IMG/VR virus record: IMGVR_UViG_3300024286_000002
Span: 1 to 42,068 of that record
Length of the DNA: 42,068 bases
Source of the DNA: a virus
Lineage: Duplodnaviria > Caudoviricetes
Strand: one strand, 5' to 3'
Position numbers and translations under genes: made by a program. This document shows, in pieces, positions 1-42,068 of this stretch. How positions within the stretch are numbered: the first letter of the stretch is position 1; every line of letters starts with the position of its first letter. The notes below the pieces were generated by a model. The model made no database searches. It worked only from the letters and a program-made list of their open reading frames with translations, and was not told where the DNA came from.

Positions 1-119
1 GCCTATTTCCTAGCTGAACTGGCCGGCACGCTGATACTTGAATCAGCCCGTCATACGGTATCGTTTGACTCAGATACCTACCGGATTCTTTATTGTTTGG
101 CGTTGCTGCCAGTTCGCTT
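1..119. repeat. Terminal direct repeat, copy 1 (circular assembly overlap)
   Basis: 1..119 is identical to 41950..42068, and a reading frame runs through the junction. Confidence 0.97.
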
Positions 120-504
120 GCTCGCTTACATGATCGCGTTCAAAACCTCCAAATGGCTCTCACTTGTTTGCATCCCATTCGCTGGCATTCTGTTATGGAT
201 TGCCTTGCGAGGCGTAGGAGAGCCAACGCTAGATCAGTGGATTATCATTGCCGATGGCGTAGCAGTGACTGTAGCGGGTATGGCCTTGACGTTTACAGCC
301 CCTTTCACGCTACATCGCAACGTCTATGGGACTTTAGCTATCCTTTGGATGTTGCTGGGCTTATTTGACTTCGGATACGTTTTGCAGCCCTATGGCAAAT
401 GGCAGGAGTTGAATGACTCATTATTGCCGGTCATGGTCATTGGGGCTTTCGGCTGGATTGGTATAACTGGCTGGTCTAAGCGGCTTCAAGCTGCCCACCG
501 ATAA
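1..504 (+). CDS. Multi-pass membrane protein, 3' part (gene spans the circular junction; probable start TTG 41848 or 41866)
   Basis: Frame is open from base 1 (AYFLAELAGTLIL...) into the 97..504 ORF; about 6-7 hydrophobic segments overall. Confidence 0.75.
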   Translation, partial: AYFLAELAGTLILESARHTVSFDSDTYRILYCLALLPVRLLAYMIAFKTSKWLSLVCIPFAGILLWIALRGVGEPTLDQWIIIADGVAVTVAGMALTFTAPFTLHRNVYGTLAILWMLLGLFDFGYVLQPYGKWQELNDSLLPVMVIGAFGWIGITGWSKRLQAAHR

Positions 505-886
505 CCTCAAGCATGACTACCTCGCCCACCGATAGCGCCAGCGTGAACAGAGCATAGAGCTCATCGAATGCTTTGCGGCTCTCGCCTATGAAGTCCTGCC
601 CCGCACTCATGCCTACCAAGATGCAGCCTTCGGTGTCGGTAGGATAATTTCCCCAGTGGATCAATATGTTAGAGCGATTCGGAATGTCGTCAACGTGCGG
701 TACATTGCGGCCAAAGCGCGGCGAGTATCTGTTCGCTACTGGGTACATTCCCTGCGGAATTGCAGAGCCTGGTAGGCCGTCTTTTACCGGCAGCTCTAGC
801 GTGTAGCCTAGCTTATCGCCATTTACGTAGAGCTCGCCAATGGTGCTTTTATCAGTGAAGGTCAAACGCTGGATTCTTATTTCCAT
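476..886 (-). CDS. DUF5675 family protein, putative peptidoglycan-acting lysin
   Basis: STIGELY..G...YTLE, AIP.G.Y, SPRFG, R..ILIH.GN...DT.GCILVG motifs. Confidence 0.85.
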   Translation of the reverse strand: MEIRIQRLTFTDKSTIGELYVNGDKLGYTLELPVKDGLPGSAIPQGMYPVANRYSPRFGRNVPHVDDIPNRSNILIHWGNYPTDTEGCILVGMSAGQDFIGESRKAFDELYALFTLALSVGEVVMLEVIGGQLEAA

Positions 887-1049
887 ATGATTTTAGGAGC
901 CAGAGGATGACTTTCGTCGCTGGCTCCTCAACGTGGTGTCACTCCTCCTATGGCTGGATTTAACACAGAAAATCGTGGGGCCGCGAGTGTACCTCGGATG
1001 GAACAATTCGACGGCCCCCGTTTTGGCGCGACGCTATCGGGCCAAAATC
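887..1049 (-). ncRNA. Candidate structured leader RNA upstream of the DUF5675 gene
   Basis: Stems AGGAGCCAG/CTGGCTCCT (with inner GAC-GAAA-GUC), GGGGCCG/CGGCCCC and TTTTGGC/GCCAAAA fill the intergenic gap. Confidence 0.45.
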
Positions 1050-1580
1050 TTACTTGAGCGGATTCACTACAGGAGCATCGTTCAAGTCAAAGTCAACCGC
1101 TTGCGGCGGCGGCGCCTGTGAGATCGGAATCGCAAACGTATGAGTAATTGCCGTGCCCGCGCCATTGACGCCGTTCGCGGTAAGATTGAACGAAGCTCCC
1201 GTTACGGTGGCATCGGCTGCCGCTGTAATCAGGAAAGGATTCGTAGCATCCTGAGTCAGAACGACCAGCGGATTATCCGAAGTAACGGTGGGGCCGGATT
1301 GTAGTGCGACAGCGTTTGCCGGAACCAAGCTCAACACGTATTGTGAGCTTGATCCTGCGGTTACTGGACTAATAGCCATGATTATATCTCCTTGTATCGA
1401 ATTCAGATTGAAATCAGTTGCCTCGATCGGCGGTGGCTGGAGAGCCTTGCAGATGCACGCCAAATGATTGTTCATTTCTACAAGTTCATTGGCGATGCGT
1501 CTTAATTGCCTAAGTTCACCAGGTTCGTATTCAAATCCATGTTGCCATTTAGGGCAGCAAGATTCATCGTGTTTAGGCAT
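1050..1580 (-). CDS. Ig-like beta protein with Cys-rich/helical N-terminal extension; second in-frame start at 1379
   Basis: GGGAG RBS before ATG 1580; AAGGAG 8 nt before ATG 1379. Confidence 0.75.
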   Translation of the reverse strand: MPKHDESCCPKWQHGFEYEPGELRQLRRIANELVEMNNHLACICKALQPPPIEATDFNLNSIQGDIIMAISPVTAGSSSQYVLSLVPANAVALQSGPTVTSDNPLVVLTQDATNPFLITAAADATVTGASFNLTANGVNGAGTAITHTFAIPISQAPPPQAVDFDLNDAPVVNPLK

Positions 1581-1655
1581 TTTAGCTCCCTAGATACCGC
1601 CAGAGTTGCATGAGTTTGTTTCAGGCGCAAGAGTCTTTCTATTCAAAAGCGAACA

Positions 1656-1835
1656 CTACCCGCGCATCGAATCCAGATTCGATTTGCTAATGATGTCAAC
1701 TTTGTGAGCGATGATGGCGTCGATTGCCGCTTGTATCGCTGCGATCAATTCAGCGGGAGCCTTGCCACCTTTCAAGCCGGAAAGGAACGGCAGCAAAAAC
1801 TGGATGCCTAGTTCAAGTAAGGTGAGATACATCAT
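1656..1835 (-). CDS. Small amphipathic protein (59 aa, not in ORF track)
   Basis: MMYLTLLELGIQFLLPFLSGLKGGKAPAELIAAIQAAIDAIIAHK...; ATGA overlap with upstream stop. Confidence 0.7.
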   Translation of the reverse strand: MMYLTLLELGIQFLLPFLSGLKGGKAPAELIAAIQAAIDAIIAHKVDIISKSNLDSMRG

Positions 1836-2209
1836 TTCCCTCCCGTGACGGCCTTAAGGTCGCCGGCAATCTGATTGTAGTTGGCAATGGCCGCTTGGAG
1901 TTTTGCTACGGCTTGGTCATAGGCCGCTGTACCCTTTTGTGGAGCATTGCACGCCCCGCCAGCATTGAAATCCGGCCCTGAACAATAGACAGTAATTGCA
2001 TCGATCAGCAAATCCTTGGCCGCTACCGCTTTAGCTAAATCCACACAGATCGTAGAGCCTGGAACCGTCGCGCACTCTGGATGCTGGAGCTTTTCTTGGT
2101 CGAGAAATGCCTTCGCCGCGACTACCGTATTGTAGGCAGTTCGCTCTACAGGCGTACATCCAGCAATCAAAACAATTGCTAACAACATGGCCGGAAATGC
2201 TTTCCTCAT
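1832..2209 (-). CDS. Lipoprotein (possible spanin-like or lysis accessory)
   Basis: AAGGAG RBS; MRKAFPAMLLAIVLIAG|C lipobox; helical body with 4 further Cys. Confidence 0.8.
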   Translation of the reverse strand: MRKAFPAMLLAIVLIAGCTPVERTAYNTVVAAKAFLDQEKLQHPECATVPGSTICVDLAKAVAAKDLLIDAITVYCSGPDFNAGGACNAPQKGTAAYDQAVAKLQAAIANYNQIAGDLKAVTGGK

Positions 2210-2330
2210 AGTTCTCCTTTCAGATTTTACCGCCCTACATGGGCACTCTGTCCGCCAAAGCCAGTTGGACGGCCTTCTTCCCTCCGCCAATGATTGGTAC
2301 TAGGCAAAGTGCCCATGAAACTTTTACCGC
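2210..2330 (-). promoter_or_regulatory. Structured, repeat-containing leader of the lipoprotein-lysin gene block
   Basis: 10-bp inverted repeat (2238-2247/2308-2317), two TTGGCGGA copies inside, two GCGGTAAAA copies flanking. Confidence 0.5.
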
Positions 2331-2434
2331 TGCGAAGCTGCTACCAGCACCACTCCTGCCCAAAACATAGCCCAAAGCAGAAAGATGCCAATATCGTTGT
2401 TTTCTATGGAATTGCCAGAGGATTTCAGACGCAT
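2324..2434 (-). CDS. Small single-TM protein (36 aa)
   Basis: MRLKSSGNSIENNDIGIFLLWAMFWAGVVLVAASQR; overlaps upstream stop. Confidence 0.4.
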   Translation of the reverse strand: MRLKSSGNSIENNDIGIFLLWAMFWAGVVLVAASQR

Positions 2435-2601
2435 ATCCGCATCTCTTTTAACCAGCGCTTGTCAGCTTCGGTCAGGTTCAATTTGCTATCGACATTTTCA
2501 CGCACATACTCTTTTAGCTTTTCTAATTCGTTGAGGGCATTTTCCAGTTCTGGATTTTGGCGCTGATGAGTCATGCGATAGTATAGGCTGTTATCGTCCA
2601 T
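2425..2601 (-). CDS. Hypothetical protein (58 aa, not in ORF track)
   Basis: MDDNSLYYRMTHQ...LTEADKRWLKEMRICV; GGAGG RBS; fills the gap. Confidence 0.65.
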   Translation of the reverse strand: MDDNSLYYRMTHQRQNPELENALNELEKLKEYVRENVDSKLNLTEADKRWLKEMRICV

Positions 2602-2914
2602 CGGGCTGGCCTCCTAGGTTCTTTGCTAGAAACTCTTTGGCGCTGCCATTTAATACCGCATTGGTGCTGAATACCAGAACCTTATAGCCCATCATGGTGC
2701 CAGTGTTGCGCTTTTCGTTGTCCGCTCCCCAGCCGGCGCCATGACGGCCTTTGTGATAGCCATCAATCTCAATTGCCAGCGGCCCTTTGATGCTCTGCAC
2801 CACGAAATCCCATCTCCACTTGCGTTCTTTGCAAACCTGAACTTCGATCCAATACGACAGTTTCAGTTCTTTCAAGTGCTTGGCGAACAGGATTTCCGCT
2901 TCGCTCTTTTTCAC
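2591..2914 (-). CDS. Vsr/DUF559-like PD-(D/E)XK endonuclease
   Basis: RKWRWDF, LAIEIDG..H, D.EK.N....GY.VL.F; GTG start at 2914 overlapping upstream TGA. Confidence 0.8.
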   Translation of the reverse strand: MKKSEAEILFAKHLKELKLSYWIEVQVCKERKWRWDFVVQSIKGPLAIEIDGYHKGRHGAGWGADNEKRNTGTMMGYKVLVFSTNAVLNGSAKEFLAKNLGGQPDGR

Positions 2915-3078
2915 TTGCTCTCCATCAGATTCACACGCACTCGGACGCCAAGAATCGTCACTGTGTCCCTGCCGCCGACTGTGAGACGTTCCTTGCTGGC
3001 GGTTCGTTGATACCATTGGCGGTGATAGTTTGGATGTCTCTTGCGCCATTGCTGCATGTACTTCGCCGCCTTAGTCAT
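2911..3078 (-). CDS. Hypothetical basic protein (55 aa, not in ORF track)
   Basis: MTKAAKYMQQWRKRHPNYHRQWY...; coupled to neighbours at both ends. Confidence 0.65.
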   Translation of the reverse strand: MTKAAKYMQQWRKRHPNYHRQWYQRTASKERLTVGGRDTVTILGVRVRVNLMESK

Positions 3079-3199
3079 GCCGCGTCTCCGAGATGTGCAC
3101 CCAATGGCCCTGATTGGTTTGCAAGTCTTTCAGGTAGAACCAGGCACCGACACGCCAAACTTCCCAATCCTCGCCAGCTGAAATCCGCTTAAACTTCAT
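3071..3199 (-). CDS. Hypothetical protein (42 aa)
   Basis: MKFKRISAGEDWEVW...; ATGA overlap; GGAG RBS. Confidence 0.55.
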   Translation of the reverse strand: MKFKRISAGEDWEVWRVGAWFYLKDLQTNQGHWVHISETRHD

Positions 3200-3522
3200 A
3201 GACCGCTCCATTTCGGCTCCCGATTGTGCTTCATTCGGTGACACTTGGGACAACTCCACTGGAGATTGTGGGCGCACCAGCAACGGCTCGGACCTCTACC
3301 TCCAACGATATGGTCCATGTGCCCGTAATCCCAGCCGTAGAAAGCGCCGCACTGAAAGCATCGTCCAGCTTCTCTTTCAAATACTTCACGTCTGCGTGGC
3401 TCAACATCCCGTCCAAAGAGGTAATCGTGGCCAGCGAATGAAACATAACTTCGCCGGTCTTGGAATCTTCTGAGTTTTGTAGCTGTTCGATCATTCTGGT
3501 TGCTCAACATTCTGCGCCTCAT
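3196..3522 (-). CDS. HNH endonuclease
   Basis: C..CG, HMDHI, NLQWSCPKCHRMKH. Confidence 0.85.
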   Translation of the reverse strand: MRRRMLSNQNDRTATKLRRFQDRRSYVSFAGHDYLFGRDVEPRRREVFEREAGRCFQCGAFYGWDYGHMDHIVGGRGPSRCWCAHNLQWSCPKCHRMKHNREPKWSGL

Positions 3523-3805
3523 GCCAGCCCTTTACGTCAAATTGCCGCATCGCTTCAATTACTGCATGGCCAAACAGCGTCGGGTTTTCCTCAAGTACCA
3601 GCATGTACGCCTCGCGAATGGCTGCAAACTCGGCAAAACTTTGTTCGTCTGTGTTCCAGCAGACACGGCGCTTCTTTTCGCGATTCTCCATGCGCGAGCG
3701 AGCATCGAGAGAAGGAATTACGATCTTCACTTTCATATCGTCGGTGAGCTTGCCTTCTTTGATGAGCCAGCGTAGGCGCTCTTTTTCCTCTGCCCAGTTA
3801 GGCAT
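3491..3805 (-). CDS. Hypothetical protein
   Basis: ORF coupled within the left operon. Confidence 0.7.
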   Translation of the reverse strand: MPNWAEEKERLRWLIKEGKLTDDMKVKIVIPSLDARSRMENREKKRRVCWNTDEQSFAEFAAIREAYMLVLEENPTLFGHAVIEAMRQFDVKGWHEAQNVEQPE

Positions 3806-4010
3806 TATCGTTTCCTAGTTCCATCATTTTGATTAGCTCTAGTACTACATGAGAGGAAGAACCTTCATTCAGCAGCCATTTGACTTTTTCGAGTATTTGA
3901 TAGGCTCTAAGACAGGATTCGTGAACTCCATTTGTTCCAGATGGAACTCCCGTAACCGTTGTTGGCATTCCGCGTATCGTATCGTAATTCATCGCTGAAT
4001 TCGCCTCCAC
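3798..4010 (-). CDS. Hypothetical protein (probable start ATG 3992)
   Basis: Coupled ORF; contains HES.LRAYQILEKVK.LL. Confidence 0.65.
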   Translation of the reverse strand: MEANSAMNYDTIRGMPTTVTGVPSGTNGVHESCLRAYQILEKVKWLLNEGSSSHVVLELIKMMELGNDNA

Positions 4011-4264
4011 AGCTTCACTTCCCGCGCATGGCCATCCTCATGGGTAGTCTTTACATGGCCAGCCGGAATCCATTCGCCACCAGTGAAAACTGAGCCAGAA
4101 GCGTTTTGCAGACCGCCAACATATTTGCGTACATCGTTGATCGAGACTGTTTCTTGCTGGCCGCCGAGGAGTTGAGCTACAAACTGAGCAGCTTTCAACG
4201 AATCTTCGTGCTTTGCCGCGCCAATAGCCATTCCTTTGAGCTTGAGCTGGTGGGCGACGCTCAT
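3989..4264 (-). CDS. Hypothetical, possibly winged-helix-like protein
   Basis: Coupled ORF; GSVF...W...G......H.R.V..W pattern. Confidence 0.65.
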   Translation of the reverse strand: MSVAHQLKLKGMAIGAAKHEDSLKAAQFVAQLLGGQQETVSINDVRKYVGGLQNASGSVFTGGEWIPAGHVKTTHEDGHAREVKLWRRIQR

Positions 4265-4494
4265 GGCAGACCTGCCAGATAGTTACCGATTCCTTCAAAT
4301 AATCGGTCAATTACATCAAATTTCTTTTCTTTTACTGGATATTCCAAGATCATCTTTCCATTCTTTGTCGCTCGAAATCCCCAAATCTCGCCAAAATCAC
4401 CTTTCTCATATTCATAGCCATAGTAAAAACGATATTGTCCTGCTTCTAAAACTCCATAATCAGAAGCGATGCTGATACGGACATTTTTGCTCAT
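4261..4494 (-). CDS. Hypothetical protein
   Basis: GGAGG RBS; ATGA overlap with erf stop. Confidence 0.7.
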   Translation of the reverse strand: MSKNVRISIASDYGVLEAGQYRFYYGYEYEKGDFGEIWGFRATKNGKMILEYPVKEKKFDVIDRLFEGIGNYLAGLP

Positions 4495-5258
4495 TTGGCC
4501 TCCAGTTTGTGAACATCCACACCGCAATCTCCGGCCAGGACTTCCAACAGTCCTACCATGTTCCCTAAAGGCACTAACGTAGTTTCATCCTTCGTCTTTT
4601 TGGCTCCATTGGCGCTGAAAGCGAACCGGAGCATGTCTTGCTTGTCCTCGTTGGAGCTCAAATAGGCTCCAATGTTCACAAATTCAGCGAAATGACCGTT
4701 ATGCTTCTCAGGCAGTGTGTAGAATAGGCTGGTAACGCGTTCCTGGGCCTTTTGGGCGGTTTTATTGCCGACCTTGGCTGCCTGGGCTATCTTTTCCTTT
4801 GCGACGCCCTGAGCGGCTTCTGTTGAGCCACGGCCAGAAGCTTGATTGCCATCATCGTCCTCGCGGGGAACCACGCAAATGCTCTGCAAGGCATATCGGC
4901 AAGCGTAGGTCAGAGCTGAGCCGCACGATTGGGCGTCAAAACGATCTCTTTGGACGGCTGGTATGCTCAAATCTGATTCCATCCACTGTCCTGACTTGTG
5001 CTGTAGTCGCGTGGTGACTGTAATCATTGCCTCGCGGTTATCGCCTTCGCCGCTCCAGGTGAGTGCAGGATGCTGCATACAGGCGATTCCCTCGGCGTTC
5101 AGTTGCTCCAGCGTCGCGTCAATGATGCTGGATAGGTCTGCATACTTCGATCTAAAAGCAGGGTTTTGGCTGGACTTGATAGCTGCGCCAAACTTCGATT
5201 GCGCTGCGGTCATCGCTGCACTTAAAACTTCAATCTGATCGCTAGTTCGTATGCTCAT
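4491..5258 (-). CDS. erf: ERF-family ssDNA annealing protein
   Basis: NPAFRSKYADL, T.L.H.SGQW, Q..GSALTYA.RYAL, EDDDGN. Confidence 0.92.
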   Translation of the reverse strand: MSIRTSDQIEVLSAAMTAAQSKFGAAIKSSQNPAFRSKYADLSSIIDATLEQLNAEGIACMQHPALTWSGEGDNREAMITVTTRLQHKSGQWMESDLSIPAVQRDRFDAQSCGSALTYACRYALQSICVVPREDDDGNQASGRGSTEAAQGVAKEKIAQAAKVGNKTAQKAQERVTSLFYTLPEKHNGHFAEFVNIGAYLSSNEDKQDMLRFAFSANGAKKTKDETTLVPLGNMVGLLEVLAGDCGVDVHKLEAK

Positions 5259-5413
5259 TTCGCCGCCTGTTCCTGAAAGTATAGGTCTACGATGTAGTTC
5301 AATAGCCAAGTCAAGGTGTGGCCGTTACCTTTGGCACTCTCAACCAAAAGCTCGTAACGGCGCTTGCCTATTCTGACTGATACTGTCTCGTTTGGATTTG
5401 ATTTCTTTGCCAT
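5255..5413 (-). CDS. Ribbon-helix-helix DNA-binding protein
   Basis: TVSVRI strand followed by two helices; 52 aa. Confidence 0.7.
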   Translation of the reverse strand: MAKKSNPNETVSVRIGKRRYELLVESAKGNGHTLTWLLNYIVDLYFQEQAAK

Positions 5414-5449
5414 GCGACGATTGTCGCAAATAATCACAAATGTAGTCAA
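5413..5449 (-). promoter_or_regulatory. Promoter with overlapping palindromic operator; leaderless start
   Basis: TTGACT-N18-GACAAT-N6-ATG; TGCGAC-N4-GTCGCA palindrome at 5413-5428. Confidence 0.6.
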
Positions 5450-5468
5450 GCTAATAATGCAAGTACTA

Positions 5469-5774
5469 TCAAAAAAGGTACTCGCGGCTTCCTTCGGCTG
5501 TCACTCGGTAGCGGTTGCCGTGCTGATCGGTGAGTACATTCTGCCGGTTTAGCGATGAATGGCGAGCTTCCACTTGAGCACAAAGGATACTGGCATGAGC
5601 TTTGCCTAGCCAGTTGATTACAAACCTCTGGTAGTTCTTCTTTCTGCGCCTAGGATTGGCATCCAGCCAGAGCTTCATTTTCATTAGTTCGCCGGCTACG
5701 TTCAGCGGGGCATAGACTCGCTCCCATTCCAGCAAACGCCAATCAGCTATGCGGAAGTACGTGCAGTCAAGCAT
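5469..5774 (-). CDS. Protein resembling the C-terminal domain of phage replication initiators
   Basis: EL.KMK.WL.ANP.RRKK.Y.RF..NWL motif. Confidence 0.55.
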   Translation of the reverse strand: MLDCTYFRIADWRLLEWERVYAPLNVAGELMKMKLWLDANPRRRKKNYQRFVINWLGKAHASILCAQVEARHSSLNRQNVLTDQHGNRYRVTAEGSREYLF

Positions 5775-6973
5775 GCATCCTCCGCTTTGCGTTTATGGAT
5801 TAAATCCTTGTACTTCTGGTAGGCATCGCTCTTTGGCTGTGTCTGGCCTAGTCCTTTGCACCAATAGTCATTTCTCAAAAGAACCTTACACATCCGTCGC
5901 CAAGATGGAGCCCAACACTTAGCCTCGAGCTCTGGCGGGGCTTCCTCTGGAATAGTTGAATAGCCGCGCTTATGCCATCCATAGATAAACTTCTTGAAAC
6001 GGTAAAAGTAATGCTCTCTGGTTTTCTTTGGCATGGTTTGCAAGAGCAAATTGCAAAAGGATTTCCAGGTATGACCAGGCGGCTTTGAAATTTTGTTGTA
6101 GCCGGTCATATTTCCGCTTTCCTCTATGTAAATAGCCCCTGAATTGGCTCCATTAACGCGGCTAACCAGCTTGAACCACGTTTCTGGCTCTAGGATGTGA
6201 TACAGCCAGATTCCTCTGCGTTGATCGTCTCCAAATGGTTGGCAAAGCCTTTGTTGGCTCAATGGCACGCCGGCCATCTGCATCTTGTCGTAAATCTTGT
6301 TGTGTGGTTTTTCTGGATATTTGGCCGCATACTTCCAAACGTCCTCAGTCTGCCAATCATAAATCGGGTATATGTTAAAAACCTTGTCCACAATCTTCGT
6401 AGTCCATCGCCAGCCATTCATCGTTAAACCAATCTTTTCCCAGGTAGCAATGGCGCAATAACGATGCAAGGACTCTTGAGCGCGAATGCCGATAAAACCA
6501 GCCGTGGATTTGCCTTGCCCATACCACTCGCCAAAAAGGACGATAAACTCCTCAAATTCCATGCCGGCAACGGCGAATGGATAATCCTTTTCAGTCTTAG
6601 CTAGCGGTGGTTTTTGGCGAATCCATAAGTCCTTTTTCTCCTCATCCCAAGCTGTCCAGCGCGGCTCATAGTTTGTCAGCGCATTCCGTAAAACAATCGG
6701 CATAGCAATCCAATGCGGCTCGATATGATCTTTGTAGAGAGCGAATATCTCCTCTACGTGGTCAATGGTGTCTCTGTATTGGGCCTCAAAGTCTATGTAC
6801 ATTAGCCCAACCTTAACACCACGTTTGATTGCTTCCTCCATGACTAAATGTGTGAGAGTTGTAGAGTCTTTCCCACCGGAGAAAGCTACATACTGTCTTT
6901 CGGTATTGTCGAATGCCAGAGATATTCTCTTTCTAGCGGCTGTCAAAACGTCAGTGTCAATGTACTTTTTCAT
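5747..6973 (-). CDS. ibrA: PAPS-reductase/DUF3440 protein (IbrA/YbdN-like)
   Basis: AFSGGKDS PP-loop, GIRAQESLHR, YPIYDW, QRLCQPFG, RVNGANSG, PSWRRMCK.LL.ND. Confidence 0.9.
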   Translation of the reverse strand: MKKYIDTDVLTAARKRISLAFDNTERQYVAFSGGKDSTTLTHLVMEEAIKRGVKVGLMYIDFEAQYRDTIDHVEEIFALYKDHIEPHWIAMPIVLRNALTNYEPRWTAWDEEKKDLWIRQKPPLAKTEKDYPFAVAGMEFEEFIVLFGEWYGQGKSTAGFIGIRAQESLHRYCAIATWEKIGLTMNGWRWTTKIVDKVFNIYPIYDWQTEDVWKYAAKYPEKPHNKIYDKMQMAGVPLSQQRLCQPFGDDQRRGIWLYHILEPETWFKLVSRVNGANSGAIYIEESGNMTGYNKISKPPGHTWKSFCNLLLQTMPKKTREHYFYRFKKFIYGWHKRGYSTIPEEAPPELEAKCWAPSWRRMCKVLLRNDYWCKGLGQTQPKSDAYQKYKDLIHKRKAEDACLTARTSA

Positions 6974-8151
6974 TAGTAAATCCCCGACTGGCGATCATAG
7001 GAGTAAGCCTCTTCCATTGAAACTTCCGGCCTATTGTTTGCCACTAGCCATTTATTGAGATATTCCAGAGCTATTTGATTTGCTTTTTTCTGCTGTTCTT
7101 CGGTGAGCAAAGAAAATCCCCCTCGATATTGAGCTGGAATCTGCATTGCGTAACATGCAGCGGCTTGCCCAAGCCATGCAATACGGTTCATGGCCACATT
7201 CGTTAGGTAGTGTTCACAGGAATTCTTCCACTCCGTTATTACACCTCTCAAAGCTTCCGCGAATCGTTCTGGATCTGCCAAAAATTCCTGATAAGCCGAT
7301 TCACATTGCTCGGCGGTCATTCCCTCTTTCGTAGTAGCGTAGAATCCGGCCTTGTGGCATTCCCACTTCTCGTAAGTGTGGAAAATCCTTCCCTCATCGT
7401 TGGTATTGGCAACGCGAAAGTCCTCAACTATTTCCCCATAATCGTCCACATTGTCTGAAAGCTCGGTGAATTCTTCCTCCCTAACTACTCCCTCTACATC
7501 CCAAGCTTGAGAAAACTCCTTGTCATGGAACAATTCAGCTAGTCCAGTGATCTGGCATAGCCTTAGAATTTCATCCTGTTCCATTCCTAAATTCTTGCTG
7601 ATACGTTCGTCCGTCCAATTCCTACGCTTTAACTCCAGCACAATATCTGACATAGCTTCGACGCGATGCTTTCCACGCGCCCGATTGTGCCTGATTGTTG
7701 CCGCGATTCTGTCTCCCTTTTCCTCGCGATCAGAATTGATTACTGCCAGAGGCAAGTAGCCTTTGATTCGCTCGCGGACTGACTTGCACTCTTTGCCTAC
7801 TCGATTCCGGTGGAATCCGTCTACTACCTCAAACATATCCATCTTTCGCCATGCGACAATCGGCTGCGTATATCCATCTTCGCTGATAGAATGCTCCAAA
7901 AGTCTCATCTCAGGAGGAGCTACGGAATTAGAATTGTAGTCATTGGCTTCCACTTCATCGGCATTGATCCATTGCACAAAATCCACAGGCTCGCCGGCGA
8001 AAGGACTGTATTTATGAATTTCCTGCCGAATATCGTTAATCAGCGGTACTAGCTCCTCCAGTGGAAGTCCTTCCAACCGCTGAATCACTAGCTTGGCATC
8101 CGCTAGAATCGAGTCCGATTCCGTTACTAACCTCAGTCTGGCTTGCTTCAT
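6973..8151 (-). CDS. ibrB: ParB/Srx domain protein (IbrB/YbdM-like) with fused C-terminal domain
   Basis: ANDYN.N.VAPPE, DGYTQPIV, VVDGFHR, ATIRHNRARGKH; about 170 extra C-terminal residues. Confidence 0.88.
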   Translation of the reverse strand: MKQARLRLVTESDSILADAKLVIQRLEGLPLEELVPLINDIRQEIHKYSPFAGEPVDFVQWINADEVEANDYNSNSVAPPEMRLLEHSISEDGYTQPIVAWRKMDMFEVVDGFHRNRVGKECKSVRERIKGYLPLAVINSDREEKGDRIAATIRHNRARGKHRVEAMSDIVLELKRRNWTDERISKNLGMEQDEILRLCQITGLAELFHDKEFSQAWDVEGVVREEEFTELSDNVDDYGEIVEDFRVANTNDEGRIFHTYEKWECHKAGFYATTKEGMTAEQCESAYQEFLADPERFAEALRGVITEWKNSCEHYLTNVAMNRIAWLGQAAACYAMQIPAQYRGGFSLLTEEQQKKANQIALEYLNKWLVANNRPEVSMEEAYSYDRQSGIY

Positions 8152-8287
8152 TGTGTGCCTTTATCCATGCGATTAGATTTTTCTCCAACCCGCTCAAAAA
8201 CCCGTAATCTGTAAACTGAAAATTGAAAGCATCTCGCCAGCGTTTCAACTCCCACCAATCGTCTACATTCTCAAGCTCTCTAGGCAC
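8036..8287 (-). CDS. Hypothetical protein
   Basis: GAAGGG RBS with GTG; 3' end overlaps the ParB gene. Confidence 0.5.
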   Translation of the reverse strand: MPRELENVDDWWELKRWRDAFNFQFTDYGFLSGLEKNLIAWIKAHNEASQTEVSNGIGLDSSGCQASDSAVGRTSTGGASTAD

Positions 8288-8289
8288 AC

Positions 8290-8630
8290 GGATTCCCTTC
8301 TCAAATCTTCCAGTCCACTACCTGCTTATACCTAACGCTTTTCCAGAACTTGAGAAAAGGACCAGGACGTATCCGTGATTGCGAGATCGACTACTCGCCC
8401 GTTGCCTGGAGAACTCCGCTGAGCGGAGAGCATTAGTTTCGCTGTAATGTCCTGTGCTGCAACCTCGCACGCTGGCGCATAAGTCGCGTTCGATTTGGAG
8501 GCCGAAAGTTGGCAGAAAATAGAAATAGTCAAGGAAGTTTGCCGACAACCCTTCTCGAAACTGTGCTAGAGCGGTGATGGCGGTCGTCGGCAAGACAATC
8601 TTACCAGCAGCCGCCCTAACACAAATTCGT
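8290..8630 (-). ncRNA. Candidate ~340-nt structured RNA or leader
   Basis: Own promoter, 13-bp closing stem, 12-nt long-range complement, several further hairpins, no convincing ORF. Confidence 0.55.
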
Positions 8631-8636
8631 ATATCC

Positions 8637-8666
8637 ATCCTAGAAAATCCTCTCGCTACCTGTCAA
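8637..8666 (-). promoter_or_regulatory. Sigma70-type promoter
   Basis: TTGACA-N18-TAGGAT. Confidence 0.7.
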
Positions 8667-8675
8667 GTAAAAAGA

Positions 8676-8957
8676 TTAGTCCTCGCCGGTCACTGCGCGT
8701 TGTACGCTCACATGGTTGCTGGGGCGCTCGGGTTGCTCGACGCGGGGCCATATAGTCGCAATCCTTTCCCGGTAGGGCGTTCCATCATAATGCTTTAGCA
8801 GCATCTCGCGGAGCCTATCAATTACGCGCTCTTTCTCGCGGCACTGAATGCACTTCTCATTGTCCGGCGTAGGTCGTTCGCAAATGCGCGAAATATTATA
8901 TAGATCCTCGACATACTGGAATAATTCAAGCCCTAAGTTGTAGCGTTGCTCGCTCAC
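8676..8957 (-). CDS. Hypothetical protein with Cys cluster
   Basis: AAGGA RBS with GTG; C..., CIQC. Confidence 0.6.
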   Translation of the reverse strand: MSEQRYNLGLELFQYVEDLYNISRICERPTPDNEKCIQCREKERVIDRLREMLLKHYDGTPYRERIATIWPRVEQPERPSNHVSVQRAVTGED

Positions 8958-8997
8958 TTGCTTTTCCTTTCAGCCCTGCGCCGTCGCGGGAAATCAC

Positions 8998-9312
8998 TCA
9001 CACCTTGATTGATTCTGGTGGCTTTATTTCCCCATCATAAACCGTTCTGCCGCGCTCAAGATATTTCACCACTGCTGCGAGGCCACCAGATTTGCTAAGT
9101 TCCATGATTTTCTTGTGGTCAGGCTCGTAGGCAATCAGCAATTCGATTCCCGCTGCGTTCTCCTGCGGAACGAAATAGTCGTCTGTTTTCAGGTCTATCG
9201 GGTCTGCATCTTGCAAGCGCACCAAGTTCTCGCGCTCCAGGACAAGAATCAAAATGCGCCTGCGTCCGAGTTGCAACGGTAGAGCAATCATATTTTGCTC
9301 GCTTTGTTCCAC
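8998..9312 (-). CDS. Hypothetical protein
   Basis: Coupled ORF in the left arm. Confidence 0.7.
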   Translation of the reverse strand: MEQSEQNMIALPLQLGRRRILILVLERENLVRLQDADPIDLKTDDYFVPQENAAGIELLIAYEPDHKKIMELSKSGGLAAVVKYLERGRTVYDGEIKPPESIKV

Positions 9313-9683
9313 GGCAACATCGCTGCTGCATCTTTCGGTGAAGGGAAAGTGCCAGTGAAGCGAATGGCGCGGTCGTCAATCGTGACAATGGCTGGTGGCT
9401 TCCAGCGAACGAATCGCACCATTTCCAAGCCTACGTCCATTGTGTCATACCACATCATTCCCGAAACCTGCCGGAGCCACTGGCGCATTGCTCGGATGCC
9501 GCCCCAATATCGCGCTCGGCTGGAGTGGATCACCACGTCGTAGCCCAAGCGCAAAGCATCGGCCATGAACTCAATCGCACCTTCCACAGGCGGGTCTGGG
9601 ATATTCGTTGCCCCTTGCCAGCCACTCGTGTAACTGTGAATCACTCCATCGAAATCCAAGCAAATTATCGGCTTCCCCTTCAT
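9288..9683 (-). CDS. HAD-superfamily hydrolase (polynucleotide phosphatase/nucleotidase-like)
   Basis: ICLDFDGVIHSY, IHSSR, KPPA...IDDRA. Confidence 0.85.
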   Translation of the reverse strand: MKGKPIICLDFDGVIHSYTSGWQGATNIPDPPVEGAIEFMADALRLGYDVVIHSSRARYWGGIRAMRQWLRQVSGMMWYDTMDVGLEMVRFVRWKPPAIVTIDDRAIRFTGTFPSPKDAAAMLPWNKASKI

Positions 9684-9802
9684 TGCCCTTCCCTCTCCTT
9701 AGCTCCGTGGTTCTGGCTAGTCACAAGGGCGCTCAAGGCGATAACGCTTCCCATGCTGTCGCATATACTCGCCTCAAAGCGTGTCATCGAGCGCCCATGT
9801 CA

Positions 9803-10219
9803 CTAGCCCCGTCCCTCTTTCTCCGCTTCTCCCTGCGGTGGCTCGGTGTTAGCGAGAGAACGAATGGCATCTGATACCTCTATGGCTAGATTAGTTTGAC
9901 CTTTCTTCATTAGCAATGCTCCAGCCATCTGCGCCGCCTTCTCAGCCATTGCCTGCTGGCTGCGCTGGAAACCAATGTTGTGGCCGATTTCAAATGCTTC
10001 GTTATCTCCGCTCTCCGGTTGCGCTTTCCCCTGTGGCTGGTTCGCTTGGCGGGTGGCAAGCAACGCTGGCAAGATGTGCTTAACAATCTCGCTCCCAGGC
10101 GCCAGTCCCAGTGCTTCCCCACATTCCTGCAACTTCAAATCGTTCATCACCTTCATGGCAGATTCTTTCCATGCTCGCAAGTCTCGTAACTCGCGTGCTT
10201 CCTGCTTTCCCTCGCTCAT
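9803..10219 (-). CDS. Hypothetical protein
   Basis: GGAG RBS; ATGA coupling. Confidence 0.7.
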   Translation of the reverse strand: MSEGKQEARELRDLRAWKESAMKVMNDLKLQECGEALGLAPGSEIVKHILPALLATRQANQPQGKAQPESGDNEAFEIGHNIGFQRSQQAMAEKAAQMAGALLMKKGQTNLAIEVSDAIRSLANTEPPQGEAEKEGRG

Positions 10220-10455
10220 CGCTGTTCTCCCTTGGCTTGGCGCTCGGCCAGACCACGCAAAATGTCACTCCACTCTTCATCCTCAAACTCCAGTGCTTCT
10301 TTTAAGTTCCGCAACTGGCACCCGGCGCAATGGGAATACAAGTTCAGACCTTTGTGCTTTCGGCATCGCTTACAGCGCGAATGAGTAAGACCGTAGGCAA
10401 TGACTCGCAGACGCATCTTTGCAGCGGGCCATCGTAACCACATTCTAAAGGTCAT
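10216..10455 (-). CDS. Small Zn-binding protein
   Basis: CKRC...CAGC. Confidence 0.65.
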   Translation of the reverse strand: MTFRMWLRWPAAKMRLRVIAYGLTHSRCKRCRKHKGLNLYSHCAGCQLRNLKEALEFEDEEWSDILRGLAERQAKGEQR

Positions 10456-10628
10456 CCCTTCCCCTTTCGCTGGCGCTGGCCGGATTCGCGCACTTTAAGC
10501 TCGGCTCCGCAATGTGGGCAGGATAGCCAACCGAAATAGCGATTCAGTCTCGCCAGACAGTTCTGACAGAAGTCCAATCCAGACACGCGAAACTTCGGCC
10601 CCGCTTTGGCTTTCTCGCTCCGCTTCAT
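10452..10628 (-). CDS. Zinc-ribbon protein (58 aa, not in ORF track)
   Basis: FCQNC...CPHCG; GGAG RBS; stop overlaps next ATG. Confidence 0.7.
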   Translation of the reverse strand: MKRSEKAKAGPKFRVSGLDFCQNCLARLNRYFGWLSCPHCGAELKVRESGQRQRKGKG

Positions 10629-10695
10629 CGGGTGCTCCGTTCATGGGCCAACTGGCAGAAAATGTAGAATTTGTACAATTCGTTCATTTTAGCTC

Positions 10696-10995
10696 TCATC
10701 GTCCGCTCTCTTTCTCTGGCTGGCCCTGCGCTGCTGCAAGGGCGGCGTCCCAAGCTACGATAACTCTGTCCGGCATTTCTTCATCGGGACAAGGGTCATA
10801 GAATTCCCGCATCGCCTGACCAGCCAGTAGAAGCGGGAGCAAGCGGCGCTCCAGTTGAGCCGCCAGAGAAATATGTTCGCACCGCTTCAGCGCTGGACCT
10901 TCGGTGGCACAGTTGCAATACACAATTTGCTGCGCCACCCGCTCCAGCACCGCTCGCATCTTCTCGTCTGCGCCGCTTATGGCTGTTTCCTCCAC
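10696..10995 (-). CDS. Hypothetical protein
   Basis: CNC...CEH (SWIM-like metal motif). Confidence 0.65.
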   Translation of the reverse strand: MEETAISGADEKMRAVLERVAQQIVYCNCATEGPALKRCEHISLAAQLERRLLPLLLAGQAMREFYDPCPDEEMPDRVIVAWDAALAAAQGQPEKESGR

Positions 10996-11132
10996 TTCAG
11001 ATACTGCTTCACCACCAGCTTGTACACATCCTCATAGGCTGTGCGGCCCTTGTTCTTGCCGCTCAAGGCTTCATTCGCGCAATCGACGGCATGGAGCCAC
11101 AACTCGCGCTTCTCTTGCTTGGTGAGCTTCAT
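10977..11132 (-). CDS. Hypothetical protein (51 aa)
   Basis: AAGGA RBS; ATGA coupling; MKLTKQEKRELW... Confidence 0.65.
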   Translation of the reverse strand: MKLTKQEKRELWLHAVDCANEALSGKNKGRTAYEDVYKLVVKQYLKWRKQP

Positions 11133-11764
11133 AGCTTCCTTTTGGGCAAGCGCAGCACCAAGAAGTACAGCAATCCACAGCAAATCAACACAATAGTCAT
11201 AGGCTCCGGCGTAGGGTCAGGCGGGTCGGTAATGCTGACGAAGCCGAGCGTGCCATTATTGAAGCCCAGATAGCCGGCTGAACAGGTGAAGCACTCGAAA
11301 TTGACGAGCCTAGCAGGATAAATGCCCAAGTCAGGGAAGTTGTAGCCAGGATAAGCGGTGCGGAAGTAATCGGATTCGCCTATTTGCAAATGATCGCCGG
11401 TTTTATCGTAGAAATTGAACAAGTCTGGCCCAGAACGGCTAGCATCAAACCGCAAATTGCCATCAAATCCGCTGGCGAAGCTAAATACAGCTCCATGCAG
11501 CTCTTTCATCTTTGTTAGATCAAAGGGAATCGAGAAGTTGAGCGTATCGCTGCCAAGGACAATACCAGTACCTGTGATGGTGAGGAGCGTATCGGCCCTA
11601 GATTGAGAAGAGGCGCCAAGCAAACCAGCAACCACGACCAGCTTCAGAATGCCCTTCCAGCGCTTCAGGAGCCACGCAGACGCACGATACAGCCCTTCCG
11701 CGATAAAGAGCACTGCCAGCAGCGCATAGGCCGCTAAACCGCAGATAATTAGATTTTCGCTCAT
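11129..11764 (-). CDS. PEP-CTERM sorting-domain surface protein
   Basis: C-terminus TPEPMT + TM + RLPKRKL; signal-like KRWKGILKLVVVAGLLGASSQSRA|DTL. Confidence 0.85.
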   Translation of the reverse strand: MSENLIICGLAAYALLAVLFIAEGLYRASAWLLKRWKGILKLVVVAGLLGASSQSRADTLLTITGTGIVLGSDTLNFSIPFDLTKMKELHGAVFSFASGFDGNLRFDASRSGPDLFNFYDKTGDHLQIGESDYFRTAYPGYNFPDLGIYPARLVNFECFTCSAGYLGFNNGTLGFVSITDPPDPTPEPMTIVLICCGLLYFLVLRLPKRKL

Positions 11765-11901
11765 ACCACACCATCCTCTCCGTCATCATCATCGGCATCC
11801 ATGCATGTACATGGCGATTCGCCGCAAATCTCGCAGGATTCTTCATCTACCGCGCTGTGGTAGCGATAGGCCATATCTTCGCGTGCTTCTTCGTAGCTCA
11901 T
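11761..11901 (-). CDS. Small acidic Cys-rich protein (46 aa, not in ORF track)
   Basis: MSYEEAREDMAYRYHSAVDEESCEICGESPCTCMDADDDDGEDGVV; GAGGGG RBS; coupled at both ends. Confidence 0.7.
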   Translation of the reverse strand: MSYEEAREDMAYRYHSAVDEESCEICGESPCTCMDADDDDGEDGVV

Positions 11902-12104
11902 AGCCCCCTCATCCCTGGCAGATCATCAATCGCCGCCGAAATCACGTTCCACTTGGCATGCCGGAGCGTTTTCAGCGTTTGCGCCCAGACTTCCTCATCG
12001 CCTACAAAGTCATGCGAAAACAGCACATGGTCATAGGCATGGAGCAAAATAACCTGCGCTTCGGCTATGTTGTCGGCCCATTTCACGCCAGAAGTTAGGT
12101 TCAT
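11898..12104 (-). CDS. Hypothetical early protein
   Basis: GGAG RBS. Confidence 0.7.
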   Translation of the reverse strand: MNLTSGVKWADNIAEAQVILLHAYDHVLFSHDFVGDEEVWAQTLKTLRHAKWNVISAAIDDLPGMRGL

Positions 12105-12106
12105 GT

Positions 12107-12328
12107 CTAATACTCCACCGGATAGAAACGATCATAGCCTTCGCCGTCTTCTTCAGGTTGATTCTTCAAGCACACAATTGCTTGACAGACGGGCAGGGTA
12201 TCAAGCTTGCGCCGAATTAGCTCATCGGCTACTTGGTGGACCGTGCCGCCCTGCCAGCCGAATAAGTGCATCAATTCAAGAGTGGCTTTTTCGGCTACGA
12301 TTTCGCTTACTAGGTCTTCGCGTTTCAT
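12107..12328 (-). CDS. Hypothetical early protein (first gene of left arm)
   Basis: GGAGG RBS before ATG 12328; contains FGWQGGTVHQV. Confidence 0.75.
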   Translation of the reverse strand: MKREDLVSEIVAEKATLELMHLFGWQGGTVHQVADELIRRKLDTLPVCQAIVCLKNQPEEDGEGYDRFYPVEY

Positions 12329-12347
12329 AGTGCCCTCCAATGCAGCA

Positions 12348-12443
12348 ACAATACGCGAAAACAAGAAATCTTGTCAATAGGAATTATTTACACTGTGCAA
12401 AATAAACTTTAGGCTTGACAAGTATTCTTGACTTTGCTAGTTT
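12348..12443. promoter_or_regulatory. Divergent promoter pair with CAAG-N4-CTTG operators
   Basis: Left: TTGACA(12377-12372)-N18-TATTGT. Right: TTGACA(12415-12420)-N17-TAGTTT with extended TGn. Confidence 0.8.
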
Positions 12444-12449
12444 TCAGAT

Positions 12450-12617
12450 ATGGCGAGTTATCAAACGGAGTACAAGCGCAAGCAGCGAGAAAGGCTCATC
12501 AGGCAGCGAATCTGCCCAGCTTGCAGCGTAAATAAAGCCAAAAGAGGCTATGTTTCTTGCGTTGAATGCATTAACAAGCGTTTGGAGCGGTATCGGCTGG
12601 CGAAGGGTGGCGAGTGA
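12450..12617 (+). CDS. Basic zinc-finger protein (55 aa, not in ORF track), probable regulator
   Basis: MASYQTEYKRKQRERLIRQRICPAC...CVECINKR; stop overlaps next ATG. Confidence 0.8.
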   Translation: MASYQTEYKRKQRERLIRQRICPACSVNKAKRGYVSCVECINKRLERYRLAKGGE

Positions 12618-13066
12618 TGTTCAAGAGAGCAGATCGCGAGTCACTAGAAGCCATATTGCGAGATGTTCAACGCGGATTTGGCGATCATAAGGGCTTGCGC
12701 GACGAAATCACAGTTATTTACAAGCGCACAGCGACACTAATTGAAGGACAGAACGCCACGAATTTAGGCTATTTGCAGAATTTGGGACAGCTCCAGCGGC
12801 TCGAAACTGGCCAGAACGTCCTAAAGGCAGACCTAGATGCTCTGGACAAGCGGCTCAGCGTCATAGAAACAAAGCTCTGCGAAGTCATGGAAGGCAATGC
12901 AGCGAGAGCGGAATGGATGGCGCAGCTTGGCGATAGCCTGAAAGCTATTGAATTAAAAGTAGCGATGTTGGTACGTGGCGAAGCTCCTGATAAGGCTTAC
13001 GGTTACTATTATTTAGGTCCCAATAAGCCGAACGGCAAAGCAACAACAGGGAAGCGTAGCCGATGA
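12614..13066 (+). CDS. Coiled-coil protein
   Basis: Heptad-rich sequence. Confidence 0.75.
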   Translation: MMFKRADRESLEAILRDVQRGFGDHKGLRDEITVIYKRTATLIEGQNATNLGYLQNLGQLQRLETGQNVLKADLDALDKRLSVIETKLCEVMEGNAARAEWMAQLGDSLKAIELKVAMLVRGEAPDKAYGYYYLGPNKPNGKATTGKRSR

Positions 13067-13188
13067 GCGATTGGGATAAATTATTCAACGATATTGCGTA
13101 TTTCATAGCGCTTTGTGCTTTATTGCTAGGCGTAGCAGCGCATTGGCGCATCACAGACATTAAGCGCAAGCTAACACGGAGGTACTAG
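13063..13188 (+). CDS. Small single-TM protein (41 aa)
   Basis: MSDWDKLFNDIAYFIALCALLLGVAAHWRITDIKRKLTRRY. Confidence 0.6.
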   Translation: MSDWDKLFNDIAYFIALCALLLGVAAHWRITDIKRKLTRRY

Positions 13189-13268
13189 GCAATGAGAACC
13201 TGGCTCAGAAACTACCGCATCATCGCTCGGCTTAGGTGGTACCGCATATTCGACGCACTGGAAAGCTA

Positions 13269-13451
13269 ATGGACAAACCACGCAGATATGATCCTCAGAC
13301 TATGTACTTGAAGGATTTGAGCTGCGAAGAACTAGCTTTTAACCTTCGCGATGTATGGGTAAGTCAATCAAGTCGGGAGCTTTTGCAGCGCGAATCAATG
13401 GCTAGGCTGATGGATTGGCTTGCGAAAGAGCAACAAAAGAGCTTAGGATAG
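13269..13451 (+). CDS. Hypothetical protein
   Basis: ORF directly upstream of terS. Confidence 0.6.
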   Translation: MDKPRRYDPQTMYLKDLSCEELAFNLRDVWVSQSSRELLQRESMARLMDWLAKEQQKSLG

Positions 13452-13458
13452 CGCCAGC

Positions 13459-13833
13459 ATGGACCCAGTAAGCAAAGCACAAGCCAGCGAAACGTCTCAG
13501 AGCAAGCGTAAACTACGCGGTGGCCATGATCCTTCGATTGGCCGGCAATGGCCTAAGGGAGTCTCAGGTAATCCAGGTGGCCGGCGCAAGAAAGCTCATA
13601 TCACTAAGATATTCGAAGAAATCCTCGACAATAAGACTGACCGCGAGGAAATCAAAGATTCTATTGCACTTACGCTGAAATCAGGACGTATGGCCGGCGT
13701 GCTATTGCTTAGGGAAGCGGCGGAGCGCACAGAAGGCAAGGTGGTACAGAGCGTGGACCTAAGCGGTGAAATCAATCTAACTCTCGCTGAGACAATCGCT
13801 AAACGACGCAAGAAGGCTGATGCTGAATCCTGA
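13459..13833 (+). CDS. terS: Terminase small subunit (DUF5681-like)
   Basis: WPKGVSGNPGGR motif; ERTEGK; directly upstream of terL. Confidence 0.8.
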   Translation: MDPVSKAQASETSQSKRKLRGGHDPSIGRQWPKGVSGNPGGRRKKAHITKIFEEILDNKTDREEIKDSIALTLKSGRMAGVLLLREAAERTEGKVVQSVDLSGEINLTLAETIAKRRKKADAES

Positions 13834-15274
13834 GCTTGAACTAGCCGAAGATATAGCTGGTTTCACGCATAACCCGCTTAAATTTGTGAAGTACGCCTAT
13901 CCATGGCAGGAAGGCACACTAGAAGCTCATAACGGCCCTAAGAAGTGGCAGGCCGAAGTATTGCAGATCATTGGCTCTCACCTGAAAGATCCCGTAACTC
14001 GCTATCAACCGCTCAAAGTAGCCATCGCTTCCGGCCACGGCATCGGCAAATCAGCCTTCATGGGCTTTGCGATTACTTGGGCTTTATCTACCTGCGAGCA
14101 CTCTAAGGTACTAGCCACAGCCGGCACTGGCTCGCAGCTTGAGACTAAGACGGTCCCAGAAGTGAGCAAATGGTTCAAACTAGCTCTCAATGTCGGCTGG
14201 TTTGACATCATGGCCAAATCCATACGAGTCAAAGAGGCACCGGAACTGTGGCGAGCTGACTTCATTACTTGGAGTGCAGAGAATACCGAGGCTTTCCAGG
14301 GCTTGCATAACATGGGCAAGCGAATTCTATTGATTTTCGATGAAGCATCGGCTATTGACGATAAAGTATGGGAAGTAGCCGAAGGCGCTCTAACCGATGA
14401 AAACACGGAGATTATCTGGCTGGCGTTTGGAAATCCTACGAAGAATACGGGGCGATTTCGAGAGTGTTTTGGAAGATTTAAGCATCGCTGGAAAACGTAT
14501 CAGATTGATTCTAGGACAGTTGAAGGCACGAATAAGACGCAGATCGAGCAATGGATAGCAGATTATGGCGAGGATTCGGACTTCGTTAGAGTTCGCGTGC
14601 GGGGTGAATTCCCGCGTGCTGGTTCCGCTCAGTTTATCCCCTCGGACATTGTGGCAGCCTGTCGCAAATATAGCGCTGAGGGCTACGAAGCTTTACCCAA
14701 AATCTTGTCGGTGGATGTTGCACGTTTCGGAGACGATCAGACCGTAATCGGCTATAGGCAGGGGCGCAAATCGGCTATTCTAGGCAAGTACAGAGGCAGA
14801 GACACGGTATGGGTAGCGGAAGAAACGATTAGGCTGATGCAGCAGGAGAAACCAGATGCCACAGTCATTGATGGAGACGGGATTGGGGCGGGAGTTGTTG
14901 ACCACATTAAGCACCGTGGTTTCGGTGAAAGACTTTTTGAGTTTCATGGAGGCGCACCCGCAAATGATGGAGCAGCCTATTTTAACCGCCGTGCTGAAGT
15001 GTGGAGCGGGTTACGTGCTTGGCTCCAGGCTGGTGCAGAAATCCCCGATGATCCAGAGCTCGACGCAGACCTCACCGGCCTTGAGTATGGATTCGGTCCC
15101 AAAGGACAGCTCCAGCTAGAGAAAAAGGAAGATATGAAGAAACGCGGTCTATCTTCGCCCGACATAGGCGATATGCTGGCAATGACCTTCGCAATTAATG
15201 TCATGCCTAAGCCAAAAGAGGAGCCAGGCATACTGTACTACCCTGGAGAAAGGGCAAACTCATGGATGAGCTAG
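13820..15274 (+). CDS. terL: Terminase large subunit
   Basis: SGHGIGKS Walker A, LLIFDEAS Walker B, GNPT, VDVARFGDD, SPD.GD nuclease motifs. Confidence 0.96.
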   Translation: MLNPELELAEDIAGFTHNPLKFVKYAYPWQEGTLEAHNGPKKWQAEVLQIIGSHLKDPVTRYQPLKVAIASGHGIGKSAFMGFAITWALSTCEHSKVLATAGTGSQLETKTVPEVSKWFKLALNVGWFDIMAKSIRVKEAPELWRADFITWSAENTEAFQGLHNMGKRILLIFDEASAIDDKVWEVAEGALTDENTEIIWLAFGNPTKNTGRFRECFGRFKHRWKTYQIDSRTVEGTNKTQIEQWIADYGEDSDFVRVRVRGEFPRAGSAQFIPSDIVAACRKYSAEGYEALPKILSVDVARFGDDQTVIGYRQGRKSAILGKYRGRDTVWVAEETIRLMQQEKPDATVIDGDGIGAGVVDHIKHRGFGERLFEFHGGAPANDGAAYFNRRAEVWSGLRAWLQAGAEIPDDPELDADLTGLEYGFGPKGQLQLEKKEDMKKRGLSSPDIGDMLAMTFAINVMPKPKEEPGILYYPGERANSWMS

Positions 15275-15501
15275 AACTACCCTTGGGAGTATTCGTAAAA
15301 CGCTACATTGAGCCAGACCTAAGTGAACAAGTAGAGCTAGAGCAAAAAGTGGGCTGGTTCGATGAAAGCATCGCAGCTCAGGTCCAAGTATCGCCAGTCT
15401 TTGGCGCTCAATGGCTCAGAGAGTACTGGCGCCTGTGGACTGGTCAAGATGTACCTTTGGAGGAAATTCGCCAGAGATTGCGGGAGTTGAAAAGCAGATG
15501 A
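15262..15501 (+). CDS. Hypothetical protein
   Basis: Coupled ORF. Confidence 0.6.
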   Translation: MDELELPLGVFVKRYIEPDLSEQVELEQKVGWFDESIAAQVQVSPVFGAQWLREYWRLWTGQDVPLEEIRQRLRELKSR

Positions 15502-15698
15502 TTTACGCTACTGACCCAGAATGGCTCTCTAAGTTAACTCAACCGCCAGAAGGTCGAGTTTGGATTATGAGCGAAGATGGGGTTTGTGCTGCTTACTGTG
15601 AGATTGGGACTTTGCGAGAGAATGGCGACTTTGTTCCTGTTCCAGATGATTTAGAAGAAATTCAAGCGAGATATTGCTTCGGGAAATATCCAGAATGA
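15498..15698 (+). CDS. Hypothetical protein
   Basis: ATGA coupling. Confidence 0.6.
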   Translation: MIYATDPEWLSKLTQPPEGRVWIMSEDGVCAAYCEIGTLRENGDFVPVPDDLEEIQARYCFGKYPE

Positions 15699-15834
15699 GA
15701 TTGCACGGGAAGAACTGGCTTGGCGGCTGAGCCAGCGGACGTGGAAATCATACCACCAGCAGAAATGCTGCTTACCTAAGCTCGAAAGGGCCCAGAAGCG
15801 CACCGTGCAAAATGAGCCAGCCGCACAATTCTAT

Positions 15835-15863
15835 TGCACCTCTACCGCAAAGCGTGTACAAAG
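15835..15863 (+). promoter_or_regulatory. Putative late promoter
   Basis: TTGCAC-N17-TACAAA; shares TTCTATTGCA with the promoter at about 21758. Confidence 0.45.
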
Positions 15864-15880
15864 TGCACCATGGAGTAGCT

Positions 15881-16078
15881 ATGCCAGCAAAAAGTAAAGC
15901 TCAGCAAGAGGCAATGGCCATCGCGGAGCATTCCCCAAGCAAGCTTTATGGCCGAAACAAGGGCTTGCTCAAGATGAGCCACCAGCAACTGCACGACTTT
16001 GCAGCGACAAAGCGCAAAGGATTGCCTACTAGGGTTAAGGCTCGCAAGATCGGCCTGAAAGCGCTGATGAGTCGATGA
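15881..16078 (+). CDS. DUF3008-like small basic protein
   Basis: MPAKSKAQQ.AM, MS..QL.DFA.TKRKGLP. Confidence 0.8.
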   Translation: MPAKSKAQQEAMAIAEHSPSKLYGRNKGLLKMSHQQLHDFAATKRKGLPTRVKARKIGLKALMSR

Positions 16079-16242
16079 TTAAGATCAAGCCATCCCATCG
16101 CGGCCTTTTGCACAAGAACCTAGGCGTCAAAAAGGGCAAGAAAATACCTCTTTCCAAGCTGATGAGCGCCAAACACAGCGATTCGCCGGCAGAGCGTAAA
16201 CGCGCAACCTTTGCAATAAATGCGAGGAGTTGGGGTAAATGA
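16075..16242 (+). CDS. Small Lys-rich protein (55 aa, not in ORF track)
   Basis: MIKIKPSHRGLLHKNLGVKKGKKIPLSKL...RKRATFAINARSWGK. Confidence 0.8.
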   Translation: MIKIKPSHRGLLHKNLGVKKGKKIPLSKLMSAKHSDSPAERKRATFAINARSWGK

Positions 16243-16255
16243 GGAGAATATACCT

Positions 16256-16696
16256 GTGAAACGGTTCCTAGCACTGTTTTTCGCAGTAACTTCAGCAGTT
16301 GCCAGCCCAGTTTACAATACTGTCAATCCTGTCCCGCTACCCACTGGCCAGAACGTTGTGGTTTGGCAAGCAGAAACTCCGACGCCTGGTAATGGAACTA
16401 CAGCCGCTTCGCAGCAAGTCTCGCTACTTTCTACTCCGAATCGCAATGGCAGTCCTTTCAGCGTAGACGGTAAATTTAGCGGGGCACCAGGAGCATTTGA
16501 GGTGGATGTACAGGTAGCAGGTACAGACACAGACACTAACTACCAGACCTGCTCCAACTGCAACATAACCACTGTAGATGCAACGAACAACACCTTTCAT
16601 TTAGATGCGGTACTAGTCAATGCTCGCTATGCTCGATTGTTGATGCGGAGCCGCACTAATAGCGTTTCAATTACAGCCTCATTCACTGGTGGATGA
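16256..16696 (+). CDS. Signal-peptide-bearing beta-sandwich protein (putative virion accessory)
   Basis: GAGGAG RBS with GTG; MKRFLALFFAVTSAVA|. Confidence 0.8.
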   Translation: MKRFLALFFAVTSAVASPVYNTVNPVPLPTGQNVVVWQAETPTPGNGTTAASQQVSLLSTPNRNGSPFSVDGKFSGAPGAFEVDVQVAGTDTDTNYQTCSNCNITTVDATNNTFHLDAVLVNARYARLLMRSRTNSVSITASFTGG

Positions 16697-18477
16697 TGAA
16701 AAAAGCGATTCCATTTTTGCTAGTCATTCTGTTCGGAGCTGTCTGTGTCTTTGGGCAAACTCCGAGTGGTGCTTATTCTAGTCCTGCGAATGGCAGCACG
16801 AGCGGTACGATCACTGGGCAAGTCGCTGGAGTCGTCAATCCTACGCTCTCGCCTTACAATGCACCGGTTACGCAATCCTGTGCGAATCTAAGCGTAATCC
16901 TGACAAACGGATCAAACACCGTTGGATGTTCGACGGCCACATTCACTTCAGCCGATGTTGGCAAAGTTATCTTTGCTTCTTGCTGTGGAGGCCTTGGAGG
17001 GCAGAACAAATCCAGCTCCACGCTAAAACTTACGCAAGGTGTAATCAATAGTATCGTAGACTCCACACACGTCACAGTCTGCACGACTACTGGGGCATGC
17101 ACTCCGGTAAACGCTACGGCAAGCTCGGCCAGCGGTACGTTGTTGTATTGGGGATTCAAAGCTGATACGGCTGTCGCTACCGCTCTTACCGATACCTATG
17201 CTGGACCTGGACCATGCAAAGAATTTTTCTGGTCAGGAATTCTGATGGTTAGTAGCGCGAAGGGAAACGGTCCAGCAGCTTGCATTCTGCCGATTGGAGC
17301 CACAAACGACACTAATCTTTCTATCGCAGGTACTGGGCGTGCTAACAGTCTCCTATTGATGTCTCCCGATTTCGATTACTCCGGTTGTACAGGGGGAGTG
17401 AATAGCAATACCTGCTTTTTTGGACTGCAAGGCATTGAGCGGAAATACTTCGGTATCAATGGTGGAGGATTTAGCAACACTGGCAGCCATGCCGTTGTCA
17501 TCTTGGATTCGATGATCGACGACTTTGATTTTGATATAGGTCTGAGTGACATTGGGGCGCAAGACGCTCTAATGATTTGCTACCAGATGGATGGTAGTGG
17601 CGCATATCCTAATTTTGTCGAGATAGACGGTTGTGGTTCAGCTCCCATTGTTATCAGCACTGGCACGGCAAATACGCTCATTAATGGGTATGCCGCTGAT
17701 GTGAAAGGTCCGAACGTATCAGGTAATGAAGGCGGGGCAATGCGAGTCAAGAGCGGTGCTACCGTCAATACCTATGGAATGTATTTCGGGCCTTGCAATA
17801 CGGCTGGTTCACTTCATTGCGTCAACGTAAATGCCGGCGGAACGTGGTATTCCAATGGGGATATTTGTATCACCGGAGCCGTTACTAATTGTGTTTCTGT
17901 GAGCGGCATAGCTCACCTAAATAATTTCACCAATCCAACTGATTTCGGGTTAACTGCTGATCGCGCCATCTTTACGAATAATGCCGCCGCCAGAGTCTAC
18001 ATAACTAATAGTTCCCTATTCGGCACTGTCGCGCCGTTAGCCAACTTAGTACCAGGGACTATATTCTTAGACAGTGTGACAACGGTTGCCGGCGGTGGCA
18101 CCAATACGGGCATCACTCCTACCTGTACATTCACTTCCGGCGGTGGAACTAGCCCCTCATGCACGGTACAAGCTGGCAGTCTAAATGAGCGTGGCACAAT
18201 CATTGCATCAACCGGCACCGGCTCTCCGGGTACGACCGGCACGATTACACTCACCTTTGCTGGCACCTTTGCAGCTCCCAGCGGTATTGGTCCGCTTTGC
18301 GTTGTTACTGTAAATAACAGCGGCACCGCATGGGGAAATATGGCAATCGTGCAGAACAGTACACAAAGTACAACGGCTCCATTAATCGCATGGGCCAATT
18401 CCGTAGGAGGAACATTGACTGCACTCACTGTTTCTTCTCCATACCGCATTGATTATTCTTGCGTGATAAGACCTTGA
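16693..18477 (+). CDS. Signal-peptide-bearing Cys-rich beta-helix/spike-like protein
   Basis: MMKKAIPFLLVILFGAVCVFG|Q; Gly/Thr/Asn-rich beta repeats; GTITLTF C-terminal domain. Confidence 0.75.
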   Translation: MMKKAIPFLLVILFGAVCVFGQTPSGAYSSPANGSTSGTITGQVAGVVNPTLSPYNAPVTQSCANLSVILTNGSNTVGCSTATFTSADVGKVIFASCCGGLGGQNKSSSTLKLTQGVINSIVDSTHVTVCTTTGACTPVNATASSASGTLLYWGFKADTAVATALTDTYAGPGPCKEFFWSGILMVSSAKGNGPAACILPIGATNDTNLSIAGTGRANSLLLMSPDFDYSGCTGGVNSNTCFFGLQGIERKYFGINGGGFSNTGSHAVVILDSMIDDFDFDIGLSDIGAQDALMICYQMDGSGAYPNFVEIDGCGSAPIVISTGTANTLINGYAADVKGPNVSGNEGGAMRVKSGATVNTYGMYFGPCNTAGSLHCVNVNAGGTWYSNGDICITGAVTNCVSVSGIAHLNNFTNPTDFGLTADRAIFTNNAAARVYITNSSLFGTVAPLANLVPGTIFLDSVTTVAGGGTNTGITPTCTFTSGGGTSPSCTVQAGSLNERGTIIASTGTGSPGTTGTITLTFAGTFAAPSGIGPLCVVTVNNSGTAWGNMAIVQNSTQSTTAPLIAWANSVGGTLTALTVSSPYRIDYSCVIRP

Positions 18478-18752
18478 TTCTACCGCGCAATGATCGTGTG
18501 CTAGTGGAACGAATCCCAGAGCCACAGGTAGGCTTAATCCTCGCTCCTGACATAGCCAAAGAGAAGAGCTTGTCAGGCAAGATTCTGGCGATTGGGCCGA
18601 AAGTGGATATGGTAGAGCCTGGAATGATCGTGCTTTTCAACAGCAAATGGAACGACTTTGCCAATGATTACTATGACGATTTGCCAGTTGGCGCCGACAA
18701 GAACCTGCATTTGATACAGGAAGCCGACATCTTTGGGATAGTGAATGTCTAA
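18459..18752 (+). CDS. groES: Co-chaperonin GroES/Cpn10 (probable start TTG 18474)
   Basis: P..DRVLV, AKEK...G.ILAIGP, V..G..VLF, LI.E.DI.GIV. Confidence 0.88.
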   Translation: MRDKTLILPRNDRVLVERIPEPQVGLILAPDIAKEKSLSGKILAIGPKVDMVEPGMIVLFNSKWNDFANDYYDDLPVGADKNLHLIQEADIFGIVNV

Positions 18753-20856
18753 AACCATCGAACTGGCGCTAGAGCGGTTCAAGCTGGTGCACGATGCTGA
18801 ATCCGATACGCGCAGCCAATCGCTCGATGACCTGAAATTCAGCACAGGCGAACAATGGCCGCTGACCATCCAGAATCAGCGCATGATTGATGGCCGGCCA
18901 TGCCTAACCATGGACCAAATGCAGCAATCCATCAGGATTGTATGCAATGAGTACCGCCAATCCCGCCCTAGTCTAAATGTCAATCCTGTAGGCGATGATT
19001 CGGACGTAGATACAGCGGAAATTCTGCAAGGCATCATTCGGCATATCGAAGTGCAAAGCGATGCCGAGCAAGCCTATGACTGGGCCCATGAATGTGTCGT
19101 AAGGACTGGTTTTGGCTCATGGCGAATCTTGAGCGATTATGCCGACGATGAAGGCAACCAGGAAATCTACATTGAGAAGATTCCCAATCAATTCAGCGTC
19201 TATTGGCAGCCAGGAGTCACACAGGACAAGGCCAAATGGGGATTCATTACAATGGATGTGCCGCTTACGACTTATAAGGATGAAAACCCAGAGACTTACG
19301 GCGATTTCAGCGACTTATGCGCCACTGGCGATGTACCTGCCGGATGGATGAATTCAGAGTATGTGCGCGTGGCTGAGTATTTCGAGGTCATTGAGGAAAA
19401 AGCCAAAGGAAACAAACGGCCTAAGAAGCGTGTAGTTTGGCGCAAAATCAACTGCTTTCAGGTGCTCGACGGTGGCGAAGCGGGCCAGGAGCTTCCAGGG
19501 ACTTCTATCCCTATCTTCACAGCTACTGGCGATGACATTGAAGTGAATGGCAAGCGATATTTAGCAGGACTAGTACGCAACGGCAAAGATGCTCAAAGAC
19601 AGTACAACTACATGATCTCAGCGGCTACGGAAGCCTGTGCATTGGCTCCAAAAGCACCTTGGGTTGTCGTGGAAGGGCAAACGGAACAATACAAAACAGA
19701 GTGGGAAACATCGAATACGAAAAATTATGCAGTGCTCCACTATAAGCAGATTGATGTAGCGGGTAAGCCGGCGCCACCACCACAACGCAATGCTGTAGAA
19801 CCTCCCATTGCTGGTTTTGCACAGCTTATTGGTCAAGCTAGTCTCGATTTGAAGGCTTCCTTGGGCATTTACGACCCATCGCTAGGCCAGCGCAAGGGCG
19901 ATGAGTCTGGCAAGGCTATTGAAAAGCTCCAGCAGCAAGGTTCACTTGCCACTCTGAACTATTCCGACAATGTGGCGCGTACCATGAGGCGATTCGGCAA
20001 GGTATTACTTGAGTGGATTCCTAAGATTTACGACACACCGCGAGTCATGCGGATTATTAAGCCGGATGCCAGTGTCCAGCAGGTAGTGATTCATAATGGG
20101 AAAGATCAGGCCGATGCCGCGCAGGAATTGACCACCGATGCAATCAAGAAAATTTATGACATTGGGCTAGGCAGCTATGATGTGACAGTGAATGTCGGGC
20201 CTAGTTACCAGACCAAGCGCCAGGAATCGGTAGCCACGCAGCTAGAACTGATGAAAGTCATGCCGCCGCAAATGGCAGCGAATACGCTCGATATTGTAGT
20301 GTCCAACATGGACATTCCACAGGCAAAAGAGTTTGCCGAGCGCATCAAAAAGATGATTCCACCGCAGATTCTAGGCGGTGACGAAGGCGATCCTCAGGTA
20401 CAGCTCCAGAATGTCAAAGGCCAGCTTCAACAAGCCATGCAGCAGCATGATTTGCTGGTAAAAGCCCTCCAGGATGCCCAGAAAGCCATTGAAACCAAAC
20501 AAGTTGAGCAGCAAGGCAAAGTGGCTATCGCTCAGATGCAGGAGCAGTCAAAACAAGCCATTGTCAAGATGCAAGAGGCTACCAAACTGGCCGTGGCTCA
20601 AATTAACGCTTCCAAGGACTTGCAGCAGACCTTCGCAGAGTCGGAAATAGCGCAATATGACTTGCTGCACAGCGATGCTCACGAACTAGCGATGCAAGGC
20701 GAGCAGCAAGCCCATGAAAAGCAGATGGCAGCACAGCAAGCAGCGCAAGCGCAGCAGAGCCAGCAAGCCGATCAATCGCACGATTTGAACATGGCAGCGG
20801 TGAATCAGGACCATGAGCAGCAAATGGCACAACAAGGAGCAACGAATGGACAATGA
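18745..20856 (+). CDS. P22-like portal protein
   Basis: F..GEQW, GRPCLT, GLVR..KDAQR.YN, SGKAI, YDV.V..GPSY.TKRQE; Gln-rich helical tail. Confidence 0.93.
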   Translation: MSKTIELALERFKLVHDAESDTRSQSLDDLKFSTGEQWPLTIQNQRMIDGRPCLTMDQMQQSIRIVCNEYRQSRPSLNVNPVGDDSDVDTAEILQGIIRHIEVQSDAEQAYDWAHECVVRTGFGSWRILSDYADDEGNQEIYIEKIPNQFSVYWQPGVTQDKAKWGFITMDVPLTTYKDENPETYGDFSDLCATGDVPAGWMNSEYVRVAEYFEVIEEKAKGNKRPKKRVVWRKINCFQVLDGGEAGQELPGTSIPIFTATGDDIEVNGKRYLAGLVRNGKDAQRQYNYMISAATEACALAPKAPWVVVEGQTEQYKTEWETSNTKNYAVLHYKQIDVAGKPAPPPQRNAVEPPIAGFAQLIGQASLDLKASLGIYDPSLGQRKGDESGKAIEKLQQQGSLATLNYSDNVARTMRRFGKVLLEWIPKIYDTPRVMRIIKPDASVQQVVIHNGKDQADAAQELTTDAIKKIYDIGLGSYDVTVNVGPSYQTKRQESVATQLELMKVMPPQMAANTLDIVVSNMDIPQAKEFAERIKKMIPPQILGGDEGDPQVQLQNVKGQLQQAMQQHDLLVKALQDAQKAIETKQVEQQGKVAIAQMQEQSKQAIVKMQEATKLAVAQINASKDLQQTFAESEIAQYDLLHSDAHELAMQGEQQAHEKQMAAQQAAQAQQSQQADQSHDLNMAAVNQDHEQQMAQQGATNGQ

Positions 20857-21754
20857 AGTAGTGACGCAGACAGTACCGCTCGACGGTGAAATCACTCAAG
20901 CCGAATACAAAAAGGCTCGTTTGGAAGGTAAAACCATCGTGGAGCAACCAGTTGAAAAGCCTGTCGAGAAAGAGCCGGAGGAAGTTGAACAGCCTGAAGA
21001 AGAAACAGCCGAGTCTGAGCCTAAGCCAAAAGCTAAGGGCGGTGGTTTTCAAAAGCGCATCGAGAAGCTGACAAAGGACAAATCAAAGGCCGAAGAACGG
21101 GCAGCGGAACTAGAGCGCCGAGTGCAGGAGCTTGAAGCAGCTAGGACGGAGCCGAAGAAAGAAGCTCCGAAGTCAACCACCGATGAGCCGCAAGAGGCCG
21201 ATTACACCGACTTTACGAAGTACCTGAAAGACCATACCAGATGGGAAGTGCGGCAAGAACTGAAGGAACAAGCCGAAGCTGCTGAGCGCGAATCGCTGGA
21301 AGAACAGGCAAAAGAGACTTGGGAAGATCATCAAAGCCGAATGGAAGCCGCAAAAGAGAAATATGAGGACTTCGACGAAGTGGTGGACGTTCCTACGCCT
21401 TGGACAATGACCAATCCATCGCCTATTGAACGTGCAGCGGCTGAAGCCTTCCGCATTGCAGTGATTGAGGACGATAACGGGCCAGAGATTCTCTATTACT
21501 TGGGCCAGAATGCGGAAGAATTCGCCAAGCTAGGCGAAATGACGCCAGCGCGGGTAGTCAAGGAAGTAGCAAGGCTCTCAGACAAGCTCGCACCAAAGGC
21601 AGAAAAGGAACATGCCAAGCCGAAACTTGTAAGCAAAGCTCCAGCACCGATCAAACCGGTAAGCGGTGGCGCAACAAAGAATAGCGTACCGCTCGATGAA
21701 GTCGAAGATATGCAGGAATACAAGAAACGTCGCGCAGCCGGCGAGCGAAGCTAA
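20846..21754 (+). CDS. Scaffolding protein
   Basis: Acidic coiled coil; FQKRIEKLT; GPEILYYLG.N; APAPIKPV; position between portal and coat. Confidence 0.85.
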   Translation: MDNEVVTQTVPLDGEITQAEYKKARLEGKTIVEQPVEKPVEKEPEEVEQPEEETAESEPKPKAKGGGFQKRIEKLTKDKSKAEERAAELERRVQELEAARTEPKKEAPKSTTDEPQEADYTDFTKYLKDHTRWEVRQELKEQAEAAERESLEEQAKETWEDHQSRMEAAKEKYEDFDEVVDVPTPWTMTNPSPIERAAAEAFRIAVIEDDNGPEILYYLGQNAEEFAKLGEMTPARVVKEVARLSDKLAPKAEKEHAKPKLVSKAPAPIKPVSGGATKNSVPLDEVEDMQEYKKRRAAGERS

Positions 21755-21762
21755 GATTTCTA

Positions 21763-21791
21763 TTGCATTACAGTTTTTAGCGTAGTATAGG
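21763..21791 (+). promoter_or_regulatory. Promoter for a leaderless GIY-YIG gene
   Basis: TTGCAT-N17-TATAGG-N6-ATG. Confidence 0.6.
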
Positions 21792-21797
21792 ACTACC

Positions 21798-22262
21798 ATG
21801 GCTGGTCATGTTTATCTAATTGGTTCACGCCAATTCAAATGGTACAAAATTGGCAAATCCTCCAATGCCACCATTCGTATTTCTGATCTTGGGATACTCC
21901 TACCTTTCAAAATAGAGATTTTGGCGGTCTGGAAATCTGAAAATTATCACCAATTAGAACGGGATTTGCATAAGAAATATGAGGAACACCATATAAATGG
22001 TGAGTGGTTCGCTTTCAGCAATGAGCAAATAAACAACATTCTCTACGAAATGGCTCACCTGAGTTCTGGGATCGCTATCCCTAAGTTTTCCAACATTTCA
22101 CAGAATACGCAAATGAGTTTGCATCGTAAACTTAGCCCAAAATACCAAAAGCGGATAGATAAGTTGGTTCTTCGCAACGCACAGTTGGAAGAAATAATCC
22201 GCAGGTATGGCTACGATAGGATTGCCGCCGATGAGGGCGGAAAAGAGATTCCTGTAGTCTAA
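21798..22262 (+). CDS. T5orf172/GIY-YIG family nuclease
   Basis: GHVYLI, YKIGKS, RI..L, LE..LH......GEWF. Confidence 0.85.
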   Translation: MAGHVYLIGSRQFKWYKIGKSSNATIRISDLGILLPFKIEILAVWKSENYHQLERDLHKKYEEHHINGEWFAFSNEQINNILYEMAHLSSGIAIPKFSNISQNTQMSLHRKLSPKYQKRIDKLVLRNAQLEEIIRRYGYDRIAADEGGKEIPVV

Positions 22263-22415
22263 GGAAACCCGTCAGGCCCAAGCCTGGAAATAATTTACCG
22301 TAGCGGTACGGTAAGCCATCCGGTAGGGCGCCATAAGCGCTCTGAAACCTTCTGCCGCAATACGGAAACGGCAAGCAAATAAACGTCGTTTCCAAATTTA
22401 CGATAGGAGGACAGC
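22263..22415 (+). ncRNA. Structured leader of the coat gene
   Basis: Four or five consecutive hairpins before AGGAGG-N5-TTG. Confidence 0.55.
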
Positions 22416-23636
22416 TTGGCTAATACACTTCTTACCATCGGCATGATTACCCGCGAAGGGCTGATGGTCCTAGAAAACAATTTAGGATTCACGCGGGGCG
22501 TTGACAGGCAATACGACGATCAATTCGCCAAATCCGGTGCCAAAATTGGTTCCGTACTGAATATCCGCAAGCCTGTACGCTTCACCAACACTCAAGGGCA
22601 AGGGCTCCAGTTGCAGGATTTGACTGAAACCAGCGTTCCTTTGGTGCTCACCACGCAGTATCAGCGTTCCTTTGCAGTGACTTCATCGAATTTGGCTCTG
22701 GACATTGATGATTTCTCGAAGCGTTTCATCACTCCAGCAATCGCCAGCATGGCAAACCAGATTGACTTTGACGGCATGCAACAGTTCTTGAATGTCAACA
22801 ATGAAGTTGGCACTCCTGGTTCTGTTCCGAATACTTCAAACGTCTATCTAGCGGCTGGCCAGAAGCTTGATGAAAACGCTGCACCGATCAAGATTCGGGA
22901 TTTGGTCATCAATCCACGTATGCAAGCAACGATTGTGCCGGCGCTTCAGGGCTTGTTCAATCCACAGGTAGCCATTTCCAGCCAGTATCGCAAGGGCCGG
23001 ATGTCGAAGGACACCTTGGGATTTGACTGGTACATGGACCAGAACTGCCCGACATTCACTACAGGGCCACAGGGCGGGGCGCCAGCAGTCAATGGCTTGC
23101 TCCAGACTGGCTCAAGCATTATCACAAACGGCTGGACGGCTGCGGCTGCTTTGAGACTTCGTAAGGGCGACATCATCACTTTCTCTAACTCGTTTGCGGT
23201 CAATCCACAGAGCAGAGCTTCCACTGGCTCTTTGGCACAATGGGTAGTGACTGCCGATGTTTCCTCAGACGGCGCCGGCAACGCAACAATTCCCATCTCT
23301 GGACCGGACTTCAATGGCGTGATTACTACTGGTCCATTCCAGAACGTGACGGCTGCTCCGACCACTGGCGACACAATCGCGGTGCAAGGTACAGCGAGCG
23401 TTACTTCTGGCCGTGGCATCGCTTTTGATGGCGAGGCTTTCACTTTTGCCTGTGCTGACCTGCCGCTTTATGGCGGGTTGGATATGGGTGATCGGAAGAA
23501 AGACGACCAGCTCAACATGAGCATGCGCTGCATTCGGATGTATGACATCAATATGGACAGAGCACCGCTCCGTCTTGACCTTCTCGGCGGCTGGGCAACG
23601 CTGTATCCCCAGATGGCCGTGCGGATTGCGAGCTAA
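22416..23636 (+). CDS. Major capsid protein (P22 coat family)
   Basis: MANTLLT..MITRE.L.VLEN.L, GAKIG..LNIRKP, RLD.L.GW...YP..A.RI; TTG start. Confidence 0.93.
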   Translation: MANTLLTIGMITREGLMVLENNLGFTRGVDRQYDDQFAKSGAKIGSVLNIRKPVRFTNTQGQGLQLQDLTETSVPLVLTTQYQRSFAVTSSNLALDIDDFSKRFITPAIASMANQIDFDGMQQFLNVNNEVGTPGSVPNTSNVYLAAGQKLDENAAPIKIRDLVINPRMQATIVPALQGLFNPQVAISSQYRKGRMSKDTLGFDWYMDQNCPTFTTGPQGGAPAVNGLLQTGSSIITNGWTAAAALRLRKGDIITFSNSFAVNPQSRASTGSLAQWVVTADVSSDGAGNATIPISGPDFNGVITTGPFQNVTAAPTTGDTIAVQGTASVTSGRGIAFDGEAFTFACADLPLYGGLDMGDRKKDDQLNMSMRCIRMYDINMDRAPLRLDLLGGWATLYPQMAVRIAS

Positions 23637-23650
23637 GGAGACTATAGAAA

Positions 23651-24307
23651 ATGGCTATTACAGCAACTACTCTTTCAGCAGCAGTCACGGCAAACGATCT
23701 AACGGTTAAGCTGACAGCCGTCACTGGAGTCACTGCACCAAACTTCCAGACTGGCACTGGCATTACTTACCTGCAGATCGACCAGGAGCTGTTCCTTGTC
23801 ACCGGCGTCAATACCACGACTTTGGTGGTAAACGTAGTGCGCGGGGTTCAGTCCACTAACGCGGTAGCGCATACCAATGGCTCTTTGGTTCAAATTGGCT
23901 TGCCTACTGACTTCCCTTCCACCAATGAAACCATTGGCTCCCAGACAGCCACTACGCTGGTGTTTGCAAATGCCAATCAACCAGGCATCAACTTGACTGG
24001 CTCAGCCGATGCGATCAATCCCGCCGTACCTGGCTTCTACGTCATCAAGACGGCTGGCGTGGATGCGATGACCTTGGTAGCTCCTCCTGCTTCGGCAGAA
24101 GGCAACATCATTGAAATCGTGTCCGATACGGCGAACGCTCACACTTTGACGGCAACTTCACTGCTGGCTGGTGGAACGGCTCTCAAAACTACGGGCACCT
24201 TCCCAGCCTTCCGTGGGGCTTATCTCAAACTCAGAGCTTGCAACGGAGTTTGGGAAGTGCTCTCAGCGGGTAATGCGAATACTTCTTCCTTCGTTGTCTT
24301 GACTTAA
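23651..24307 (+). CDS. Capsid decoration/accessory protein, two-domain
   Basis: AAGGAG RBS; follows coat; C-terminal domain is paralogous to the next gene. Confidence 0.75.
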   Translation: MAITATTLSAAVTANDLTVKLTAVTGVTAPNFQTGTGITYLQIDQELFLVTGVNTTTLVVNVVRGVQSTNAVAHTNGSLVQIGLPTDFPSTNETIGSQTATTLVFANANQPGINLTGSADAINPAVPGFYVIKTAGVDAMTLVAPPASAEGNIIEIVSDTANAHTLTATSLLAGGTALKTTGTFPAFRGAYLKLRACNGVWEVLSAGNANTSSFVVLT

Positions 24308-24316
24308 TTCCTTCCC

Positions 24317-24340
24317 GTGGGCGGCGGGAAAACCGCCCAC
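24317..24340 (+). promoter_or_regulatory. Intergenic hairpin directly before an RBS
   Basis: GTGGGCGG/CCGCCCAC; no U-tract. Confidence 0.5.
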
Positions 24341-24352
24341 AAAGGAGTAGGA

Positions 24353-24745
24353 ATGGCGCGAGCTTTAACGAATCAAGGTGCAGTGGATGGAAGCCTTCTC
24401 CAACAGGTCTATGATGGCGATGCATTGCAAGGACCGATTACCCTTCTCACTGGCACTGCTGATGCCATCAATCCGCACGTTTCAGGGAATTACATCGTCA
24501 AAACTGGTTCTGCGGATGCAATGACACTTGGAGCGCCAACACCAGGAACAGATGACAATTTGAGCATTGCCATTTATTCTGACACTCTGTTTGCCCACAC
24601 GATTACGGCAACTTCCCTGTTTGCGAATGGAACAGCCCTAAAAACCACTTGCACTTTTGGTGCTTTCAGAGGTGCAGGAATCGTTCTGCGAGCATTCAAT
24701 GGCGTCTGGCAGGTAATGGCACAAACCACAGCTCCGCTGACTTAA
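24353..24745 (+). CDS. Capsid decoration/accessory protein (paralog)
   Basis: AAGGAG RBS; repeat of the preceding gene's C-terminal domain. Confidence 0.75.
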   Translation: MARALTNQGAVDGSLLQQVYDGDALQGPITLLTGTADAINPHVSGNYIVKTGSADAMTLGAPTPGTDDNLSIAIYSDTLFAHTITATSLFANGTALKTTCTFGAFRGAGIVLRAFNGVWQVMAQTTAPLT

Positions 24746-24754
24746 AGGAGGATT

Positions 24755-25003
24755 GTGGACAACTATCCAAAAACGCTCTACCCGCGAGTGGGCGGTGGCA
24801 GCATCGTGGTGGAAAGCCCAGAGCAAGAGAAACGGCTAGGCGAAGGCTGGATGGTGCATCCACCTTTTCCATTAGTTTCTGAAGAAATAAGTAAGTTTGG
24901 CGAAATGATGGATACTATTGGGCATGAGCCCGAAGCTCCAGCTCCTAAACGCCGTGGTAGGCCCAAAAAGGTGGTAGAGCTATCACTGGACAAGATCTCA
25001 TAA
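24755..25003 (+). CDS. Small head-associated protein
   Basis: YPK.LY, IV.S.E.E..L..GW, KRRGRPKK. Confidence 0.75.
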   Translation: MDNYPKTLYPRVGGGSIVVESPEQEKRLGEGWMVHPPFPLVSEEISKFGEMMDTIGHEPEAPAPKRRGRPKKVVELSLDKIS

Positions 25004-25011
25004 GCAGCTCG

Positions 25012-25731
25012 ATGCGGCTAATTGGGGCTTTGGGCAGCGGTGAGACTCCAAAGCCTGATGAGGCTTCTGATGGCTTGATGGTGCTCAATCAGATGCTCGA
25101 TAGCTGGCTGGCTGAACGTTTGATGGCGTTTTCCATTCTGATTGAAGAATTTCCCCTCACTGCTGGCAATGGCACCTATACGATGGGCCCTGGTGGCAAT
25201 TTCAATACAGCGCGGCCAGTTCGCATTGATCGTATGAGCATTGTCTGGCTGGCGAATCCATTGCAACCGCTAGAGCTTCCGATTCCCTACTTGACAGACT
25301 GGGATTGGCAGAATGTCCCTGTAAAGAACATCCAGACTTCACTCCCAACTGCCGTCTATGACGATGGCAACTTCCCACTGAGGAATCTGACCTATTGGGG
25401 CTTGCCAACTGGCCAAGTCAATACACGGATTTACAGCTGGCAGCAGCTTAGACAATTCCCCGACTTGTTCACCGATGTGACTTTCCCTCCAGGGTACATC
25501 GAAGCTCTACGCTACAACTTGGCAGTGCGGCTAATCGCTGAATATCCAGGCGAATACTCGCAAATCACGGTTTCGGCTACGCAGACGTTAGCAGTAGAGT
25601 CACTTGCGCGGGTCAAGAGCTTGAATGTTCCATTGATTGAGGCGTTCTGCGATTCAGCATTGCAAGGGCGCGGCGGCTATTACAACTTCTATTCAGACCA
25701 GCCAGCGGGTTACGGCTATGGGAGGAATTAA
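25012..25731 (+). CDS. Head-to-tail adaptor (P22 gp4-like); true N-terminus probably extends to about 24979
   Basis: RLIG.L.SGETP...E..DGL..LN.MLDSW, PPGY..AL.YNLA.RL..EY. Confidence 0.85.
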   Translation: MRLIGALGSGETPKPDEASDGLMVLNQMLDSWLAERLMAFSILIEEFPLTAGNGTYTMGPGGNFNTARPVRIDRMSIVWLANPLQPLELPIPYLTDWDWQNVPVKNIQTSLPTAVYDDGNFPLRNLTYWGLPTGQVNTRIYSWQQLRQFPDLFTDVTFPPGYIEALRYNLAVRLIAEYPGEYSQITVSATQTLAVESLARVKSLNVPLIEAFCDSALQGRGGYYNFYSDQPAGYGYGRN

Positions 25732-26642
25732 TGCCCAAATTCCCGCTGATTGGGCCTTCCTATACCAGCCAATCGGTTAACGCCGATTGTCAAACAACGA
25801 TGAACCTGTACCCTGAGCAAATCGAATCAGGGGCAGGAAACAATCAGATCGTTCTTTATCCTACGCCTGGCCTAAAAGGCTTCACAGACCTCACTCCGGT
25901 AGTGCCAGATCTTCTGCAGCCGGAAATCGTCGATGTAAATCAATACGGATGGGATACAGCCGGAGGATCGAACTCAGGAAATTCTAGAATAAACGTCCCT
26001 GTACTAACGGCCACTATTCAACCTGGAGACATACTTTTCCTTCTGTTCAATGCCACTGTTGGGCCTGGAAAACCATATAATCCGATTCTTACAATCACAG
26101 CTCCATCATTATTGGCAGGTAGTTTCACGCGATTGGGAGACCCTTACTACGATTTAGGTCTATTAGCTATTCCCAATGAATTCAGGTTCTTTCAGGTTTT
26201 CTATGCCGTTGCCGAGAATTCCGTACCTTCCACCACACTTTTAGTCAATCTGAATCTCACTTCGATAGCTTTCAACAATTTTGATATGGGTGGGGCTTTT
26301 CTTCTGGTCCGTAACATTTTAGCCTTGGACCAGCTTACAAGCCTGATTTCCCCTTCAGCGAGCATTTCAGCGCCGGCTATCACCACAACAGTGCCACGAT
26401 TCGTTTTTACCTTCTTTGGCTCCAATGAAGCATTGAGCACGCCACATCCAGATCCAACGATTTATCACTTTTTCACTCCAGGCAGTTCTGGAATGGCAGC
26501 GATTGCGGCATTTTTTATCTTAGATCCCATGCTAGGAACGATTTACACGGCTCCTGCTGGTGTATATAGTCCAGCGTGGGCGAAAGCAGGAAGTTTCTTG
26601 GCTGTTGCGCTTAACGTTTCTTTTTCGATTAAACCGGCATGA
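25731..26642 (+). CDS. N-terminal segment of a gp10-like tail hub fused to an unrelated beta domain
   Basis: GPSY...S.NAD.Q...NLYPE...LY.TPGL in the first ~50 aa, then unrelated AT-richer sequence. Confidence 0.7.
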   Translation: MPKFPLIGPSYTSQSVNADCQTTMNLYPEQIESGAGNNQIVLYPTPGLKGFTDLTPVVPDLLQPEIVDVNQYGWDTAGGSNSGNSRINVPVLTATIQPGDILFLLFNATVGPGKPYNPILTITAPSLLAGSFTRLGDPYYDLGLLAIPNEFRFFQVFYAVAENSVPSTTLLVNLNLTSIAFNNFDMGGAFLLVRNILALDQLTSLISPSASISAPAITTTVPRFVFTFFGSNEALSTPHPDPTIYHFFTPGSSGMAAIAAFFILDPMLGTIYTAPAGVYSPAWAKAGSFLAVALNVSFSIKPA

Positions 26643-28264
26643 GTGTACGCGGCCTATTCACGATTAAAGTTGGCGGGACGCAGGGACGTACCTTCGCCGT
26701 CTCTCAGACTAACTTCGATGAAATCTTTGCCAATACCACTTTTGCATCCAGAGGAGCGGTATCGAATGATAGTCAGCTAGTTTCATTTGCTTCCAGTGCT
26801 CAGCAGATGATTATTGCCGCTGCCGGCACGATGTATCTATTTGACTTAGGCACAAACACATTTTCGACAGTGCCAGCAGCTAATTTCACAGGGCCAGTGT
26901 CACAGGTAGGCTATTCCGATGGCTTCTTTCTGGCCCTCATTGCCGATTCAAACCGTTTTTACGTTTCAGGTGCCTTGGATGCTACGGACTGGACCAGCAA
27001 TGGATCGGCGCTAGTGTCTGAATTCCCCGATAATCTAGTTTCAATGCTTGTCGATCACCGGCAAATCTGGTTCTGGAGCGCGACAAAGGCCATTGTCTAC
27101 TACAACTCAGGAGCTAACTTCCCATTTGACCCTGTACCCTCTGGATTCATTGAACAGGGCTGTGCGGCTAAATGGTCACCAGCTCGTCTGGACAATACGA
27201 TTTTCTGGCTAGGTTCAGACGATCGGGGCAGCGGAATTGTCTGGAAAGCGACTGGCTATACGCCTAGCAGAGTTTCTAATCACGCTATCGAATTTGCCAT
27301 GCAAGGCTATGTGCGGATTGACGATGCTATTGGCTATGCCTTTCAGATGCAAGGGCATTCGTTCTATCAGCTTTACTTTCCGGCAGCAGGTAAGACTTGG
27401 CGCTATGACGTAGCTACTTCCATGTGGCATGAAGTCGGCTTCTGGAATGTCAATTTCGGATTCTTTGAAGCGCATCATTCGCAGGTCCATACCTTCAACT
27501 TCGGCAAGCACCTCGTAGGCGATTGGTCCAGCAACAAAATTTACGATATGGAAATCCCGAAGTGGAACAACGGCGTATGGGACTTTGCAACCGATGATGG
27601 AGCTTTGATTCGCAGAGTTAGGCGCTGCGCCCACGTTTCCGATGAGCAGCATTACTCCATGCATCATCAGATTCAGCTATTCCTAGAGACTGGCCTAGGT
27701 CCAGTACCACCCCTGCCTGGAAGTGAAGCGCCTACTAGCTTCATTCTTGCCGATGGCACAGGTGCTCTATGGTCGCTAGGGATTTCTGATATTGGAGTAC
27801 TGACCACGACTGGCGGGGCATTTGGAACGCCTGGAACATTGATTCTGACCGATACAACTGATGGCACAACATCTTGGCAAGTTGGCGTCAATAACATCGG
27901 AGTTTTGACTACTGTACAGGTTCCTTTTGGTTCGTCTTATCCGACTGTGCTGCAAATGGTTTCCGCTTCCGGCACGCAGCGTTGGACCATGTATTTGAGC
28001 AATCTAGGAGTGCTGATTACCAGTCCTGGTGGCGCTGTCTTTCGTGAGCCTCAAGTCTCTGTGCGCTGGAGCGATGATTCAGCGCATACCTTTGGCAATG
28101 AATACCTAATTGGCTGCGGATTCTCAGGCGAATTCGCTAAACGTGTCATGCTGCGGAGACTAGGCCGAGCTAGAGACAGAGTTTATGAGATTTCCATGAG
28201 CGATCCAATCCCCTGGCGCTTGATTGCGGGTTACTTGGAGGTGGCTGGCAGTGGCGACAGGTAG
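26639..28264 (+). CDS. Packaged-DNA stabilisation/tail hub protein (P22 gp10-like), main body
   Basis: VRGL, DGFF, E.PD.L, E.GC.A, RVS.HAIE, GH.FY.L.FP, W.YD.AT..WH, RWSDD, RLG.ARDRV. Confidence 0.88.
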   Translation: MSVRGLFTIKVGGTQGRTFAVSQTNFDEIFANTTFASRGAVSNDSQLVSFASSAQQMIIAAAGTMYLFDLGTNTFSTVPAANFTGPVSQVGYSDGFFLALIADSNRFYVSGALDATDWTSNGSALVSEFPDNLVSMLVDHRQIWFWSATKAIVYYNSGANFPFDPVPSGFIEQGCAAKWSPARLDNTIFWLGSDDRGSGIVWKATGYTPSRVSNHAIEFAMQGYVRIDDAIGYAFQMQGHSFYQLYFPAAGKTWRYDVATSMWHEVGFWNVNFGFFEAHHSQVHTFNFGKHLVGDWSSNKIYDMEIPKWNNGVWDFATDDGALIRRVRRCAHVSDEQHYSMHHQIQLFLETGLGPVPPLPGSEAPTSFILADGTGALWSLGISDIGVLTTTGGAFGTPGTLILTDTTDGTTSWQVGVNNIGVLTTVQVPFGSSYPTVLQMVSASGTQRWTMYLSNLGVLITSPGGAVFREPQVSVRWSDDSAHTFGNEYLIGCGFSGEFAKRVMLRRLGRARDRVYEISMSDPIPWRLIAGYLEVAGSGDR

Positions 28265-29051
28265 CTCATTCCCACCAGTTCCTACGCAGACGCCTTTGCT
28301 CGACAAGGATTCGGCGTCTGGCATGAACATTGATTGGATTAAATGGTTTATTGCTGTAGGAGTCTTTTTCAGTAATGCCGCTAAAACGCTAGTTGCATCT
28401 TTCAATGGACGTTCTGGCGCAGTTCTTCCCCAAGCCGGAGACTATCCACCTGCACTCGGCGGTACAGGTCAGACGAACTGGCAAAAGGGGAATCTCTTAG
28501 TTGGTGCCGGCCCTTCCACTACGGATTTGCTGGCTGTAGGCGTCAATGCGGCTGTGCTCACCGCTGATTCTGGTTCACCAGATGGCGTGAAGTGGTCGTT
28601 GCCAGCATCCCAAGCCGTTTCTAGCGTGTTTGGACGTGTTGGCGCAGTCACAGCCTCACCTGGAGACTACAGCCCTCAGAATGGCGGCACGGGTCAAACG
28701 TCATGGGTAAAAGGCAATCTTTTAGTAGGGCAAGCAGTGAACGTTACGGCAGTTCTTCCTCCAGGCGCCAATACACAATCGCTTGTCTATGATTCAACCG
28801 CTCTCAACGGCATTCGCTACCTGAAATATGGCGATGCGGTCACGCCTACTGGCGTAGTGGACGGAGTAAACAAGGTTTTTACTCTACCAGACAGTCCTTC
28901 GCCGGCACTTTCCTTGCAGTTATTCCTGAATTCTGGAGGGGCGGGTAACTACATCCTGCAAAACGGGCTGTACGTGCTGGCCGGAAACACGATCACTTAC
29001 ACAACGGCTCCGATTGTCGCTTCAACACATTTAGCGTGGTACAGAGCATGA
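28251..29051 (+). CDS. Tail needle/fibre-like protein with two tandem repeats
   Basis: GGAGG RBS with GTG; W..WF N-terminus; two copies of V.S..GR.GAV....GDY....GGTGQT.W.KGNLLVG. Confidence 0.75.
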   Translation: MATGSSFPPVPTQTPLLDKDSASGMNIDWIKWFIAVGVFFSNAAKTLVASFNGRSGAVLPQAGDYPPALGGTGQTNWQKGNLLVGAGPSTTDLLAVGVNAAVLTADSGSPDGVKWSLPASQAVSSVFGRVGAVTASPGDYSPQNGGTGQTSWVKGNLLVGQAVNVTAVLPPGANTQSLVYDSTALNGIRYLKYGDAVTPTGVVDGVNKVFTLPDSPSPALSLQLFLNSGGAGNYILQNGLYVLAGNTITYTTAPIVASTHLAWYRA

Positions 29052-29521
29052 TAGAACGCACAAAAGACTGGACCTTGATTAAGCGCATTATCACAGACAG
29101 GAGCGTTTACCCTCGCGTCAGTGATGATAAGAGTCCTTGCGCTGATTGCTGGCAGCCAATCAAGGATGAAGCCATGTACTATCTGCTCGCTAAGCGCGAA
29201 ATGGATATACTGGGCCTTTTTGCCGTATCGCCTGAAAACGGAATATGCTACAAGGTGCATACGTGTCTTTTACCCCATTCTTATGGCGAAAAAGCCACAA
29301 TCGCGGCGAAAGAGTTGATTGCTTGGGTGTTTTCAAACTTGCAATGCGAGAGGCTCATTACGGAAGTGCCTGAATTTAATAAACTTGCGCTGAAGTTTGC
29401 GGAGCGGAGCGGCATGACGCGCTTCGGCTATAACCCTAAGAGTTATCTCAAAGATGGGAAGCTACAAGGCATGACCTTGCTTGGTATCTCGAAGGAGGAT
29501 TTGTGCCAGTCGCAGCTATAG
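29048..29521 (+). CDS. GNAT-fold protein (P22 gp14/DUF2824-like)
   Basis: VHTCLLP..YG, L.T.VP..N..A..FA...G...G; position before ejection proteins. Confidence 0.8.
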   Translation: MIERTKDWTLIKRIITDRSVYPRVSDDKSPCADCWQPIKDEAMYYLLAKREMDILGLFAVSPENGICYKVHTCLLPHSYGEKATIAAKELIAWVFSNLQCERLITEVPEFNKLALKFAERSGMTRFGYNPKSYLKDGKLQGMTLLGISKEDLCQSQL

Positions 29522-30354
29522 GCGCAGGAGCATCGCTATTAGGCGGGTTGCTAGGCTCACATGCGGCCAGCGATGCAGCGGCCAAACAAGCCAATGCAGC
29601 CGCACAAGCCGCAAATACTGCCAGACAGAATCAGAACCTTTCGACCAATTACCAGACTGGCGTCGCGGGTCAGCAGACCAATCTACTCAGTCCCTATGCC
29701 ACTGCCGGTCAATCTTCCATCGGCAATCTTTCAGCTTTGCTTCAGCCTGGAGGTCAACTTACACAGGGCTATGGGCAGTTTGAAGCTCCCACAGGTGTCA
29801 CCGAGCAAAACGATCCTGGGTATCAGTTTAGACTCAGCCAAGGATTACAAGCATTGCAGAACAGCGCTGCTGCCAGAGGTGGCCTACTCTCAAGCGGCAC
29901 GGCCAAGAACATCAACGACTATGCCCAGAATCAAGCCAGCAACGAATACGGCAATGTCTACAACCGCGCTTTGCAGACCTACGGCACAAACTTCAACACG
30001 TACAACACCAATCAGGGGAATCTCTACAATCGGCTGGCAGGAGTCTCTCAGCTAGGTGCTCAGGCCGGCTCGACGCTGGGAGGCTTGCTTCAAGCTGGCG
30101 CTAGTAACATCGCAGGAATCAACAATGCAGCCAGCAATCAGATCGGTGGAGCATTGCAGAACCAAGGCGCAGCGCAAGCGAGCGGCATCATCGGTGCTAA
30201 CAATGCTTGGCAGGGGGCGCTTGGGGGAATTGCCAACAACCTTGGCGGGTACATGGCCCAGAATCCATTCGGCGGCGGTGGAGCGAGTGGCTATGGAGCA
30301 CCTACTAACACGCTTATGAGCGGCTCCAACAATCCCTATACGGAGTATTCCTGA
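29503..30354 (+). CDS. DNA ejection protein (gp7-like)
   Basis: Gly/Ala/Gln-rich; DPGYQFRL.QG..AL..SAAARGGL.SG. Confidence 0.85.
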   Translation: MPVAAIGAGASLLGGLLGSHAASDAAAKQANAAAQAANTARQNQNLSTNYQTGVAGQQTNLLSPYATAGQSSIGNLSALLQPGGQLTQGYGQFEAPTGVTEQNDPGYQFRLSQGLQALQNSAAARGGLLSSGTAKNINDYAQNQASNEYGNVYNRALQTYGTNFNTYNTNQGNLYNRLAGVSQLGAQAGSTLGGLLQAGASNIAGINNAASNQIGGALQNQGAAQASGIIGANNAWQGALGGIANNLGGYMAQNPFGGGGASGYGAPTNTLMSGSNNPYTEYS

Positions 30355-31859
30355 TGGGAATCCCACTCGTAGCCTTAATGGGCCGGCAGCCGCAAATCAA
30401 CGATTACGCGCAGAATATCGCGCAAGCACAGCAAATCCAGGGCATGAAGAACCAGAACGCTCTGGCGCCTGGACAGCTACAACTACAGCAGCAGCAAATT
30501 CAAGGCCAGGGATTAGAGATTCAAAAAGAGCAGCAATCCTTAAAAGATCAGCAAGCACTCACTAAAGCCATGCAAGATTGGGATGGTAAAGATTACAATT
30601 CCCTCCCAGGTTTGGTTTTGAAGCAGGGCGGTTCTGCACAAGCTGTTCTCGGCCTGAAAAGTTCGCTTCTTCAACAGCAAAAGGCTCTAACTGATTTAAA
30701 TGAGAGTCAGTTGAAGATGGAAGAAACGAAAAACGATCATTTTGCACAGGCACTCGACAATGTTTTATCAGCACCCGTCGATGAGCAGCCGCAAAGATTC
30801 CAAGAAGCTATCGCTGATTCTATTAATAAAGGGTATCTGAATCCTCAGCAGGCCCAAGGTTTGCAATACCAGGGTCCTCAGCAATTAGAGGCTTTGAAGA
30901 AATTCACTTTAGGTCATAAAACGGCTTTGGCACAAGCCGCAGAACAGGCAAAAGCTCAGCAGGAAATGACTGCTTCCACTAAGAACGTAGCCGAAGCAAA
31001 TAAAGCCGACGTGGAAACCAAACTTACACAGGCTCAGTTAGATGCCATGCAATCGGGTGGACTGAATCCCAAAGTTCCTCTGGAATTTCAGGAAGCGCAA
31101 TCCTATTTGAAGTCACATCCAGGAAAATCTCTAAATGACTATCAAGTATGGAAAGCTCAGCATTCGCCCACTGTGATGTTACAAGGAATTGGCAGCGGCG
31201 GTGCGGCGGGAGATCCAATGGTGGATATGGTTGGCCAAGGTAGGGTAGACCTTTCCACTGTGCTATCGCGCATGGCTCCAGTTGCAAAAGATTCCTTCTT
31301 GCGTCAGTTGAACGCTAAATATCCAGGCTTTAGCCAGCTCGGCTATGGCATGGAAAAATACATGACGCAGGGTGAAGGCGGGAAAAATCTCACCGCATTT
31401 AATACTGCCATCGAACATGCCAATCAGTTGAATAGCGCCGTAGATGCTCTACAAAATGGCGATAACCGAACGCTCAATAAAGTTGGTAATGCTCTTGGTT
31501 ATGAGTTTGGCGACAATCGCACCACTAATTTCAATGTCATTAAGAGTGCCCTATCTGGAGAAATCAGTAAAGTATTCAAGGGTGGTCAGGCTACCGATGC
31601 TGAAATTAAAGAAGTGCAGGGACCATTTGACACTGCCAATTCTCCAGCGCAACTCAAAGGTGCAATAAACAATGCTATTCGCTTGATGAATTCCAAGCGC
31701 GATGCATTGAAACAACAATTTGAAAGTGGTGTGCAAGGCAAGCCAAATTTTGGCAGCAATTCGACTGCTACCCATCCTTCCGGCCACAATACAGGAGACA
31801 CTCGCCAATATAATGGCGCGACTTATAAATTCGATGGCAATCAATGGGTGAAACAATGA
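30354..31859 (+). CDS. DNA ejection/internal virion protein
   Basis: Gln-rich helical sequence; position. Confidence 0.7.
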   Translation: MGIPLVALMGRQPQINDYAQNIAQAQQIQGMKNQNALAPGQLQLQQQQIQGQGLEIQKEQQSLKDQQALTKAMQDWDGKDYNSLPGLVLKQGGSAQAVLGLKSSLLQQQKALTDLNESQLKMEETKNDHFAQALDNVLSAPVDEQPQRFQEAIADSINKGYLNPQQAQGLQYQGPQQLEALKKFTLGHKTALAQAAEQAKAQQEMTASTKNVAEANKADVETKLTQAQLDAMQSGGLNPKVPLEFQEAQSYLKSHPGKSLNDYQVWKAQHSPTVMLQGIGSGGAAGDPMVDMVGQGRVDLSTVLSRMAPVAKDSFLRQLNAKYPGFSQLGYGMEKYMTQGEGGKNLTAFNTAIEHANQLNSAVDALQNGDNRTLNKVGNALGYEFGDNRTTNFNVIKSALSGEISKVFKGGQATDAEIKEVQGPFDTANSPAQLKGAINNAIRLMNSKRDALKQQFESGVQGKPNFGSNSTATHPSGHNTGDTRQYNGATYKFDGNQWVKQ

Positions 31860-32788
31860 GCACACCTGCGGTTCTGCCAGCCGAGTTTTTCAAGCCTGAA
31901 GCGCCAGATACATTACCCGCTGAATTTTTTAGCCATCAAACAGCAGCGGCCACTAAAGAACCTTCTTTTTATGAAAAGCTGACGGCTCCGATTGATACAG
32001 GGGCTACGAACCCAGTTTCGCGCTTTGCTTCTTCGCTTGGTGGGGCAGTAATTGGTGCTCCAAAGGCTACTTTTGACACTATGTCCGATTTGGCAAAATC
32101 CTATTTTAATCCACGGCGACCTAGCCAAGTAGGGCAGAACATTTCTGAAAGCATTGCTGCTTACGCCAAACCAGAAACATGGAAAGGAATTCCTAGTGTT
32201 TTGCCGGAGGCTCTCGGTCAAGGCGTGGGAAGTGTAGTAGCAGGTGAGATTGCTGGAAAATTGCCTGGAACCATAAAAGCGGAGCTCCCTAGTACAGCCA
32301 ACGCAGGAGCTTCACTCGCAGATATTAAAGGAAGTGTAGGACAAATTCCTATCGATATGACTAAGCCGGGGAATACTGCACTGGAGATTTATACCCAATC
32401 CCAGCGCGGAGGTACGCTCCCAAAGTCAGTACGAGATTTCGTTAATCGAGCCACTAAGCCCGATAGTCCTCCACTCACTTATGCAGAAGCAAAGGATTTC
32501 CAATCGAATATTTCTAGGCTTTCAGCCGATGAATATCAACGTATGAATCCAAATGCCAAGAGGATGGTAGGCCAGTTAAATGCCGATTTGAAAGATAGTT
32601 TAGCTTCGGCGGCTGATATACAGGGCAAGGGCCAGCAATTCCAAGATGCCATGAAGGAATATCACAACGCAATGCGGCTAAAGGGCATGAGCGACGATGC
32701 GATCAGTTATGCATGGAAGACTGCACTGGCTGGCGCAGGTATTTATGGCCTGAGTAAATTGCTAGGAATTGAGGCACCTAAACTATGA
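31856..32788 (+). CDS. DNA ejection/internal virion protein
   Basis: Position; LPAEFF repeated twice at the N-terminus. Confidence 0.65.
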   Translation: MSTPAVLPAEFFKPEAPDTLPAEFFSHQTAAATKEPSFYEKLTAPIDTGATNPVSRFASSLGGAVIGAPKATFDTMSDLAKSYFNPRRPSQVGQNISESIAAYAKPETWKGIPSVLPEALGQGVGSVVAGEIAGKLPGTIKAELPSTANAGASLADIKGSVGQIPIDMTKPGNTALEIYTQSQRGGTLPKSVRDFVNRATKPDSPPLTYAEAKDFQSNISRLSADEYQRMNPNAKRMVGQLNADLKDSLASAADIQGKGQQFQDAMKEYHNAMRLKGMSDDAISYAWKTALAGAGIYGLSKLLGIEAPKL

Positions 32789-33963
32789 GAAAGCTTTTAT
32801 TGCTTCTGGCTTTACTTTTCGCGCTTCCGGCTTATGGCCAAGTGGCCTTGATGCCTTTCACTAAGAGCCAGTTTTTCGACAATTCTGGCCGGCCATGCAC
32901 AGGCTGCAAGCTATTCACTTACGCAGCCGGAACCACGACGCCTCTAGTCACCTATCACGATTCGGCTGGAGTCATTCCCAATACCAACCCAGTGGTTCTC
33001 GATTCGGCTGGTCGCGGCGATGTATGGCTCACCGCTGTAGCTTACAAGCTGATTCTGCAAACCTCTGTAGGCGTAACACTGTGGAGCGAAGATAACATCA
33101 GTTCAGCCAATAACACCTTGCTCGGTTTGAACAACATCTGGACAGGCACAAATACCTGGAACAACACCGCTACATTCAATTCCAGCGTGACATTCAATTC
33201 TGGCTTCACGTCGAGCGGCCCTAACAACATGAGCGGTGGAGGTATCCTAGATGGTACTTTTACTGGCACACCTGTCTTTTCTGGCGTACCGAGCTTTTCA
33301 AATGGTTTCAGTTCCACTACAGGCACTTTTAGCGGTCAAATCACTTCGACGCTTGCCACTGGAACGCCACCTTTTGTCATCGCCAGCACCACGCAAGTCA
33401 ACAATTTGAATGCGGGGTTGCTCAATGGCTGTACATGGGCCATTCCCTGCCCTCTAGGCTCAACCACGCCCAACACAGCCAGCATTACCACGTTACTGGC
33501 AAACAGCTTCACGCTCGCTGGCGGTACTCCACAGGTCGCTGTGCAGGGTTCAGATAATCATTTGATGAGTGCTGGAACGATTGCCGGTGCTGCTGGCACT
33601 ACAGTATGCCTCGACGCCAATGCTGGCTTGACTACAACCAGTTGCAGCATAGGCGCCAGCAAGATTCAGGCAGTAACCTATTGCGCGGTGGGCTGTACGG
33701 TCACAGGAACACCTTGTACCACTGGCGGCAGCACTTTTGATACTTGCGACAACTCTATTTCATGGCCAGTGGCTTTCGCCGATGCAAACTACTCCGTGAC
33801 TTGCAGCGGCGTGACTCCTGTAGATGGTGGAAATCCCACAACGGGCAGAGTCAATCTGCAAATCGCATCGCAGAATACGGTTTCTGTTGCTGTTAGAACT
33901 GTGACGCTCGGATCTTCGCCTATTCATTGGACACAAGTGAACTGCACTGGAGTCCATCCTTGA
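32785..33963 (+). CDS. Tailspike/fibre with head-binding domain, preceded by a signal peptide
   Basis: MRKLLLLLALLFALPAYG|Q then QFFD..G.P..G.KL.TY.AGTTTPL.TY...NTNP.VLDSAGR. Confidence 0.85.
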   Translation: MRKLLLLLALLFALPAYGQVALMPFTKSQFFDNSGRPCTGCKLFTYAAGTTTPLVTYHDSAGVIPNTNPVVLDSAGRGDVWLTAVAYKLILQTSVGVTLWSEDNISSANNTLLGLNNIWTGTNTWNNTATFNSSVTFNSGFTSSGPNNMSGGGILDGTFTGTPVFSGVPSFSNGFSSTTGTFSGQITSTLATGTPPFVIASTTQVNNLNAGLLNGCTWAIPCPLGSTTPNTASITTLLANSFTLAGGTPQVAVQGSDNHLMSAGTIAGAAGTTVCLDANAGLTTTSCSIGASKIQAVTYCAVGCTVTGTPCTTGGSTFDTCDNSISWPVAFADANYSVTCSGVTPVDGGNPTTGRVNLQIASQNTVSVAVRTVTLGSSPIHWTQVNCTGVHP

Positions 33964-36317
33964 AAAAACTTCTACTTTCCCTAGCCCTGCTTTTAGCCTA
34001 TCGCGCACCAGCACAAACTAATACAGCTCGGATGTTGTCTGGCATCAATGCCCAGACCGGAACGACTTATACTTTTGTTTGCACGGATGCCACCAAGCTA
34101 GTCACATTCAACAATTCTAATCCAGTAGCGGCTACGCTGTTTGCAGCAACTGATCCGTGCTCCGGCCCTGGCATTATGTTCAGCGTCAAGAATATCGGCG
34201 CCGGCAATGTCACAATCACGCCGGTCAGCGGCACAATCAACGGCAGCGCAAGCCTTATCCTGCAGCCACTCCAAGGCGCAGACATTTGGAACGATGGAGC
34301 GAACTACACATCTGAAGGAAGTACTACTGCCGGCCCTCCACCAGCAGGATTCCCCCGCCTCGACCAAGTGACCGATCAAAACATCAGCAAGTCATTCAAT
34401 CAAGGTACTGGAAGCCTTTCTTTTAGCGGCGGTCCAGGTCTCAATCTATCTGGCGAGACCTCGGCAATGACGATTCCCCTTGTGGCTGGATGCGCCACTA
34501 CCTCGAGCGGTCAGATTTGCTTCGATACAACCGGATTGAACTATCACGGCAATCAGGGAGCGGATTCAATTATCCCTTCATTTGTGCCTGGTGGAGTTAA
34601 CAGTGGAGACATGGCCGGTTTTTTACTCTCTGGTGGCAAATGGACACTGACAAGTTTAGGGCCACCATCGAGCAGCAGCGGTACTGTCGTTACAGCCACA
34701 ATCTCCAACATTCAGGACGGCGATTCGATTTGTTGGGATAACACGATTACGCCTCCAGGCTTCGTGAACTGTCCTCCTGGCGTGCCACCTGTAGTCATTA
34801 GCGGAACCACGTATGCTTTTGATGGAACGGAACGCGGAGAAATCCTCTATCTAACTGCTGTAGGCACTAAAGCCATTTCCCTGCCGCAAGCCAGCGATGC
34901 TACCGCTTTCAATGGGAACTGGTTTACTTTCGTCAAAAATGATGGCGCTGGCCTAGCAACGATCACCGCTACTACCTCAACATTCTTTTCAACAGGTGGC
35001 GCTACCCTTACCATCGCGCAAGGAATTGGATGCTCGATTTTCTCCGATCCAACAGGCACAGGAACGTACTATGACCGATGCTCGCCTGTCCCCTTGACTG
35101 CAAGCACCAATATTACTCTCACTCCAGCGGCTTATGCGATTTCGATTGCTGCGGCTGGCGGTGGCGGTGGAACGATTACCGGCGCTGGCACGGCCAACAA
35201 CGTAACCAAGTGGACTGGTGCGGCGACGGTAGGCAATGGCTGCGGAATAGATGATGGCACCAACGCGGTGCGCTGTGACAAAGGCTATGACGTTAACCAG
35301 TTAGGCGCTTATCTCTGGTGGGCTACGAACAATGCGGTTACTGGAACCACTGCCAATAAACTAGCTTGCGACGATGGCACGGGCAAAGCCATTATCTGTC
35401 CTTTCGCATCTTCCACTACAAATAATCCTCTAGGCGTGGCTGTAGCAGCGAACGGCGCCACTCCAGGTACTACTGGCTCAACCGGAATCTGCATCATCGG
35501 CTTTTGCTCAGTCATCATGGACAATGGGGCTACGGCAGGGCATTACGCACAATCCAGCACCACAGTAAACGGAGATTTGAGCGACGTAGGAACGACGATT
35601 CCAACCAACGGTCAATCCTACTGGTACATCTTCACCGGCAACGCTGGCGCCGGCACAGCGGCAATCATCCGCAATCTCACGCCTAGCGAATTAAATGCCT
35701 CCAGCATCAGCGGCGGCAATGGGCGCAACCTGCAACTCAGCGTAAATGGTACAGCCACAACCAAAACAATCAAGAATTTCAACTCCACGACACCAGCAGC
35801 AGGAGCAAACAATCAGAATCTAGTAGTACAGACTTCCGCGAGCGGAAATACGGATAGCATCAGCTTAGAAGTGCCTCTGGCCACTACTGGACAGGCTGGA
35901 CTTGTGCAACTCGCTGGAGGTTTGGGAGGCACTTCGGCTTCGCCTACGCTTCATACGAATCACGGTCTTGCTTTTAGCATTGGTACGCCAGGAGGAACGG
36001 CATTGACGGTGGCTTCGACCACCACCTCGTACCTCACTATTCCTTTCGCCTGTACCATTTCTGCCTACAATTTAGCCATAGATGCTGGAACGATCACTGT
36101 CAAATTCTGGAAGATAGCAACTGGCACGGCGATTCCCACCAGCGCCAACTCAATCAACACCAGTGGCGTAGGCATCTCAAGCGGCACGGCAATTCATTCC
36201 ACGACCCTAGGCGATTTCACCACCACAACGGTTAACGCTAACGACATCATGGCAATGAACGTGACTGCCGTAGCAACGGCAGCCTATGTCAGCGGGGTGC
36301 TAAAGTGCGATCAATAG
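33960..36317 (+). CDS. Signal-peptide-bearing tail fibre-like protein
   Basis: GGAG RBS with TTG; MKKLLLSLALLLAYRAPA|Q; two NAQTGTTYT..D / SGTTY..D modules. Confidence 0.8.
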   Translation: MKKLLLSLALLLAYRAPAQTNTARMLSGINAQTGTTYTFVCTDATKLVTFNNSNPVAATLFAATDPCSGPGIMFSVKNIGAGNVTITPVSGTINGSASLILQPLQGADIWNDGANYTSEGSTTAGPPPAGFPRLDQVTDQNISKSFNQGTGSLSFSGGPGLNLSGETSAMTIPLVAGCATTSSGQICFDTTGLNYHGNQGADSIIPSFVPGGVNSGDMAGFLLSGGKWTLTSLGPPSSSSGTVVTATISNIQDGDSICWDNTITPPGFVNCPPGVPPVVISGTTYAFDGTERGEILYLTAVGTKAISLPQASDATAFNGNWFTFVKNDGAGLATITATTSTFFSTGGATLTIAQGIGCSIFSDPTGTGTYYDRCSPVPLTASTNITLTPAAYAISIAAAGGGGGTITGAGTANNVTKWTGAATVGNGCGIDDGTNAVRCDKGYDVNQLGAYLWWATNNAVTGTTANKLACDDGTGKAIICPFASSTTNNPLGVAVAANGATPGTTGSTGICIIGFCSVIMDNGATAGHYAQSSTTVNGDLSDVGTTIPTNGQSYWYIFTGNAGAGTAAIIRNLTPSELNASSISGGNGRNLQLSVNGTATTKTIKNFNSTTPAAGANNQNLVVQTSASGNTDSISLEVPLATTGQAGLVQLAGGLGGTSASPTLHTNHGLAFSIGTPGGTALTVASTTTSYLTIPFACTISAYNLAIDAGTITVKFWKIATGTAIPTSANSINTSGVGISSGTAIHSTTLGDFTTTTVNANDIMAMNVTAVATAAYVSGVLKCDQ

Positions 36318-37942
36318 TTCTACTCGGACTATTGTTCTGCCCTGCGCTTGCCGTGGCGCAATTTCCATATCCATACATCTTGCCGATTCAAGCGGTGACC
36401 AGCAACAACAACTCTTGTATTTTCAACCACAACGTAACAAGCGGAAATTACATGATTGTCGGCTCTAGCTGGTTTAGCGCCGGAGCTGCGCCAAGTCTCA
36501 GCGATACGCGCAGCACTAGTTACACGCAAAAGGTCTATAGCTCGACTGGTTCTGGCTCAGTTGGCGCTGCTATCTATGCCGGTACGCTTGGTTCTTCGGG
36601 AGCTAACACTGTCACTTTCTCCATCAGCGGAGCCACGTTCCAGCAAACCTACTGTGCAGAGTTTCCTCCTTCATTTTCGCTGACAACGGATGGAACAGAC
36701 ATTACAAATTACTCAGGGAATCCCGCAACCATCACCAGCACTGGCATTACAACTACGTTGAGCGGTGACATTCTCATATCACTGGCCGGAGGCTTCCATA
36801 ATAACTCTATCTGCGGGCCAGTAGACGCTCGCGGCGTTCCAGCTAATTTTGTCTATAAGGGCTTGGGATTGGCGCGGAACAATGATGGTGGATGCTGGCT
36901 CTACAAAGTGACTGGAGCAGCGGGGAGCTACACGAACAGTTTCACGAACTGGCAGAACATGGACCAGGGATTAGTGGTCACGGCAGCTTTTAAAGCCAAT
37001 CCTATGCACATCTCTACGCCACTTGCTATTCCTAACGGCTCGCTCTCGAAAACTTATAATTATACTTTGGGTGCGGCGGGAGCGGCTTCCACCGTCACAT
37101 GGTCGGGCACGCCTCCTCTGGGTTTATCGCTAAACGCCTCAACCGGAGCAATCACTGGCACGCCTACGGTGAGCAATCACTATTCATTCAGCATATCTGC
37201 CAATGATGGCACCACAACTGACACGCAGACCTTGACGATGGACGTTGTGACTTCGTTTGGGGCTATAAGCGTAGTGCAGACCAAGGGAAACACTGGAGCT
37301 CTTGCTCCTCCCTTAACGTTTACCAGCAATGTCACTTCTGGGAATATTGGAGTTATCTTCGCCAATGATGTGGTCGGAACGTTTTATGCTGGTTCTCCTA
37401 TTAGCTGCACGGATTCGCTCAATACCGTCTACAATCGCGTCACTTTGAATAACATGGTATTTGACGACAACGAACAAATTTTCATCGGTAAATTCACTTC
37501 TAGCGGGGCTAACACCGTTACCTGCCAAAACGCAGATGGCAGCGGTGGAGGCGGTGTTGACGCTCAAATGGGCGCAATAGCGGAACTGGCCAATGTCCAG
37601 AACTTTGGAGACTTCTCTGATGTCAAATGGGACACTTCGGCCTCGCCTGTTACTTCCACGTCTCTGACAACTCCTGTACCAGATTCCATTGTTTTATGTG
37701 AAGCGGTAGGCCGGACAGGCGCAACAACGTTTACAGCGCAAGCTCCATTTACAGCAGTCGGCGGCACGGCCAATTCTAATGGCGCGTATGACATAGCGAC
37801 TACTGTGACTGGTTATGCCTGTACGTATACAATGGCCGGAAACACAGACGGCAACTGGCAGATTCAAAACATAGCTTTAAGGCCGAGCGCAGGAGTAGTT
37901 GTACCACCGGCACCGGCGAATAACTTTTCTACGGTGTTTTAG
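36305..37942 (+). CDS. Signal-peptide-bearing protein with two paralogous beta domains flanking a putative Ig domain
   Basis: MRSIVLLGLLFCPALAVA|Q; P.GLSLN.STG.ITGTPT; VTSGN...D....Y...SSGANTVT occurs twice. Confidence 0.8.
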   Translation: MRSIVLLGLLFCPALAVAQFPYPYILPIQAVTSNNNSCIFNHNVTSGNYMIVGSSWFSAGAAPSLSDTRSTSYTQKVYSSTGSGSVGAAIYAGTLGSSGANTVTFSISGATFQQTYCAEFPPSFSLTTDGTDITNYSGNPATITSTGITTTLSGDILISLAGGFHNNSICGPVDARGVPANFVYKGLGLARNNDGGCWLYKVTGAAGSYTNSFTNWQNMDQGLVVTAAFKANPMHISTPLAIPNGSLSKTYNYTLGAAGAASTVTWSGTPPLGLSLNASTGAITGTPTVSNHYSFSISANDGTTTDTQTLTMDVVTSFGAISVVQTKGNTGALAPPLTFTSNVTSGNIGVIFANDVVGTFYAGSPISCTDSLNTVYNRVTLNNMVFDDNEQIFIGKFTSSGANTVTCQNADGSGGGGVDAQMGAIAELANVQNFGDFSDVKWDTSASPVTSTSLTTPVPDSIVLCEAVGRTGATTFTAQAPFTAVGGTANSNGAYDIATTVTGYACTYTMAGNTDGNWQIQNIALRPSAGVVVPPAPANNFSTVF

Positions 37943-37954
37943 GGAGGATATGAC

Positions 37955-40813
37955 GTGAGACGACTACTGTTTGCAATGGGCCTCCTGCTTTGCGCTTCGG
38001 CGGCTAATGCCTCCATTGCGAATATCTACTACGCCCAAACCGCTGCTGGTCTAGCCGATGGGACTTCATGCGCCAATGCCTATGCTGTGCATGATGCCGT
38101 GAACGGCTTCAACGCTGCCGGCAAGTGGGGCGCTGGCGGTACACAGATTGGCCAAGATACCGTAGTACATCTCTGCGGTACATACACAGGGGCGGCAAAT
38201 GAGCAGGATGTTCTCTTTCCACAAGGCAGCGGTGCAAGTGGCCATCCAATCACGGTTAAAGCGGAGACTGGATTTATTCTCACATCTCCGGTATGGGGCG
38301 CTTTTACTGGATCGCCTATCACCAATCACCAGAATTTCATCGTATTTGATGGAGCAAATACAGGCATAATCCGCAACACGGCAAACGGCACTGGTCTAGC
38401 GTTCAATCAAAACTCCAATTTCTTCTTCAACGATGGCCATGACGTAACCATCAAGAATTGGACACTGACCAATCTTTGCGTGCATCTGGCCAGCCCGAAC
38501 GATGAGACTTCCTGCTCTAGCTCTGGTGTACAGCCTTATGCGATTCAAACCAGCGGCTCAAATAACCTCGTTACTGGCAATACGATCAGCAACACCTTCG
38601 CAGGAGTGTTTTTCAGCGAAGGCGCTTCTGATACTGGAGTAGTCATTTCCAACAACACCATTTCCAATATGAACTGGGGCATCGGTATAGGGCTTACGAC
38701 TGGTGCTAATTCTGGAACGCTCGACGTTTTCGGAAACGACATTTCTACTGCTGCGAATTGGGACGAAACCCTAAATAACAATCACCACAACTGCATTTTT
38801 TACTTCCAGGGAAATGGCGGTACGCAAAGCGGGGCCACCAATATCTACAACAATTACTGCCATGGGGACTTCGGAATCCACCAAACTTCGCTGCTTTTCA
38901 TCGATCCGAACGGCGGCACCATCGCTAACGTGCGAATCTTCAATAATTTGCTGGTGAATCCTTCAACCGTGAACGGCGCTGGAAACGGCTATATTACCGG
39001 CTGCGGTACAAATACAGTCCCATTCGGCCAGATTTACAACAACACCATCGTAGGCTCCGGCGCCGGCCTCGCTGGAATCAAAACCGATTCGCCTTGCAAG
39101 ATACTAAACAACATCATCACCGGCATGAAGATGGGCATTTCCGTCAATCCAGGGACTACGCTCACTAGTAGCAACAACAACGTCTTCTTTGGACTCACGG
39201 GCAATGGTGGGGCAGTAATGGGCTACGGCGCAACGAGCTATGCGACGGTGGCGGCTTGGATCTCCGGCACCGGCTTCGATACGGCTTCTTCTGTGTTAAA
39301 TCCTAACCTGAATAGTGCGAGCGTACCGCCCTATCAGCCACAAGCGGGGAGCTCGGCAATCCTCTTGGGCACCAACCTGACTGCCCTTGGGATTACTCCT
39401 TTGAACTCCGACTTCTTGGGAGTATCGAGGCCGGCACCGGCTACAAATTGGACTTCTGGAGCTTTCCAATTCGGTGGCGCAACGGCTCCTGTATTGTCTT
39501 TCAGTCCCAGTCCTGCGGCTTTTGGCAATCAGAACATAGGAACCACGGGAAGTCTTTCGATCACTGTATCGAACGTAGGCACGGCCACGGAAACCTATTC
39601 CAGCTTCTCGCTTTCGCCTTCTGTGTTCACAAACGGTAATACCGGACTAGGTGGGCAATGTCCTGCCAGCGGCACAATCGGAGTATCAGCTAGTTGTACG
39701 GTGCTCGCGAAGTTCACTCCTGCGGTTGTGACGAACTATAGCGGCACTTTGAGCTTTGTAGGGACGGTAAATGGTTCGGATGTGCTCACAGGCTCTGGAA
39801 CCAATGCTATTTCGATTCCTAGCGTTCCTACGGGCCTAACCACGGCGGTTTCCGGCTCGACTGTGAACCTTTCGTGGACAGCTTCCACTGGAACGCCAGC
39901 TAATTACGTCCTAAGGCGTGCAACGGTCAGCGGAGGACCGTACACCACTATCGCTTCGCCTACTGTCACTTCATATGCTGATACCGGCCTCGCCGCTGGA
40001 ACCTATTTCTATGTGGTGGCAGCCCAAAACTCAGCAGGAACGAGCGCCAATTCCACTCAAGCCAACGCAACGATCATTGCTCTTGTGCCGGCGGTCAACA
40101 TCATTCCGGCATCTCTGAATTTTGGCCTAGTGAACCAAGGCTCGACAGCCACTCAAGGGCTCACTGTCACCAATAGCGGTACTGGGACGCTGAACCTAAC
40201 TGGCTCTGCCGTTACGATTTCAGGAGCGAATGCGGCTGATTTCACCGTGGACGGTACTACAACCTGTACCAATGGCCTAGCTCGCACTCCTGGCCAACAG
40301 TGCAATATCGTGATTGACTTCCTGCCCACGACTACCACGTTTGAGCAGGCTACGGTTTGCCTCAACAGCAATTCTCCTGACACTCCAGACTGCGCGACAA
40401 TGACTGGAACTGGAGTTGGGCCAGTACTCGTTTCCCCTACCAGCCTCAACTTCGGGAATATCAACAAAAACAAATCGAGCACGGCGCAAATCGTCACTTA
40501 TTCAAACAACAGCGGCTCGACGGTCACGCTATCTATCTCCATCACAGGCACCAATGCCTCTGAATTCAGCAAAACAACGACTTGCGGCGGCACGCAGCCG
40601 AACGGAACGCCTTGCACGGTCAGCGTTACATTCAGCCCAACGTCAAACGGCAGCAAGAGCGCCAATCTGGTGTTCACCGATACGGCGTCTGGCAGTCCTC
40701 GCACCGTCACTCTTTCGGGCCAAGCAACAGGCAAGAAAGTGCTTAGAGTTGGAGCGGTTGTAGGCTATAAGAAGAAACAAACGAATTGCTGCATAAAACG
40801 CACGTTAATCTAG
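37955..40813 (+). CDS. Signal-peptide-bearing beta-helix protein with FN3 and three choice-of-anchor D/ASH Ig domains
   Basis: MRRLLFAMGLLLCASAANA|; I.NN repeats; LSWTAS...Y...Y.V.A.N; three F.N/FG...C......C.V...F.P units. Confidence 0.85.
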   Translation: MRRLLFAMGLLLCASAANASIANIYYAQTAAGLADGTSCANAYAVHDAVNGFNAAGKWGAGGTQIGQDTVVHLCGTYTGAANEQDVLFPQGSGASGHPITVKAETGFILTSPVWGAFTGSPITNHQNFIVFDGANTGIIRNTANGTGLAFNQNSNFFFNDGHDVTIKNWTLTNLCVHLASPNDETSCSSSGVQPYAIQTSGSNNLVTGNTISNTFAGVFFSEGASDTGVVISNNTISNMNWGIGIGLTTGANSGTLDVFGNDISTAANWDETLNNNHHNCIFYFQGNGGTQSGATNIYNNYCHGDFGIHQTSLLFIDPNGGTIANVRIFNNLLVNPSTVNGAGNGYITGCGTNTVPFGQIYNNTIVGSGAGLAGIKTDSPCKILNNIITGMKMGISVNPGTTLTSSNNNVFFGLTGNGGAVMGYGATSYATVAAWISGTGFDTASSVLNPNLNSASVPPYQPQAGSSAILLGTNLTALGITPLNSDFLGVSRPAPATNWTSGAFQFGGATAPVLSFSPSPAAFGNQNIGTTGSLSITVSNVGTATETYSSFSLSPSVFTNGNTGLGGQCPASGTIGVSASCTVLAKFTPAVVTNYSGTLSFVGTVNGSDVLTGSGTNAISIPSVPTGLTTAVSGSTVNLSWTASTGTPANYVLRRATVSGGPYTTIASPTVTSYADTGLAAGTYFYVVAAQNSAGTSANSTQANATIIALVPAVNIIPASLNFGLVNQGSTATQGLTVTNSGTGTLNLTGSAVTISGANAADFTVDGTTTCTNGLARTPGQQCNIVIDFLPTTTTFEQATVCLNSNSPDTPDCATMTGTGVGPVLVSPTSLNFGNINKNKSSTAQIVTYSNNSGSTVTLSISITGTNASEFSKTTTCGGTQPNGTPCTVSVTFSPTSNGSKSANLVFTDTASGSPRTVTLSGQATGKKVLRVGAVVGYKKKQTNCCIKRTLI

Positions 40814-40818
40814 GAGGA

Positions 40819-41079
40819 ATGATGAGCGTAGGCCAATTTTTCCTGCATTCTGAACTGGGGCATTTCATCCTGTACTTTGCTGGAATCTCTTTTGTTGGCG
40901 GGATGCCGGCGCCTACGGCTACCTCTGGCGTGGCTTATAAGTGGGCATTCGCCAGCCTCAATTCGTTTGCCGGCAATCTGGCGCGTGCTTTCAGCACCAA
41001 GATCGAGAAGTCTCCTAACTTTCAGGATGCCGTGCAGAAGCAGATTGATTTGCAAGCTCCACAAGGTCCAAAGCAGTAA
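40819..41079 (+). CDS. Small membrane protein, holin-like
   Basis: AGGAGG RBS; hydrophobic segment, MP.P...Y.W.F..L...AGNL. Confidence 0.65.
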   Translation: MMSVGQFFLHSELGHFILYFAGISFVGGMPAPTATSGVAYKWAFASLNSFAGNLARAFSTKIEKSPNFQDAVQKQIDLQAPQGPKQ

Positions 41080-41090
41080 AAGGAGTAGTT

Positions 41091-41288
41091 ATGCCTATAA
41101 TCACCGTTCTAATCACGCTTATCGTCATCGGTTTGCTGCTGTGGCTCGCCAATACTTACATACCGATGGATGGCAAGATCAAAAATATCCTCAACGTCGT
41201 GGTCATCATTCTGGTGGTTCTGTGGCTGCTCAACGTATTCGGAGTATTTTCTATGAATTTGGGAACTGTGCCGAGGGTACGCCATTGA
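41091..41288 (+). CDS. Two-TM membrane protein (Thivi_2564-like)
   Basis: LIVIGLLLWL.N.YIPM..KIK.ILNVVV. Confidence 0.85.
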   Translation: MPIITVLITLIVIGLLLWLANTYIPMDGKIKNILNVVVIILVVLWLLNVFGVFSMNLGTVPRVRH

Positions 41289-41500
41289 GCTGGGATGGTT
41301 TCCTCAAATCGCTTGAGACGGATGGAGGAAAACTATTTGTAACTATCTCCATGATAGTTTTCGTTCTTTTTGTCTGTATGGTCCTTTTGTTGTTTAAGGT
41401 GCAGATACAGGAGACTGGCAGGAATCAATTAGCTACTTTCTTCGGTTTACTTGCAGGAGTGTTAATTGTTTACTTGAAGCCATCCGGTCCAGCCAAGTGA
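41285..41500 (+). CDS. Two-TM membrane protein, holin-like
   Basis: TTG overlapping upstream TGA; two hydrophobic helices. Confidence 0.65.
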   Translation: MSWDGFLKSLETDGGKLFVTISMIVFVLFVCMVLLLFKVQIQETGRNQLATFFGLLAGVLIVYLKPSGPAK

Positions 41501-41742
41501 ATGCAAATCCAAACTACCTAGCCATTGTACTGTGGATTGCCAGCATGATCGCCCAATTCATTGCCTATATGATTCTTTTTGCCAAACAACGCGGCAGAGA
41601 TGAAGCTAAGATGGCTGAAATTGATAGTCAGAATGAAGCTATCAGTAGGCTAAAAGAAGAAGCTGTCGAGCATCGGCTGATGACTGAGAATATTGCCACA
41701 TATTTGGAAGCGAAAAACGGCATTTCGTTTAGGAGGTACTAG
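41497..41742 (+). CDS. Single-TM coiled-coil protein
   Basis: TM followed by heptads; GTGA coupling. Confidence 0.7.
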   Translation: MNANPNYLAIVLWIASMIAQFIAYMILFAKQRGRDEAKMAEIDSQNEAISRLKEEAVEHRLMTENIATYLEAKNGISFRRY

Positions 41743-41744
41743 CG

Positions 41745-41948
41745 ATGAGCGGTGGACACAAACCCGGCAAGGTGTTCAAAGCAACCGTACTATCGGTTAG
41801 TGGCGATACAGCCACAATCAAATCTTCTGAGGAGGACATAAACTATCTTGCGGGAATTATCGACATTGAGTCCCTATTTCACGTCACTTCTCCTGGTGCT
41901 GGCGGTAAGCCTAGCGGCGGCAAGCCCACTGCCGACGAAAACGCTTAG
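41745..41948 (+). CDS. Small protein with three GG(H)KP motifs
   Basis: AGGAGGT RBS; SGGHKP, AGGKP, SGGKP. Confidence 0.7.
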   Translation: MSGGHKPGKVFKATVLSVSGDTATIKSSEEDINYLAGIIDIESLFHVTSPGAGGKPSGGKPTADENA

Positions 41949-42068
41949 AGCCTATTTCCTAGCTGAACTGGCCGGCACGCTGATACTTGAATCAGCCCGT
42001 CATACGGTATCGTTTGACTCAGATACCTACCGGATTCTTTATTGTTTGGCGTTGCTGCCAGTTCGCTT
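41848..42068 (+). CDS. Multi-pass membrane protein, 5' part (continues at 120..504)
   Basis: MRELSTLSPYFTSLLLVLAVSLAAASPLPTKTLRAYFLAE...; frame open across the junction. Confidence 0.65.
   Translation, partial: MRELSTLSPYFTSLLLVLAVSLAAASPLPTKTLRAYFLAELAGTLILESARHTVSFDSDTYRILYCLALLPVR
41950..42068. repeat. Terminal direct repeat, copy 2
   Basis: Identical to 1..119. Confidence 0.97.

Follow-up and report, generated by a model that had tools for sequence, protein, structure and literature searches.

Predicted signal peptides and paired cysteines on the putative tail appendages of a P22-like podovirus

To our knowledge, the assembly of tailed phages is taken as entirely cytoplasmic. The genes described here place predicted signals for export at the start of putative receptor-binding parts. 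The window, i.e., the whole stretch of 42,068 nt that was analysed, is a complete record of a P22-like podovirus, a short-tailed soil phage whose host likely belongs to the Acidobacteria. Our best explanation is that its outer parts are exported by Sec, fold with disulfides in the periplasm and dock on finished particles at lysis, to which we give a probability of about 0.72.

Leader-bearing genes in a P22-like genome

Evaluation of the genome revealed that portal, coat, hub and ejection genes form a P22-like module (PF16510, PF11651, phrog_578, phrog_598) and that no head-module protein carries a signal (Table 1). Cysteines of the core proteins number 0-1 in the decoration-slot, needle-like and ejection proteins (a recount that bears out the initial annotation), 6 in the portal, and 3 each in the coat and the hub. 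The product encoded between post-coat and hub-fused genes, judged from its position, is likely the tail adaptor, and the hub itself is the expected docking site of a head-binding domain.

Signal-like leaders were present on all four genes of the tail-fibre position, whose reading frames and sequences were as first described, and also on two genes further upstream, so that the roughly 10 kb initially estimated for six such genes came to 10,260 bp, or 24% of the genome. We identified leaders by visual inspection and with a hydropathy heuristic of our own, which made 2 clear false calls among 43 and fired on 5 of 254 core homologs in signal-less loci. By this heuristic, all six genes have a basic n-region, a hydrophobic h-region and small residues at -3/-1, and they are followed at +1 by Gln or Ser with no lipobox Cys; lipoprotein identity was rejected. 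The claim that four of the proteins lack a C-terminal membrane anchor extends to all six (maximum 19-residue hydropathy 0.47-1.82, highest mid-chain). Holin/spanin and SAR-endolysin identities were likewise rejected for these genes, and the endolysin is presumably the DUF5675 protein. Coupling among the four, as had been proposed, holds for three of them, the first three junctions being overlaps (ATGA, TTGA and 13 nt) and the last a 12-nt gap; each start codon has an SD-like run upstream, weakest for the third gene. The leader-bearing genes overlap the late operon and have a GC content (0.50-0.54) similar to the remainder.

Table 1. Features of the window, with the evidence for each
Position	Strand	Feature	Evidence
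13820..23636	+	Head genes of P22 type, with terminase, portal at 18745-20856, scaffold and coat at 22416-23636	PF16510, PF11651, phrog_2, phrog_8865
16256..16696	+	Short protein (146 aa) with a leader and a single CxxC	Homolog in L005
16693..18477	+	Predicted beta-helix spike of 594 aa with a leader; 20 Cys in the mature chain, head-binding domain absent	Atlas
23651..24307	+	Post-coat (decoration-slot) protein, signal-less here	BLASTP to leader-bearing homologs
25012..25731	+	Putative tail adaptor in the slot of P22 gp4; signal-less, 1 Cys	phrog_12985; role from position
25731..26642	+	Hub N-terminus (~57 aa) joined to a viral beta domain of ~245 aa; signal-less, Cys-free	phrog_578 on residues 3-57
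26639..28264	+	Tail hub (P22 gp10-like), no signal	phrog_578, E 2e-77
32785..33963	+	Fibre 1, 392 aa, ATG start, 12 Cys; beta-rich stalk behind the head-binding domain, H-type-lectin-like tip	AF2 model, Foldseek, Cys covariation
32785..32838	+	Leader of fibre 1 (18 aa), a predicted Sec/SPase I signal peptide ending in A-Y-G before Q	Sequence
32839..33129	+	P22/Sf6/Pam1/Pan3-type tailspike head-binding domain, residues 19-115, C38-x-x-C41 pair	phmmer, Foldseek, phrog_26190
33960..36317	+	Fibre 2, 785 aa, TTG start, signal ends in A-P-A before Q, 16 Cys	Phage-type N- and C-terminal domains phrog_15797, phrog_35197
36305..37942	+	Adhesin-like, 545 aa, initiated at GTG; signal ends in A-V-A before Q; 8 Cys	PF05345
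37955..40813	+	Spike-like, 952 aa, initiated at GTG; signal ends in A-N-A before S; 18 Cys	PF22073, PF22544, PF15780, PF00041

For fibre 1, the proposal that a podoviral head-binding domain directly follows its signal was upheld by comparison with known tailspikes in both sequence (phmmer E 1.4e-8 to cyanophage Pam1 7EEQ; 6e-5 to 7.5e-4 to Pan3 9VYG/9VYH) and fold (Foldseek matches to 9VYG, 7EEQ, 2VKY and 7SG7). The domain is thus shared with Pam1, Pan3, P22 gp9 (1LKT, 2VKY, 8TVR) and Sf6 gp14 (7SG7), and, as in those podoviruses, the gene lies behind the ejection genes, within a portal/coat/hub module of P22 type. Unlike those tailspikes, fibre 1 has a predicted signal peptide of 18 aa in place of the initiator Met, a Cys pair, a beta-stalk with a lectin-like tip and five leader-bearing companions. 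The original label of tailspike fits its head-binding domain and not its body: a beta-helix depolymerase body is absent here, whereas leader-bearing homologs such as P0075 and P0100 have one (PF12708). The tip weakly resembles discoidin II (E 4e-3) and an R1 pyocin knob (E 2e-2), and the AF2 model has a mean pLDDT of 74.

The companions are diverse. Fibre 2 has 41 homologs, most with leaders by eye; it found no GenBank phage match by tblastn, and its single-sequence AF2 model (462 residues, mean pLDDT 35) was too low for use. In the 545-aa protein, two related beta domains (internal repeat E 1e-4) flank a He_PIG Ig domain and a Pro-rich C-terminal tail follows, and this slot varies in relatives, two of which (L002, L003) hold unrelated leader-bearing ORFs there. 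The same two loci keep the basic C-terminal tail of the 952-aa protein, which combines a probable N-terminal beta-helix, as judged by eye from the sequence, with three ASH/HYDIN-type Ig domains and FN3; its tblastn matches to GenBank phages were limited to Ig/FN3 pieces in 7 records. Upstream, the 146-aa protein has a 78% identical homolog that sits within the tail-fibre cluster of another locus (L005), and the 594-aa protein is nearest to phage depolymerases by features (0.88, a lead only) and to beta-helix proteins by structure (TM 0.43-0.54) in the Atlas.

Such a composition could also fit proteins that are exported and never join the virion, either working free of it as depolymerases or decoys that would strip capsule ahead of the progeny or keep out competing phages, or acting as host-surface morons, with adsorption left to the needle and the hub-fused beta domain. 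ASH, FN3 and He_PIG domains, all present here, are typical of secreted bacterial proteins, and the hub-fused product is the one clear candidate for an adhesin made in the cytoplasm; its look-alikes in the Atlas are unnamed viral clusters (0.95), and it showed no significant match to the 545-aa protein. Some leader-bearing copies in host chromosomes where no coat gene was found (L092, L085) look like orphans and would suit use by the host. Porphyromonas phage genes with Q-rule signals are interpreted as host-membrane modifiers (PMC10367356), and Bdellovibrio exports phage-fibre-like MAT adhesins (PMC10769870). Nevertheless, a conserved head-binding domain would be useless to a free or surface protein, and the only one found in this genome occupies the tailspike slot after the ejection genes. 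Neither a tyrosine integrase (PF00589) nor a large serine recombinase (PF07508), which would favour lysogenic-conversion morons, was found in the complete record. The hub-fused domain is absent in two loci (L006, L014) despite an intact hub, while both still encode a leader-bearing fibre. Finally, homologs of the post-coat protein in L017 and L142 have a signal ending at the same point (BLASTP 31% over 140 aa and 36% over 101 aa), making this capsid-accessory protein a second family with the same switch between leader present and absent. Taken together, we consider the off-virion alternative unlikely and favour exported parts that return to the particle, although the signal-less adhesin candidate on the hub N-terminus implies that those parts may be dispensable.

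Leaders and cysteines among homologs

Assessing relatives for fusions of a signal and a head-binding domain, as the initial annotation had suggested, revealed leaders in 56 of 150 representatives, with one more just below threshold and 93 beginning with Met at the domain (the 150 being the best, distant representatives of 50% clusters; counts are not phylogenetically independent). These leaders vary in sequence, mostly end in A-x-A before Gln, and stop exactly where signal-less homologs start. Close fibre 1 homologs have leaders of the same position and character, with +1 Gln in 62 of 63, and leader identity (41-47%) is lower than that of the head-binding domain (65-85%). Of the 26 domain columns that are conserved where the signal is lacking, 25 show the same top residue in leader-bearing members. 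Across 41 leader-positive loci, the heuristic fired on none of 101 core virion-gene homologs, and these controls rejected chance hydrophobic N-termini. Leaders recur downstream of the domain: ORFs of at least 250 aa within 6 kb downstream carried them in 49 of 76 cases vs 11 of 143 in the comparison set. On a tree of 146 head-binding domains (95 columns), the leader needs 10 changes, only 2 of them forced by well-supported branches, and with 2 independent pairs the sign test is uninformative, which is compatible with a single or a repeated origin. Among GenBank phages, tblastn with the domain matched 36 records, none spanning the leader.

The hydrophobic cores of the leaders are long enough for membrane insertion, and SAR tethering is known in phage endolysins. 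The leaders might thus stay uncleaved, or be cleaved late, and as signal-anchor or SAR-like tethers hold the fibres at the inner membrane up to lysis, with assembly staged there and no soluble periplasmic form. Against this, small -3/-1 residues and the nearly invariant +1 Gln, lying at the start of signal-less domains, indicate SPase I cleavage, and the cores are Leu-rich rather than Gly/Ala-rich. We therefore judge anchoring to be improbable and retain soluble export.

Cysteine content parallels the leaders. The mature counts initially made by hand (12, 16, 8 and 18, all even) were confirmed, and the 16256 and 16693 proteins have 2 and 20. Their arrangement in local pairs holds for the most part; the last two of the 952-aa protein are adjacent in its basic tail and may not pair ordinarily. 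In fibre 1 the 12 likely form six pairs, judging from homologs: even totals occur in 57 of 63 close homologs, five pairs covary, and the sixth follows by elimination. C38 and C41 are both present in 30 of 63 and both missing in 33, where C42 and a loop Cys pair instead. Counts of both, one only, the other only and neither were 54/0/0/9 for 216+222, 53/0/0/10 for 340+387, 14/1/0/48 for 300+304, and 57/3/0/3 for 275+287. Among distant representatives, at least 2 cysteines in the head-binding domain were seen in 34 of 56 leader-bearing vs 1 of 93 signal-less members, and even totals in 39 of 46 vs 28 of 77.

These data also bear on the reading that virion forms are cytoplasmic, made from internal starts or by escape from export, with disulfides formed by air oxidation after lysis and leaders serving a second, exported form. 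Fibre 1 codons 20, 22 and 23 are GTG, TTG and ATG, and disulfide-rich tailed virions are known (PMC10811340). However, in 13 of 41 leader-positive loci there is no ATG, GTG or TTG near the domain, an SD-like run backs a start there in only 1 of 41, and Cys pairs are nearly missing from signal-less homologs. No conserved start downstream of the signals, an outcome that the initial annotation had named as contrary to its proposal, was thus found; mis-called starts were rejected, and we hold a cytoplasmic virion form to be highly improbable relative to the exported one.

Hosts and a cultured relative

Leader presence varied with host, with leaders in 14 of 16 Acidobacteriota loci vs 4 of 44 others, and they were absent in two Bryobacterales loci. 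The closest locus (L082), which includes hub and coat genes, lies as a prophage in a MAG of the Acidiferrales, and two other relatives are also prophages (L088, L097). A single-protein query of 400 further genomes from the phylum of genome G001 gave no match, suggesting that such prophages are uncommon there. The oxidative machinery is available in likely-host-type genomes, with DsbA-like genes in 5 of 5 and VKOR in 3 of 5, and a glutaminyl cyclase (PF05096) in 2 of 5, so that pyroglutamate is a possibility. By a crude heuristic, Gln at +1 was found in 13 of 44 exported proteins of Acidobacteriota hosts vs 0 of 14 of Burkholderiales, which gives weak support. Sequencing runs listed for the record comprise one soil DNA run and no RNA run.

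A cultured Acidobacteriota podovirus, Tunturi 1 (PP887698; PMC11924767), similarly carries leaders on five genes of the tail block: gp12, gp13, gp14 (the annotated tail spike), gp16 and gp17, with 20, 10, 20, 1 and 32 mature cysteines. Homologs of its gp12 and gp17 adjoin a leader-bearing head-binding gene in prophage L097, although Tunturi 1 has no detectable homology to the proteins of our phage, and the only match of the gp12 N-domain, to the Pan3 tail spike, was not significant (E 0.27), with the domain profile giving the same outcome. The paper describing it mentions neither signal peptides nor mass spectrometry (PMC11924767). The trait is not universal among Acidobacteriota phages: in the first halves of Tunturi 3 and Tunturi 4, where 24 and 18 genes were read, none of those for head, tail or fibres showed a leader.

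A possible assembly route and its implications

The favoured route starts from N-h-c leaders and even cysteine numbers in six late genes, a combination that core genes lack, and from the conserved head-binding domain directly after the fibre 1 cleavage site. SecYEG export and SPase I cleavage would then leave a mostly N-terminal Gln, maybe cyclised, and DsbA/VKOR-type oxidation of the covarying Cys pairs would accompany trimer formation. The P22 tailspike is the last part added to the particle and can bind finished heads in vitro. In a comparable way, holin lesions or the burst may let fibre 1 trimers reach the gp10/gp4-like hub. At the least certain step, the other five proteins might attach to fibre 1, each other or the head, giving a branched, swappable receptor-binding set. 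The computational predictions of this route that could be tested all held and support it; from them we infer export, disulfides, virion presence and lysis timing.

Elements of this route occur in other systems. The receptor-binding virion protein pIII of Inoviridae has a Sec signal and periplasmic disulfides, whereas it also has a C-terminal membrane anchor that our six proteins lack, and inovirus particles form by extrusion at the membrane of a cell that does not lyse, unlike a tailed dsDNA phage with portal, terminase and coat genes. Bdellovibrio MAT fibres are phage-fibre-like trimers with a signal peptide, a conserved N-terminal beta domain, variable tips and disulfides, and they indicate that such fibres can fold after export, though they are chromosomal cell-surface adhesins, while here a head-binding domain sits N-terminally in a phage late operon (PMC10769870). 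Agrobacterium phage Milano is likewise a tailed virion stabilised by many disulfides, and the main text of its report is silent on both signal peptides and the periplasm, so that Cys pairs alone do not require export (PMC10811340); unlike in Milano, the pairs here are confined to leader-bearing outer parts. Our literature search found no report of such an export route for tailed phages.

More tentatively, and at somewhat less than even odds, a widespread group of soil Acidobacteriota podoviruses, mosaic in Bdellovibrionota prophages, may have moved its whole outer layer, capsid decoration as well as fibres and spikes, into the secretory pathway through separate signal gains on unrelated families, with particles completed at lysis or outside the cell and loose fibres possibly shared in co-infection. 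The cultured pair of Tunturi 1 and Tunturiibacter psychrotolerans makes the proposed export route testable now. Genes of this kind are currently taken for morons or host contamination, and their leaders offer a sequence marker for phages of Acidobacteriota, a group common in soil that has hardly been studied. If true, a receptor-binding branch that is exported and folds oxidatively would bring a second compartment into assembly and make infectivity depend on when and how the cell lyses. It would also explain how phages can take up Ig, FN3 and lectin domains that need disulfides from proteins secreted by their hosts, and export of the outer layer would be a bacterial counterpart to the ER-matured glycoproteins of other viruses.

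Leader-bearing genes and the late operon

At 42,068 bases and with a direct terminal repeat of 119 bases, the window makes up a complete virus record; the one sequencing run listed for it is a soil metagenome. Pfam and PHROG matches revealed a P22-like late operon with terminase, portal (PF16510), scaffold, coat (PF11651) and three ejection genes, and the operon also holds a likely adaptor, a gp10-like hub (phrog_578), a needle-like gene and a GNAT gene; PF00589 and PF07508 had no match in the record. On re-reading the tail-fibre position, we recovered the four ORFs, predicted Sec signal peptides (leaders) and mature cysteine counts of the initial annotation together with its two further leader-bearing genes, and the six total 10,260 bp (24% of the genome; about 10 kb had been claimed). 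Also as described, the products of the decoration-slot, needle-like and ejection genes contain 0-1 Cys each. The description of the genes as coupled holds for three junctions, which overlap, but not for a fourth, which has a 12-nt gap and its own ribosome site. Leaders were called by eye and with a hydropathy heuristic, whose measured errors were 2 false calls in 43 (loci L145 and L152) and 5/254 core homologs in signal-less loci, where the head-binding gene starts at the domain.

The head-binding domain proposed behind the first leader was borne out, with residues 19-115 of fibre 1 matching the head-binding domain of the Pam1 tailspike (7EEQ, E 1.4e-8) as well as, by sequence, the Pan3 tail spike. 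An AF2 model of fibre 1 (42 sequences, mean pLDDT 74) matches the head-binding domains of Pan3, Pam1, P22 and Sf6; its likenesses to H-type lectins and to the R1 pyocin knob are weaker. From the domain match and these model likenesses, we read fibre 1 as a fibre made up of a virion anchor, a stalk and a tip that likely binds sugars. That the leader-bearing proteins are exported yet act off the virion, a reading that suits the leaders but has to be set against this conserved anchor, is unlikely.

Features of the window and of related loci (L numbers)
Locus	Position	Feature
Window	32785..33963	Fibre 1, 392 aa; ATG start; 12 mature Cys
Window	33960	785 aa; TTG start; 16 mature Cys
Window	36305	545 aa; GTG start; 8 mature Cys
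Window	37955	952 aa; GTG start; 18 mature Cys
Window	16256	146 aa; leader; 2 Cys
Window	16693	594-aa spike; leader; 20 Cys
Window	37890-37942, 40730-40813	Short post-linker C-terminal tails, last two proteins
Window	25731-26642	Hub start (~57 aa) fused to ~245-aa Cys-free viral domain
Window	26639-28264	Remainder of split hub
Window	18459-18752	Gene for GroES-like co-chaperonin (PF00166), flanked by 594-aa spike and portal
Window	21798-22262	Endonuclease-like gene (T5orf172/MUG113), flanked by scaffold and coat
Window	5747-8151 (-)	PAPS-reductase/DUF3440 gene and ParB-like gene, presumably an IbrA/IbrB-type pair
Window	1832-2290 (-), likely start 2209	Signal of lipoprotein type with lipobox Cys, more Cys; adjoins DUF5675 gene; may be a spanin or lysis accessory
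Window	11129-11764 (-)	Early-region ORF: signal-like stretch, C-terminal Pro-Glu-Pro motif, hydrophobic segment, basic tail; resembles PEP-CTERM surface proteins by eye; no Pfam match
L017	615-1568	Leader-bearing homolog of 23651
L142	1291-2166	Leader-bearing homolog of 23651
L121	7457-11892	Mosaic module
L123	9962-14130	Mosaic module
L014	2463	Leader-bearing protein directly after hub gene
L099	8654	Leader-bearing protein just ahead of head-binding gene
L007	9477-11667	Signal plus head-binding gene start, three in tandem, near-identical, two short; may be assembly artefact or duplication
L092	10001-11731	Signal plus head-binding gene, surrounded by host genes; possible domesticated copy

The split hub is common to L002, L003, L004, L012 and L013, and the hub is intact in L006, L011, L014, L142 and L143.

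The head-binding domain with and without a leader

Fusions of signal and head-binding domain recur in relatives. Out of 22,338 representatives (50% identity), the 150 most similar to the window include 56 with a leader, 93 that begin at the domain and 1 just under threshold; because this similarity set the order, leaders are over-represented. Within these best 150 of 22,338, at least two Cys occur in the domain of 34/56 leader-bearing vs 1/93 signal-less forms, and totals are even in 39/46 vs 28/77 chains of at least 250 aa with any Cys. For two or more Cys in the domain, the locus-level count over 150 unique domains is similar, 30/43 (two of the 43 being false leader calls) vs 2/107. At 25 of the 26 columns at least 80% conserved among 107 signal-less domains, 39 leader-bearing domains share the top residue, with 15 of these columns at least 80% conserved there. 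Two relatives match the window at 41-47% identity in the leader and 65-85% in the domain; a third, closer one does so at 88% and 85%.

The predicted cleavage site coincides with the initiator Met position of signal-less forms. Internal starts with air oxidation would be the least probable explanation: an ATG, GTG or TTG lies near the domain start in 28/41 loci, at scattered rather than conserved positions, and an SD-like run precedes such a codon in 1/41.

Among 63 of 67 close fibre 1 homologs, those with an alignable mature start, Cys counts are even in 57 and Gln stands at +1 in 62. C38 and C41 occur together in 30/63 and are jointly missing from 33/63, and 24 of those 33 have Cys at 42, mostly partnered by one in an inserted loop that follows position 93. 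Covariation also extends to pairs 216/222, 340/387, 300/304 and 275/287, leaving 311/321 as the putative remaining pair by elimination. Such covariation is what disulfides would predict, but the sequences are related and a tree of 95 columns was unable to provide independent contrasts.

Leaders are restricted to outer parts, being found on 49/76 ORFs of at least 250 aa within 6 kb downstream of the leader-bearing domain (41 loci; 42/49 with even Cys), on 11/143 downstream ORFs in 106 signal-less loci, and on 0/101 core virion homologs of the 41 loci. The third and fourth slots are exchanged among close relatives, with replacements still leader-bearing, and L005 has its homologs of 16256 and 16693 in the fibre 1-type cluster itself. 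The post-coat protein 23651 lacks a leader in the window and has leader-bearing homologs in two loci, whose signal peptides end where the window protein begins. At the end of several distal leader-bearing genes a Pro-rich linker leads into a short peptide, possibly a docking tail, and comparable short tails occur in relatives and in the cultured phage Tunturi 1. Mosaic modules, in which leader-bearing Cys-rich proteins come after one or two head-binding genes that have no signal, occur in L121, L123, L016 and L037, a set made up of two viral contigs and prophage loci of Bdellovibrionota.

Hosts and a cultured relative

A GTDB scan returned 60 loci with the domain; by record title, and with a search pattern built from leader-bearing sequences, leaders occur in 14/16 Acidobacteriota loci vs 4/44 others (Fisher p 2e-8, kinship ignored), three of the four lying on contigs <3 kb that may be misbinned. 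Of the 14, L103 is atypical and 9 include, within the locus, a homolog of a hub, adaptor or ejection gene. The closest, L082 (an Acidiferrales MAG), matches at 51% over 286 residues and includes hub and coat genes, with host-like genes alongside; the genomes of L085 (Edaphobacter aggregans) and L092 had no coat gene match. DsbA-like genes occur in 5/5 and VKOR in 3/5 Acidobacteriota host-type genomes. The window phage itself probably has an Acidobacteriota host.

Tunturi 1 is a podovirus for which the available part of PMC11924767 lists no integrase. Its gp12, 13, 14, 16 and 17 carry leaders, in a block between a tail gene and lysis genes; head, tail and fibre genes of Tunturi 3 and 4 (24 and 18 genes read) carry none.

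Proposed export and late docking

In vitro, P22 tailspikes attach to completed heads, and the periplasm is the site of Dsb oxidation. Fibre and spike proteins would be exported by Sec and cleaved by SPase I, the chains would undergo Dsb-type oxidation and form trimers, and these would dock on particles once holin lesions or burst join cytoplasm and periplasm; we put this pathway, each step of which we infer, at a probability of about 0.7. It fits export and late docking that leaders occur on the parts a particle can acquire last. Membrane-tethered staging, with leaders holding the proteins at the membrane, is improbable. As the initial annotation stated for the four tail-fibre genes, no C-terminal membrane anchor is seen, and 19-residue hydropathy is at most 1.82 in every mature chain of the six genes.

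Searches of open-access full texts (PMC-CC) and bioRxiv yielded no description of exported tailspikes or fibres in tailed phages in the text available. The nearest known systems, from the accessible parts of the papers cited, are inovirus pIII, Bdellovibrio MAT fibres (PMC10769870), the disulfides of Milano (PMC10811340) and, in phages of Porphyromonas, Q-rule genes that have no known function (PMC10367356; for the Q-rule itself, PMC5837995). The leader-bearing fibre and spike set is real, conserved and surprising, and likely represents a variant of P22-type morphogenesis with an extracytoplasmic branch, one that is directly testable in a cultured phage.
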